A DNA stretch of 61,742 nucleotides, the filler included, from Jimgerdemannia flammicorona (taxonomy: Eukaryota): the NCBI GenBank assembly GCA_003990765.1. It is 3 parts of 3 records of this genome, joined end to end, with 100 filler letters (N's around TTAATTAATTAA, not from the genome) between each part and the next. Parts side by side here need not be neighbours in the genome. Positions count along the whole stretch, not along the records: positions 20,617 to 41,130 come from RBNJ01001664.1; 2 more parts are not named here. One strand, given 5' to 3'. Shown one piece after another: positions 1 through 61,742 of this stretch; position 1 is the first letter of the stretch, and each line of letters opens with the position of its first letter. The position numbers and the translations under genes are program-made. The notes under the pieces were generated by a model. That model was given only the letters and a program-made list of their open reading frames with translations. It searched no databases and was not told the DNA's origin.

Positions 1-52
<52 letters not shown>
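1..52 (+). repeat. poly(A) tract, probably the tail of a LINE lying upstream of the window
   Basis: 52 A residues abut a truncated minus-strand LINE ORF2; other LINE ends in the window carry similar tails. Confidence 0.6.
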
Positions 53-54
<2 letters not shown>

Positions 55-2822
55 AAGTATTTAAATACCAATATCCAGGCCCCTTTCTGCTTCTCCCAAA
101 CCTCCCATAGCCCAGCAAACCCCAGTAGTCAGACCAAGGACACCAGACTATCTCAATTATACTCCAGACATCTGCTCTCTAGTACTCAGTAGTCAATACT
201 TAGTCAATTCTTAATTCTAGTCCTACTACCTAGTGAGTATAGACTTAATGATCTTCTCACCCAAGTTACCCTATATCTACCAGTGAGCTCAATCTCTTAA
301 TCTCCTCTCAGTCTTCCATCTCCTCACTCCTACTCATCATCTCTCTCTCTTCATTCTTCTTGTTCAGCAGTCTATTATATATCATATTAAAATCACCCCC
401 CAGATAGTCAATCTCCTTAGCTACCAAAATACCTATATCTTTAGTCTCTTTATTTACTCCATATACTTCTCTCTTTCCACTGGGCAGTAATATGACTCAA
501 TAGTCAAGGGGCTCTAGCCTGACCTCCTTCATATGTACTCATCATATCACTTTACCTCCCTAATGTCCAATATCCCCAATATCCTCTTTACCTTTCCTAA
601 CCAAAATACTCATCCAACCCTACTACACTGCTATACCTCTCTATTCTCTTGTCCAATCCTATATGTCTAAATCAGTATCATAGTCTATATTCTACAATAA
701 GAATAGATCTGTATCCAGTTCCTTTAACTAGCTAAAGATATTCCAATACCTTGTCACACCTCTCAAATCATTGATATTTAAAGAGAAGATTCTAGTTATA
801 CTGTTTATATTGAATAATGTTTAAAGAGTAAGTACCCACTCTATAATTCTATACTTATTATATTGCCAGTAACATCTAGGTTTACTCTGTTTCAAACTCA
901 TCTGCCTCTCTCTACTGAGCATCTAGTACTTCCAAGATCTCTCAATAGTCTATATAATTTACTATCTTTATGTCAGACCAGTAGTCCTCACACACCACTT
1001 ACTACTTCTCTAACTTCTTCCTAGGTCTCTATAGATATACTGCTCACTCATTCATAATAGTTAACAGTACTGTCTCTCTAGTATCATCTACTTTATATTT
1101 CTCTACCTCTAACAGGTCTACCAATAGTTCATTATGAAGCTTCTGCACTACCCCCTCTCCTTATAGAATCTTATCTCAGTGTTACTTACTAATCACTCTA
1201 AAATTCACCTTACCTAACTTGTCTGCTGCAATATTCATCAATGTCCTCTATAGCTACTTCTCCTCCCCTATGACCTTATCAATACCCAGGGCCACCTCCT
1301 GCCCCCCTGCCCCTAGACCCCTCTCTGTATTCATCCTTACTGACTCATCCTAGTCCTCCTCTAATATATCCTACAGCTCATCAGTTTCCCCCCCTTTCAT
1401 GGACACCTCATACTATACTTGGGTCTCCTCCACCATCATTATATCCTCAGCTGCTACACTCTGCTTAGAGCTTCCCCTCTCCTCTAGAATCTCTGTAGGA
1501 GCCCCCTTCTTTTTCTCTACTCAAGTACTTGCCCTTAATCTACTACTAACTATAGTAGTATTGCTCTCTACTCTCTCTTTCAGATTTGCCAACAGGTCAT
1601 TCTAATATTGTCTCTCTTGTGCCCTCTCCCATGCAGCCTTATCTAGTTATACTCTTCTATCATTCACTATTTCAATCACTATTCTAGCCTCAAACTCTCT
1701 CCAGACCAGCCTTCTCTTCTTTATAACTTCAGCCAGATCTTCTAATATCTTCAGCAAGTCCTCCTCCTCTCTGGTAACCCCTTCACTCTTGAGATCTTAT
1801 ACTCTACTAGTCTCTACTTCAGCACTACTAGCCAATTCTGTCCTTTCCTTATATTCTATATCTACTAGCCTAATCCAGACATCCACATTACTAGTCCAGA
1901 ACTTAGTCTCTTCTCAGACTTGGAAACTAATATCTATCACATTGTTATACTCCTTAATGATGTCCACAATTAGCCTCCTGATCACTTCCTTCTTCACTGT
2001 AGGTATATTCACTATCATCAGTTATACTACCCTGGAGTTCTAGCACAGATACCAAGCTATTGAAATCACTACCCCTCTTACTATAATATCTTTCTCCAAT
2101 ACTCTCAACATCAACTTCTTCTCCTTAAAGCTCACCTCCACTCCTTCCAGTCTCTTTAAGAACTTTACTGAAGCTGCTCCTTTTACCTCTTGAGCCAGAA
2201 GACTCAGAACCATTTTTGCTATAACTGCCAAATTTTAGAAGTATAAAGTAATAGTAAATTTAGATACTAACTTCTTGAGTAATAGTACTACCACCAAACC
2301 TATTACACTATTGGTCAGGTCTCCAGGCCTTATATCTCCTCCTAGTCCAGCCCTACTATCAGCCATCATATCTAGATTTTTTTTCCAGATTAGCAGTCCC
2401 CCCTCTATTAGTAGTTCCACTCTTTCTAGTCTCTACTCCCCCAGCCCTAACACTACTACTACCATGGGTCTCTCTGCCAGGCCTTGCAGTCTCTTCCTTC
2501 TCCTTACTCTTCTATAGTTAGCTCTCCAGTTCAGTTGCTGAATATCCTATCTTAATCTTATTAGTAAAACTCATTCTTCCAGATCTCTGCCTGCTGGTCT
2601 CTCCTTGTCTACCTTCTTGTCCACCAGCAAGAGTACTCAGCAGACTCTCCCCCAATCTGTAACTCCTCTCTACATACTGTCAGTCAAATATACTAGAGTT
2701 GTCCTACTCTGCACACTCCTCAGAATACTCATTAGTTGCTATATTATTATTATCTTTTCTCCAAAAATAATGTTAAGAGAGTTATCAGAAGCTTGTATAA
2801 TCTGAATTATACTAGAGAAAGG
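53..2822 (-). mobile_element. Decayed LINE family A copy (5' UTR, ORF1, start of ORF2 AP-endonuclease)
   Basis: Minus-strand fragments (DLTNSVIGLVVVLLLKK, GAASVKFLKRLEGVEV) match ORF1 of the copies at 18.8, 53.2 and 57.9 kb; ORF2 start near 810; 5' end reads ctttctctag at ~2822. Confidence 0.85.
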
Positions 2823-3714
2823 TATCTTGGAGGTGGAAATAATTACCACTATAGCTTATTAAATTCAATAACTTTAAGTATAACTAGAATATTAGAAAAT
2901 AAGAACTATAGTTATATTATATTCTACTACTATACTAGTTAGCTTCAAGTTACTTAAGCTAGATATCTTTAATAGTCATTGATGAGAACTGACTATAGAT
3001 ACATAAATCTTCTAATTAGACTAATACTTTAAACTTATAAGAATGAAAAAAGATATATAAGTCTAATTTGCCACTATACTTCTCTGAGAAAATATAGCTA
3101 TTTGATAATATAATTATATCATGACTACTACTATCCATCTATTTGAATATAAGAATTCAAGATTGGAAATCCTTCAAAGAGCTACTAATATTACTAAGCT
3201 AGTTCAAGATAAGCTAGCAAATATTAAGTAACTTAAGTTTATACAAAGTTATAATATATAATTTCTGTCAATTCTACTTAAACTATCTGTAATATCTGAA
3301 GATAAAAAGATAGACTACTATATCCAAGGTCTGAAAGAAAATACATAAGTCAAGATCAAGCTAGAAGAGCTACAGACTCTCAATGAAGCTATGAGAATTA
3401 CTGATAGATTTAATGTTATCACCTTTGATAACTACTTTGAACTAGAATACTATAGAAGAACTATTTTGAGAACTGTTACAAAAACTAACCCAAAGTAGTT
3501 GGCCCAGCACCAATAGATCTAAATGTCATAAACAAGAAAAATACTAAGCTTATCTCTGAAGAAAAAGACTATCTGAAGAAATCTGAAGCTTATTTCTTCT
3601 ACTATTAAATAGAATATATTATATCCAAATATTCTAAGAAGATTAGCAAATTCTCAAGATCAGTTACTATATTATCTAAGATATACATACCTATTAATCT
3701 CACTACAAGTCAAT

Positions 3715-5335
3715 CTAAACTTAAGATCAAGAAGCTTTATCTGAAGACTCAGATCCTATAATATTAATCAGAAGAGGCTATTGGTCTTGACCTATACTTT
3801 ATCAAGCAAGTCATTATTTTAGCTAAAGACTGAACTCTAATACCTACTGGAATTATAGTCCAATGTCCTGAAGTATATTATATCAGAATTATACTATGAT
3901 TAGAACTTAGTATTGAATATTATTTAGATATTAATACTGATATCATTGACTCAGACTATCAAGGACAAGTTCAAGTCTTACTTTTTTTTTTTGTTTAATA
4001 GACTCATGTCCCGCAGATTTTTATTGGAAGGGAACCTAGACTATATAGGCCAAAACCCTCCCCCACTACCCACCAAGCACTGCCCCCCCATTAACCTAGG
4101 CTAGCTATTGTCCAGCAGCTCGACCATGCCAGGCGCAGCAGGGCTAATAAGCCCGCACCTCATTCTGCGCACCATGCTCTCCCTACTACCAGGGGAAACC
4201 CAACCATATGCCAATGACTAAAGGTGCATGTCTGAGAACCCAATGTATGTACAAGGCCACACCCAAGCTGAATAGAATAGCCCCCGCCATCTCAAAGAGA
4301 ATGACAGGCAAATAAAAAATCCTCATCAAAGCACAATATGGTGGGTAGGGCCTGGTTCTCTCAGTTGAGGTAAGTAAAGGACTTACATGTGAGGTGGGAG
4401 GAAACCCCCAATACCCTACTACTCAAGCCTGCAGGCCTCAATCACATTGCCATGTCAGCTCCCAGTTCCAGTTGAGTGCAGCCAAGATGCCTGAAATGGG
4501 TAGCCTCAGGCCTTCTGACCCTCCCTGATGACTGGGGCCCAACCCCGCTGACCACCAAAAGAAGCCAATAGTGATACCTACCATCTAACCACGCTGCACT
4601 AATCAAAAGGCCCCACCGAAGCAGCACCTGCCCCAGCCCTGACAACTGCCCCCAGCCTGGTACTCCACTGGTTCACCATAATCATCCTTCCGCCTATCTG
4701 TGATGACCATCTCCCCTCCCATCTCAACAACACCTGAAAAGCAGTCACCTACACCAGAACCACGCTTGCCAGGAAGCTTGCCAAAGCCAGAGGGCCCCAC
4801 CACAGGCACCGAGGACCTGCAGGTAACCTACACTGAGCACTTGACGCCCAAGGTTGGCCGACTCTCTATGTAGCCCGAGACACACCGAGACAACTCCTTG
4901 TTGGCGACGGCAAAAGGAAGAAGGCACCGCACCAAAACGGGTACACCCCAGACACAGCTGAAGGTACCAGAATCTGTGAAAAAGTAGAGGAAGCACCGAT
5001 CTGATACCGACAAAGGGGCAACTCATCACTATTGCCCTCCTCCCACCATACCCCTGCAGGCACAGCAAACCAACCCGAGGTAGAGGGGGTATTATTAGGG
5101 GAAAGGGGACTCGGAAGGTCGCTTACCAAACCTTGTGACCGGTAAGATAGCGGAGAAAGGAGCCTGAGTTCAAGTCTTACTTATTAATTAAAAGAATCAA
5201 GACTATATAGTAAAGAAAGAAAACTGAGTTGTACAAATAATTCTAGAAAAAGCCAGTCAACTCAAGATTATAGAAGTCTAAAAACTATCTGAAACTAAGT
5301 AAGATTAGAAAGGTTTTGATAGTACTGATTAAGCA
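3715..5335 (+). pseudogene. Retroelement dUTPase domain between gag and protease, split by an insertion
   Basis: Motifs IGLDL, LIPTGIIV and IIDSDYQGQVQVLL precede the insertion; VVQIILEK and a GFGSTG-like remnant follow it. Confidence 0.8.
3984..5166 (-). mobile_element. ~1.18-kb non-autonomous LINE-mobilised element (SINE-like), copy 1
   Basis: Poly(A) tail appears as a T-run from ~3982; TSD agttcaagtcttactt at 3968-3983 and 5167-5182; colinear second copy at 16376-17563; no RT or endonuclease coding. Confidence 0.9.
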
Positions 5336-6058
5336 GTAAGTCTCACTAAAAATCAAGCTCAAGCTATACTCATTTTTAAAGATCTAGTTAAAGAAAAAGA
5401 GGTTTAAGTACTCATAGACAATAGAGCTGCAGGAAATTTCCTTAACTAGAATCTCATTGAAACCCTTAAGATCCTTATCAAGCCTATACCCAAGAATAAT
5501 AGTATAGTTACTACAGATGATACACTATATCCTATTGAGTCAATTGCAGCCAAACTATCTATCAAGATTCAGAAATATTAGAAATAAGTAGACTTTTAAA
5601 TTATACTACTAGGAGATTATAATTTGATCTTAAGAAAACTCTGGCTTACTAAATACAATTTAAATATTGATTTAAAATAGAGTCAATATTACTATCAAGA
5701 TAGATAAGATTATAATTAAAATCTAGATTGTAATACTGTTAGCAATATAATATAAAAAAACACATATATATTTTTGTTATAATAATCTATTTCAAGAAGT
5801 AAGATAAGAAGCTATCAATCAATAAAAGTGTTAAGTTATTACTTGAATAATTCAAAGATGTCTTTCTAGACAAGCTATCTGGTCTACTCCCTATATAAGA
5901 AGTTGATCATAAAATCAAACTAACCCCAGGAGCTGTATCACCTAAGAAATATATATACTATATATTATATCTTAAGATTGAAGTAGTTAAGAAGGAACTA
6001 GAAAAGTTACTTATATAAGAAGTTGTTTAATCAAGTAAATCCCCCTATGGCTCACTAG

Positions 6059-6249
6059 TAGTGCTCTCAAATAAATCAAATCAATTTGAATTGAATTGAA
6101 TTGGGAATTTTTTGATTTGAATCAAATATGAATTGAATTTAATTAGACCTTTGATTCAATTTAAATCAAATTGAATTAGATCTTTAATTTGATCAAATTG
6201 AATTAAATTTAGATCAAATTCAATTTAATTCAATTTATTGGGAACATTA
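6059..6249. mobile_element. hAT-type MITE inserted in the gypsy RT
   Basis: TIRs tagtgctctcaaataaat / atttattgggaacatta; 8-bp TSD ctcactag (6051-6058) and ctcatcag (6250-6257); internal aattg/ttgaa repeats. Confidence 0.8.
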
Positions 6250-6458
6250 CTCATCAGGTTTATTTGTCAAGAAGAAGAATAATACTCTGTAAATATACAT
6301 AGACTACTAAGTACTCAATAAACTTATAGTTAAGAACTGATATCTGTTATCCTTAATTGATTAAAAATTTTAATACTCTTAAGAATACTATATACTTCAC
6401 TAAGCTGAATCTTATGTCAGATTACTATCAAATCTGAAAATATTCTCAAGACTGTATT

Positions 6459-6569
6459 TGTAATAAAATTATATTATAATATCATAAAGAATAATATCAT
6501 CAAGCTGACACTATCATATTTATATTACTAGTAAGATTATATATTAGAAAAACTGAGAATATTAGTAAG
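6459..6569 (+). repeat. ~110-bp LTR-start-like fragment, repeated at 8335-8445
   Basis: Starts TGTAATA and aligns by eye with 8335-8445; it sits where the RT catalytic core should be. Confidence 0.55.
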
Positions 6570-9500
6570 TAGTTCTGGAGATCTTATAAAAATATAAACT
6601 TTATACAAAGCTCAAGAAATGTGAATTCTTCAATAAACAAGTTGAATATCTTAGTCATATTGTCTCTATATAAGAAATTTAAGTAGATCTATATAAGATA
6701 GAGATAATTTAAGAATGGTCTATTTTATCAAATCTTACAGAACTTTAGTCCTTTCTTAGTCTAGCTGACTACTTCTATTACTTTATTAGAATTTCTCTGA
6801 TATACTAAGCTACTGACTAATCTCATAAAAAAGGTCTCTCACTCTGATCTTTATATACTTTATATCTGAAACCTCTTCTATCAATAAGTCTTCTTAGAAC
6901 TCAGAATTATCTGACTTATGCTCCAGTTTTATATAATGCAGACCTAAGTCTAAAATTTACTATTACTACTAATATATCAAATTTTGCTATTAGAGTAGTC
7001 CTGTTATAAGATGATAGTAAAGAACATCACTTTATTACCTTTGAATCTCACAAGTTGACCCTAGCTAAATAAATGCTAGCTACTTATAAGAATGAACTAC
7101 TGGCAATAATATGTATATATACTAGACTACTAGTGATATTATCTAGAAGATATTGAGTTTGATGTCATTACTGACCATTAATCTCTTAAGTATATCAATA
7201 TCTAATCTACTCTATCTTATTTATAAGTTAAGTAGAACCTAAAACTTCAAACTTTCAATCTGATGATTATCTATAAGTCTGGCAAAATACTTGTAGTATC
7301 AGATACTTTATCTAGATATCTAGACCTTACTATAATTATATAAGTCACCTTGGTATCTAAATTTCTAGACCAAATTAGATAAGCTTATAAAGAAGATACT
7401 ATTGCTACTAGAGTTTTCTTGAATGAGCTCAAGGATATATATACTATTAAGGACAATCTGATCTATCATTAAAACTAAGTCTATCTATCTGATAATAAGA
7501 ATCTATACTATAAGATATTATAAGAATACTATAACTTCTCACTTATCCATTATCTTGGAATTAAGAAAACTGTTAAGAATATTCAGTATTACTACTATTG
7601 GCTAAGTATAATTAAGGAGATCAAGAACTATATTACTAGTTATAATCTCTATCAGTATAATAAGTCTACCAATCAAGTACTAGCTAGTTTACTATGATCA
7701 CTGTCAATTCTAACTAAGAAATTTGAGTAAGTTATAATAGACTTTATAACTTAGCTACTGTGAACCCAATCTGGTACTAATACTATTTGACTATCTAACC
7801 AAAACTATAATTGCTGAATTAACTACTACTAATGCTACTATATCTGAGATTACAAGAATCTTCTTCAAGTTCATCTTTCATCATTATGGCCTACTATGAG
7901 TAATTATTAGTAACTATGACTCCAAGTTTATCAATCACTTCTGGTAAACTCTCTTTGAGACTCTGAGAACCCAATTGACTATATCTACTGTCTTTTACCT
8001 TCAAACTAATAGATAAACTGATCATATAAATAGAACTCTAGAATAAATACTCAGAAACTATATTTCTTATGAGTAAGATAATTGAGACCATTATATGATA
8101 TATATATTTATTAACTTTAAGTCTAAATTTATACTAATTAATATTATTTTTATTAAAAATATGAGTCTTATATCTAAATATATATATTAAGTAATATTTC
8201 TTTTGAATAATAATATATTTTAGTTATTTATAATAAAGCTACTTTTAATATTAATAATAATCTTAACTATAAATAGAGACTAAAAGAGAAGTTTTCTTTA
8301 AGAAAAATAAAATAAAGATACTAATATAATAATTTATAATAAAATTATATCCTAACATTATAAAGGATGATATTATCAAGCTGATATTATTAGATTCATA
8401 TTACTAGTAAGATTACATACTAGAAAACTTAAAAATATTAGTAAGATTATAGTTAGCTCTCTTTAGTTAATAATATTATAGTAATTATACTAGTTTCTAT
8501 ATTAGTCTAGTATATGCTTTAAAAATAGACTAAAATGCTAAAAATAGTATAAGACTAAATTAGACTATAACTTCATTAATATCATAAGCTAAAATAGTTT
8601 ATAATATTATAGAAACTAAAGTATATTAAAATTAGCTACTAATATTATCAGTCTTCTGATGTCACAAGCTAGTAAGATTTTCAAGACCAGTGATATCATA
8701 AGCTAAACTAGACCATGATAAGTAATAAAATCATAGTTACTATATATTAAAATGGTTTATTTGGTAAATAAATAAAAAGTCAGCAATTGGCTTTAAAAAA
8801 TAATTAACCAAATAATAACTATATGAACTCATAGATATATACTCTCAAAAAACAAACTAAGTATAAATAAATCATATCCTCTCTCTCTGAATATATATAT
8901 CTACTATATATTTTAGAATATTATCTTTAATCATTAATACTAGTTTACCTGAAAATATATTAACTTAGATATATATAATCTTAAGTAGTATTTATATATT
9001 ACTAATGAAATTATATCTAAAATATAACAGATTATCAGATACTTCATAACATTAAGAGACTACTAAATAGATAGACTTATTATCAGAAGTAGTATAAATA
9101 CTATAGAAATCTTAGATGAATATAATATCTCTATATTTAGATAATATATTTTACTCTATATCTACTAATTGTTCAGAAGAATACTCTTTACTATTAGTAA
9201 TATATAAGATATTGCTCTTGTTTAAATTAGTAGTCTCAATGATATATATACTATATAAATAGAGTTAGATCTCATAAATGACTTTAATTTATAATATTAT
9301 TAAAATAATAATACTTGGTCTTATGAAAATAAGATCTTCAACTCTATCATTAGTTTTCTTCAAAGATCAATTATATAAGTCACCATCTTTACCAATATCT
9401 GGCCCTCTGACTACTCTATCTCTTCTAATATTAAACTAGTTTCTGACTGGTCTTCTATATTATTTAAGACTATAAGATCAGAAGTTAGCTCAAAAGAGCT

Positions 9501-10104
9501 AATCTGTTTCTCACTCAGTATAGAAGCAGATAAAAGACCTCTAATCTCTTATATAAAGGTCTATTACTACTTCATGATATAATATATTATATTACAAAGT
9601 CTTAGTTAAAATCTAAAATAATTATCTCATAGTTAGCATATGAAAATTATATTATAAAATAACATTATTATAACTTAGTAATAATACTATTATAATATAA
9701 CTTTATATTATTTTTAGTAATCTTCTATCTTATATCTTTTAGTCAATAGTTAGTTAATATCTAAATATCTTCAAAATGTATAAATACTCCCAGAGAAGCA
9801 ATTTAATAAATAATAGAATATTCAATTTAAAAAAAAAAGAGAATAATTAAAACTTAAGTTTATAATATATAAATAAGTCTCTGAATAACTTTAGATTAAA
9901 AGACTATATCTAAAATTAGATATTCTGAACGCTATAAATACTGAACTCTGAAGAATCTAAATATAATTCTCAGAACTAGATTATATCTAAAAAGAATATA
10001 CTAAAAGATTTAGACTTTAAGAAATTAAAGTTTATAATTACCAAATTATTATCCAAGTCTACTAAAAAGAGACTAAATTAATTAAGAAGTACAACAGATA
10101 GTAT

Positions 10105-11403
10105 TGTAATATGCCTGGCTCAATGGAGGCAAATTACAAGATTGAGAGTTGATGTAGTTTGGCTTGAGCTCTCAGTTACTTTGTCAAAAGTAATAAAATG
10201 TTCTATAATTTCTGATAGCCTTGTTAGTGTTTAGTGGTATAATAGTCAAAGCTGAATATCTGTAAGTAATTTCCTTATTGGGATGGTTCTCTGGGGATAG
10301 CAGTGATTTGTATATCTTTTCTTCTTAGTCAAAGTAATTTCTGTATAGTATAGTAATCTCCAAAAATATGTAATTTTTGGATGATGGTCTTGTTTCCAAA
10401 AGTATATAATTTCTGTATAATGATCTCTGTATAGCACAATGATCTTGTATAGTACAGCAGGTTTCTTATATATGACAATCTGATAATTTGGTAGATTTCT
10501 TATATAGTTCAGTGGGCAACTTGGTTTGAGTGTGGATTCTCCTGAAATAGCTCACTGAGAATTATATTGATGGTGGGTTCTCTGAATTGGGCTCACTGGG
10601 AATAAACTAATAACTCAGATAGTATAGATAACTCAGTTTTTCTGAAAATATAGCAAATAACTTGAAAATGGCAGATGATGCAGATTCTCCTAAATCAGTG
10701 AGTTTCTTTAGAATAATAACTGGTAGCAGATAACTCAATAACTCAGATTCTTGGCAAGTTATATCAAGACTGACTTTATTTGTATAAATGAATCACTGTG
10801 AAGTTATATTTAATAGACTGGCTTGTAGCAAGATTCTTATAGATTCTCTGGGAATATGGGTAACTTCTTCAGACTTATCTAGTAAGTAAACTAAAATATA
10901 ACAGATTTTTCTTAAAAACAGTGGCTTATTTCTTAAGTGGCAGATTACTCAAATAGCAGTAAAGTTCTTTCTTGAACTTAGTGGCAAACTTCAGGCTTAT
11001 CTAGTAAGTAAACCAAGGCTTTATATCAGAAAGTAGACTGGAGTGAGAATAAGAGGACCAATGCTCAATCTTTAGAGACTTCTTTGGTTTGTACTTCAAT
11101 TCAGACTGAGATTTATTCACTCTTGTCTCTGGGGTATTTTATATATTATAGTTGCTATCTGGTTGCTATATGGCTAACTATAGATTTGCTATCTATAGTA
11201 AGTATGCTGGTTCAGCACAGGTGTATAAGTCTAGCACAGGTGTGTAAGTCTAGCACAGATGGGGAGAGAGTTGGGATAGTTGGAGAAAGGGTGATTTTCA
11301 TTCATGAGGGTGTAGGGAGGGGCCCCCCTGTGGGGATTAGATAGTGGGTCAGAATGATGTATATTTACTCATAGACTGGTAATAAAGGCGGAGTCCAAGT
11401 GAC

Positions 11404-11441
<38 letters not shown>

Positions 11442-11685
11442 GTCTAGCACAGATGTACAGGTCTAGTACAGGTATACAGGTCCTGTACAGATATACCTTA
11501 TCTGATAGTCTGGCTATTTATATAATTTTCCACAGCAATAGTTGCTGTGTCTGGTTACTATACTATATATTCACATCATCTGACTAATTATTCATATTAT
11601 CTGGCTAATTATTCATATCATCTGGCTAATTGTTCATATCATCTAGCTAAGTTATAATTCAGGTAGTATGTTTTAGTTTATCACA
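10105..11685 (-). repeat. 3' LTR (TGTGA...ATTACA) with internal 20-21-bp tandem repeats
   Basis: TG...CA termini; TATA plus AATAAA at ~11110-11145 (minus); tandem units gtgtaagtctagcacag and tcatatcatctggctaat. Confidence 0.7.
11262..11437 (+). mobile_element. 5'-truncated LINE 3' end
   Basis: Ends aataaa..gagtccaagtgactat(A)n; 18-bp TSD gtaagtctagcacagatg at 11244-11261 and 11438-11455. Confidence 0.9.
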
Positions 11686-14465
11686 TCAGCTCTCACTAAA
11701 GGATGGTCTGTCCTCAGACTGTCCTTTAGTCATCATTCTAATATAGATAGATATCTTCTGTATCAATACCTGTTCTATCATCTTCATTATCTGTACCATG
11801 ATTGCTCTATTTCAAGAGTTCTTCTTCTTCTTCTGAGAATAGGATTTTGACAGCATTGATGATACTCAGGTAAGTGGTCAGATTTATTCTTTGTACATCA
11901 CACAGAGGAATTGTACTTGTAATAAGACTACAAGGTTATATTTATAAAGAGTATAGAGCCTGTCTGCAGCAGTAACATATCTTCTTGACAATCTTGTAGT
12001 ATTTCTGATATATATTTGTTCTGGGGCTAGGAGGTTTTGCAATCGTTCTCCAATTGTATAGTGGGTCTGAAGTTGATGGATCTGTAACAATCATCTAGTC
12101 AGAATAAGATTCTCTTGATGAATCTGAATTCACTGGAGAGTAGTTCCATTGATTTCTCAGAATTGGGACAGAGGAACTAGCAGTAATTGAAATGAGCTAA
12201 TGACAAGAGTCTGGAGGCAGTTGTCAACTCTCTGATTCATGATGTGAAGAAAGGTATATCTTGAGGCAATTGATATATACTGGTGTCTTCAGAGTTCATT
12301 TATCCATACTTCTTAAATAAATGCTAGTTTCTCTGAATATAAGATAAAGTTCTTTCCATTTGGGCTCCAATTTAGCAGTAAAGTTTGTTTTAATTATACT
12401 TCTCCAAACTAGTACTTGATCTCCAATTTTGATCTTCTGGTCCTTCTGTTTCTGGTCATAGTACTTCTTTTGTCTTTCTTGGACTTTGGTAATCTGAACT
12501 CAGGCCTAATTACATAACTGTTCTGTCTTCTTGAGAAAATCTCTGAGGTTCTTATGGTCAGCAGCTCTGGTCTTCTTGGCAAATATCATTTCAAATAGCT
12601 TTTATTTGGTGAAGGCAGCAGGGGTGTTCTGAATTTCCCATAGAATCTCAGATAAGCAAAGATCCCAGTTGATAGGATTGACTCAGGCAAGTTCTTTCTT
12701 GATGGTCTAGTTCATTCTTTCTGTCATATCATTGGTCTGAGGGTGGTATGATATAGTCTGTTTAAGGTGGATCTTATGAATTTGGGCATAGCTTATAATT
12801 ATGTTATTGATGAATTCTGTGTCTCAATCAGAGATAAGTTCTTCTGGGGGTCCATATCTAAGTGTGAGTCCATGAAAAAGACCTACAATGATTAAGACAT
12901 CTGTGATTTCCATTGGAAAAGTCTCAGGCCACTTGGTCAGATATTTCACAAATATAAGAATATACTTATTTCTTTTTGGTATAACTAGTAGGGGTCCAAT
13001 TATATCTACTCTCTATCTTTGAAAAATATTATCTGGTAGTGTGATTGATTGTAGTAGTGCTTGGTAGTTCTTCTTTCCTTGGTACTTCTGGTAGGTATCA
13101 CATTTCTTGAGTATGTCTCAGACTTGTATTCTGAGATTGGGCCAATGTTGGTATATTATTCACAACTTTTCTTCTATATTTGCTTATCCTTGGTAGGCTT
13201 TCTGATATTCCTTTTGGATGAGATCTTCTTATGCCTTGATGATCTGAGGAGCTTTCTTTAGGGTGTAGTTCCTCAGAATATCCTTTTTCTAGTTCATTGG
13301 GGCTGGTAGGAAAGTATATCAACATTGTTGTGAGCTTTCTCTACTTTGTGAATAATGGTGATTTTGTAATCTTGAAGGATAAGGATCTAGCAGGCTAGGA
13401 TTCTGGTGAGTTCCTTGCAGTTAAATAGCTATTTGAGGGCTATATGGTCTGTAATTAGAGTGAATCTTTTTCCAATGAGATAATGCTTGAACAGGATAAC
13501 TGTCCATATGACTGCAAGGCATTCTAGTTTGGTATTACCATAGTTCATCTGTGGCTAATTAGTAGCTCAGCTTGTATAAGCTATTATATAGTATTGCTGA
13601 TCAGGTTCTTCTTGGGCTAGAACTGCTTCTAGACCATCTTTAAAAGTATCTGTGTATAAGATGAATGGCTTCTATAGATTGGGACATATAAGAATTTGTG
13701 CTGTGGTCATATAGTCCTTGAGTTCTTTGAAGGCTTTCTCTTGTAATTCTGTCCATTTGTAAGGTACTCCTTTCTTGAGAAGGATTCAGATTGGAGCAGT
13801 GATTTGGGCAAAGTCTTTGATAAACCTTCTATAGTAGGATACTAGCATCAGAAATAATAGTATTTCCTTTAAGGTCTTGGATACTGGCCAATTGTTGATC
13901 TTCTCAGTTTTCTTAGATCTGTATAGATTTCTTCCTTTGAAACTATAAATCTAAGAAATTTAAGTTTCTGTTTCCCAAAATAGTATTTCTTAGCATTGAG
14001 TCTCAGGTGGTTCTTGTGGGTGAGCTTGAAGAATTCCTCCAGATAGTGTAGGTGTTCTTCAAAATTTACTGAATAGATATTGAAATTGTCTATATATACA
14101 ATAAGACAGTAGTGAATCAAGGGGGTATAGACTGAATTCATCATCCTCTGAAAGGTGGGGGGTGCATTATAAAGTCCAAAGAGTATTCAGAGGTATTCAA
14201 ATAGTTTTTCTAGAGTAAGAAAGGCTGTCTTTTGAATGTCTTTGGGGTCCATGGAGATCTCATAAAATCCTGTAAAAAGGTATATACTGCTGAAGTATCT
14301 GGTATCTTATAACTAATCCAAAAGGCCATTAATTCTGAGCAAAGGATAGGTATTCTTTTTGGTGATTATATTGAGTTTTTTATAATCTACATAGAGTCTC
14401 CATCCTTCTTTCTTTGGTACAATAAGTATAGGGCTAACCCAGGGACTGGTAGAGAATCAGATATG

Positions 14466-16105
14466 TAATATAGTTTTTTAGAGAAAGATACTAATATCAT
14501 AGTGACTAATAAGCATTCTGAGATATATACTGGGCAAGGTGGCCCTGATACATTCAACTAGTAGTATATAGGGAAGAGCCCTGGCTTGAAGAGAAGCATG
14601 AGGGGTCTGCTGGCAGGAAGATATAGTAGGGGAGAAAATAGTACTAGAGAACAGAGGACTGGGAGGGCAAGCTTCACAGATAAGGTAAAGGAGGGTCAGC
14701 AGAGAGCTGGGCTGGAGGGTTGGCTGAGGAGGGGCAAGGAGACAGTGAAGACTGTAGAATAACAGCTTCAAGGAAGAGTCCTTCTAGAGGACCAGAGTAG
14801 TAGGGCTGATAGTATAGTAACTGAGAGAGTGACTGCTGATAGGAGCATAATGAGCAATCTGAAAAAAATCTAGATGGGACTGCTGATAGTAGACTGAGCT
14901 GTGGGAAAGGCATGAGGCCTAGTGATCTGACTGATGGTGTAATAGGTCTGGTAGTGATACCATTACTCAAGAAGTCAATCTCAGAGTTCACAGTCACACT
15001 ATACTTCCAGGGCTTGATAGTGACAGTGAAAATAGTCTTAGGGCTAATTGTGAAGCAGATAGATGGAGCAGCATCAGTGAAGTTCCTGAGGGGCTTGGAA
15101 GAGATGGAGGTGGGCTTTAAGGAGACTGAGCCATTGAAAGCTATACTGAAGATAGGGTTGACTGTTGGGGAGATATGTGTTCCAATGGTAAGATGCTTGA
15201 GATGGGACCCCAGGGTGGTGTAACTTCTGATAAAAGGAGTGCCCATAATGATAGCTATAGAGATGAGGAGAATAGTAGAGGAAGTTATAGTAGAGTATAA
15301 AAAGGTAGTTGATATTGACTTTTAAGTCTGAGAAGAGATCTTATTTAGGATAGAGGATGTTAATGTTCAGCTTTGGCTGGCAGAGAGGAAGGCTACTGGA
15401 AAGACTCATGATTGGCCATTGATGATGATATGAAGGCCTTCATGTACAAGGTGATGAGGGTGAAGGAGAGTGAGGAGGAGGAGGAGAATTTATTAGAGGT
15501 ATTAAAGGAGATAAGTAGAGTAGTAAAGCAAAGGACAAAGACTTGGAAGGAGTATGTAGAGTTGAGACATTTGGAGATTATGGATGAGAAGTATGTCCAT
15601 ATGGATAAGAGACTGTAGGAGAGGTCTCAAGAGTACAAGAGGCAGAGAGAGTTGTTGGTGAGTCTGGAAGAAATGGTGAAGAAGGATGCTAGTGGTATTG
15701 AGGAGTCTGGGGGTGTAAAAGCAAGTGCCTGGACAAGTAAGTGAGGAGAGGAGATGACAAAGGGTCTGGATGAGGCTGGGAAGGTATTGAGCAATGACTC
15801 ATATACAGATGGTATATTCGAAGTTTGAGAGGACACCCCCCTCTTGTCAGGCAGGATCTAGCTATAAGGAGCTAAGTAGCAGAAGATGTACCAATGTGTA
15901 GTGCTCAGTGAGTACACTTTAGAGTCCCAGAGGTGGCAAAAGGGGGATAGGTAGTGGCTATTAGTGAGGATGAACTGGTGGATGTCCTGGAGGAGGAGTG
16001 AGATGAGACTGTAAGTACAGGGGCAGATATCTTGATACTGAATACAGAAAGGCCAGCAACTTCTGAGAGAAAGGAGGTGGGGAATCTACTCTGAATATAC
16101 TAGAT
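14466..16105 (+). mobile_element. LINE family A ORF1 region, inserted in the gypsy RT and itself interrupted by an LTR
   Basis: ORF1 peptide DLTDGVIGLVVIPLLKKSISEFTVTLYF...RCLRWDPRVV. Confidence 0.85.
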
Positions 16106-18744
16106 TGTAATACTTTAGCATAGTTTATTTCTTTTCTCTGTCTTTCTTGAATATTCTATAACCTTCCAGCACTTTCTGCATACTTAGAAATCCCCTTCTT
16201 GGTGCCGAGCATTAACTAGTACTTATTTAGCTAGTCATGGAATATCCTGGAAACTTGTAGAACTTTATTTGTCATCATTTGTCATCTTTGCCAAGAACTT
16301 TTCTCTTGGCATTTCCCTTTGATTTCTCAGATCCTTCTGGATCCTTCTTTCAGATCTTATATAAATATTCTCTTTGTCAGCTCCTTTCTCCGCTACCTTA
16401 CTGGTCACAATATTTGGTAGGTGACCTTCCGAGTCCCCTTTCCCTTAATATTATCCCCTCTACCTCGAGTTGGTTTGCTGTGCCTACGGGGCATGGTGGG
16501 AGGAGGGCAATGGTGATGAGTTGCCCCTTTATTGGTATTGGATCGGTGCTTCCTCCACTTTTTTGCGGATTCTGGTACCTTCAGCTGTATCTGGGGTATA
16601 CCCATTTTGGTGCGGCACCTTCTTCCTTTTACTGTCACCAACAAGGAGTTGTCTCAGTGTGTCTTGGGCTATGTAGGGAGTCAGCCGACCTTGGGTGTCA
16701 AGTGCTCAGTATAGGTTACCTGCAGGTCCTCAGTGCCTGTGGTGGGGCCCTCTGGCTTTGGTGAGCTTCCCGGCAAGTGTGGTTCTGGCATAGGTGACTG
16801 TTTTTCAGGTGATGTCAGGATGGGAGGGGAGATGGCTATCACAGATAGAAGGAAGGGCGATTACGGTGAACCAGTAGGGTGTCAGGCTGGGGGCGGTCAT
16901 TGGGGCTGGGGCGGGTGCTGCTTCGGTGGGGCCTTTTGATTGGTGCGGTGCAGTTAGGTGGTAGGTATCACTCTCGGCTTCTTTTGGCGATTTGTGGGGT
17001 AGGGCCCCAGTTGCCAGGGGAGGTCAGGGGGCCCAAGGCTACCCATTTCAGGCATCTTGGCTACACTCAACTGGAACTGAGAGCTGACATAGCAATATAA
17101 TCAAGGCCCACAAGCTTGAGTAGTGGGGTATTGAGGGTCTCCTCCTGCCTCATATATAAGTCCTCTACTTACTTTGACTGGGAGAACCAGGCCCTGCCCA
17201 CCGTATTGTGCTTTGATGAGGGTTTTTTCTTTGCCTGTCATTCTCTTTGGGGTGGCAGGGGCTATTCTATTCAGCTCAGGCATGGCCTTGTACATACATT
17301 GGGTTCTCGGGCATACACTTTTGGTCATTGGCATATGGCTGGGTTTCTCCTGGTGGTAGGGAGAGTATGGTGCACAGAATGAGGTGTAGACTACTTTGCC
17401 CTGCTGCACCTGGTATGGTCAAGCTGCTGGACAATAGCTAGCCTAGGTTAATGGGGGGGCAGTGCTTAGTGGGTAGTGGGGGAGGGTTTTGGCCTATATA
17501 GTCTAGGTTCCCTTTGAATAAAAATTTGTAGGACATAGAGTCCATTAAACAAAAAAAAAAAAATATATTCTCTTTATTCTTATAAATAAAGTCTCAGAAT
17601 ATTTTCTCCTAGAAATCCTTCAAGAATACTTGAATCTTTAAGTATCTCTTCAAGTTACTTAGAATCACCAGAACTAGTCGCTTCCTCATTTAGAAACTAG
17701 AACCATTATACTTGGTAGTAGCAGTTAAGTTACATCTAGCCTTATTAAGACACCTCTCAAGATATCAGTCACAACACTATGGAGGACAACAGGTGGAACC
17801 CTTCATACAGTACCTATGGTCCAGGCAATGCCTTATACAATCAGCAAGAAGAAGAGGAACAGCAAAACCCTACCCAGTCAAATGGGGCCATTGAGAGTCT
17901 TTTGCAGACTACATTAGCTCAGATTGCTCAACTTCAAGAACATATAGAAAGAAAGGAAAGCAAGGCCTCTGCTCATACCTCCACACCTCCACCAATATCA
18001 ATATATCTAACAGTAGTCACTATCAAGCCTCAGAAGCCTGATACCTTTGATGGTCAAAGAGGAGGACTGTCTACTGATATCTGGCTTTTCCAATTGGAGC
18101 AATATGGAGAACTGACCAATTTGGAAGAAGCAACACTAGTCCAATTTGCTGCCACACTCCTCCAAGGAAATACTGCAATCTGGTGGCAAAATCATGTCCA
18201 GAATACCAGATTCTCTGGCTGAATTAAGATCTGGAGTGAATTCTCTGATGCTATTCAAGACCAATTCAAACCAGTCAACAGCACCAAGGCTGTATGAGAT
18301 TGTCTGACAAATGTCAAACAACTCAAGTCTGTGTAAGTATATAATACACAATTCCTATCAATCCTATTAGAATTACCACATGTCACTGAAGATGAGAAGG
18401 TTGACAAGTACATCTGAGGCCTGAAAGGTCAAACCTGAGTTTATGTCAAACTAGAAGAACCTAAGGACCTAGATACAGTAATGAAAATTGCTAATAGGTT
18501 TGATGTCATCATCTATGGTCACCACTTTGAATAGAAGAGACTGTCTTTCAACAACAACAACAACCTTAGAAGAGAGGAACCCAAAGTCAGAACTGTTGGA
18601 CCTACCCCCATGGACCTAGACACTATCAATAAGAACAAGAAAGACAAGCTTATATCTGAGGAAAAGGAGTGTCTTAAGAAGGCTGGAGCCTGCTTCTTTT
18701 GTCATCAGCCTGATTACATTGCAATGAAATGTCCCAACATATAC
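16106..18744 (+). mobile_element. Ty3/gypsy 5' LTR (16106-17710), PBS and gag pseudogene (17779-~18740)
   Basis: TGTAAT...CATTATA termini; PBS TGGTAG at 17713; gag KPDTFDG..WLFQ..LQGNTAIWW; zinc knuckle CFFCHQPDYIAMKC. Confidence 0.85.
16376..17563 (+). mobile_element. ~1.18-kb non-autonomous LINE-mobilised element (SINE-like), copy 2
   Basis: Same 5' start (ctcctttctccgcta) and 3' end (aataaa..gagtc(c/t)attaaac(A)n) as copy 1; 11-bp TSD atattctcttt at 16365-16375 and 17565-17575. Confidence 0.9.
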
Positions 18745-20516
18745 ATCTTTCTCCGGTAACATTCAGGTTACATAACCCTTTGGCAATACTTTCGACACAG
18801 TTTCTGGAGAAAAGCTACTAGTATCATGGTGACCAACGAGCATCCGGAGGTATGTACCAGGCAGGGTGGCCCTGGAGCATTTGAATGGCAGCAAGTAGAG
18901 AGAGGCCCTGGCTTGGGGGGAAGTATGAGGGGCCTGCTGGCAGGGGGTCATGGTGGAGGAGAGAGCGGAGCTGGAGGTCAAGGGTCTGGTAGGGTGAGCT
19001 TTGCAGAAAAGGTGAAGGGGGGTCAGCAGGGAGCTGGACTGGAGAGCTGGCTGAGAGGGGGAAAGGTACCGGTGGTGGCTTCCAGGCAGTAACCTCTTGG
19101 TGGTACCTCTCTAGCGGGCCATAGGAGTGGAGCTGGGGGGGTAGTGGCTGGGGTGGGGACTGCTGATGGGGGTGTGATGGGTGATCTGGAAAAAAATCTA
19201 GATGGGACTGCTGATAGTGAGCTGAGTGGTGGGAAGGGCATGAGGCCCGGGGACCTGGCAGATGGTGTAATGGGACTGGCAGTGGCTCCATTACTCAAGA
19301 AGTCAATCTTGGTGTTTGCAGTCACGCTGTGCTTCTGGGGCTTAGCAGTGATGACAAAAATAGTATTGGGGCTTATTGTTAAGCAGGTGGTGGGAGCGGC
19401 TTCAGTGAAGTTTCTGAAGAGACTGGAGGGGGTGGAGGTGGGATTTGAGGAGGTTGAACCACTAGAGGAGGTGCTGAAGGTTGGGTTGGTGGTTGGGGAG
19501 GTGTGTGTTCTGATGGCGAGGTGTCTGAAATAGGATCTGAGGGTGGTCCAACTGCTAGTGAAAGGGGTACCCACAGTGACAGGTGATGGAGACAAGGAAG
19601 AGAGTGGAGGATGTCATGGTGGAGTACAGAGAGGTGGTGGATATCAGATTCAGGGTCTGGGAAGAGACTATACTCAGGACTGGGGATGTGGATGTGAGGA
19701 TTCGGCTGGCTGGAAAAGAGGCTACCAGGAAGACAAGGGACTGGCCTTTGGTGTTGGTCTGGGGAGCTTTCCTGTGCAAGGTGACGTGAGTGAAAGGAAG
19801 TGAAGAAGAGGAGGAAGATTTATTGAAAGCACTGGAGGAGCTGGATGGGGCTGTGGAATGGCGAGCTAAGGCCTGGAAGACTTTCAAGGAGTTGACACTC
19901 CTGGAGGTGGTGGATGGAAAGAGGATTCGAGTGGACAAGGTGCAGTGGGAAAGGGCTCAGGGGCGGAAGAGGCAGAAGGATCTGCTGGCTAAGCTGGGAG
20001 GTGGACCACAGAAGGATGCAAGCATGAAGATGGGTGCAGAAGGGGCCGGAGTGAGTGTCTGGGCTAGTGAGAGGAGTGGGAATGATGGGGCAAAGTCAGG
20101 GAAGGCTAAGGAGGCAAAGATTAGCGACCTATATGCTGATGGCACCTTGGAGGTTTGGGATGAAGTCTGGGAGAATTCCCCCACCCCTTCCCCTCTTATC
20201 AGGCATGGCCCGGCTTCCAGGAACAAGTCTGGGGAGGACATGACGATGCTGGGGACCCAGCAGGTGAAATTTAGTGTTCCAGAGGTATTGGATGGGGACT
20301 GAGTAGTGGCAGCAGGGGAGGAGGAACTGGTGGATGTCCCGGAGGTGTGGGATGAGGACGCGAGTACAGAAGCTGACACCACGATGCTGGATGGAGGGAG
20401 GCCAGCGACCCCTGGTGGAAAGGAGGTGGGGAACCTACTTTGGATGTGCCGGATGATGAATAACCTGGCGGCAGAAGAGCTGGGGGAGGTGGACTTGCAT
20501 GGGATGGGTGACGAGC
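18745..20516 (+). mobile_element. LINE family A 5' UTR and ORF1, cut by the contig end
   Basis: Starts atctttctcc; ORF1 from ATG 18826, with stops and a frameshift. Confidence 0.9.
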
Positions 20517-20616
20517 NNNNNNNNNNNNNNNNNNNNNNNNNNNNNNNNNNNNNNNNNNNNTTAATTAATTAANNNNNNNNNNNNNNNNNNNNNNNNNNNN
20601 NNNNNNNNNNNNNNNN
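20517..20616. other. Artificial contig linker
   Basis: N44-TTAATTAATTAA-N44, stops in all six frames. Confidence 0.97.
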
Positions 20617-21013
20617 AAAAAAAAGATAATAGTTGGCTCACTATAGGGTAGGTTTTAGTAGTATGAGTAGGGCTGACTGGACATTAGCTCTTTGTTTTTG
20701 AGAAGGGGTACTAGATAAGTATATAGAAGAAGTTATTATGATGGGAGGGGTTGATGGGTAATTTGCTGACTGGGTAATAGACTGATTGAGATCCCCAGAG
20801 TGGGTGACATCACCATCTGATAGAAAGAATTTGTAAACAGAGTAATAGATAAGTAGAGATAATATTTGATAGAGTGGTCTTTCATTAAGAGAGGGGGGGA
20901 GGGGGCCCTAGGGGGATTAGATAGAAGTGGGCTCTGTATATTATATAGAAGATAGATGAGTATATTAGTAATAAAGTTGGAGTCCAAGAGACTATAAAAA
21001 AAAAAAAAAAAAA
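20617..21013 (+). mobile_element. LINE 3' end with poly(A)
   Basis: Decayed ORF2 C-terminus followed by aataaa..gagtccaagagactat(A)n. Confidence 0.85.
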
Positions 21014-21244
21014 ACTCTTGAGAAGGCCTAGACTAGGTCTTCTCTTTTCAAATACTCTGAGCCTATTAAACTTTAGCTTACTATCTCATCAAAACTTATT
21101 AGATCTTAATAAAACTTATTATATATAATTACTGGACTCTGCTTTATCTTATAGATAAAGTAAAAACTTGAAAATATATTACTTTTTACTAAAAGATACT
21201 TGTATAGCTTAGTCTACTTTATATAGTTTGAATAAAAGAAGTCT
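21014..21244 (-). mobile_element. Decayed 5' fragment of LINE family B
   Basis: Aligns by eye with 31720-31964 (aaaaacttgaaaat...aaaagaagtc). Confidence 0.75.
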
Positions 21245-22035
21245 GACTGATCTCTATTTTATCTGAACATTGTCTAAATAAAATACTAGTTACAGAAGTT
21301 ATTTATTCTGACTTTTGTCAAAATATAAGTTATAAAGTTATATTTAATAAAAATGTAAGTTATTATATAGGGCATGCTGCAACAAAACCAGATAAAGTGA
21401 ACTTATAATATCAGACAATTTCTTCAATTTCAGCTCTATTTTCAAAATAAACAATTTTCACTCAATTTCTTATTAATGTCTTTCCTAAGTCTTCAATATA
21501 AAGAGTTGGCCATACTTTTTTATTTGATCCTCCAAAGTTTTATTGCTAGTCAGTATATATAGTTGCTGATGAATAATGAGACAATCTCTTAATATTACAA
21601 CATTCAACTTATTTTTATTGAGAAATTCTTAACTTCTTTAGTACAAGTTATATATATGCCTAGTTTCATTGACACTAATGCCCTAATCAAATCGTTACAG
21701 CATCACTTTCATTTCTATCTAACAAGAACCACCATCATCTTTTCTATCCACCTAATCATCAACTTCTTCACATATGACTAACACATCCTGACAAAATCTT
21801 CAGATGATTCTAGTACAAAAGACAAACTATGTTAACATAATGTATAATTACCAAATGACATAGTCAAAATATGTACTTAGCGCACCACTAGTTGCATAAG
21901 TTTCTGCTTATGGATAAAAGTGCAGGCCTTAAGTAGGCAGTTAATTGATCAGAGATGTCATGGCGTCTAGCCTAAAAGTTATACTCAACATTAGACAGTA
22001 GGGAAAGCCAAGAAAGAAGTCTAATTTGGTACTAT

Positions 22036-22284
22036 CCACCACTCCGCCGTCTAAATGACAGGCGCGGGCATGGTGGCCTACCTTTGCGCACAGGGAAGTT
22101 CACCGTCTAAATGACAGGCGTGAAGTCTTCCCGCACGCACCTCCGCCGAACTGATCAACTAAATGTCAAATCAGCCGGCAGGCGACTGTGATGAGGAGGT
22201 CACCGTCTAAATGACAGGCATGATGGTCTCCCTTCACACTTCCATCAACAGCCGCCGTCTAAATGACAGGCGCGGACGTGTGGG
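22036..22284 (+). repeat. Periodic array of five hairpins with core CCGTCTAAATGACAGGC and unique self-complementary arms; possible structured RNA or regulatory element
   Basis: Exact 17-mer at 22047, 22103, 22203 and 22255; degenerate unit ctgat..acTAAATgt..atcag around 22160; TAAAT loops spaced 56, 52, 48 and 52 nt. Confidence 0.9.
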
Positions 22285-22389
22285 CAAAGAGATGTGTTTA
22301 CACTAAGAAAAAAAAATTCAGACAAACAGTCATGTGAACGTGATCTCGTCGCGTAAAACACGAAATTTCTCGCTTCAACCACTTCAACC

Positions 22390-24389
22390 ATGTCTGTCAG
22401 TTCCGAACCAAAGCTTGTAGTAGCAAAATATTTCAAATTCCAGTGCGACCCGAAAGCACGTGGTATTGACGGTTTCTTCAAAACAGTGCCAGCATCCAAA
22501 TGGTCATTGGAGGCTTACATTAACCATAACCTCGAGCAGTCTGGCGATGATCTTGACTTTGACCAGTTATTCGCCATTTTCACGGAGAGTCTCGACCAGA
22601 TCAACCAACTCATTGCCGTTCCTGTGTCGATTCGGTCGGTTTGCAGTAACTATCTTAGTTGGCTACAGGTACTTTTTTCACTTGCGTTGTAAAGTATCCA
22701 GTAATCCGCCTTATAACATCTATTGTAGACATTGACAGGTAAAGGAGCCGTCGAGATATGCCGCGGCTTCTTCGAAGCTAAAATATTGCTTAGAAGGAAA
22801 ACTTCTATGAAAGCTGTGGTTGAGGTACGTCAACAATGATGAACACATACATGGCAATGGAGATACTTATATCTACCATTGATCTTTCTTGCAGGAAACG
22901 GTGAACGTCACCGCCCATACGGAGGCGTATCAAAGTCACCTGCAATCTCTCGTCCATGTTAATGAAGCATTCCCCGAGTTTCCGCAGTATGCGCCTAGGA
23001 CTCCACCAAATCTTCAAGGGGACCTGACATTATTAATGAAAACACCTAACAAAAGACCGTTAGAAGATGAACAAGTGCAACAGTAGGGGTTTCATTGTTA
23101 TGCTTGCCATACATTTATGACAATCGAATGTTTGTCGATGACTATTTTCACCCTTCCTTTTTCCATCTAATAGGTACTCGCACGACGCTACCGTCGTCTT
23201 TGCGTCCGAGATGACCGAGGAGTTAAAAGCGAAAATCGGAGAGGATCTCGCTAAGGAAATATCCTCGGTGCGCGGAAAAAACCCTGCTGTTTGGACACCT
23301 GCCTTGGAAAAGTACATCGATAATGCGCTCAAGGCATGTATCCCTTAAAATTTCTTCATACAAAATTCCAATCTTGGTACTTACTTTATTATACTACAGA
23401 AAACAGGTGACGACTTTAAGCAGGCAATCCAGATCAAAGCACCGGATGTTGGGGACGAGCTGTTCCGACTATATTGCGAGAAGGTTCTCATTGACTTGTA
23501 AGCTTTGCCGTTAACATCTATCGATTGTGCCTACGGAAATATTGATTGTCACATCTCTTTTAAAATATAAGCTTCAACCTCGTCGATGTCTGTTCAACGA
23601 TGAGCCGGAAAATCGGCGAGCGAAAATACATCATCTACCATATAGCATCGCTCTTCAAGTTTTACGAGACTACATTCATGACACTCAATTTCGATTGGGT
23701 GGAATCTCATGCTCATGCTGCTAAAATGGCAAAATCATCCACCACCTCTGGAATTGTGCTTGTTGATGCGAAAGCAACAAGAAACTCTGATGGCCTTATG
23801 TATGGCACATGGAAGTCTCTGGGCCCCCCTCGAACGCAACTATCGGTCATACATTGGATGACACCAAAAAAACCCTCCGAATGGACATTTTGAATTTGAT
23901 AGCACTGCTACAGGATCATCTTGACTGTGATATAAAACTGGCAACGAAGATTAAAGTGTTCAGCACTCAGGCGATTGGTTTGTAGCAGTTGTGTAATGGT
24001 ATGATTTTATAGAGATCGTGAAGAAATATTTTTTTGATAATTATCCCTGTCTTTTCAGGCACCCGGCTGACACTCTACGCTCTAAACTTGCTTCCTGATG
24101 GCTGCTTTCTTGTGACCGAGCTCGCTTCTGCTCTCATACCATTCAGCTTTAACGGCCGGAGCCAATATAAGGCCATCCTCCGGATGATGGCGATATTTCA
24201 CGTACGTTTTCAGATAAATTTAATGTTTATGATGGCTTTCCGGATGCTCATACGGTGGCGTTTTACTATTAGGATGAGGTGACGAGGCAAGAGAAATTAC
24301 TTGGGGAGATTAATCAATTCGTACTTCGAATAGCGGAAACAACAGTCCGCCAAGTGTTGAGAATGCCGAAGATAATAATGGAAGGATGA
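22390..24389 (+). CDS. 8-exon gene, ~495 aa, with a C-terminal PD-(D/E)XK restriction-endonuclease-like domain; apparent 1-nt frameshift at ~23798 (pseudogene or sequencing error)
   Basis: Exons 22390-22668, 22729-22824, 22895-23082, 23174-23333, 23400-23497, 23572-23977, 24059-24201 and 24273-24389 have phase-compatible splice sites (one GC donor); motif VDAK..DG..VWHMEVSGPP..H..DDTKK..R; CpG retained. Confidence 0.75.
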
Positions 24390-24583
24390 GTTGTGGAGGA
24401 CGAGTTAGGCGAGCAAGAAATGTAGATAAGGAGAAAAAGAACTATGGGATTTATCAATAAACGTTGCAAAGAAGAGTTTATGATAGTATTCTATAACTGC
24501 TGATAATATGCTCAATGTTATTTTTTATGTATAACTATTCCTATATAAATAATTATATGAAACTAATTTATGTCAAATCCACT

Positions 24584-26177
24584 ATGGAACCTAAAGATTA
24601 CAGTACCATCAGAAGCATCTTGAAAAGAGAACAAGGTGAAAAAATTGCTCCTTATATCTTCAAAATAACAGATACCAAAATTATCAAAGAGTATTTAGAT
24701 AAAGAGAGAATTATCTATGAAATTTACCAATGATTAGATGTCAATTCTAATAGAAATATAAATCTATCTTACAAAGATAATTCTGGACAAAGTCAGCAGG
24801 AATTAAATCCTAGGAAATGAGAATTACCAGAAACTTCTGAAGAATCAAGGAAAAAGAGAAAAGTGTCAGAAGAGTAGAAGTATATAGGGATAGTCCTATA
24901 TATTTTAATACATTATGTAAGAAATTTTACAAAACCAGACAAACTGTGCATAATATATATAAAATATATATATATAGTAGACAACATAATTATGAATGAA
25001 TATGAAAAAGCTCTTTATTTTCTGGAAGTAGGATGCGGTTGTGGTTGCTTACCCAAATTGCCTAAGAAAGAATTTGCCAAACTGTGGAAAGATTTTCAAG
25101 TGCTAACAAAACCTGAACAAGATATCTTTTTAATGGCCCAACTCAAGACCATGGATGGAGAAGTGACTAATACTAGCTATCATCTTAAAAAGAAAGCTCA
25201 TGTCAATAAGAGAACTATCTACTGCTGAAATCATAGTACTCTGATTTACCAAAAAACTTACCTCAATATACTTGGCATTGGCCATAATTATTTTGAAAAT
25301 ATTTGAAATTATTTGTTAAAGAATGATCTTCTACTGTGGATCCATGGTAATGTAAAAAGAATACCACAGTGAAAATCCAGGATGGTTATCAATATTGATG
25401 TTACTACTGCTATCAAGAATTTTTTGCTAAATTATACCAAAGTTCACAGCTTATCTAGCTCAGTAAGAAATGTTAATCAAGTCACTCTATCAATTATCTT
25501 TCTACTGGCAGAAATGAGCTACAGGTCTGTTTACTGGAATTTTTTAGTTAGTCTAGAGGATAATAATAAATTGCATAATCTCAAGTATAATATATTCCAT
25601 AAATTATGGTACTAGTTAACTCTATATATTCAAATCATAAGTCCGAGGACTGATTTATATGATACTTACCAGCATTTGCAAAATGACTTACAGTTCAAAG
25701 CTTGTAAAGAGGAAGAGGCCCAAGATTTATTAAAAAAATATAAAGAGCATCTGGCCAAAGCCAAACTAGAGAGAAATTATTATAACAAAAATACCAAGTT
25801 GGCAGAAGAGCAAAGAAAACTCATTGACCAAAATTATTCTGTACTGAAAGACAAAGCACCATACTGCAGCATTGACATAGTGGTCTATTACAGTTATGAT
25901 TGAGCTCAAAATGTCCATGTGCCTCATTCAGATCAACAGATCAGCAAGATATATTATCTTAGTGCTCATAAAGTGTACTTATTCAGTATCTAAGATGAAG
26001 CAGTCTATGAGCAAATGAATTATGTGCTAGATGAGAATGAACTCCTTGGGAAAGGTCCGAATAGTATACTTAGTCTAGTCTTTGATGGGATTAAGTAGTT
26101 GAATAAAGGTGAAAAGCACTTAAAAATCACTTGTGACAATATAGGTGGACAAAACAAAAACAATACTACTCTTTGAT

Positions 26178-26214
<37 letters not shown>

Positions 26215-29200
26215 GTCTCTTGGACTCCTTTATTACAACTATCTAATACAATAACGAAGAACTACAAATCACTACTAATCCTATAACATATACAGAAGTA
26301 TAGTCTTTCAGCCAACTCCTTCCTTCCATCTCACCCTACTATCATCTAACACCAGAAACCCTCGACTCTGCAGTACAATGTCCTGTACCTTTTTTAAGGC
26401 CCCTGGCTGAAGTCACCTCCCCTGATACCACCACCTCTGAACCACCTCCTGTATCAGCCACCTCCACTGCTCCACCATCTCTCCAATCTCCATCCATGGG
26501 TCCTGTTCAAAAACCAACTGCCAATGCACTGCCATCAAGACCCAGACCCCCAAAATTTGACCTAAGCCTCTCCATATATCACCAATTTCCCCTACCAGCT
26601 GGCGCTTAACCACCAGACTGGTCGGATCCTCTGCCCTATGCCTCACTGGGCCCCAGTAACCTTCCAGACTCTGCCAAAACCCTTCCATATCTGGACAGGC
26701 CCCCAGAACATGTTCTGGCATCTAAACAACCCCGCCATCCACCTCATTACACCACTCATAGTCTCGACAGCCATCCACCTCCATCCAGCCTGTCCAATAG
26801 CTCAGCATCACATTACATCTCAAGAACTGCCACCAAACCACCCAGTATTTGGGAGTACCATCTTGTGTACCGAGGTTCCCCAATTCCAAATTCGAACCCA
26901 CTCCCAGTCCTCACCAATACTAGCTCTCTGCCAACCAGGGGGCCATCTCTCCAGAGGTCCAGACCTGATCCACTCCATCACCTCAATTAGGGAGTACTCC
27001 TTCAGACTGTGGCCACCCACATGCAGGTCACCCAGTCACCACCATCGCTGCTCAGGGTCCACCCCCACCTCTATCTCTGGGCCTGCCAACCCCATGGCCA
27101 GCCAGGCCTCTACAATACCCCATCAGAACTCCTTGAAATGCAGCCTACCTATACTTCCAACCTGAAGCAAGCCCCGCATATCCTTCCAGACTTTACCACA
27201 AGGGCAGAACTGAACCTCCCAATTGTCCATGGCCAGCCTGCCCCAACCTTCCTCACCAAGTTCCATCAGTCGGCACCCCCACCAACCCCGCAGCACCTTC
27301 AGTTGTTGCCTGAAATCCACCAGCCCCAGGCCACCATCAGAAGTCCTCATCACCAAAGTCTCCCATCCAATCTGCAGATGCCTCCCACACTATATCCACC
27401 CTTCGACAATCTTCTTCAACTGCTGCACCACCCACCCTGGAAAATCCAGATGATAACCCAGATACCACAGTTTGGGCAGCCAATACACATTCAAAACCAC
27501 TATCCTGCCAACCAAAGAGAAGCTCCTTCCTGACCAACCCATCAATGTGCCTTCCAGTCTCTGAATCAATCCACACCACTACTTCTTCAGCAGGACTGTC
27601 CCATATACTGAGAACCAGATACCCAGATACCGAACAGCACTCCCTATGGTTACTAATTGTCCGAATTGTCCATGTCCCCCCAGGCCAGCACCAAGTTCCA
27701 TTGTCTCACACTTGCCCCAGTTCAACTTCGCTCCTGCCAGCCTCTCATACTGACCCACCCCTTCTTGTAGGGCTACTACATCCTCCCAACTGCCCAACCC
27801 TACCACCATATCATCTGCAAAGACACCCAACTTCCAGACCACTTCTCCCATTTGCAGTCCAGAGAGTCATCCCTTCAACCACACCAATAAAGGTTCTAGA
27901 GAGAGTACATAAAGAAGGGGGGAGAGAGAATCCCCCTGTGGTACCCCTCGCCCCAAGGCAAACTCTTGTCCACACCATTCATCATCACCATAGCTTGGCA
28001 TCCTTGTACCAAGCCCATCAATTGCCCTGCCTCTGCTGCACCAAACCCTGCTTTCCTCAGAATAGCCTCCAGGTAGCTCCACCGCACTCTATCATAGGCC
28101 TTCTCTTGATCCAGAAAAACCATCTGACCATCTACCTGCTGGCTCCTACAGCTCTCCAAAATATTCTGCACCCAAGCAGTACTATCTCTGATCTGCCTCC
28201 CCTTGACAAAGCCTCGCTGCTCTTCTCCAACTAGTGCACCAACATATTACTACATTCTCCCTGCCAGAATCTTTGATACCAACTTTCTATCCACATTCAG
28301 CAGCATGATAGGTCACTAGTTGCACCACACTTGTCGAACTCCCTTTTCCTTGTATAGTAGAGAAACTAGTCCCAAGGAACCATTGCCAATCCAGCTACTC
28401 TCCTTCAAAACAGCATTGGCCATCTCTACCAACCAGTTACCAAACTCGGCCTTGAACTCCTTCCAGAATTCCCAGGGCAACCCACCCTCTCCAGGAGATG
28501 AACCAGTCTGCGTCTTTCTCAGTACTTCCAATACTTCATCTAGAGACACCTCCCCCATGACCGCCTCTCCTATCTCAGGTATTACTGTCACTGGCCAATT
28601 GGTCACCATATTATCATTATCCTCCCCAAGCCCAGCCTCCTCAGCATGCTCCCCACCATCCTGCCAAAGAGCTTGCCATTGACTGGATACCTCCCCAAGC
28701 ATGTCAGCAATTCCAGAGACCTCTACTCCATTCTCATGCAATACTGTAGCCCAACTGTGTCACACTTGCCTGGCCTTCAAAACACCAGTCAGATATGTAT
28801 CTCATTGGCCTCTCACCTTCTTCCAACCATCTAGCTCGCAGTCTTGCCAGCAGGCCATCCACTACCCTGGTCTCTGACACCCTTAGCTCCACCACCTCTA
28901 ATACCAACTGGTGTTGCACCTCTCCAGACAAGTTCCTCTTTTCCAAAAGCTTCAATCGCCATCTCAGCCCCTTTTCAACTCTCCTTTCCTTGTCCTTCTG
29001 TTCCTTCCTGGCTACTTCTCCAACATCCTGCCAGTAAGCACCAGCCAAATGTTTGAATTTACCCCACCATTCTGCTATCAACTGCCTTTCATTCTGCCAT
29101 CACAAAACTTCCTGTCTCACAACTGTCACAAAATTGTCCCTCTCCTTCTTCCTCTTAAGTAAGGCTACATTGAGGCACCAGCACCCTCCACCACTACTTG

Positions 29201-32200
29201 CTGCTTGAAATCTACCACAAACCTCCACTCTCCAGTAATCAGACCAAGGGCACCAGTGCACCTCCACAGTGTCCAGTATATTGCCCCAGCACTCTGCCAC
29301 TAGTACCCAATCTATTTGCATCCCAACCAATGTTGTTCCAACTGGATACTATCAGGTGAAAGGTCCCAACTTATCCCCCTGTTGTTGACGAACTCCATCC
29401 ACCAAACCCATGTCATGCTCTACCTGAAGCCACTGAGAAAGTCCAGAGGATACCGCGACTCCTGCTCCACCATCAGACCTATCTAGTGTATGATCATGCA
29501 CCATGTTAAAATCCCCCCCCAGAATGTCCAAAGCAACTACCTCCTGACCATCCCATGCCAGCCATCTCTCAACCCATTGCTTTCGCTCTCTGCCAACTGC
29601 AGGGAGGTAAACTGAGCCAACTGTCAAACCATCACCAGCCCCACCTTTTAGTCTTCCCCAAATCATTCTGTCACCATAGGCCTCTACCTCCACTAGCTCA
29701 CCTTTGCCCACACCAACCAAGATGCCCACCTGCTTATTTCAACCTGCTCCACCATACCATTCTTTACTCCACATCTCAAAGTCTGACTCACCATAAGCCC
29801 GAACATTCTGAAGAAACACAACATCATACCTCCTGACTTTAAGCCATCTGAAAAGCTGCCATCTTTTAACACCATCCCACAATCTATTGACATTGATCAA
29901 CAAAATACGTAGGTTGTTCATCATCATTAAGGAAATTGTTTAAAGCTCAGCAAGGACTGCCACCACTTTCTCAGCCCTTCCTCTAACAATCTCTCGCTGG
30001 TCTTCACAAATTGCCTTCCAGATCCGATCACCATTAGTACTGCTGCAGAAAAGGTCCACTCTCTCTGTTGCCACCTTCCTGATATCGGCCATCCTGCTCT
30101 CATCAACATCATATCCTTCATCATCCAGCAGAGCAGCTATCATTGCCATCACCAGCTTAGGCCCCTGTATTGCTACATTGAGGAATCCTTCCCACACCTC
30201 CTGAGATCCATGAAACACATCCACTTCCTTGATGTCTTCCTCTGCCAGCTCCTCAAGAACTGCCTGATACCAGCTCTCCACCGTCATCACCAGGGGTCCG
30301 GGAGTCAATGGCCTAGGGGTCCTGCTCAGCTCCTGCAATTGCTCTCTGTCTGCTGACACATCTGAAGCCACATCCACCAGCTCATCCTCCTTGGCAACTT
30401 TCTCCAAGTGAATAACCTCACCAGCTTCTGGGTACTCTCAATGGACATTCACTGCCCCCACCATATGAATATCCTCTACCTGAGTCTCCAGCACCACTTC
30501 ATCATCAACTTCAAAGCCTCCTTCACCAACCTCCTTATCTGCCCACTTTCCCCTCACCAGTGTATGTGCTGAGTTCTCAACACCACCCAGCTGGGAGAAG
30601 GACACCTCCACCACCTCCACACCTTCCATCTGATTCTTGGCCACCTCTACCCTTGCCTTCTCTTCCACAGCTGCCCCTTAAAGGGCCACCTGCAGATGCT
30701 CCCAGTTCTCTTTTCTCCACCACTTCCGCTTGCTATCAGCCTTGATCCAGACCCAATCCTTGGCATACTCCTCCCACTTCCTCTTTTGCAGCTCCTTGGC
30801 AGCCTCTTTCTCCTCCAGAGCAATCACCAACTCTTCCTCCTCCTGTTCAGCTCCCTTCCTCCTCCAGACCTTGTACTCCTGCCCCCCAATTCTAATCCCC
30901 TCAGGCCAATCATGGTCCAGCCCAGTAGCCTCCTTGCCTTCCAGTCACAGCATCACCTCATAGTTGCCATTCCTCAATTTGGTGCCCTCCCAGAATATGA
31001 ACCTGAAGTCCACCATCTCACCATATCCACCTAGTGCCTCCACTACCATCTCCTTGGTCTCCTGTCTGCCCAGGGTTGGCAAACCTTCCACCACCAGTCG
31101 AACAGCATGCAGATCCCACCTCAGACACCTCGCCATCCTGATCCGGATACCTTTGACCATCATCTCTTTCTCCAGCACCTTCACCATTGCATCCTTCTCT
31201 ACAAATCCAATCTCCACAGCCTCTGCTGAAGGGATGAACTTCAGAGATTCCACCCCAGCCACTTCCTCTCCCACTAACCTCAGAACCTCCCTTGCTGACA
31301 TCACCAATCCCAGGAAGTTTGCCATGACTGCCCATGTCGACACCGATTTGTGAAAGAAGGGCCTCACCACCAGCTCGCCTGTCCCTGCTGCCAGAGTCAC
31401 CTTTCCTTTGGCCCCTGAAATACCTGTAGTTGTCCCACCAAGTCCAGCTATACCACCAGCAGTCCTCTCCCCAGCCACCTGCCCAGCCACAGAAGAACCA
31501 GTCCCCAGCATCCTACTACCAGACCCCTGTCTCCTGCCAGCCACCTGACCTGTCACCTGACTCATCACCTGACTCCTCCCTATGCCTCCCCTGTCCAACC
31601 CCCATGGGCCTAACAGCAGCCCTCCTATTCCCAACCACCGTATACCAGACCTCAGTCCCACCAGTCCTCCCCTGTCCACCAGCCCTCCCTGCAGCCACAC
31701 CAGTCCCAGCAGCAGCCGCAAAGCTCTTGGAAATACCCAGACCAGGCCTCCTCCTCTCCAGACGCTCAGAGCTAGAGGAATCTTGACTAGCCATATTGCC
31801 AAAACTTGTCTGTTTTTCTTGAAACTTATTGTGCCTTATAGGTAGACTCCTGCCACATGATGTACACCAGTATGCTCGAAATAAAAACTTGAAAATGTGT
31901 TGTCTTTTGCTGAAAGATGTCTGTGTGGCTTAGCTCTCTCCAAATGGTTCGAGTAAAAGAAGTCCTAATCTCTTTGATTTTACTTGTATTTGGTGATTTG
32001 TGGTTATTATAAAAGTATTGAATTGAACTTCATAGTTCTGGATCATACCAAATTCAAATATGATGGTAGTTTTGGACTGATCAAAAGGCTTTATCATAAA
32101 ACTATAGTAAATTGTATAGATTATATCATTAATATAGTAAAAAGATCTAGCATTACTGGATTAAACAAAGCTTGACATTATAATGGTGATGAAGATTTTC

Positions 32201-32377
32201 AATATTATGACATCATAAGTGGCCTAGAAACTTACTTTAAAAAATTACCTGGCCTACAAAAGTTTTAGCACTTTCTTTTCACCAGTACTAATCCTGGGAT
32301 AATCAAAGCCCAAGCAGTTGTGAATGGTCCTTTCCAGGAATTCAAGTTATTGAAGACTAAATCCACAATTCCTTAAC
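24584..32377 (+). mobile_element. Sola-like DDD transposase pseudogene, split by a LINE and cut by an LTR
   Basis: Motifs GCGCGC, HGN, PRTDL, YD(W)AQN, KGPN and DNIGGQNKN precede 26183; HTKFKYDGSFGLIK follows 31985. Confidence 0.75.
26184..31969 (-). mobile_element. Full-length LINE family B copy 1 (L1/Tx1-like: ORF1, APE, RT, C-terminal Cys domain), decayed
   Basis: Motifs GGDFN, PGEGGLP, FLDQEKAYDRV, GVPQGD, FADD and YLGI; poly(A); 15-bp TSD ctctttgattttact at 26169-26183 and 31970-31984. Confidence 0.95.
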
Positions 32378-35350
32378 TGTAATAGAATGAACGAGCAAGC
32401 GAACAGATGGGAGGCAATGAGGCGAGTGATCACATGACCCGGCGGTGATGATGTCATCATATGAATGAAGTGCGACATACAAATTATGAATGACAAATGA
32501 TGCGAATGATATGAAATGATGTGGAAAACAATATCCAGCTTATCTCCAACAATCGGTACTGCAGAAACTGTTGCCACAGTAGCTGATGATTGCCTAGTAA
32601 TTGAGGTTCTGATCATAAAGTTGTTTTTGCCAAAAACTACCTGACAAAGGTCATGATCACAAACCTCATTATAGTTACCAAATTAGTCACTCATACTTAG
32701 TTAGAAATCATGGACCAACTTGTATAAATACCCCCCAGTTTCCATCTGAAATAAAGCAGTTTTAGTTCAGTCCTTGATACAAGAATCAAGTTCCCCCCCC
32801 ATACATATATTTCCCTGAGTCTTAGTAATGACACCTAAGTGACTCTAGTATTTCTGACTAAACTCCAGAAGTCTAGCTAACTTCTGCCAGAACTGAGACT
32901 GGTATATAAATCCTCTAAAGACTTAAATAAACCCATTGAACCTGAATTCCAAAGTGAATTCAGTCTGTGCATAGCAAAGAACAAGACCCTTGAAAGATAG
33001 GGCATACAAGAGAAAGACCTTTGAAACAGAAGGTACTACTACTATAACTATTTATAAGCAAGCACTTCCTCAACTGAAGGCTTCTTGGTATATATTATAT
33101 ACTAAGTCTCTAAGTAATAGTCCACTTCCCTAATTATCCAAAGGATAAGAGAGGGGTAGAAGTGAGAGTTATTACAACTTGGTAGCAGTGGATTACCAGC
33201 CAAGAAGACACCAAAGAACACACTTCTGAAGTTGGAATAAGACCAACCTTGGACAGAAGTAATCCCCAGAATCAACTGTGGATCCTCAAACCAGAGCTAG
33301 AGAAGCCCTTACCATTAGGACCAGGTGGTACCAGGAAACTACAGACCCAAGGACCCACTAGCTTGTAATTGACCAGGCTTATAAGGATCTATATCAGGCC
33401 TTTAGGACATACCACCCAGGACTTAGAAATATTATCAGCTGCCATAGGTTCTATGAACTCCTCTGAGGATACATTAGAACTACTAGGACCCCAGAATCTA
33501 CTGCTACAGCTACCCAGGATTTTCTAGATAATATCACACCCTCTGTTATAAGAGAAGTAGCTGCCAAGTAGATTGCCTCTGACAGATATCATTATACCCC
33601 TACCAAGACCTCTCTCTACTACAGGCTAGTTGTATACTACACCTCTGCTATAACCAGGTACAAGAACGAGCAAGTAGGCCAACCATCTCCTACTGCTGAA
33701 CAAGAAGCAGGCCCATCTACCCAGCCAGAGACTGATATCCTCTTTGAAGGACCAGGACACACTATCTCATCAGGGAAGGGAGTCAGACGAAGACCCTACA
33801 GGTTACCAGTCTGACAATAGCCAACAAGGAACAGTAGGCCTAGGAATTTATCAAGGAACTATAGATTAAGAAGAACAGACCCCAGAACCAACCCAGCCAC
33901 CTATATAGAGATTTGGTTTACCCTCTCTCACAGGACTCTTTGATCTAATATCCGGAAATCAAGTAACCCCAAGTCATACAGTACCACAACCCCATCAAGC
34001 CAAACAATCTTCAGAAGAAGCTACCCCAACAGGCCCACTACCAATAGTCAATACAATGGTAGATGCCAATATTGTAGCACTGACCACCCAGCTAGCAGCA
34101 CTAGCAGGGATAGTAGAACAGATTGCTGAACAGAACAAACCAACCAAGACTCTGCAAATTCTAACATTTAGTAGAAAAAACAGTGACATTGAAAACTTCA
34201 TCAATGTAGTTGATACAGGCTACTGAGCAAACTAATGGAATGATAACTGAGTGCCTATAAGAATGCTCACCAACAACCAGAACAGTACCCTTCAACAACT
34301 GTTTGTCACATCAGCAGCATAAGTAAAAACAGTAGCCACATTCTTCACTAGAACAGTAGCTAAATTCTAGTAAACCTTGGAACAACACCCAGTAATCTGG
34401 GAAGCCTGCCCTCAAGTCAATGGATAAGTACCTGCCAACAATAGACCAGATTGGGATGACTATGAAGCAGGCTCAGGACTCAAGGTCTTACTACTGACCA
34501 AATTCTGAAATGTGATCTATATATAAGAAACTTGGAACAAGCTGTCTCAGATGAAGTTCCACAAGAATGGCAAAGAGGATCTAGAGATCTTTGTCACCAG
34601 AATGGATGTCTACCTCAAAACTATTGGACTTACCTACCAGGAGAACAACTTGGCCATCAATGGTACCAGAGCCAACCATCTGTTTGCAGCCCTATCAGAC
34701 TGGCTCACTCAGAAGATCAAGAAATAAGGTCTTCCCCAAGGATGCCCCCACTACTCATGGTGCTTTGCCCAAGTATAAAGAAGAGCCCATGAAATCCTTG
34801 CTACATAAGCTCCATGAAATCAAGAATACAAGAAGGATAACCAAGATAGAAGAAACTCTACCAGAAGAAACAACCAAAAAAATGAGCAAAGATATGATTA
34901 AAGAAATGATCAAAGGAACTAGTGAAATCCCAAAGGACCCAGACCTCCCACCAAGGATGAAAAGAAGTAGCTTTACAAAAAAGAATTGTGCTTCATCTGC
35001 AAGAAGGCAGGATATATCTCAGTCAAATGCCCTGAGAAGAGAAACAGATCAGGCGAACCCAGTAACCAGAACATTACTATTATTGGAGAAGGTCCAGGAA
35101 AGAAGAATCCTGAGAATGTCATCAAAGTACAGAAGATATGGTACAAGGCTACCATTCCCACTAAGACCCACTTGACCAATACTGGATATGACCTCTACAG
35201 TAGTCAAGACCTCACTATTCCACCAAGTACCAATGCTATAGTGTGAACAGGAATTGCAATACAAGCTCCCAAAGGTATATATATCTGCCTTGCTAAGTGA
35301 AGCAGCTTAGCTAAAGAGTTCAATATTGGGCTAGAAGAAGGAGTAGTTGA
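32378..35350 (+). mobile_element. Ty3/gypsy 5' LTR (32378-33176), tRNA-iMet-type PBS, gag and dUTPase fragment
   Basis: TGTAATA...TATTACA termini; PBS TGGTAGCAG at 33180; zinc knuckle CFICKKAGYISVKC; dUTPase TGYDL..TGIAI..SSLA..GVVD cut at 35350. Confidence 0.88.
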
Positions 35351-38300
35351 TTGGAGACTTCTTTTGCTCGAACCATTCGGAGAGAGCTAAGCCACACAGA
35401 CATCTTTCAGCGAAAGACAACACATTTTCAAGTTTTTATTTCGAGCATACTGGTATACATCGTGTGGCAGGAGTCTACCTATAATGCACAACAAGTTTCA
35501 AGAAAAATGGATGAGTTTTGGCAACATGGCTAGTCAAGATTCCTCTAGCTCTGAGTGTCTGGAGAGGAGGAGGCCTGGTCTGGGTATTCCCAAGAGCTTT
35601 GCGGCTGCTGCTGGGGCTGGTGTGGCTGCAGGGAGGGCTGGTGGACAGAGGAGGACTGGTGGGACTGAGGCCTGGCATACGGTGGTTGGGAATAGGAGGG
35701 CTGCTGTTAGGCCCATGGGGGTTGGACAGAGGGGGCATAGTGTTGACAGGGGGAGGAGTCAGGTGATGAGTCAGATGATGGGTCAGGTGGCCGGCAGGGG
35801 ACAGGGGTCTGGTAGTGGGATGCTGGGGACTAGTTCTTCTGTGGCTAGGTAGGTGGCTGGGGAGAGGACTGCTGGTGGCACAGCTGGGCTTGGTGGGACA
35901 ACTACAGGTATTTCAGGGGCCAAAGGGAAGGTGACTCTGGTAGCTGGGACAGGTGAGTTGGTGGTGAGGCCCTTCTTTCACAAATCGGTGTTGATATGGG
36001 CAGTCTCAGCGAACTTGCTGGGATTGGTGATGTCAGTGAGGGAGGTTCTGAGGTTAGTGGGAGAGGAAGTGGCTGGAGCAGAATCTCTGAAGTTCATCCC
36101 TTTGGCAGAGGCTGTGGAGATTGGATTTGTGGAGGAGGATGTGATGGTGAAGGCACTGGAGAAAGGGATGATGGTCAAGAGTATCCAGATCGGGATGGCG
36201 AGGTGTCTGAGGTGGGATCCACATGCTGTTCGACTGGTGGTGGAAGGTTTGCCAACCCTGGGCAGACAGGAGACCAAGGAGATGGTAGTAGAGGCACTAG
36301 GTGGATATGGTGAGATGGTGGACTTCGGGTTCATGTTCTGAGAGGGCACCAAATTGAGGAATGGCAACTGCAAGGTGATGCTGCAACTGGAAGGCAAGGA
36401 GGCTACTGGGCTGGGCCACGATTGACCTGAGGGAATTAGAATTGGGGGGCAGGAGTGCAAGGTCTGGAGGAGGAAGGGAGCCGAACAGGAGGAGGAAGAG
36501 TTGGTGATTGCTCTGGAGGAGAGAGAGGCTGCCAAGAAGCTGTGAAAGAGGAAGTGGGAGGAGTATGCCAAGGATTGGGTCTGGATCGAGGCTGATGGCA
36601 AGTGGAAGCAGTGGAGGAAAGGGAACTGGGAGCATCTGCAGGCAGCCCTTCAAGGGGCAGCAGTGGAAGAGGAGGCAAGGGTAGAGGCAGCCAAGAATCA
36701 GATGGAGGGTGTGGAGGCGGTGGAGGTGTCTTTCTCCCAGCTGGGTGGTGTTGAGAACTCGGCACATGCACTAGTGAAGAGAAAGTAGGCGGACAAGGAG
36801 GAGGTTGGTGAAGGAGGCTTTGAGGTTGATGATGAAGTGGTACTGGAGACTCAGGTAGAGGATATTTATATAGCAGGGGCAGCAAATGTCCATTGGGAGT
36901 GCCCAGAAGCTGGTGAGGTTATTCACTTGGAGAAAGTTGCCGAGGAGGATGAGCTGGTGGATGTGGCTTCAGATGTGTTGGCAGACAGAGAGCAACTACA
37001 GGAGCTGAGCAGGACCCTGAGGCCATCGACTCCTGGGCCCCTGGTGATGATGGTGGAGAGCTGGTATCAGGCAGTTCTTGAGGAGCTGGTGGAGGAAGAC
37101 ATCAAGGAAGTGGATGTGTTTCATGGATCTCAGGAGGCATGGGAAGGATTCCTCAATGTAGCAATGCAAGGGCCTAAGCTGGTGATGGCGATGGTAGCTG
37201 CCCTGCTGGATGATGAAGGATATGATGTTGACAAGAGCAGGATGGCTGATATCAGGAAGGTGGTGACAGAGAGAGTGGACCTTTTCTGCAGCAGTACTAA
37301 TGGTGATCGAATCTGGAAGGCAATTTGTGAAGACCAGTGAAAGATTGTTAGAGGAAGGGCTGAGAAAGTGGTGGTGGTCCCTGCTGAGCTTTAAACAATT
37401 TCCTTAATGATGATGAACAACCTATGTATTTTGTCGATCAATGTCAATGAATTGCAGGATGGTGTTAAAAGGCGGTAGCTTTTCAGATAGCTTAAAGTCA
37501 GGAGGTATAATGTTGTGTTTCTTCAGGATATTCGGGCTTATGGCGAGTCAGACTTTTGAGATGTGGAGTAAAGAATAGTATGGTGGAGCAGGTTGGAATA
37601 AGCAGGTGGGCATCTTGGTTGGTGTGGGCAAAGGCGAGCTAGTGGAGGTAGAGGCCTATAGTGACAGATTAATTTGGGGAAAACTAAAAGGTGGGGCTGG
37701 TGATGGTTTGACAGTTGGCTCAGTTTACCTCCCTGCAGTTGATAGAGAGTGAAAGCAATGGGTTGAGAGATGGCTGGCATGGGATGGTTGGGAGGTAGTT
37801 GCTTTGGACATTCTGGGGGGGGACTTTAACATGGTGCATGATCATGCACTAGATAGGTCTGATAGTAGGGCAGGAGTCGCAGTATCCTCTGGACTTTCTC
37901 AGTGGCTTCAGGTGGAGCATGATATGGGTTTGGTGGATGGAGTTCATCAATGACAGGGGGATAAGTTGGGACCTTTTACCCAGTGGCATTCAGTTGGAAC
38001 AACATTGGTTGGGACATGAATAGATTGGGTACTAGTGGTGGAGTGCTGGGGCAATATACTGGACACTGCGGAGGTGCACTGGTGCCCTTGGTCTGATCAC
38101 TGGGGAGTGGAGATTTGTGGTAGATTTCAAGCAGTGAGCAGTGGTGGAGGGTGCTGGCACCTCAATGTAGCCTTACTCAAGAGGAAGAAGGAGAGGGACA
38201 ATTTTGTGACAGTTGTGAGACAGGAAGTTTTGCAATAGCAGAATGAAGGGCAGTTGATAGCAGAATGGTGGGATAAACTCAAACATTTGGCTGGTGCTTA

Positions 38301-41130
38301 CTGGTGGGATGTTGGAGAAGTAGCTGGGAAGGAACAGAAGGACAAGGAAAGGAGAGTTGAAAAGGGGCTGAGATGGCGATTGAAGCTTTTGGAAAAGGGG
38401 AACTTGTCTGGAGAGGTGCACTGCCAGTTGGTGTTAGATGTGGTGGAGCTGCAGGCAGACCTAAGGGTGTCAGAGACTAGAGTAGTGGATGGCCTGCTGG
38501 CAAGGCTGCGAGCTAGATGGTTGGAAGAAGGTGAGAGGCTGATGAGATATCTGACTGGTGTTCTGAAGGCTAGGCAAGTGCGACACAGTTGGGCTACAGT
38601 ATTGCATGAGGATGGGGTAGAGGTCTCTGAAATTGCTGATATGCTTGGAGAGATATCAGGTCAATAGTAAGCTCTTTGGCAGAATGGTGAGGAGCATGCT
38701 AAGGAGGCTGGGCTTGGGGAGGATAATGATAATATGGTGACCAATTGGCCAGTAACAGTGATACCTGAGATAGGGGAGGCAGTCATGGGGGAGGTATCTC
38801 TAGATGAAGTATTGGAAGTACTGAGGAAGATGTAGACTGGTTCATCTCCTGGAGAGGATGGGTTGCTCTGGGAATTCTGGAAGGAGTTCAAGGCCGAGTT
38901 TGGTAACTAGTTGGTAGAGATAGCCAATGCTGTTTTGAAGGAGGGTAGCTGGATTGGCAATGGTTCCTTGGGACTAGTTTCTCTACTATACAAGGAAAAG
39001 AGAGATCGATGAGTGTGGTGCAACTGGTGATCTATCATGCTGCTGAATGTGAATAGAAAGTTGGTATCAAAGATTCTGGCTGGGAGAATGCAGTAATATA
39101 TTAGTGCACTAGTTGATGAAGAGTAGCGAGGCTTTGTCAAGGGGAGGCAGATCAGAGATAGTACTGCTTGGGTGCAGAATGTTTTGGAGAGCTATAGGAG
39201 CTGACAGGTAGATGACCAGATGGTTTTTCTGGATCAAGAGAAGGCCTATGACAGAGTGCAGTGGAGCTACCTGGAGGCTGTTCTGAGGAAAGCAGGGTTT
39301 GGTGCAGCAGAGGCAGGGCGATTGATGGGCTTGGTATGAGGATGCCGAGCTGCAGTGATGATAAATAGATGGTGTGGACAAGAGTTTGCCTTGGGGCGAG
39401 GGGTACCACAGGAGGATCCTCTCTCCTCCCTTCTTTATATACTCTCTCTAGAACCTTTATTGGTGTAGTTGAAGGGGCGACTCTCTGGACTACAGATGGG
39501 AGAAGTGGTCTGGAAGTTGGGTGCCTTTGCGGATGATATGGTGGTAGGGTTGAGCAGTCGGGAGGATGTAGTAGCCCTACAAGAAGGGGTGGGTCAGTAT
39601 GAGAGGCTGGCAGGGGCGAAGTTGAACTGGGGCAAGTGTGAGATGATGGAACTTAGTGCTGGCCTGGGGGGACATGGACAATTCGGACAATTGGTAACCA
39701 CAGGGAGTGCTGTTCGGTATCTGGGTATCTGGTTCTCGGTGTATGGGACAGTTCTGCTGAAGGAGTGGTGGTGTGGATTGATTCAGAGACTGGAAGGTGC
39801 ATTGATGGGTTGGTCAGGAAGGAGCTTCTCTTTGGTTGGCAGGATAGTGGTTTTGAATGTATTTGGCTGGTATCTGAGTTATCATCTGGATTTTCCAGGG
39901 TGGGTGGTGCAGCAGTTGAAGAAGATTGTTGAAGGGTAGATATGGCATAGAAGGCATCCATAGATTGGATGGGAGACTTTGGTGATGAGGACTTCTGATG
40001 GTGGCCTGGGGCTGAGGACTTCAGGCGCTGACTGAAGGTACTGTGGAGTTGGTGGGGGCACTGACTGATGGAACTTGGTGAGGAAGGTTGGGGCAGGCTG
40101 GCCATGGACAATTGGGAGGTTCAGTTCTGCTCTCATGGTGAAGTCTGGAAGGATATGTAGGGCTTGCTTCAGGTTGGGAGTGTAGGTAGGCTGCATTTCA
40201 AGGGGTTCTGGTAGGGTATTGTAGAGGCCTGGCTGGCCATAGGGTTGGCAGGCCCAGAGATAGAGGTGGGGGTAGACCCTGAGCAGTGATGGTGGTGACT
40301 GGGTGACCTGCATGTGGGTGGCCACAGTCTGAAGGAGTACTCCCTGATTGAGGCGATGGAGTGGATCAGGTCTGGACCTCTGGAGAGATGGCCCCCTGGT
40401 TGGCAGAGAGCTGGTATTAGTGAGGACTGGGAGTGGGTTCGAATTTGGAATTGGGGAACCTCGGTACACAAGATGGTGCCCCCCAAATACTGGGTGGTTT
40501 GATGGTGGTTCTTGAGACATAATGTGATGCTGAGCTATTGGACAGGCTGGATGGAGGTGGATGGCTGTCGAGACTGTGAGTGGTGTAATGAGGTGGATGG
40601 CAGGGTTGTTCAGATACTGGAACATGTTCTGGGGGCCTGTCCAGGCATAAAAGGGTTTTGGTGGAGTCTGGAAGATTACTGGGACCCAGTGAGGCATAGG
40701 GCAGAGGATCTGACCAGTCTGGTGGTCAAGCACTAGCTGGTAGGGGAAATTGGTGATATATGGGGAGGTTTAGGTCGAATTTTGGGGGTCTGGGTCTTGA
40801 TGGCAGTGCATTGGTGGTGGGTTTTTGAACAGGACCCATGGATGGGGATTGGAGAGATGGTGGGGTGGTGGAGGTAGCTAATACAGGAGGTGGTTCAGGG
40901 GTGGTGGTATCAGGGGAGGCAACTTCAGCCAGGGGCCTTAAAAAAGGTACAGGACATTGTACTGCAGAGTCAAGGGTTTCTGGTATTAGATGATAGTGGG
41001 GTGAGATGGAAGGAAGGAGTTGGCTGAAGGACTCTACTGCTGTATATGTTATAGGATTAGTAGTGATTTGTGGTTCTCCATTATTATATTAGATAGTTGT
41101 AATAAAGGAGTCCAAGAGACTATAAAAAAA
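35351..41130 (+). mobile_element. Full-length LINE family B copy 2, decayed
   Basis: Colinear inverted match to 26184-31969; FADD at ~39526; ends gagtccaagagactat(A)n. Confidence 0.95.
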
Positions 41131-41230
41131 NNNNNNNNNNNNNNNNNNNNNNNNNNNNNNNNNNNNNNNNNNNNTTAATTAATTAANNNNNNNNNNNNNN
41201 NNNNNNNNNNNNNNNNNNNNNNNNNNNNNN
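41131..41230. other. Artificial contig linker
   Basis: N44-TTAATTAATTAA-N44. Confidence 0.97.
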
Positions 41231-41700
41231 CCCCACTCTCCCCCCACTTTGTCCACAGATTTTCTCCACCAAGCGGTGCCTCCGACCACCCCGCATTCCC
41301 CACCCCAGCCACCAGCCGGTTAAGGTATCTTCCATAAGCCTATGCCATCGCAGCAGCCAGTCCCCCAAGCCCTGCCTCCTCCCATCCTCAAAAACAAACA
41401 GCCAATGACTGGCCAACCCCACCCAAATTGCCAAAGCCCAACCTAAAGTAAGCCACTCCTTCCCTACCCCCCCTACCAATCTAACCTGCAAGTCCTCCCA
41501 TCGCCCCTGTACTTCATCACTCCTACCCCGTACCCCTAAGCGATCCCCAATTGTCTGCCAAAAATCCCCCAACACCTCACACTCTCCTAGCCAATGTTCT
41601 GGCGTCTGTATATAACCCCCCTCCTGCCCTACATTATGGCACTCCTCACAGTCGAAGCAACCCCCTACAACCAGGTATTGATCTTTTTCTCACTTATGTA
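41231..41700 (-). mobile_element. LINE ORF2 C-terminal fragment
   Basis: Trp-rich ORF 41183-41575, preceded by a CxxC..EHWLGEC motif similar to the family B C-terminus. Confidence 0.7.
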
Positions 41701-42759
41701 TGCCCATTCATCTCAAATAATATATCCACTTATCTATTTTATCTCATTTGTCTTGTCTCATTCATGTTGTCCTCTCCAGGGAATAAAATCTCTTTAATTC
41801 TAATAATTAGCCAAATATATTATATATATTCTATCAATAAAATCATAAAAATGCTATGAAATTTATTTTAATCTAGAAGCATTGCATCACACAATTTGAA
41901 TGGAATAATCAATAATTTCCACACAGAACCAATTTTGAATCTTTTGGCCAAGCAGATGCTTTATATAAAAAGTAACCTTTTTATGTATATATATTTCTCT
42001 CTTATTCTTCAGAACCCAAACTGAGGTCTCATCTATATCATTGAGAATATTGAAATAGTCTGTTATAGTTTCCTTTAAAGATTTGTAACCAAACTCAAAA
42101 TCTTTCATAAATTTCATAAGGGCATATACTATTCTTAGTGGTTTTAATTAATACTTGATAAAAAAAAAAAATACAACTATCTTGAGTAAAACTAAATTTA
42201 AATAAATAGAAATATATATATAATTAGATTATTTTATAAATATAAATAATTAAACAAATATATATTAAATAAAACCAACCTTTTGACACTATCAATAAAA
42301 GATTGATATAAATGCAAAAGCTAATCTTTGATCTTGTAAATCTTAAAAAATACCAGTGTACTATATACAAGTAAAATAATATTGATATTATTGAATTCAG
42401 ATAGTTTAAAAAGTGCTTTCAAAAAATATTAATAGAATAAAATATATTTAAAAATAAAATCAAAATCTAATAATATATATATATATATATATATATAACT
42501 TACATCTTACTATGTAAGAGATCAGGCACCTTTATTTACATCATATTCAAACCAAAGCTCACCTTCTTCATTAGTATGAGTCTTTAAAATTAACCACTTT
42601 TGAGATCCTGAACACTATCTAAAAATAATTAAAATAAAAATATATTGATAACTTTAAACATTTTAAATAATTTATTATTTATAATATTTATTACTTATTT
42701 ATTATTAATATTCTTAATATATTTCTGAAGAGAATCTCTATCTTAAAATATATATATAT

Positions 42760-45700
42760 TGTAATAGTGATCTCAGAATGATGATATCAGCACAAGAGAT
42801 AGCAATTCTCTATAAGCCACCAGATCAGAGCATAAGAAGATTATACAGCATGACTCACTCAGACTATGAGATAAGTAATGATGACCAACTGTGAGTTATT
42901 GTGACCATAGTACAGGCATCATTAGAATATAAAAGAAGGATCAAGGAACTGCAGTAGCAGCAACTCAACAAGACCCACCAATCCCAAAATAGCTCAAAGA
43001 TTTACCATAAATAAAATATCTACTGCTTGCCAAATCTCAAGGTCAAGGAATCACCAAGGTACCTCAGTCAAAGAAAGGATGTTCTAAGACATCAGAAGAG
43101 CCATGAGGACCTGCATAAGAAGGACTCTTAGCCTTGACCTAGGTACTGGAGATTCTTATCACTTTATTCTCTACTGCTATAAAATGGAAACAAGGATCAC
43201 CATTACTACCAAATGCCTCCAAATGTGGCAGGAGTACAAAATAGGAAATCTTCTCTATCAGGAGTTTCTACAGACCAGCCTCCAAGAGTTATAAAATGCC
43301 ACTCCCATAGATATACATGAAGTAAGGATAGCTAAGAAGATTCATCAGATCTTCAGACATATACCATGGTTGATCTCCAACTTAGAGTATATTAGAGTCT
43401 CAGATTTCAGAGATCTGTCAGCCTGCTATATCAATGCACTAGAAGCCAGGGTAGCTATAGAAGCCCAGTCCACTATCATCATCAATAGTGATGAAATAGA
43501 AGACTTCTGGCATCCCATCCTCCAGGACAATCCAGATCAATTTCTGTAAGGATTGATCTCAGTATTTCAAGGTCCAAGCATCCAGGTTAGACCTCCCCAA
43601 GACCCTACATTTGTTCCTTATTTTGTGGAAGAGAATGTCATAGATTGGAGAGCCCTCACCAAACATGATGATGTCATTGGTAATGACATCATTCCACACA
43701 ACATACACGAAACAAGCAACCTATACAACAAGACTGAAATGTTTGCAGATCTCATCTTCTTCAGCAATGATGAGGATGAAGCCCTCATAGTCCTGAACAT
43801 TCTGCTCTAAAGTCCCTTGGTTATACTGAATTATGCCAGCATTCTTTTCCTGTATAACAGCTGTTTTTCTACTGGCATTCTGATCTTATATGACTCAGAA
43901 TTATTCCAGCACCCTTCTCCTATATCACTGAAATTATATCAGTATCCTGAACCTGACAACCATCTATACTGACACTGAAACTTGGTAGTTTTCTATATCC
44001 CAACATTTTATTTAGTTATTAGAATTTATATTTAGCTTTATATCTTAGCAACCATTGAATTATATTTTATATAAATACCCCTTTTATTTCCTTTGAAATA
44101 AAGTCAGTTCCTCTTAGTACAATACACACAATTCCTTGCAAGCAATCTAAAGAGATAATAAGACAGTTTAAAGATAAGAAGTTTGAGAACTATAAGACCT
44201 TAGAAAGGCACGTAAATAAGAACTTGCTTATAACAAACTTGAGTTAGTCTAAGAGATACACTTTGAAGAGAATCTGATATATTTGAAGGACTCAGCAACA
44301 ACTACATGACAACTTGGTGCCCATTGGCTGGTGATTCAAGATGAATCCCTCACTTTCAAGCTGAAAAACAAACAACTACCTCAATAACTACTCTGACTAT
44401 AAGAGTCACTCCTGCAAGAATTCAAGATAAGATAGAAATATGTTCCCCCACATTTTATAGATATACTACTGAAGAGTCAATCCTGACCTTCATTGAAGAC
44501 TTTGAACAATTTGCTGCTGTATGAGCTCTTAGTGTGGATGCACAATTAGTCCTTCTACTAGTCAGCCTCAGAGGACCTGCCAGAGACAAGTTCAATACAG
44601 CTACCATTGCTGGTAATGGTGCAGCCAAACTTGCCAACATGAAGGCCTTTCTCAGAACAATATACTATACTGAAGAGATCAAGCAAGCTCTCAAGGATCA
44701 ACTCAATACTATCTGCCAGAGACTTAGTGAAGATCCCAACTCATTCTATATCTGAATCTGCCACCAGATTGTCTTAGCTGGCTATGATGATATCCTCAAG
44801 AAACAAATAGTGGATTCAACCTTTCTCAAAGGAGTTCACTCTGAAATTGCCCTAGCAATTCAGTCTACCTCAGCTATACTGACCCTTAGCAATCCAGTCT
44901 ACCTCAGCTATACTGACCCTTGATCAGAAAGTGGTCTTTATACAGAGATATTAGACTGCCAGACACTCTACCGAACACTCAATAGAGAAAATAACTGGTA
45001 TCAAGATAGAGCCATCAAAGCCAACCAGCATCATATCTACTATAGTTATAAATAGACAACTATCTCTACCTACCTCCAAGACAGCCAAAGCTGATCCAGT
45101 GGAGGAACTCACCAAGTAGTTTTCTGAGATAACTGCACATCTTAGTGATGTTGTTAGAGAAGTCCAAAGCACCAACAGGAGACCAGTACAGAGATTTGCA
45201 GTTGCTATAGAAGAACATAATATCACATACTTCAGATGTGGAGAAGAAGGCCACTATGCAAAGAGTTGTATAACTGAAACAAGACATAAGGCCCAACCAA
45301 GCAATGCTACCAGAACTAGAGAACAAGTCAATGCAGTAGTCATTGAGGAGATTGGTGATACTGATGATGAAGAATACTATAAGGAGTTCAAATTCTACCC
45401 TGTTACTGAAGGTACCAGAACCCAGTCCAAGCCCTATAACAAGAAGGGCAATAGTAAGCCAGTGAAGACCAAAGAAGACCCCAGCTATCACTATTCAAAG
45501 CAAGATCCAATCCAAGAAGATTGACCAAGACATGGAGTTAGATGAAGCTGCCTACCAAAATATTGAAGATACTACTTCAGTCTTAGAAGAAAGCAAGAAA
45601 GAACAGAAGCTGCACAAGACCAAGATCCACCAGTATGATATCTACAAGGATCTCAAGGAACAGAAGGTCAATACTACTTTTGGACAACTAACTGAAGTCT

Positions 45701-48700
45701 CTGTCTTTAGACAGCAGTTGAGAGTAAAACTTGTAACCACTATCAAGAACTAAGAGTACAAGATCATAGAAGCTCACAATGTACAAGAAGAACAAGAAGA
45801 CTTAGGTAAAGAATCTGAAGACTAGTGCAAGACATCAGCCTATACCCCATATCAGATTGAAGATTGTATCTTTGATGCCATCATTGATACTAGTGCTGGA
45901 GGATGCTTCATAAACAAGAAGGTAATTGACTGCCTAGGCTGGGATATTGAAGAGTCCACCAAAATGGTCTATGTTACAGCAGATGGTACACAAGCTATCC
46001 CTCTAGGTAAGATATGAGAAGTCTCTATTAAGATAGAAGAAGCTATTATCTCAGTAGATATAATTATTACAAGCACTACTAACTATGATATCCTTATTGG
46101 CAACCAATGGCTTCATAAGGCCAAGACTGTCATTGATCTCAATGCCCAGAAGATGTATATCAACTATAGAGGAAGAAAGATACAAGTCTCTATCAATGTC
46201 CACAAAGGAGTACTACCAGACATGGAGGAAGAAGATGAAGAGAATACAGAAGTCTTCATACACTCAGTGTACAAGAATAAGAACAAGACACCTAAGCTCA
46301 TAGATGAGCAGTAGTACAACAAGATCATCGATGACTATGTCCCTCAAGGAAGATGCCCCCATGGTACTAGGATATGCTGTATCATATGCCCGAATGACTG
46401 CTGGTCCTGTATCAGTAAAGTCAGGAAAATCCACCAACAAAAGCATGAGCAAGAAGCTGCTGAAGTAAAAAGGAAAGTCAAAGAAGATGACCAGCCTCCA
46501 TAGCTTCAAGCTGACAGCAATGATGAGGAGAAACAAGAACCAGACATTACTCTCAAGGTTAAGAAGTTTCACCCTTAAGCCAAGATCCCAGAATATAAGA
46601 CTGAAGGAGTCATAGGAATAGACCTTACTAGTATTCAAGATGCTATCCTCGAACCACAGACCACCACTCTACTTGGCACTAGAATTAGAGTCAAGTTGCC
46701 AGAGAACTATGCCAGAATCATTAAGACCAGGAGCAGTCTGGCCAAAAGTGAAATCTCAGTTGAAGGAGGAGTAATTGATCCTGATTACACCAGTGAGATC
46801 TTCTGCATAATTAGGAATCACAACCCCACCACTCCATTCAAAGTCAAGAAGTATAATAGGATTGGCCAGATGTTGATTCATAAAGTCAAGAAGCCCAAGA
46901 TCACTGAAGCCATTGAACTCATCAAAACTAAGAGAGGGAGAACAAGGCTTTGGATCTACTAGAAGAGAAGTCTATACTGCTACTAAGATTACTGAACTTG
47001 AGCACAAGAAAGACAAGGACCAGAACAAGCACACATATATCATTGGAGAAAACTTTTTCCTAGAAGAACAACTTCTCAAGATCCTGTATCAGAATGAATA
47101 AGTACTTGCTACAGACTTCAGGGACATCTACAATTAAAAACCCAAGTACTATCATGAAGTTGATACTGGCAATACCAAGCCTATCTACCAGAAAACCAGA
47201 CCTATACCACCTGCCTACAGAGAATGGCTGCAAGCAGAACTCAAGGAAATGGAAGAATCTGGAATCATTAAGCAAGCTATCAGCCCCTAGGCTTCACTCA
47301 TTATTCTTACCCCAAAGAAAGAAAGCAAGTCTGGAGAGTTTGCTCCAAGACTCTGTATTGATTACAAGAAGAAGGATAGGCAGCTCTTGCCAAATATTCA
47401 AGAAATCCTTACCACTCTTAGAAGTGAGCCAAATACTACACTACCTTAAATCTGTTCTCAGGCTTCCATCAGATTGGTCTCACTCAAGATGCCAGTGAGA
47501 AATCAGCCTTCATCACACCTGATGCCACCTATGTCTACCTGTGAATGCCATTTGGAATGTACAATACTCCAGCAAGTTTTCAGTAAATGATGAATAGAGT
47601 CTTCAGCAATAAGATTGGAAAATGGCTCTTTGTCTATGTTGACAATGTAATTATCTTCAGCAATACTGCATAGAAACATATCAACTATGTACATACAGCT
47701 AGCCCTCAAGAAGCTCAAGGAGCATGGTCTCTATATCAAGTCTAAGAAGTGTAAGTTTGCAGCTCAGAAAATCACCTATCTAGGATATCTTATCAACCAG
47801 ACTGGAATTCATACAGACCCTATGAAGATTGAGGCTATTGCTATCTACCCAAGACCCAGAACAACTACAGAAGTCCATGTCTTCCTTGGACTGGCCTCCT
47901 ACTATAAAAGATTCATCAAAAGATACTCTAACATCACAGCACCTATCTATGAGCTATTGAAGAAGGAGACTAAATTTGAATAGACTAAGAAACATCAAGA
48001 AACCTTCAATAAACTCAAGACCAGATTGACCCAAGCACCCATCCTCAGAAGACCAGATTGGAACCTAGAGTTCATTCTGCAGATAGATACAAGTACTATA
48101 GGACTTAGAGTAGTCCTAGCTCAGAAAAAAGATAGATATGAATATGTCATCTCCTATGCAAGCCAAGGTATCTATGGAGTAGAACAGAACTATGAGTCAT
48201 ACAAGCTTGAATGCTTAGCAGTAGTTTGAGCATTAGATAAGTTCCACTACTACTTAGTTAGGAAATACTTCACTATTCAAACAGATCATTCTGCTCTTAC
48301 CTGGCTATTATACTCTTTGAACCCCAAAGGAATATATGCCAGATAGATCTACAGGCTATAAGAGTATGACTGTACTGTCAAGCACTGCTCAGAAAGAACT
48401 AATGCCAATACTGATACACTCTCAAGAATACTCTGAAACACCCCTATCAGACTATTCAAAATGATTAAAGAGCTATACCATGGATTAATCAGCTATCTTG
48501 GGTAGCAGAAGATGCCCAACCACCTTGAACCCTGGACTATCACTATCATCAACCAGACTTAGAAACAATTTGAACTAGACAACACTATACTCAGAAAAAG
48601 AGGAAAGCTCATAATACTCAAACACAAGAAGTATTAAGTAATGAAGGAAGTACATGAACAAAGATACCTAGGAGGAACCAATATATATGACAAAGCAAGA

Positions 48701-50844
48701 AGAAAAATGTAGTGACCTAAGATAGAAGAAGACCTGTACCAATTTGTCAAAGGGTGTGATATGTAAGTATCAAAAACAGAAATAAGATCAGTAAGACCAG
48801 ACACCTAGGTCATCAAGAATTGAGTCTATCCCCTTCCACTACATTGTAATAGATATTATTGGACTACTACCAGTAATACTATCAGGAAACTGCTATATTA
48901 TAGTTATCATAGACCTCTTTACTAAATAGATAGAAGCAGGAGCATTATAAGAAGCTAATGCTCTCTCTATAGCCAACTTCCTGTACTAAGAAATCATCTG
49001 CCACTATAAGACACCAAGGCAAATTACCACAGACTATGGCACAGAATTTGTCAATAGATTCCATGAGATAATATATCAGAAATATAAGATTTAGCATATC
49101 AAGACCACTGCATACCACTCTCAAGAAAATAGACAGACAGAGAGAACCAACAAGACCCTCAAGAACATCCTGGTGAAGATCTCAGATATATATAACAATT
49201 GGGATAACTATCTCCTAACTGCCCTCTCTGTCCTACAAGATATATGGTCACAGAGTACACACTTTACCCTAAGAGAACTGCTCTTTGGAGAAGAAGATTC
49301 TAATAGAACCTCAGCTATAAATCTAGACCTAACTGGGAGATGAGTTGACTCAGAAATCTGAAGACTATACCAAATCAGAAAGAAGGCTGAAGATTATATC
49401 ATCAAGTCACAAGCACTGATAAGAAAGAATACAGAAAAAAAAAATCAAAATCCTAGAACTTATCCAAATTAGAGAAAAGGTCCTACTGTATCAAAATATG
49501 GTAGAAGCCTCATGGTTATGAAAACTGAAGCCCAAATAGGAAGGACCCTTCTATGTGCAAGATATCAAGAGAACTACCTTCTGGCTTAGAAAACTCTCAG
49601 GGACTATACTGCCTACTATGATACATAGGAACAGACTCAAGAAGTACTATGAACCTATACAAGAGAAGTAAAACATGATGACTGCCCATGAGGTTCTAGT
49701 CTATGAATTATAACAGTATGTCCCATGACCAGCAGGCAATCTGTCTGAATCATTCTCTAAGAGATATAGTACTAATAACTACTTATTCATAAGACTTTTG
49801 AAGCTAGAGAAGTTCAAACTATCAACTGATTGGTCAAGATCAGAATCAGATCCTTACTTTATATGAAGGAAGCAACTCTTCACCATCATGCCAAAATACA
49901 TAGAGAAGATACCAGTCCATAAATACTACTTTTCAATTCCCTACCAGAGGTTATGGGATTAGCAAATTTTTCAGACTAGACTAATGAATAAGGACATTCA
50001 AGAGAAGATCCTTATTCAGGAAGAAGATATATTGGTGATCTCAGAATGATGACATCAGTATAGGAGATAGTCTTTCCTTATAAGCCACTAGATCAGAGTA
50101 CAAGAAAATCATATGGCATAACTCACCCAGGCTACAAGATGAGCAAGGATGACTAACTGTGAGTCATCATGATCACAAGATAGATATCTCGAGGAATATA
50201 AAAGAAGGATCAAGAAACTGCAGTAGCAGTAATCTAAACAAAGCACACAGAAATAGTTCTAAAGACTTACTACAAACAAAATACCTGCCACTTACCAAAC
50301 CTCAAGATCCAGGAACCACCAAGGCCCCTCAGTCCAGAAAAGGATATTCTAAGACATCAGAAGAGCTATGAGAACCTACACAAGAAGGACTCCTAGTCTT
50401 AACCTGAGTACTGATAACCCTCATCATTATATCCTCTACTACTACAAAATGGAAACAAAGATTACCATTACTACTAAATACCTCTGGATGTGACAGGAGT
50501 ATGAAATAGGAAACCTCCTCTGCCAGGAGTTCCCTCAGACCAGTCTCCAGGAGATTCAAGATATCACCCCCATAGATATATATATATGAAATAAGGATAG
50601 TAAAGAAGATTCATCAGGTCTTTAGGCATGCACTGTGGTTGATCTCCAACTTGGAGTAAACTAGGATCTCAGACTTCAAGGAACTATCAGCCCACCACAC
50701 CAATACACTAGAGGTCATGGTGACCACAGAGGCTCAGTCTACTATCATCCTCAATAGTGATAAAGTAGAGGACTTCTGGTATCCCATTCTCCAGAACAAC
50801 CCAGATCAATTCATGTAAGGATTGATCTCAACATTCTAAGGCCC
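42760..50844 (+). mobile_element. Near-complete decayed Ty3/gypsy element: 5' LTR (42760-44311), gag, protease, dUTPase, RT, RNase H, integrase, 3' LTR from 50030 (interrupted)
   Basis: PBS TGGTGCCC at 44315; knuckle YFRCGEEGHYAKSC; protease IIDTSAG at ~45880; dUTPase RSSLA..GGVIDPDYTSEI..GFGST at 46550-46960; RT MPFG, YVDN; RNase H ECLAVV, TDHSAL; integrase TDYGTEF; 50030-50844 aligns with 42760-43575. Confidence 0.92.
43184..43810 (+). pseudogene. ~208-codon ORF of unknown function inside the LTR (second copy from 50449)
   Basis: One frame METRITITTK...LNILL with two TAA stops; homologous frame in the 3' LTR with many synonymous and conservative changes. Confidence 0.7.
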
Positions 50845-53130
50845 ATCTTTCTCCACTAATATTCACATCATATAAACTTCAAAATATACTTTTGAATTAT
50901 TTATTGGAGAAAACTACTAAGGATATGGTAACAAATAAGCAAGCCAACATGCATACTGGGTTGGGTGGACCTGGGGCCTTTTACTGGCAACATATCAAAA
51001 GGGGGTATGGATTGGGGATAGGGTCTTTCAGTGGCCTGAGTGGGTAGGGTAGTTCAGGAAGTAGTGGTGGTACTGGTAGAGGAGCAGGTGGGGAGGAGGG
51101 GAGAAGTTTTATAGATATGCTGAAGGTCAGGAGATGGTCTGCTGGGTCTCATAGTGGTCAGGCAGGGGGGAAGGGAAAGTAAAGAGAAGTGGAGGCAAAG
51201 AGTTTAGCATCTCAACTGGTGGATGGAAGGGTTGGTGGTGAAGTCGCTGGGGGTGGAGGGGGGACTGCTGATGGGGGCATAACTGTGGATCAGGAAAAAA
51301 ATCCAGATGTGATGGTTGATGGAGAGGCTGGACCATCAGGCCAAAGCAGATGGAGGACCTGGCTGATGGTGTGACAGGGCTGGCAGTGGTACTATTACTC
51401 AAGAAGTCAATATTGGAGTTTGCTGTAACCTTGTACTTCTGGAACTTAGCAGTGATGGCAAGGATAGTTCTGGGGCTAATCTCTAAGCAGGTGGCTGGAG
51501 CCACCTCAGTGAGATTTCTGAAGGGGCTAGAGGGGGTTGAGGTGGGATTTGAGGAGGCAGGCCCACTGGAGGAAGCATTGAAGACAGGAGTGGCTATAGG
51601 AGAGGTGGTGGTCCCTATAGTGTATTGCTTAAGGTGGGACCCCAGGGTGGTTCAACTTTTGGTGAAGGGGGTGCCTATAGTGATGACAGCTGAGACTAGG
51701 AGGAGGGTTGAGGAGGTGATAGCAGAGTATAGCAATATAGTTAATATTGGATTTCAGATGTGGGAGGGGACTACTCTCAAGACTGGAGATGTAGATGTCA
51801 GAATTCAGCTTGCTGGAAAAGGGGCCACTGGGAAGACAAGTGACTGACCTTCAGTCATGCTGTGGGGTATCTTTATCTATAAGGTGTCAAGAGTGAAGGG
51901 GAGGGAGGAGGAGGAGGAGAATCTGCTAGAGGTACTGGAGGAGTAGAGTAGAGTAGTAGAGAGGAGGGTGAAGGCCTGGAAGACATATGTGGAGGAAACA
52001 CACTTGGAAATTGTTGAAGGGAAACATATTTGAGTAGACAAGAAAATGTGGGAGAGGACCCAGGGCTACAAGGTACAGAGAGAGCTACTGGTGAAGCTAG
52101 GAGAGAGGTATTGGTATCTGCTAGTGGTAGCAAGGATACCGGGAGAGCTAAGGCAAGTATCTGGGCTGGCAGAAATGGTATGGTGGAAGAGGTGGATCAA
52201 GAGGAGGCCAGGAAGATACCTAGCAATGATCTATATAAGAATGATATGTTTGAAGTCTGGGAGGAAGACTGGGAGGATTCCTCTACCCCTCTTGTCAGGT
52301 GAGGACCTGTAGTAAGAAAATAAGGGGCAGTGGATGTGCCAATGCATGGGGCCCAGCGAGTACAATTTGGAGTTCCAGAGGTGGAAAAGGGGGGACAGGT
52401 AGTGGCTATAGGCGAGGAGGAATTGGTGAATGTCCCTGAGGAAGAATGAGATAAGACTGCTGACATGACAATGCTGGATGGAGGTTGACCTACCACACCT
52501 GGGGGGAAGGAGGTGGGGAACTTGCTTTGGATGTATTGGATGATGAATAACTTTGCAGCTGAGGAGTTGGGGGAGGTGGACCTGAGGGTGATGAGTGATG
52601 AGTAATGGGTAAGGGTCCTGTGTGGTGATGAAGTAGTGGAGACATTGAAGGTAGAAGTACTTGCAGTTTTCCTGGAGGAGGAGGGATATGAGATTGATGA
52701 GAAGAGGAAGGCAGCACTGGCTGTAGTGGCTGGTGAGTGGGTGGTCTACTGTTGGACAGAGCATCATGGTTTACAGCTCTGGCAGGATGTCTGTCAGAAG
52801 TATCATGAGAATTTTGAGGAGAAGGAGAAGAGAGAACTGAATGAGCTTCTGGGGGGATTGGAGGTAAGAAGAATTGCAGAGAAGGGGTGGACTACAGAAC
52901 ATATCTTGGACTTGGCATGGGAGCAGATAGAGACAGAGCAATAGAGGGAGTATGGGGACTTTTCATCTAAACATTATTCCCAATGAACAGTACAACCAAT
53001 ATTTTCTCTCTTAATATGAATGGGCTACAGAGTTCAGGGCAGCATAAGAACATTTTTACTTGACTTAAGGGATTAGAGGCTGATCTCTTCCTGCTGCAGA
53101 ATATATGATACAAGGATGATATAGATCAGC
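50845..53130 (+). mobile_element. LINE family A (5' UTR, ORF1, ORF2 start at 52983), interrupted by the next LINE
   Basis: Starts atctttctcc; ORF1 DLADGVTGLAV; ORF2 MNSTTNIFSLN. Confidence 0.9.
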
Positions 53131-56100
53131 ACCTTTCTCCTGTACAATTCACATTACACAAACTTCAAGCAATGGTTTTCAATATAACTCAGAGAAAAGG
53201 TATTATAAAAATATCATCAAGTAAGAGTACTGACAGGTGTACTGGGTCAGGTGGACCTGGGACTTTCGGCTGGCAGCATGTGGGGAGAGGTTATGGATTG
53301 GAGATGGGGGCTTTTGGAGGGTCGAAGGGTAGTGAAGGCTCAGGAGGAGGACCAGTGTCTGGTGGATCTGGGGGAAGGCCTGGACCCCCCAGCTTTGCCG
53401 ACAAGATGAAGGCAAGTGGATGGCCTGCTGGAACCAGGGCAGGTGCTGCTGAGGAGAAGGGCAAGGCTAGTATCAGGAGGGGGAGTGGCCCTCAGGGGGG
53501 AGAGGTAAGCATAGGGGCTGGAGGGGCTGTGGCTGGGGGTGTGACTATTGATGGGAGTGTGACAGGGGATCAGGAAAAAAAAAGAGATGTGACAGCTGAT
53601 GGCCAGGTGGGGCAGGGGTTTCCAATGCAGAAGGAGGACCTGGCAGATGGTGTAATGGGGCTAGCAGTGGCCCCATTGCTCAAGAAGTCAATCTCAGAGT
53701 TTGTGGCTACCTTGTGCTTTCAGGGCTTGATGGTGACAGCAAGGATGGTCCTGGGGCTTATTTTGAAGCAGGTGGCTGGAGCAGCCTCAGTGAAGTTCCT
53801 AAGGGTCTAGAGGGGGTTGAGGTGGGCTTTGAGGAGGCAGGCCCACTGGATGAGACCCTGAAGGCTAGAGTAGTAGTTGGGGAAGTAGTGGTCCCCATGG
53901 TGCAGTGCTTGAGGTGGGACTCCAGGGTGGTGCAGCTTCTGGTGAGGGGGGTGCCTATAGTGACAAAGGAGGAGACTAGGAGGAGGTAGAGGAGGTGATG
54001 GCAGAGTATGGTGACATGGTGGACATTGGCTTCCAGATGTGGGAGGGGACAACATTCAGGACAGACAATGTCAATGTCAGGATTTGGCTGATAGGGAAGG
54101 AGGTCACAGGAAAGATGAGTGACTGGCCCTCGGTGCTGATGTGGGGGGCTTTTGTCTGTAAGATATCAAGGGTGAAAGGGAGTGAAGAGGAGGAGGAGGA
54201 CTTGTTGGAGGCTTTGGAGGAGTTGAGTGGTACTGTGGAGAGGAGGGTGAAAGCCTGGAAGCTGTATGAAGAGTTGATACATCTGGAGGTCATAGATGGG
54301 AAATGTATCCATACTGACAGGAGGCAGTGGGAGTGGGCCCAGAGGTGCAAGAGGCAGAGGGAGCTTTTGGCAAGTATGAAAGGAGGGGTGAAGGAGAAGT
54401 TGATTTGGGCTGAGGAGTCTGGAGGCGTCAAAGCCAGCATCTGGGCTAGCAAAGGAGGAGAGGAGGTAGAGGCGAATGAGGAAGGGGCTGGGAAGGCACT
54501 GAGCAAGGATCTCTATATCAATGGTACATTTGAAGTTTGGAAGCAGGATTTGGATAGCACCCCCCCCTCCACTTATCAGAAGGGGCCCAGTTGGGAAGAG
54601 AGGGGCAGTGGAGGATGTGCTGATGCAGGGGCCCAGCAAGTTTACTTTGGGGTCCCAGATGTGGCAAAAGGGGGCCAGGTGGTGGTGGTTGGTGAGGACA
54701 AGCTGGTGGACATCCCAGAAGAGGAGTAGGATGAGGCTGCCAGTGTGGGAGCAGATACCACAATGCTGGATACAGGGCGGCCAGGGACTTCTGGAGGGAG
54801 AGAGGTGGGGAACCTGCTGTAGATGAGCAAGGTGATGGATAACCTCGCAGCTGAGCAGTTGGGAGAAGTTGACCTGCATGTGATGCCAGAGGAGTATTGG
54901 GCTCAGATTCTGCATAGGGATAGGGTGGTGGAGGCATTGAAGGCAGAGATACTTGTGATATTCAAGGAGGAGAAGGGATATGTGGTAGATGTGGTGAGGG
55001 AGGCTGAGTTGGTGATCATTGCTGGTGAGTGGGCTGCCTATTGTTGGGCAGAGCATCATGGGTTATGTACAACTCTGGCAGGAGGCATGCCTGGAATACT
55101 GGGAGAACTTTGAGAAAAAGGAGGATGGAGTGATAGTGGAACTTCTGGCTAAGTTGGAGGCACAGGCAACTGAAGAGAAGGTACGGCTGCAGAACATGAC
55201 TTTGACTTGGTACAGGAGGAGCTGAATGCAGATTTGTAGAGGGCGCAATTGATAATCAACATTATTCCTTATGAATAGTACAACTAGAATTTTTTCTCTG
55301 AATGTGAATGGGCTATAGAGATTGGGGCAGCATAGGAACATTTTTACTTGGCTTAAGGGATTGGAGGCTGATCTCTTTTTACTGCAGGATGTATGGTGTA
55401 AGGATGAGGAAGATCAAGTGGAGTGGACTAGTGAATGGGGAGGGGCTACTGCTTGGAATGGCAAAGTGGTGATTCTGGTGAGGAAGGGTAGAGGGGACTT
55501 GGGTGGAATTCAGAGCTGGGGGGACCATTTGGTCTGGGGAGAATGGCACCGACCTGGGTGGGAATCAGTGAGGGTTGGCTCCTGCTACTGCCCTGTAGTT
55601 AGGGGTGAGCGGATTGAGTGGATTAGGGATCTGTTGGAGAAGGGTGTTTTCTTGGAGGAAGGTGTCAATGTTCTGGGAGGTGACTTTAATATGGTGTGAG
55701 ATCCACAGCTAGATAGAACTGATGGAGGAAGGAGTGCAGGTGGGAGGAGTAGTGGACTGGATAAGTGGGAGGAGGTGGAGAACCTTAGCTTCTTAGGGGA
55801 TATGGGCAGAACACAGTGGGGTGACAGGAGGGTCTATACACACTGGGTAAATGGACTGGATACAAGGATTGACTGGATTCTAATGGCCGAATGTTGGGGT
55901 GCTGATGTTTGGAGAACTCTGGAGGTGGAGTGGTGCCCTTGGTCTGATCACTGGGGGCTATTGGGGCAGGGACAGTTTGGGGGAAATAGAGATGGACCCG
56001 GACATTGATGCCTTAACTCCTCTCTGCTAGCCAAGAAGGAGTTGTGGGACCCATGGGTAGAGGATGTCCAAGTGAAGATCGCCACCTGGATACATGAGAG

Positions 56101-57802
56101 ATCATCTGTGGATATCCAGTGGATGAGGTTGAAGGAGGCTGCAAGGGTTTATTGGGGAGGAGCTGGTAGGGAGGCTGGGAGGCAGAGAAGGAAGTGAGTA
56201 TGGTGTGCTTCTAATAGGCTGATTAGATTGTAGATAGAGTGGGCCAAGTTGCTTCATTCTGAAGAGGTGGAGGATTGGAGGTTGGAGCAGGTGAAATTGG
56301 AGGTAATGGAGCTGCAATAACTATTACAAGTGAAGGAGGAGATTCGTATAAAAGGAATGGCTGCCAGACTATGATGGCAGGGGCTTGAGGAGAGAGAGCA
56401 GCCCACTAGGTATCTGTCGAGGCTTCTCTAAGCTAGGAGGGTGCACCACTGATGGGATGAGGTCTTGGAAGCCAAGGGAGTTATGGTGCATGGCATACAG
56501 CAGATCTTGGGAGTACTGAAGGGAAAATGGAGGGGTCTGTGGAGTGAGGAGGAAGGGGGGGCTGATGAAGAGACAATTGAAGACACACTGGAGGAGTGGG
56601 TGCTGCCACAGGTAGAAGGACTAGGGAATTTGATCTTACCAGTCCAAGAGGAGGAGATCCAGAGAGTCCTTGTAGCAACTAAGCTAGGGATGGCACCAGG
56701 AGAGGATGGGTTATCTTGGGACTTCTGGAAGAAGATGGCAAAGGTTCCTAGAGTGTTAGGAGAGATGACTGCCCTCTGTGACCATGTTCTTCTTAATGGC
56801 AAGTGGGTTGGCGAACAGAACTTGGGGCTGGTGGCCTTATTGTATAAAGATAAGGAGAGGAGAGAGGACTGGAAGAACTGGAGGCCAATCATACTTCTGG
56901 ATATGGACAGGAAGATGATGACTAAGGTGATTATTGCAAGGCTACAGAAAGTTGCTCAACAGGTTCTGGGTGAGGAGCAGTGAGGCTTTGTAGGAGGCAG
57001 GCTTATTAGGGATGGGACTGCCTGGGTACATGGCATCATTGAGGGGGCCCAGGCTTGTGGACTGGATGATAGACTGGTCTTTTTGGACCAGGAGAAGGCC
57101 TATGACCATATTAGGTGGGTATGGCTAGGTAAGGTGCTGGATAGAATTGATGTTCCCCCAAGGCTATGCTGAATTTGTTGGAGGGCAGTAGGGCTGCGCT
57201 GTTGTATAATGGACACCAGGGTTTGGCATTTTCCTTAGGAAGAGGGGTTCCTCAGAGAGACCCACTGTCTTCTATCCTATATGCCCTTTCATTGGAACCT
57301 TTGATGGATAGGATACGTCAGAGGGTGGTAGGGCTCTCTATATATGATGTGGTGTAGAAGGTGGGGGCTTTTGTAGATAATATGGTAGTTGGACTTAGAT
57401 CAGTAGCAGATGTTGAGGCACTCAAAGAGACAGTGGAATGGCATGAGGCACACTCTGGAGTGAAACTCAACTGGCATAAGTGTGAGACAATAGTGCTAGA
57501 GAATAGGCTGGTGGGAGGGAACATCATTGGAACAATTGTCCCCACAGGAGAGATAGTGCGGTATTTGGGCATCTTCCTTTCTGTGTATAGATCTGTCTTG
57601 CCACAAGTGTGGTAAGAGAGGAGAGTGGCCATTTGGGGAGAGGCTCTTAGAGGTTGGGGGGTTCACCACATCTCCCTGGCAGAGTGGGTGTTGATTCTGA
57701 ATGTCTACTGATTTCCCAAGCTATGGTATGTAGTCTATCACTTAGACTTCCTGGCTTGGGTAGTGAAGAGACTGACGAAACTGGCTAGAGATTGGATTTG
57801 AA
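53131..57802 (+). mobile_element. LINE family A (ORF1, APE, RT), interrupted by the next LINE
   Basis: Starts acctttctcc; motifs GGDFN, RIDWIL, SDH, WRPIILL, DQEKAYD and YLGI. Confidence 0.92.
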
Positions 57803-60800
57803 ATCTCTTTCCAGTACCATTCAGGTTACACAACCTTTGGAAGGTACTTACAACATCATTTTTAGTGAAAAGAGACTAACAACATGGCAACCGACAGGCA
57901 ACCTGAGGTGCATACTGGGCAGAGTGGCCCAAGCGCTTTCGACTGGCAGCAGGTGGGGAGGGGTCCAGGCCTGGGGGGGGGTATGAGGGGGCTGCTGGCA
58001 GGTGGATGTGGAAGGGGTGGAGGAGGTGGCAGAGGCTCAGGATCTGGGAGGGTGAGCTTCATGAAGATGGTGAAGGGGAGATAGCAGGCATCAGGGCTGG
58101 AGGACTGGCTGAAAAAGGGTAAGGAGACTGAGAAGGTGGCAGTGCAGGGGGGAGCAGCCCTTGGAAGGGGGGGCAGTGGAGCTAGGGGAGTAGTGGCTAG
58201 GGGGAGTGTGACTGCTGATGGCAATGGGACTGTCAATCTGGAAAAAAATCCAGATATGATGGCTGATGGCAAGGCTGAGCGGCTGAGGCTTAGAAGATAA
58301 GGGGACTTGGCGGATAGTGTAACGGGTCTGGCAGTGGTCCTGTTACTCAAAAAATCAATCTCGGTATTCGCTGTTACACTGTGTTTCTGGGGCCTGGCAG
58401 TGATGGTGAAAATGGTGCTGGGGCTCATTGTTAAGCAGGTGGCAGGAGCTGTGTATGTGAAGTTTTTGAAGGGACTGGAGGGAGTGGAGATGGGTTTTGA
58501 GGAGGTGGCACCACTGGAGGAAGTGCTGAAGGTTAGATTGGTGGTTGGGGAGGTGTATGTTCCGATGTCGCATTGCCTGAAGTGGGATCCCAGGGTGGTC
58601 CAACTGCTGGTGAAAGGAGTGCCAATGGTGACAGTGATAGAGACATGAAAGAGAGTTGAGGATTTCATGGCAGAATATGGCAAGGTGGTGGATATCAGAT
58701 TCAGGGTCTGGGAAGGGACCTCGCTCAGGACTAGTGATATGGATGTAAGGATTCAGCTGGCTGGAAAGGAAGCTACTGGGAAGACAAGGGACTGGCCTTC
58801 AGCAATAGTCTGGGGAGCGATCTTGTATAAGGTGACAAGGGTGAAGGGAAGTGAGGAGGAGGAGGAGGATTTATTGAAAGCGCTAGAAGAGCTAGGTGGT
58901 ACTGTAGAGAGGTGAGCAAAGGCTTGGGAGGCTTTTGTGGAGTTGACGCACTTGGAGGTGGTGGATGGAAAGTGGATTCGAGTGACCAAGGAGCAGTGGG
59001 AAAGGGCTCAGGGGCATAAGAGACAGAAAGAGCTGCTGGCCAAGCTGGATAATAGACCATGGGGGGATGCGAGCAAGGTGAAGGGTACAGGGGGAGCTGA
59101 AGCGAGTGTCTGGGCCGGCGAGGGGGAGGGGAAGGACAAGAAGGAGGCAGGGGAGGATAAGGAGAAGCCTAGTAAGGACTCATATGCTAATGGTACACTG
59201 GAGGTTTGGGAGGAGGACTGGGAGAGTTCCCCTATCCCTACCCCTCTTATCAGGTATGGCCCGGCTTCCTGAAACAGGGTGGTAGAAGATGTACCAATGT
59301 GAGGGGCCCAGAGGGTGCAATTCGGAGTTCCAGAGATGGCATATGGGAGACAGGTGGTAGTGACTGGCAAGGAGGAACTGGTGGATGTCCCGGAGGTATG
59401 GGATGAGTCTGCAAGCACTGGAGCTGACACCACAATGTTGGATGGAGGGAGGCCAGTGATTCCAGGGGGGAAAGAGGTGGGGAATTTACTTTGGATGTAC
59501 CGGATGATGAATAACCTGGCGGCAGAAGAGTTGGGGGAGGTGGACTTGCAAGTGATAAGTGATGAGCATTGGACAGGGATACTGCAGGGGGATGGAGTAA
59601 TGAAGGCATTGAAGGCAGAAATTCTTGTAGTGTACCTGGAGGAGGAAGGGTATGAGGTGGATAAGGAGAGGGAGGCAGAGATGGCAGTCATTGCCAGAGA
59701 GAGGGCTGAATACTGCTGGAACAAGCATCATGGACTGCAGCTCTGGTAGGAGGCATGCATAGAATACCGAGAGGAGTTCGAGGAGAAGGCAGATGGAGAG
59801 ATTAATGAACTGCTGGCTGGATTGGAAGCTCAGAGGGCAGAAGAGAAGGAGGTGGCTGCAGAATATAATCTGGACACGGTACAGGAGGAGATGAGTATGG
59901 AGCAGTAGAGACTGATTGACAACATAATATATTTTATTATGAACAGTACAACCAACATTTTTTCTTTAAACGTGAATGGGTTACAGGGCGCTACTCGACA
60001 TAGGAACATTTTTACTTGGATGAAGGGATTGGAGGCTGATCTCTTCCTTTTGCAGGATGTCCTGTGTGAAGATGATTCTGATAGGATGGAATGGACAAAG
60101 GAATGGGGAGGTGTGGCGATTTGGAAGGGCAAGGTTGGGATTTTGGTTCGGAAAGGCAGAGGGGAGATACAGGATGTGAGGAGTTGGGGGGAGAGACTGG
60201 TCTGGGGTGAGTGGATTTGTGCAGGCTGGGAGTCAGTTACAGTTGGCTCCTGCTACTGCCCTATAGTATGGAGTGAGAGAGTAGACTGGGTGAAAGGCTT
60301 ACAGGAGAGTGGATTACTTGCAGAGGCTGGAGTGGATATGCTTGGGGGAGATTTCAATATGGTTCAGAATATACTGTTGGATAGAACAGACAGAGGACGA
60401 GGTGCTGAGAGCAGGAGTGGAGGACTGGTGGTATGGGAGGAAGTCGAAAGATTAAGTATGCTAGTAGATACTGGTAGGGAGTGCTGGGGAAATAGGAGGG
60501 TTTATACGCATTGGGCAGGGGGTCTGGGGACAAGAATCAACTGGATTTTGACAGCCAGCTGCTGGGGCCTAGATGTTTGGAAGTCACTGGAGGTGGAATG
60601 GTGTCCATGGTCGGATCAGTGGGGGCTTTTGGGACAGGGGTGCTTTGGGAGAAGTGGGGATGAGCCTGGACATTGGCACCTCAATTCCTCTTTGTTAGAT
60701 GACAAGACCTGGTGGGATGAGTGGGCTAAAGACATTCAGCTGAGGGTGGAGAACTGGCAGCAGGAAGGGGCCTCAGTTGGGACTCAGTGGATGAGGATGA

Positions 60801-61458
60801 AGGAGATGGCCAAGATTTACTGGAGTGAAGCTGACAAGGAGGCAGGGAAGCAGCGAAGGCAAAGAGTGTGTTGGGCCTCTACTAGATTGACAAGGCTCCT
60901 GGAGAAGTGGGCAAGGCTGATGATATTGGAGAGAGAAGAAGATTGGAGATTAATGAGGGTGAAAATGGAGGTTGGGGAACTACAACAGGTGCTGTGGGAA
61001 GAGGAAGAGGCAAGGGTACAGAGCTTGGCAGCATGGCTTCGCTGGCAGGATCTGGAGGAAGGGGAGAGGCCTTCCAAGTTTCTTACAAGGGCCCTTAGGG
61101 CGAGGCAGGTACAGCAATGGTGGGAAGGGGTGTTGGACTCAGATGGTATACTGGTGCATAGTGTACAGAACATTCTTGGATCACTGAAGGAGAGATGGAG
61201 TGGATTGTGGAGTGAGGAGGAGGGTGGGGCAGATGCCACTACCATTGAATGAACATTAGAGGATTGGCACCCACTACAAGTTGAGAGGCTAGGTGACCTG
61301 GTGATGCCTGTACAGGAGGATGAGATCCACCAGGTTCTTGCCACGACAATGCCAGGTATGGCACCTGGGGAGGATGGTCTGCCCTGGGACTTTTGGAAGC
61401 AAATGGTTGGCATCCCAGGAGTAATGAGAGAGATGACAGCAATGTGCAACCTTGGACC
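57803..61458 (+). mobile_element. LINE family A (ORF1 from 57884, ORF2 from 59939), interrupted by the next LINE
   Basis: 437-aa APE-containing ORF (NVNGL, LQD, GGDFN, EGERP), followed by PGEDGLP. Confidence 0.92.
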
Positions 61459-61742
61459 ATCTCTCTCCACTACAATTCACATTACACACACTCTTCAACA
61501 CACTTTCGAAGCATTTATTGGAGAAAAGATACTAAGGCAATGTCAACCAGCAAGCAAGCCGATGCGCGTACTAGGTCGGGTGGATCTGGGGCCTTCGACT
61601 GGCAGACTGTCGGGAGAGGGTATGGTCTGGGGATGGGGTCCTTCGGTGGCTCGAGTGGGCAGGGTGGATCAGGCAGTGGAAGTGGCACTGGTGGGGGGGC
61701 TGGAGGGAAGCAGGGGAGGAGCTTTGCGGATACGCTGAGGGG
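61459..61742 (+). mobile_element. LINE family A 5' end, running off the window
   Basis: atctctctccactacaattcacattacac 5' UTR followed by a GGSGAFDWQ ORF1 start. Confidence 0.85.

Follow-up and report, generated by a model that had tools for sequence, protein, structure and literature searches.

Our analysis of the window (the whole 61,742-base stretch of fungal DNA that we studied) places an array of stem-loop units with a common apex directly 5' of a spliced gene of a restriction-endonuclease-fold family. Beyond that gene lies a decayed DUF7869 (PF25273) transposase-like gene, split by the insertion of a 5.76-kb repeat (Table 1). Copies of the repeat in other parts of the window are more diverged and encode an AP-endonuclease domain.

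Table 1. Features of the locus, with positions counted along the window.
Feature	Position	Strand	Basis or detail
Array, five stem-loop units with a common apex	22036..22290	+	Core matches, spacing, folding and flank-pairing tests
Unit 1	22036..22076	+	Arms CCACCA..CCGC / GCGG..TGGTGG, core 22047-22063
Unit 2	22093..22132	+	Arms GGGAAG-TTCAC / GTGAA..CTTCCC, core 22103-22119
Unit 3, degenerate	22146..22178	+	CCG..CTGAT / ATCAG.CGG flanking TAAATG at 22160
Unit 4	22187..22238	+	Arms TGTGA..GGAG..TCA / TGA..CTCC..TCACA, core 22203-22219
Unit 5	22235..22282	+	CCGC/GCGG beside core 22255-22271; distal CACAC/GTGTG over 10-nt bulge
Eight-exon gene, restriction-endonuclease-fold family	22390..24389	+	Seven X3 spliced joints, frames, tblastn of relatives
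Exons 1-4	22390-22668, 22729-22824, 22895-23082, 23174-23333	+	
Exons 5-8	23400-23497, 23572-23977, 24059-24201, 24273-24389	+	
Exons 6-7, restriction-endonuclease-like core (alpha-beta-beta-beta-alpha-beta)	23572..24201	+	P0074 model, tblastn
Frameshift	23797..23798	+	Window without one G present in both X1 and X3
DUF7869 (PF25273) transposase-like gene, 5' part, decayed	24584..26170	+	Pfam via relatives
5.76-kb repeat copy within DUF7869 gene	26205..31964	.	Insertion splits gene
DUF7869 gene, continuation past insertion	31969..32361	+	

The core of the array, CCGTCTAAATGACAGGC, occurs four times exactly on the plus strand, with starts at 22047, 22103, 22203 and 22255 and hence spacings of 56, 100 and 52. 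Four exact 17-mers compare with 0.09 expected by chance, none of 100 shuffles reached four or more, and no further core with up to three mismatches lies elsewhere in the 61,742-base window. This bears out the claim of the first-pass annotation that there are four exact cores and one degenerate unit; its five TAAAT loops (22052, 22108, 22160, 22208 and 22260) are all where it had put them, and the ATG at 22390 does follow the end of the array by 105 nt, the distance it had estimated. The apex bases are identical at 17 of 17 positions in the four units while the flanks differ, and the degenerate unit 3 carries its TAAAT within CTGAT/ATCAG and CCG/CGG arms. Unit 5 and the 3' arm of unit 4 have TCACAC in common. 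Every apex contains an AUG with stop codons on either side, which makes five short reading frames upstream of the gene. So many upstream AUGs (five or more) would be unusual in a productive leader. Over 21680-22382, the listed differences of X1/X3 from the window (10 base changes and 2 indels) all fall outside the array.

The arms differ between units yet pair within each unit, as had been claimed, and this excess of pairing within units is real and uneven, being strong in three or four of the five. Folded singly, units 1 to 5 reach -22.0, -16.7, -10.6, -18.7 and -19.0 kcal/mol (z = -3.72, -3.13, -3.27, -1.61 and -2.20), energies as good being found in 0, 2, 2, 16 and 1 of 200 shuffles. When one flank is set against the other, shuffled flanks give as good a duplex energy in 23, 14, 45 and 338 of 1000 cases for units 1, 2, 4 and 5, and in 134 of 1000 for unit 3, whose flanks were mis-centred in this control; for the summed energy z is -3.6, and none of 1000 shuffles is better. 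In GC-matched genomic background, pairing equal to or better than that of a unit's flanks has a frequency of 0.014, 0.008, 0.13, 0.008 and 0.11 for units 1 to 5. Counted over the four units with exact cores, 30 of 32 stem cells are paired, with three pairs changed on both sides, a level attained by 4 of 500 shuffles; slid controls pair 19-56% of cells. Units 4 and 5 are weak in part of the controls (165 and 106 of 500 shuffles, and for unit 5 also the 338 of 1000 just given). Near the core there are only two types of stem, that of units 1 and 5 and that of units 2 and 4, while the distal stems all differ.

By these shuffle and background tests the array looks structure-selected, which upholds the view that it is structure, not sequence, that is conserved in the flanks. 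Moreover, stems that differ yet pair within each unit are more than a dimeric double-stranded-DNA-binding protein would need. The apex drawn earlier, GTC-TAAAT-GAC above a C/AGGC internal loop, is the minimum-energy form in two of the five units, whereas units 2 and 4 re-pair the core. Both DNA strands fold equally well (folding z of -3.7 and -4.1, flank-sum z of -3.6 and -4.4), so that sense RNA is not singled out over DNA hairpins. Rfam has no match in the window at gathering score; rows for RNA-OUT, mir-341 and ssnA in 21600-22500 (E ≤ 10) were set aside as chance, with E of at least 1 and scores far under gathering. A tRNA scan of 20617-26204 gave no genes.

The array, whose transcription had been supposed, is present in RNA-derived contigs. 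A 709-nt contig of X3 over 21680-22379 covers it entirely at depth 33.1, and an mRNA contig of the same run has all seven introns spliced out, confirming that the gene is a spliced one; these contigs show neither strand nor transcript ends nor continuity from array to mRNA. Intron depth in X3 works out at zero, the bin values of 69.3 and 64.5 being exon bases × 105.7 / 177. The mRNA contig, which ends near 22412 in 23 letters without a placement, is about three times as deep as the one over the array, so that most transcripts may be without the array. X4 has no cover over the array, which is uninformative given a gene depth of merely 0.6-18. The depth of run X1 over the locus is 8.6-10.9, which is single-copy-like, against 130.7 at the repeat in 21361-21402. 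In X11, a contig from a soil metatranscriptome, two copies resembling unit 5 stand 56 nt apart. The 10-nt bulge is missing from its version of this unit, and the second copy seems to have a new 5' flank that is again complementary to the 3' arm.

The gene itself has a GC-AG intron 4. In the window, the frameshift after 23797 cuts the product short at 379 aa, and different frameshifts occur in two near-identical copies found elsewhere; all 3 of the 3 close copies examined are thus frameshifted, while the array cores stay exact. The D..DG..E.SG..H..D..K string that had been read from the gene is indeed present, but is split here between DG and E.SG by the one-base frameshift. Our 57 relatives comprise 48 labelled Glomeromycotina, 4 Endogonales and 5 without a label, with none bacterial; judged by these sequences the family, which has no name yet, is found only in arbuscular-mycorrhizal-type assemblies.

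On the AlphaFold2 model of one relative, P0074 (mean pLDDT 77.2), the family has a restriction-endonuclease-like fold, with a core H279-302, E305-309, E333-337, E343-350, H358-381 and E395-402 in the order alpha-beta-beta-beta-alpha-beta. VIA-align matches this model to the DrdV nuclease domain (Z 7.6) and BpuSI (Z 7.3), Z of 7-8 being middling by the tool's own scale, and further matches include EcoRI, HsdR, MunI, SgrAI, NgoMIV, Hjc and McrC. Its best matches are the mitoribosomal chains 3j7y_5 and 7a5f_s3, which we take to be mL37/mL65 (Z 10.1, 202 residues aligned at an rmsd of 4.8-4.9, sequence identity 5-8%). Neither a ToxN-like chain nor TnsA is among the 50 best fold matches listed. The fold search that had been proposed thus yields restriction-endonuclease-like structures with VIA-align, whereas Foldseek with the same model gives no PDB match at E ≤ 0.001. 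Pfam searches with seven exon pieces and six full-length relatives found nothing credible at E ≤ 1 beyond noise, 0 of the 57 relatives carry a precomputed Pfam domain, and the best hit of the family profile among PDB sequences, at E 0.06, is unrelated, with none lower. Two near-invariant residues are D332, which immediately precedes strand 333-337, and E348 within strand 343-350; D332 is at 90% or above in alignment A1 and absent from the 90% list of A2. The family reads E-V-A/S and so is missing the canonical (D/E)xK lysine; in the model, the conserved K367 and D372 on the following helix could replace it. Of the earlier description as a PD-(D/E)XK-like nuclease, then, the fold of the P0074 model is retained, but the (D/E)xK lysine is absent and no profile of a named family matches.

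Does the array accompany the gene elsewhere? It had been suggested to look upstream of homologues, and there it was found for the A. leptoticha orthologue and for a paralogue that is about 50% identical. The orthologue model begins within unit 3 (12 of 12 residues match). For the paralogue, the models P0006, P0116 and P0098 translate through a three-unit array that is collinear with units 1, 4 and 5, and in 3 of 3 units the apex peptide LNDR has become SDDR, which corresponds to a loop one base shorter. When these paralogue arrays are back-translated to degenerate codons, their arm-complementarity sums are matched by 106, 165 and 223 of 1000 shuffles. In two paralogue lineages, then, array and gene are linked. 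N-terminal 'SPAVAR' repeats in P0082 hint that a different array may exist in further lineages. A metagenome search with the 17-mer returned 17 loci, 16 of them with a single core; these 16 fall into a few recurring unrelated flank contexts, two of them terminator-stem-like, and we judged them to be chance. The sole related locus, contig L002, has a decayed two-unit array with non-pairing flanks and no homologue of the gene within 1.2 kb after it, and tblastn of five family proteins against the 17 loci found no match at E ≤ 1e-3.

The assignment of the downstream neighbour to DUF7869 was made through its full-length relatives (Pfam E 5e-16 to 1e-6). Multiple members of the DUF7869 family occur in animals and fungi, and in one Atlas cluster 11% of members have a DDE_Tnp_ISAZ013 domain. 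The nuclease-like gene has a DUF7869 gene behind it in the window and again in three further gene models; fused models with this order are P0066 (A. leptoticha) and P0104 (Geosiphon), and P0095 and P0168 have consecutive gene numbers in A. leptoticha and contigs of equal length. This suggests that the two genes form a two-gene mobile unit, and the transposase-like neighbour, which the first-pass annotation had not noted, makes a mobile-element context likely. A structure model of DUF7869 from a 15-row alignment had a mean pLDDT of 38.8, too low for a fold search, and the DUF7869 profile found nothing relevant among PDB sequences. A complex prediction for P0095 with P0122, run without alignments or controls, scored 0.00, which speaks neither for nor against binding. 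The window holds one copy only of the two-gene unit. No inverted match longer than 11 nt was found between 21244-22400 and 32300-35400, and no second repeat array in 31965-35354, both weak tests because the copy is decayed and interrupted; nor did we find element boundaries or target-site duplications at the locus. Literature searches gave nothing on DUF7869 or on Rhizophagus transposable elements with subterminal repeats, only Crinkler-effector work for restriction endonucleases and transposons in Glomeromycotina, and unrelated matches for the apex motif.

How might such an array act? We tentatively propose, as quite possible, that it is a set of multivalent protein-docking hairpins in the 5' leader RNA, with an upstream AUG in each unit. 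The array would be a selected cis-element that displays the same 17-nt apex on five differing stems, situated in what would be the transcribed region just 5' of the first gene of a transposon-like two-gene unit. On the leader RNA the apices may be read by one sequence-specific protein, either encoded by the unit itself or supplied by the host, and its binding would control whether ribosomes pass the leader and could also set the stability of the RNA. We infer here that the RNA rather than the DNA form is read, that a protein is bound and that translation is affected. Among the options listed in the first-pass annotation only this multivalent protein-binding leader fits; the antitoxin and guide analogies found no support. 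A passage in one source describes mL37/mL65 as 'repurposed endonucleases' that bind rRNA (PMC8998825). If our best fold matches are these proteins, they set a precedent for RNA binding by a restriction-endonuclease-like fold.

Some of our results count against the docking of protein on leader RNA: the flanks of the decayed L002 array do not pair, the back-translated paralogue arrays are without significant complementarity, the apex fold differs among units, and both strands fold equally well. The last of these also favours the reading of the array at the DNA level, by proteins of a mobile element, as subterminal binding sites or as hairpin or cruciform DNA. We hold this to be a serious but somewhat unlikely alternative. 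For it speak the recurrent order of the two genes (in the window, in P0066 and P0104, and in the consecutive P0095 and P0168), the multi-copy nature of both families with their many truncated members, the three near-identical gene copies whose different frameshifts resemble decaying mobile DNA, and the DDE transposase domain in the Atlas cluster; the concerted change of the paralogue loop, too, fits co-evolution with an element-encoded binder. However, beyond the DUF7869 gene there is no second array, core (up to three mismatches) or terminal inverted repeat, neither element boundaries nor target-site duplications came to light, the unit occurs once in the window with single-copy-like X1 depth, and a DNA site has no need of the transcription that the array appears to undergo. 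Transposon ends do often overlap promoters. A bolder form of this idea, which we consider improbable, would make the restriction-endonuclease-fold and DUF7869 genes a eukaryotic cut-and-paste transposase of the Tn7 TnsA/TnsB type, with the array as its recognition platform. Recognition would then involve hairpin DNA at the end of the element, RNA that autoregulates the first gene, or both, and the one-base loop change of the paralogue would be a record of co-evolution between lineage and binder. Our literature search, which turned up a general review only, found no such transposase described in eukaryotes.

The array might instead be an ordinary promoter, in which a 17-bp transcription-factor site, read in double-stranded DNA, is repeated four or five times between 105 and 354 bp before the start codon, and the palindromic flanks are incidental or left over from duplication; as a whole we think this unlikely. 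Position and same-orientation clustering are indeed typical of fungal upstream activating sites, exact conservation is limited to a site-sized core, the many upstream AUGs disfavour a leader that is always translated through, and the mRNA contig is three times as deep as that of the array. A promoter leaves unexplained, however, why arms that differ between units pair within them and why the X11 copy has a different but again complementary 5' flank; nor does it account for the array in RNA-derived contigs, and a one-base change of core spacing in all paralogue units is awkward for a fixed protein-DNA interface. Lookalike sites (homeodomain, bZIP, zinc-cluster, MADS) were rejected, none fitting every unit. 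We give very little credence to a ToxIN-like RNA antitoxin, decoy or guide array that is cut to units of about 50 nt and neutralises or directs the nuclease, the analogy first drawn for this locus. All that speaks for it is that a repeat array stands directly 5' of a nuclease-fold gene. The units are unequal in length and in spacing, and their variable parts are complementary within each unit and so do not look like free guides. The gene, moreover, is a eukaryotic one with eight exons and seven spliced introns, it has a restriction-endonuclease-like fold with no ToxN-like RNase among the 50 best matches listed, and it is broken in all three close copies although the cores are exact. No more credible is that the array is, or was, coding, as an N-terminal protein region of SDDR repeats. 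P0006, P0116 and P0098 do read through the paralogue array in frame, but in the window each of the three frames is closed by stops within the array, and the frame is not the same from unit to unit; in the paralogue, the three models connect array and gene in differing ways, like prediction artefacts, and the X3 RNA contig is without such a splice.

If true, a docking platform on the leader would be a multivalent RNA operator, a rare natural eukaryotic case beyond iron metabolism, and one that unites repeated hairpins, an invariant apex and an AUG in each apex. Gene regulation in arbuscular mycorrhizal fungi is hard to study, and the array would offer a handle on one of their expanded, nameless gene families. 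If instead the DNA reading were true, we would have a transposon of two genes, one for a restriction-endonuclease-fold protein and the other for a DDE-like transposase, a pairing so far known, to our knowledge, from Tn7-like elements of bacteria. In both cases, the 17-nt apex, its one-base-shorter paralogue variant and the intact orthologues are defined, making the finding specific and testable.

ToxIN combines fixed-length tandem repeats as antitoxin with a ToxN/AbiQ-type endoribonuclease in an unspliced bacterial or phage operon; our locus resembles it in having a repeat array directly 5' of a gene with a nucleic-acid-cutting fold, and differs in how uniform the units are, in the fold of the toxin, in operon structure and in domain of life. 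With mL37/mL65, presumably the best structural matches of its model at 5-8% identity, the family shares a restriction-endonuclease-like fold; unlike them, it bears no sign of being ribosomal. In En/Spm (CACTA) elements, subterminal repeats overlap the promoter and leader, and an element-encoded protein binds them and also regulates expression. Here, too, many copies of a short motif lie in the 5' transcribed region of a putative two-product element, although En/Spm has short inverted or direct repeats without variable stems, the transposase family is another one, and no terminal repeats were found at our locus. The ends of Tn7 hold several transposase sites, and our locus is similar in having a restriction-endonuclease-fold gene beside a transposase-like gene and four or five near-identical sites at one side; it is dissimilar in being eukaryotic, in the lack of TnsA among the 50 best matches listed, in having no second end, and in the placement of its sites on hairpins. 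One account, in a passage on the core of Tn7 and CRISPR-associated transposons, names TnsA (restriction-endonuclease-like) and TnsB (DDE) as that core (PMC10761935). With phage operators the locus shares a short stem, a bulged A and a specific loop including a start codon; theirs are single and sit at the true start, whereas ours come in five copies with upstream AUGs, and the bulge is on the opposite side. In those operators, the MS2 and PP7 hairpins, a coat protein binds the short stem, bulged A and start-codon loop and represses translation. Iron-responsive elements, of which there are five in the 3' UTR of the transferrin receptor and one in the 5' leader of ferritin, are read by one protein through apical loop and bulge, which controls translation or stability. 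Our array differs from them in its apex sequence, its fungal host, its transposon-associated gene and the AUG in each apex, and its reading as RNA is a proposal; what it shares with them is several hairpins, in a putative UTR, whose apex is invariant while the two arms of the stem change together.

Our analysis indicates that the array is real and specific, and that the gene family it precedes is uncharacterised. The five stem-loop units of the first-pass annotation, at 22036-22290, proved correct in coordinates and motifs when checked on the window sequence: the + strand carries four exact copies of the core, CCGTCTAAATGACAGGC, which begin at 22047, 22103, 22203 and 22255 and are spaced by 56, 100 and 52 nt; the 100-nt gap holds a fifth, degenerate unit, in which the arms CTGAT/ATCAG and CCG/CGG flank a TAAATG at 22160. 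No further match to the core with three or fewer mismatches was found elsewhere in the whole window; shuffling gave a mean of 0.09 matches, and four were reached in 0 of 100 shuffles. Between the end of the array and the ATG at 22390 lie 105 nt. Every apex reads as overlapping TAA-ATG-TGA, and five upstream AUGs from the array, with frames of 15-31 codons, lie ahead of the true start.

The claim that the flanks pair within each unit holds for the units as a set, where pairing exceeds chance, and is borne out unevenly by single units in shuffle, background and alignment tests. The z scores of units 1-5, each folded singly and compared with dinucleotide shuffles, are -3.72, -3.13, -3.27, -1.61 and -2.20. 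When only the flanks are shuffled around a fixed core, significance in whole-unit folding is reached by units 1 and 2 alone (0/500 and 16/500), the counts for units 4 and 5 being 165/500 and 106/500. Duplexes between the 20-nt 5' and 3' flanks of units 1, 2, 4 and 5 were matched or bettered by 23, 14, 45 and 338 of 1000 shuffles, while their summed energy (z -3.6) was equalled by 0 of 1000. Of 8696 other, GC-matched places in the window, the share that pairs at least as well is 0.014, 0.008, 0.13, 0.008 and 0.11 for units 1-5, values that the window's strongly strand-skewed repeats may flatter. When the four exact-core units are aligned, 30 of 32 cells (five core-adjacent pairs plus three in-core) hold standard pairs, as against 19-56% in slid-register controls, and three pairs are altered on both sides, a level reached in 4 of 500 column shuffles. 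The core-proximal stems come in two types only, units 1 and 5 versus units 2 and 4, so this covariation may represent a single event; the distal stems differ throughout (CCACCA/TGGTGG; GGGAAG/CTTCCC; GGAG/CTCC with TGTGA/TCACA; CACAC/GTGTG). The apical fold first proposed is the minimum-energy form of units 1 and 5 and not of units 2 and 4, where the same core takes other pairings. The units share a conserved 17-nt segment that tops a variable stem. One strand of the array folds as well as the other. Units 4 and 5 share the TCACAC at 22234-22239, as 3' distal arm of the former and 5' distal arm of the latter, so that their outer stems are mutually exclusive.

RNA-derived contigs contain the whole array in run X3 and two unit-5-like copies in run X11. 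The X3 depth of bins that hold introns equals exon bases times contig depth exactly (116 x 105.7 / 177 = 69.3; 108 x 105.7 / 177 = 64.5), and therefore DNA-derived cover is absent at the locus in this run. One X3 contig (709 nt over 21680-22379, depth 33.1) spans the full array and ends 10 nt short of the ATG; the mRNA contig, at depth 105.7, ends in 23 unplaced letters next to 22412, and the two contigs may or may not belong to one molecule. From X11, labelled soil metatranscriptome, an 86-nt contig holds two unit-5-like copies with 21 other letters between them, one exact over 35 nt. The 5' flank of the second copy (..CGCACTT), whose three mismatches are unplaced, would pair with the 3' arm ACGTGTG; in the window's unit 5, CACACTT lies 10 nt further out. 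Over 21680-22382 the window differs from runs X1 and X3 by 10 bases and 2 indels among those listed, all outside the array, which is only a hint that differences avoid it. Upstream, some 40 nt at 21361-21402 reach very high depth in four runs (130.7 in X1, 4343 in X3, 1779 in X4), with many different flanks attached and contigs breaking there; either the end of a high-copy repeat or a piece of an abundant RNA may lie here.

In relatives, traces of the array come attached to the gene. The Ambispora leptoticha orthologue P0066 (97% identical to the window protein) starts with 12 residues from 22163-22198, inside units 3-4, 12 of 12 identical. A paralogue about 50% identical is represented by three models: P0006 (A. 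gerdemannii), P0116 (A. leptoticha) and P0098 (labelled Gigaspora margarita). Before the family N-terminus each has three SDDR motifs, spaced by 24 and 17 residues, with surroundings that are collinear by tblastn with window units 1, 4 and 5. The paralogue apex reads SDDR versus LNDR, and the frame is open across units that lie in different frames in the window, so the loop must be one base shorter in all three paralogue units. We regard the coding reading of the array as an artefact of gene prediction, because array and gene are joined differently in each of the three models and stops occur in all frames of the window's array. Within residues 1-90, the P0116 model has an upstream open frame ending ..YGIVTDGRAWYFVEF.., fused to array and gene; this motif is reminiscent of the end of other restriction-endonuclease-type domains, and the window has no counterpart of it. 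The predicted N-terminus of P0082 from Acaulospora morrowiae has AVAR four times in residues 10-70 (SPAVAR or a close variant), 15-18 residues apart, close to the array period, so that here gene prediction may have translated a different upstream repeat array. Among metagenome loci just one, contig L002, is related: it has two units at the contig edge, the second decayed; their flanks do not pair, and no homologue of the main gene was found in the next 1.2 kb. That stretch holds a small inverted-repeat element, with repeats of ~50 nt at about 985-1045 and 85-135, some 850 nt apart; it resembles a non-autonomous transposon of small size and directly follows the decayed array.

The main gene has seven introns, all absent from the X3 RNA contig (record 12, 1571 nt); intron 4 (23334-23399) has a GC donor and an AG acceptor if the two ambiguous letters of the RNA joint are moved. 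Its exons total 1487 nt in the window. An extra G after 23797 in both X1 and X3 brings the total to 1488 nt (495 codons and a stop). Without this G, the window copy shifts frame after the DG and before the E-V-S-G of the motif, and the databases list it, under Jimgerdemannia flammicorona, as a truncated 'hypothetical protein' of 379 aa. The X3 copy lacks 2 bases at 23451 and gains a T at 23894, indels whose effects show in P0097, an Endogone sp. protein of 383 aa, and in the X1 copy exon 7 is shorter by 2 and 11 bases. The three copies are ~97-99.5% alike, each with its own frame-breaking changes, and the transcript is abundant and spliced in X3 despite the broken frame. The local gene copy is dead.

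Coordinates of the main gene, its neighbour and the interrupting repeat
Feature	Coordinates	Strand	Basis
Main gene exons	22390-22668, 22729-22824, 22895-23082, 23174-23333, 23400-23497, 23572-23977, 24059-24201, 24273-24389	+	spliced RNA contig and frames
DUF7869 gene	24584-26170, resumes 31969-32361	+	protein matches
Repeat copy, 5.76 kb, interrupting the DUF7869 gene	26205-31964		

With 82 residues of exon 6, phmmer retrieved 65 proteins from 1.84 billion representatives. Of the 57 relatives given by a profile search, 48 bear a Glomeromycotina label, 4 come from two Endogonales assemblies and 5 are unnamed; none has a Pfam domain, and six full-length family members had no Pfam match either. 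The ESM Atlas returned 30 look-alike clusters; the three listed are wholly eukaryotic, and Mucoromycota is their most frequent phylum. The J. flammicorona, Endogone sp. and A. leptoticha proteins (P0001, P0097, P0066) are 91-97% identical, which is odd for fungi of different subphyla, and P0006 and P0098 agree at 96% over the compared array-derived N-terminal stretch. Such identity across distant labels suggests mixed samples or recent transfer of an element.

As to the proposed nuclease, we find moderate support for a restriction-endonuclease-like fold and none for catalysis. The AlphaFold2 model of family member P0074 (33-row alignment, mean pLDDT 77.2) has a C-terminal alpha-beta-beta-beta-alpha-beta core. 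Foldseek gave no match in the PDB at E <= 0.001. A full VIA-align scan placed two mitoribosomal chains, which we take to be mL37 and mL65, at the top (Z 10.1, 202 residues aligned). DrdV (Z 7.6) and BpuSI (Z 7.3) followed with their nuclease domains, and further restriction-endonuclease-fold matches were EcoRI, HsdR, MunI, SgrAI, NgoMIV, BbvCI, Hjc, McrC and NucC; the 50 matches listed include no ToxN-type chain. A review (PMC8998825), in a passage on mL37/mL65, calls them 'repurposed endonucleases' holding rRNA. An aspartate before strand 2 and a glutamate in strand 3 are nearly invariant in the family; two residues past that glutamate, A or S replaces K.

A second gene on the same strand begins 195 nt past the main gene's stop codon. 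Its first exon corresponds to the N-terminus of the Geosiphon protein P0185, and its body matches 85 proteins, the full-length ones having Pfam DUF7869. The same gene order recurs in the fused models P0066 (A. leptoticha) and P0104 (Geosiphon) and in P0095 and P0168, consecutively numbered A. leptoticha genes (12758, 12759) whose contigs are equal in length. Across arthropods, nematodes and fungi, DUF7869 forms large clusters, in one of which 11% of members have a DDE transposase domain. We read the gene pair as a single unit that is, or once was, mobile. The interrupting repeat has an inverted copy at 35355-41130 (~5.8 kb, 91-95% alike), with extreme strand skew of G versus C, about 0.45, and more diverged copies at about 14861-20515, 51228-, 53508- and 58175-. 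An Exo_endo_phos domain in an open frame of one diverged copy (59909-61249) makes the repeat a probable non-LTR retrotransposon. Paired 44-base N runs with 12 bases between (20517-20560, 20573-20616; 41131-41174, 41187-41230) adjoin ends of the big-repeat copies.

How could such an array act? Our tentative proposal is that it forms protein-docking hairpins on RNA upstream of the gene, gating translation of the main frame. Arms that differ between units yet pair within them argue for selection on a folded single strand rather than on a duplex protein site, and since the array lies in RNA-derived contigs, RNA is the simplest candidate for that strand; a plain promoter module strikes us as rather improbable. 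The invariant apex, present four to five times and changed in concert in the paralogue, points to one co-evolving sequence-specific binder. This putative protein would read the apices and co-evolve with their sequence, and the protein, or the hairpins alone, would decide whether ribosomes get to the main frame. Alternatively, the concerted change could be due to gene conversion among units. Against an RNA leader stand the strand of the array RNA, which may be either one, the lower depth of the array contig (33.1 versus 105.7 for the mRNA), the equal folding of both strands, the weakness of units 4 and 5, and the decayed array in L002.

The main rival, which we think unlikely though worth serious attention, is that the hairpins act at the DNA level, serving a two-gene element as its end sites or subterminal sites. 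A second array, a terminal inverted repeat and an element boundary were sought around the gene pair in the window, and none was found. The RNA and DNA readings are compatible, because many transposons have ends that overlap their promoter and leader. The transposon reading is bold and unproven, and the mechanism of the array is one that we infer. We give very little credence to a ToxIN-like, a guide or a coding array, each taken separately. The units do not have the uniformity, nor the locus the operon structure, of the type III toxin-antitoxin loci suggested in the first-pass annotation, and the array belongs neither to that kind nor to the guide arrays suggested there.

A literature search found no published work on the apex motif, DUF7869 or the main gene's family. 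Among known systems, the logic of the array would come nearest to clusters of iron-responsive elements and to phage coat-protein operators, and its context to transposon ends with multiple binding sites.
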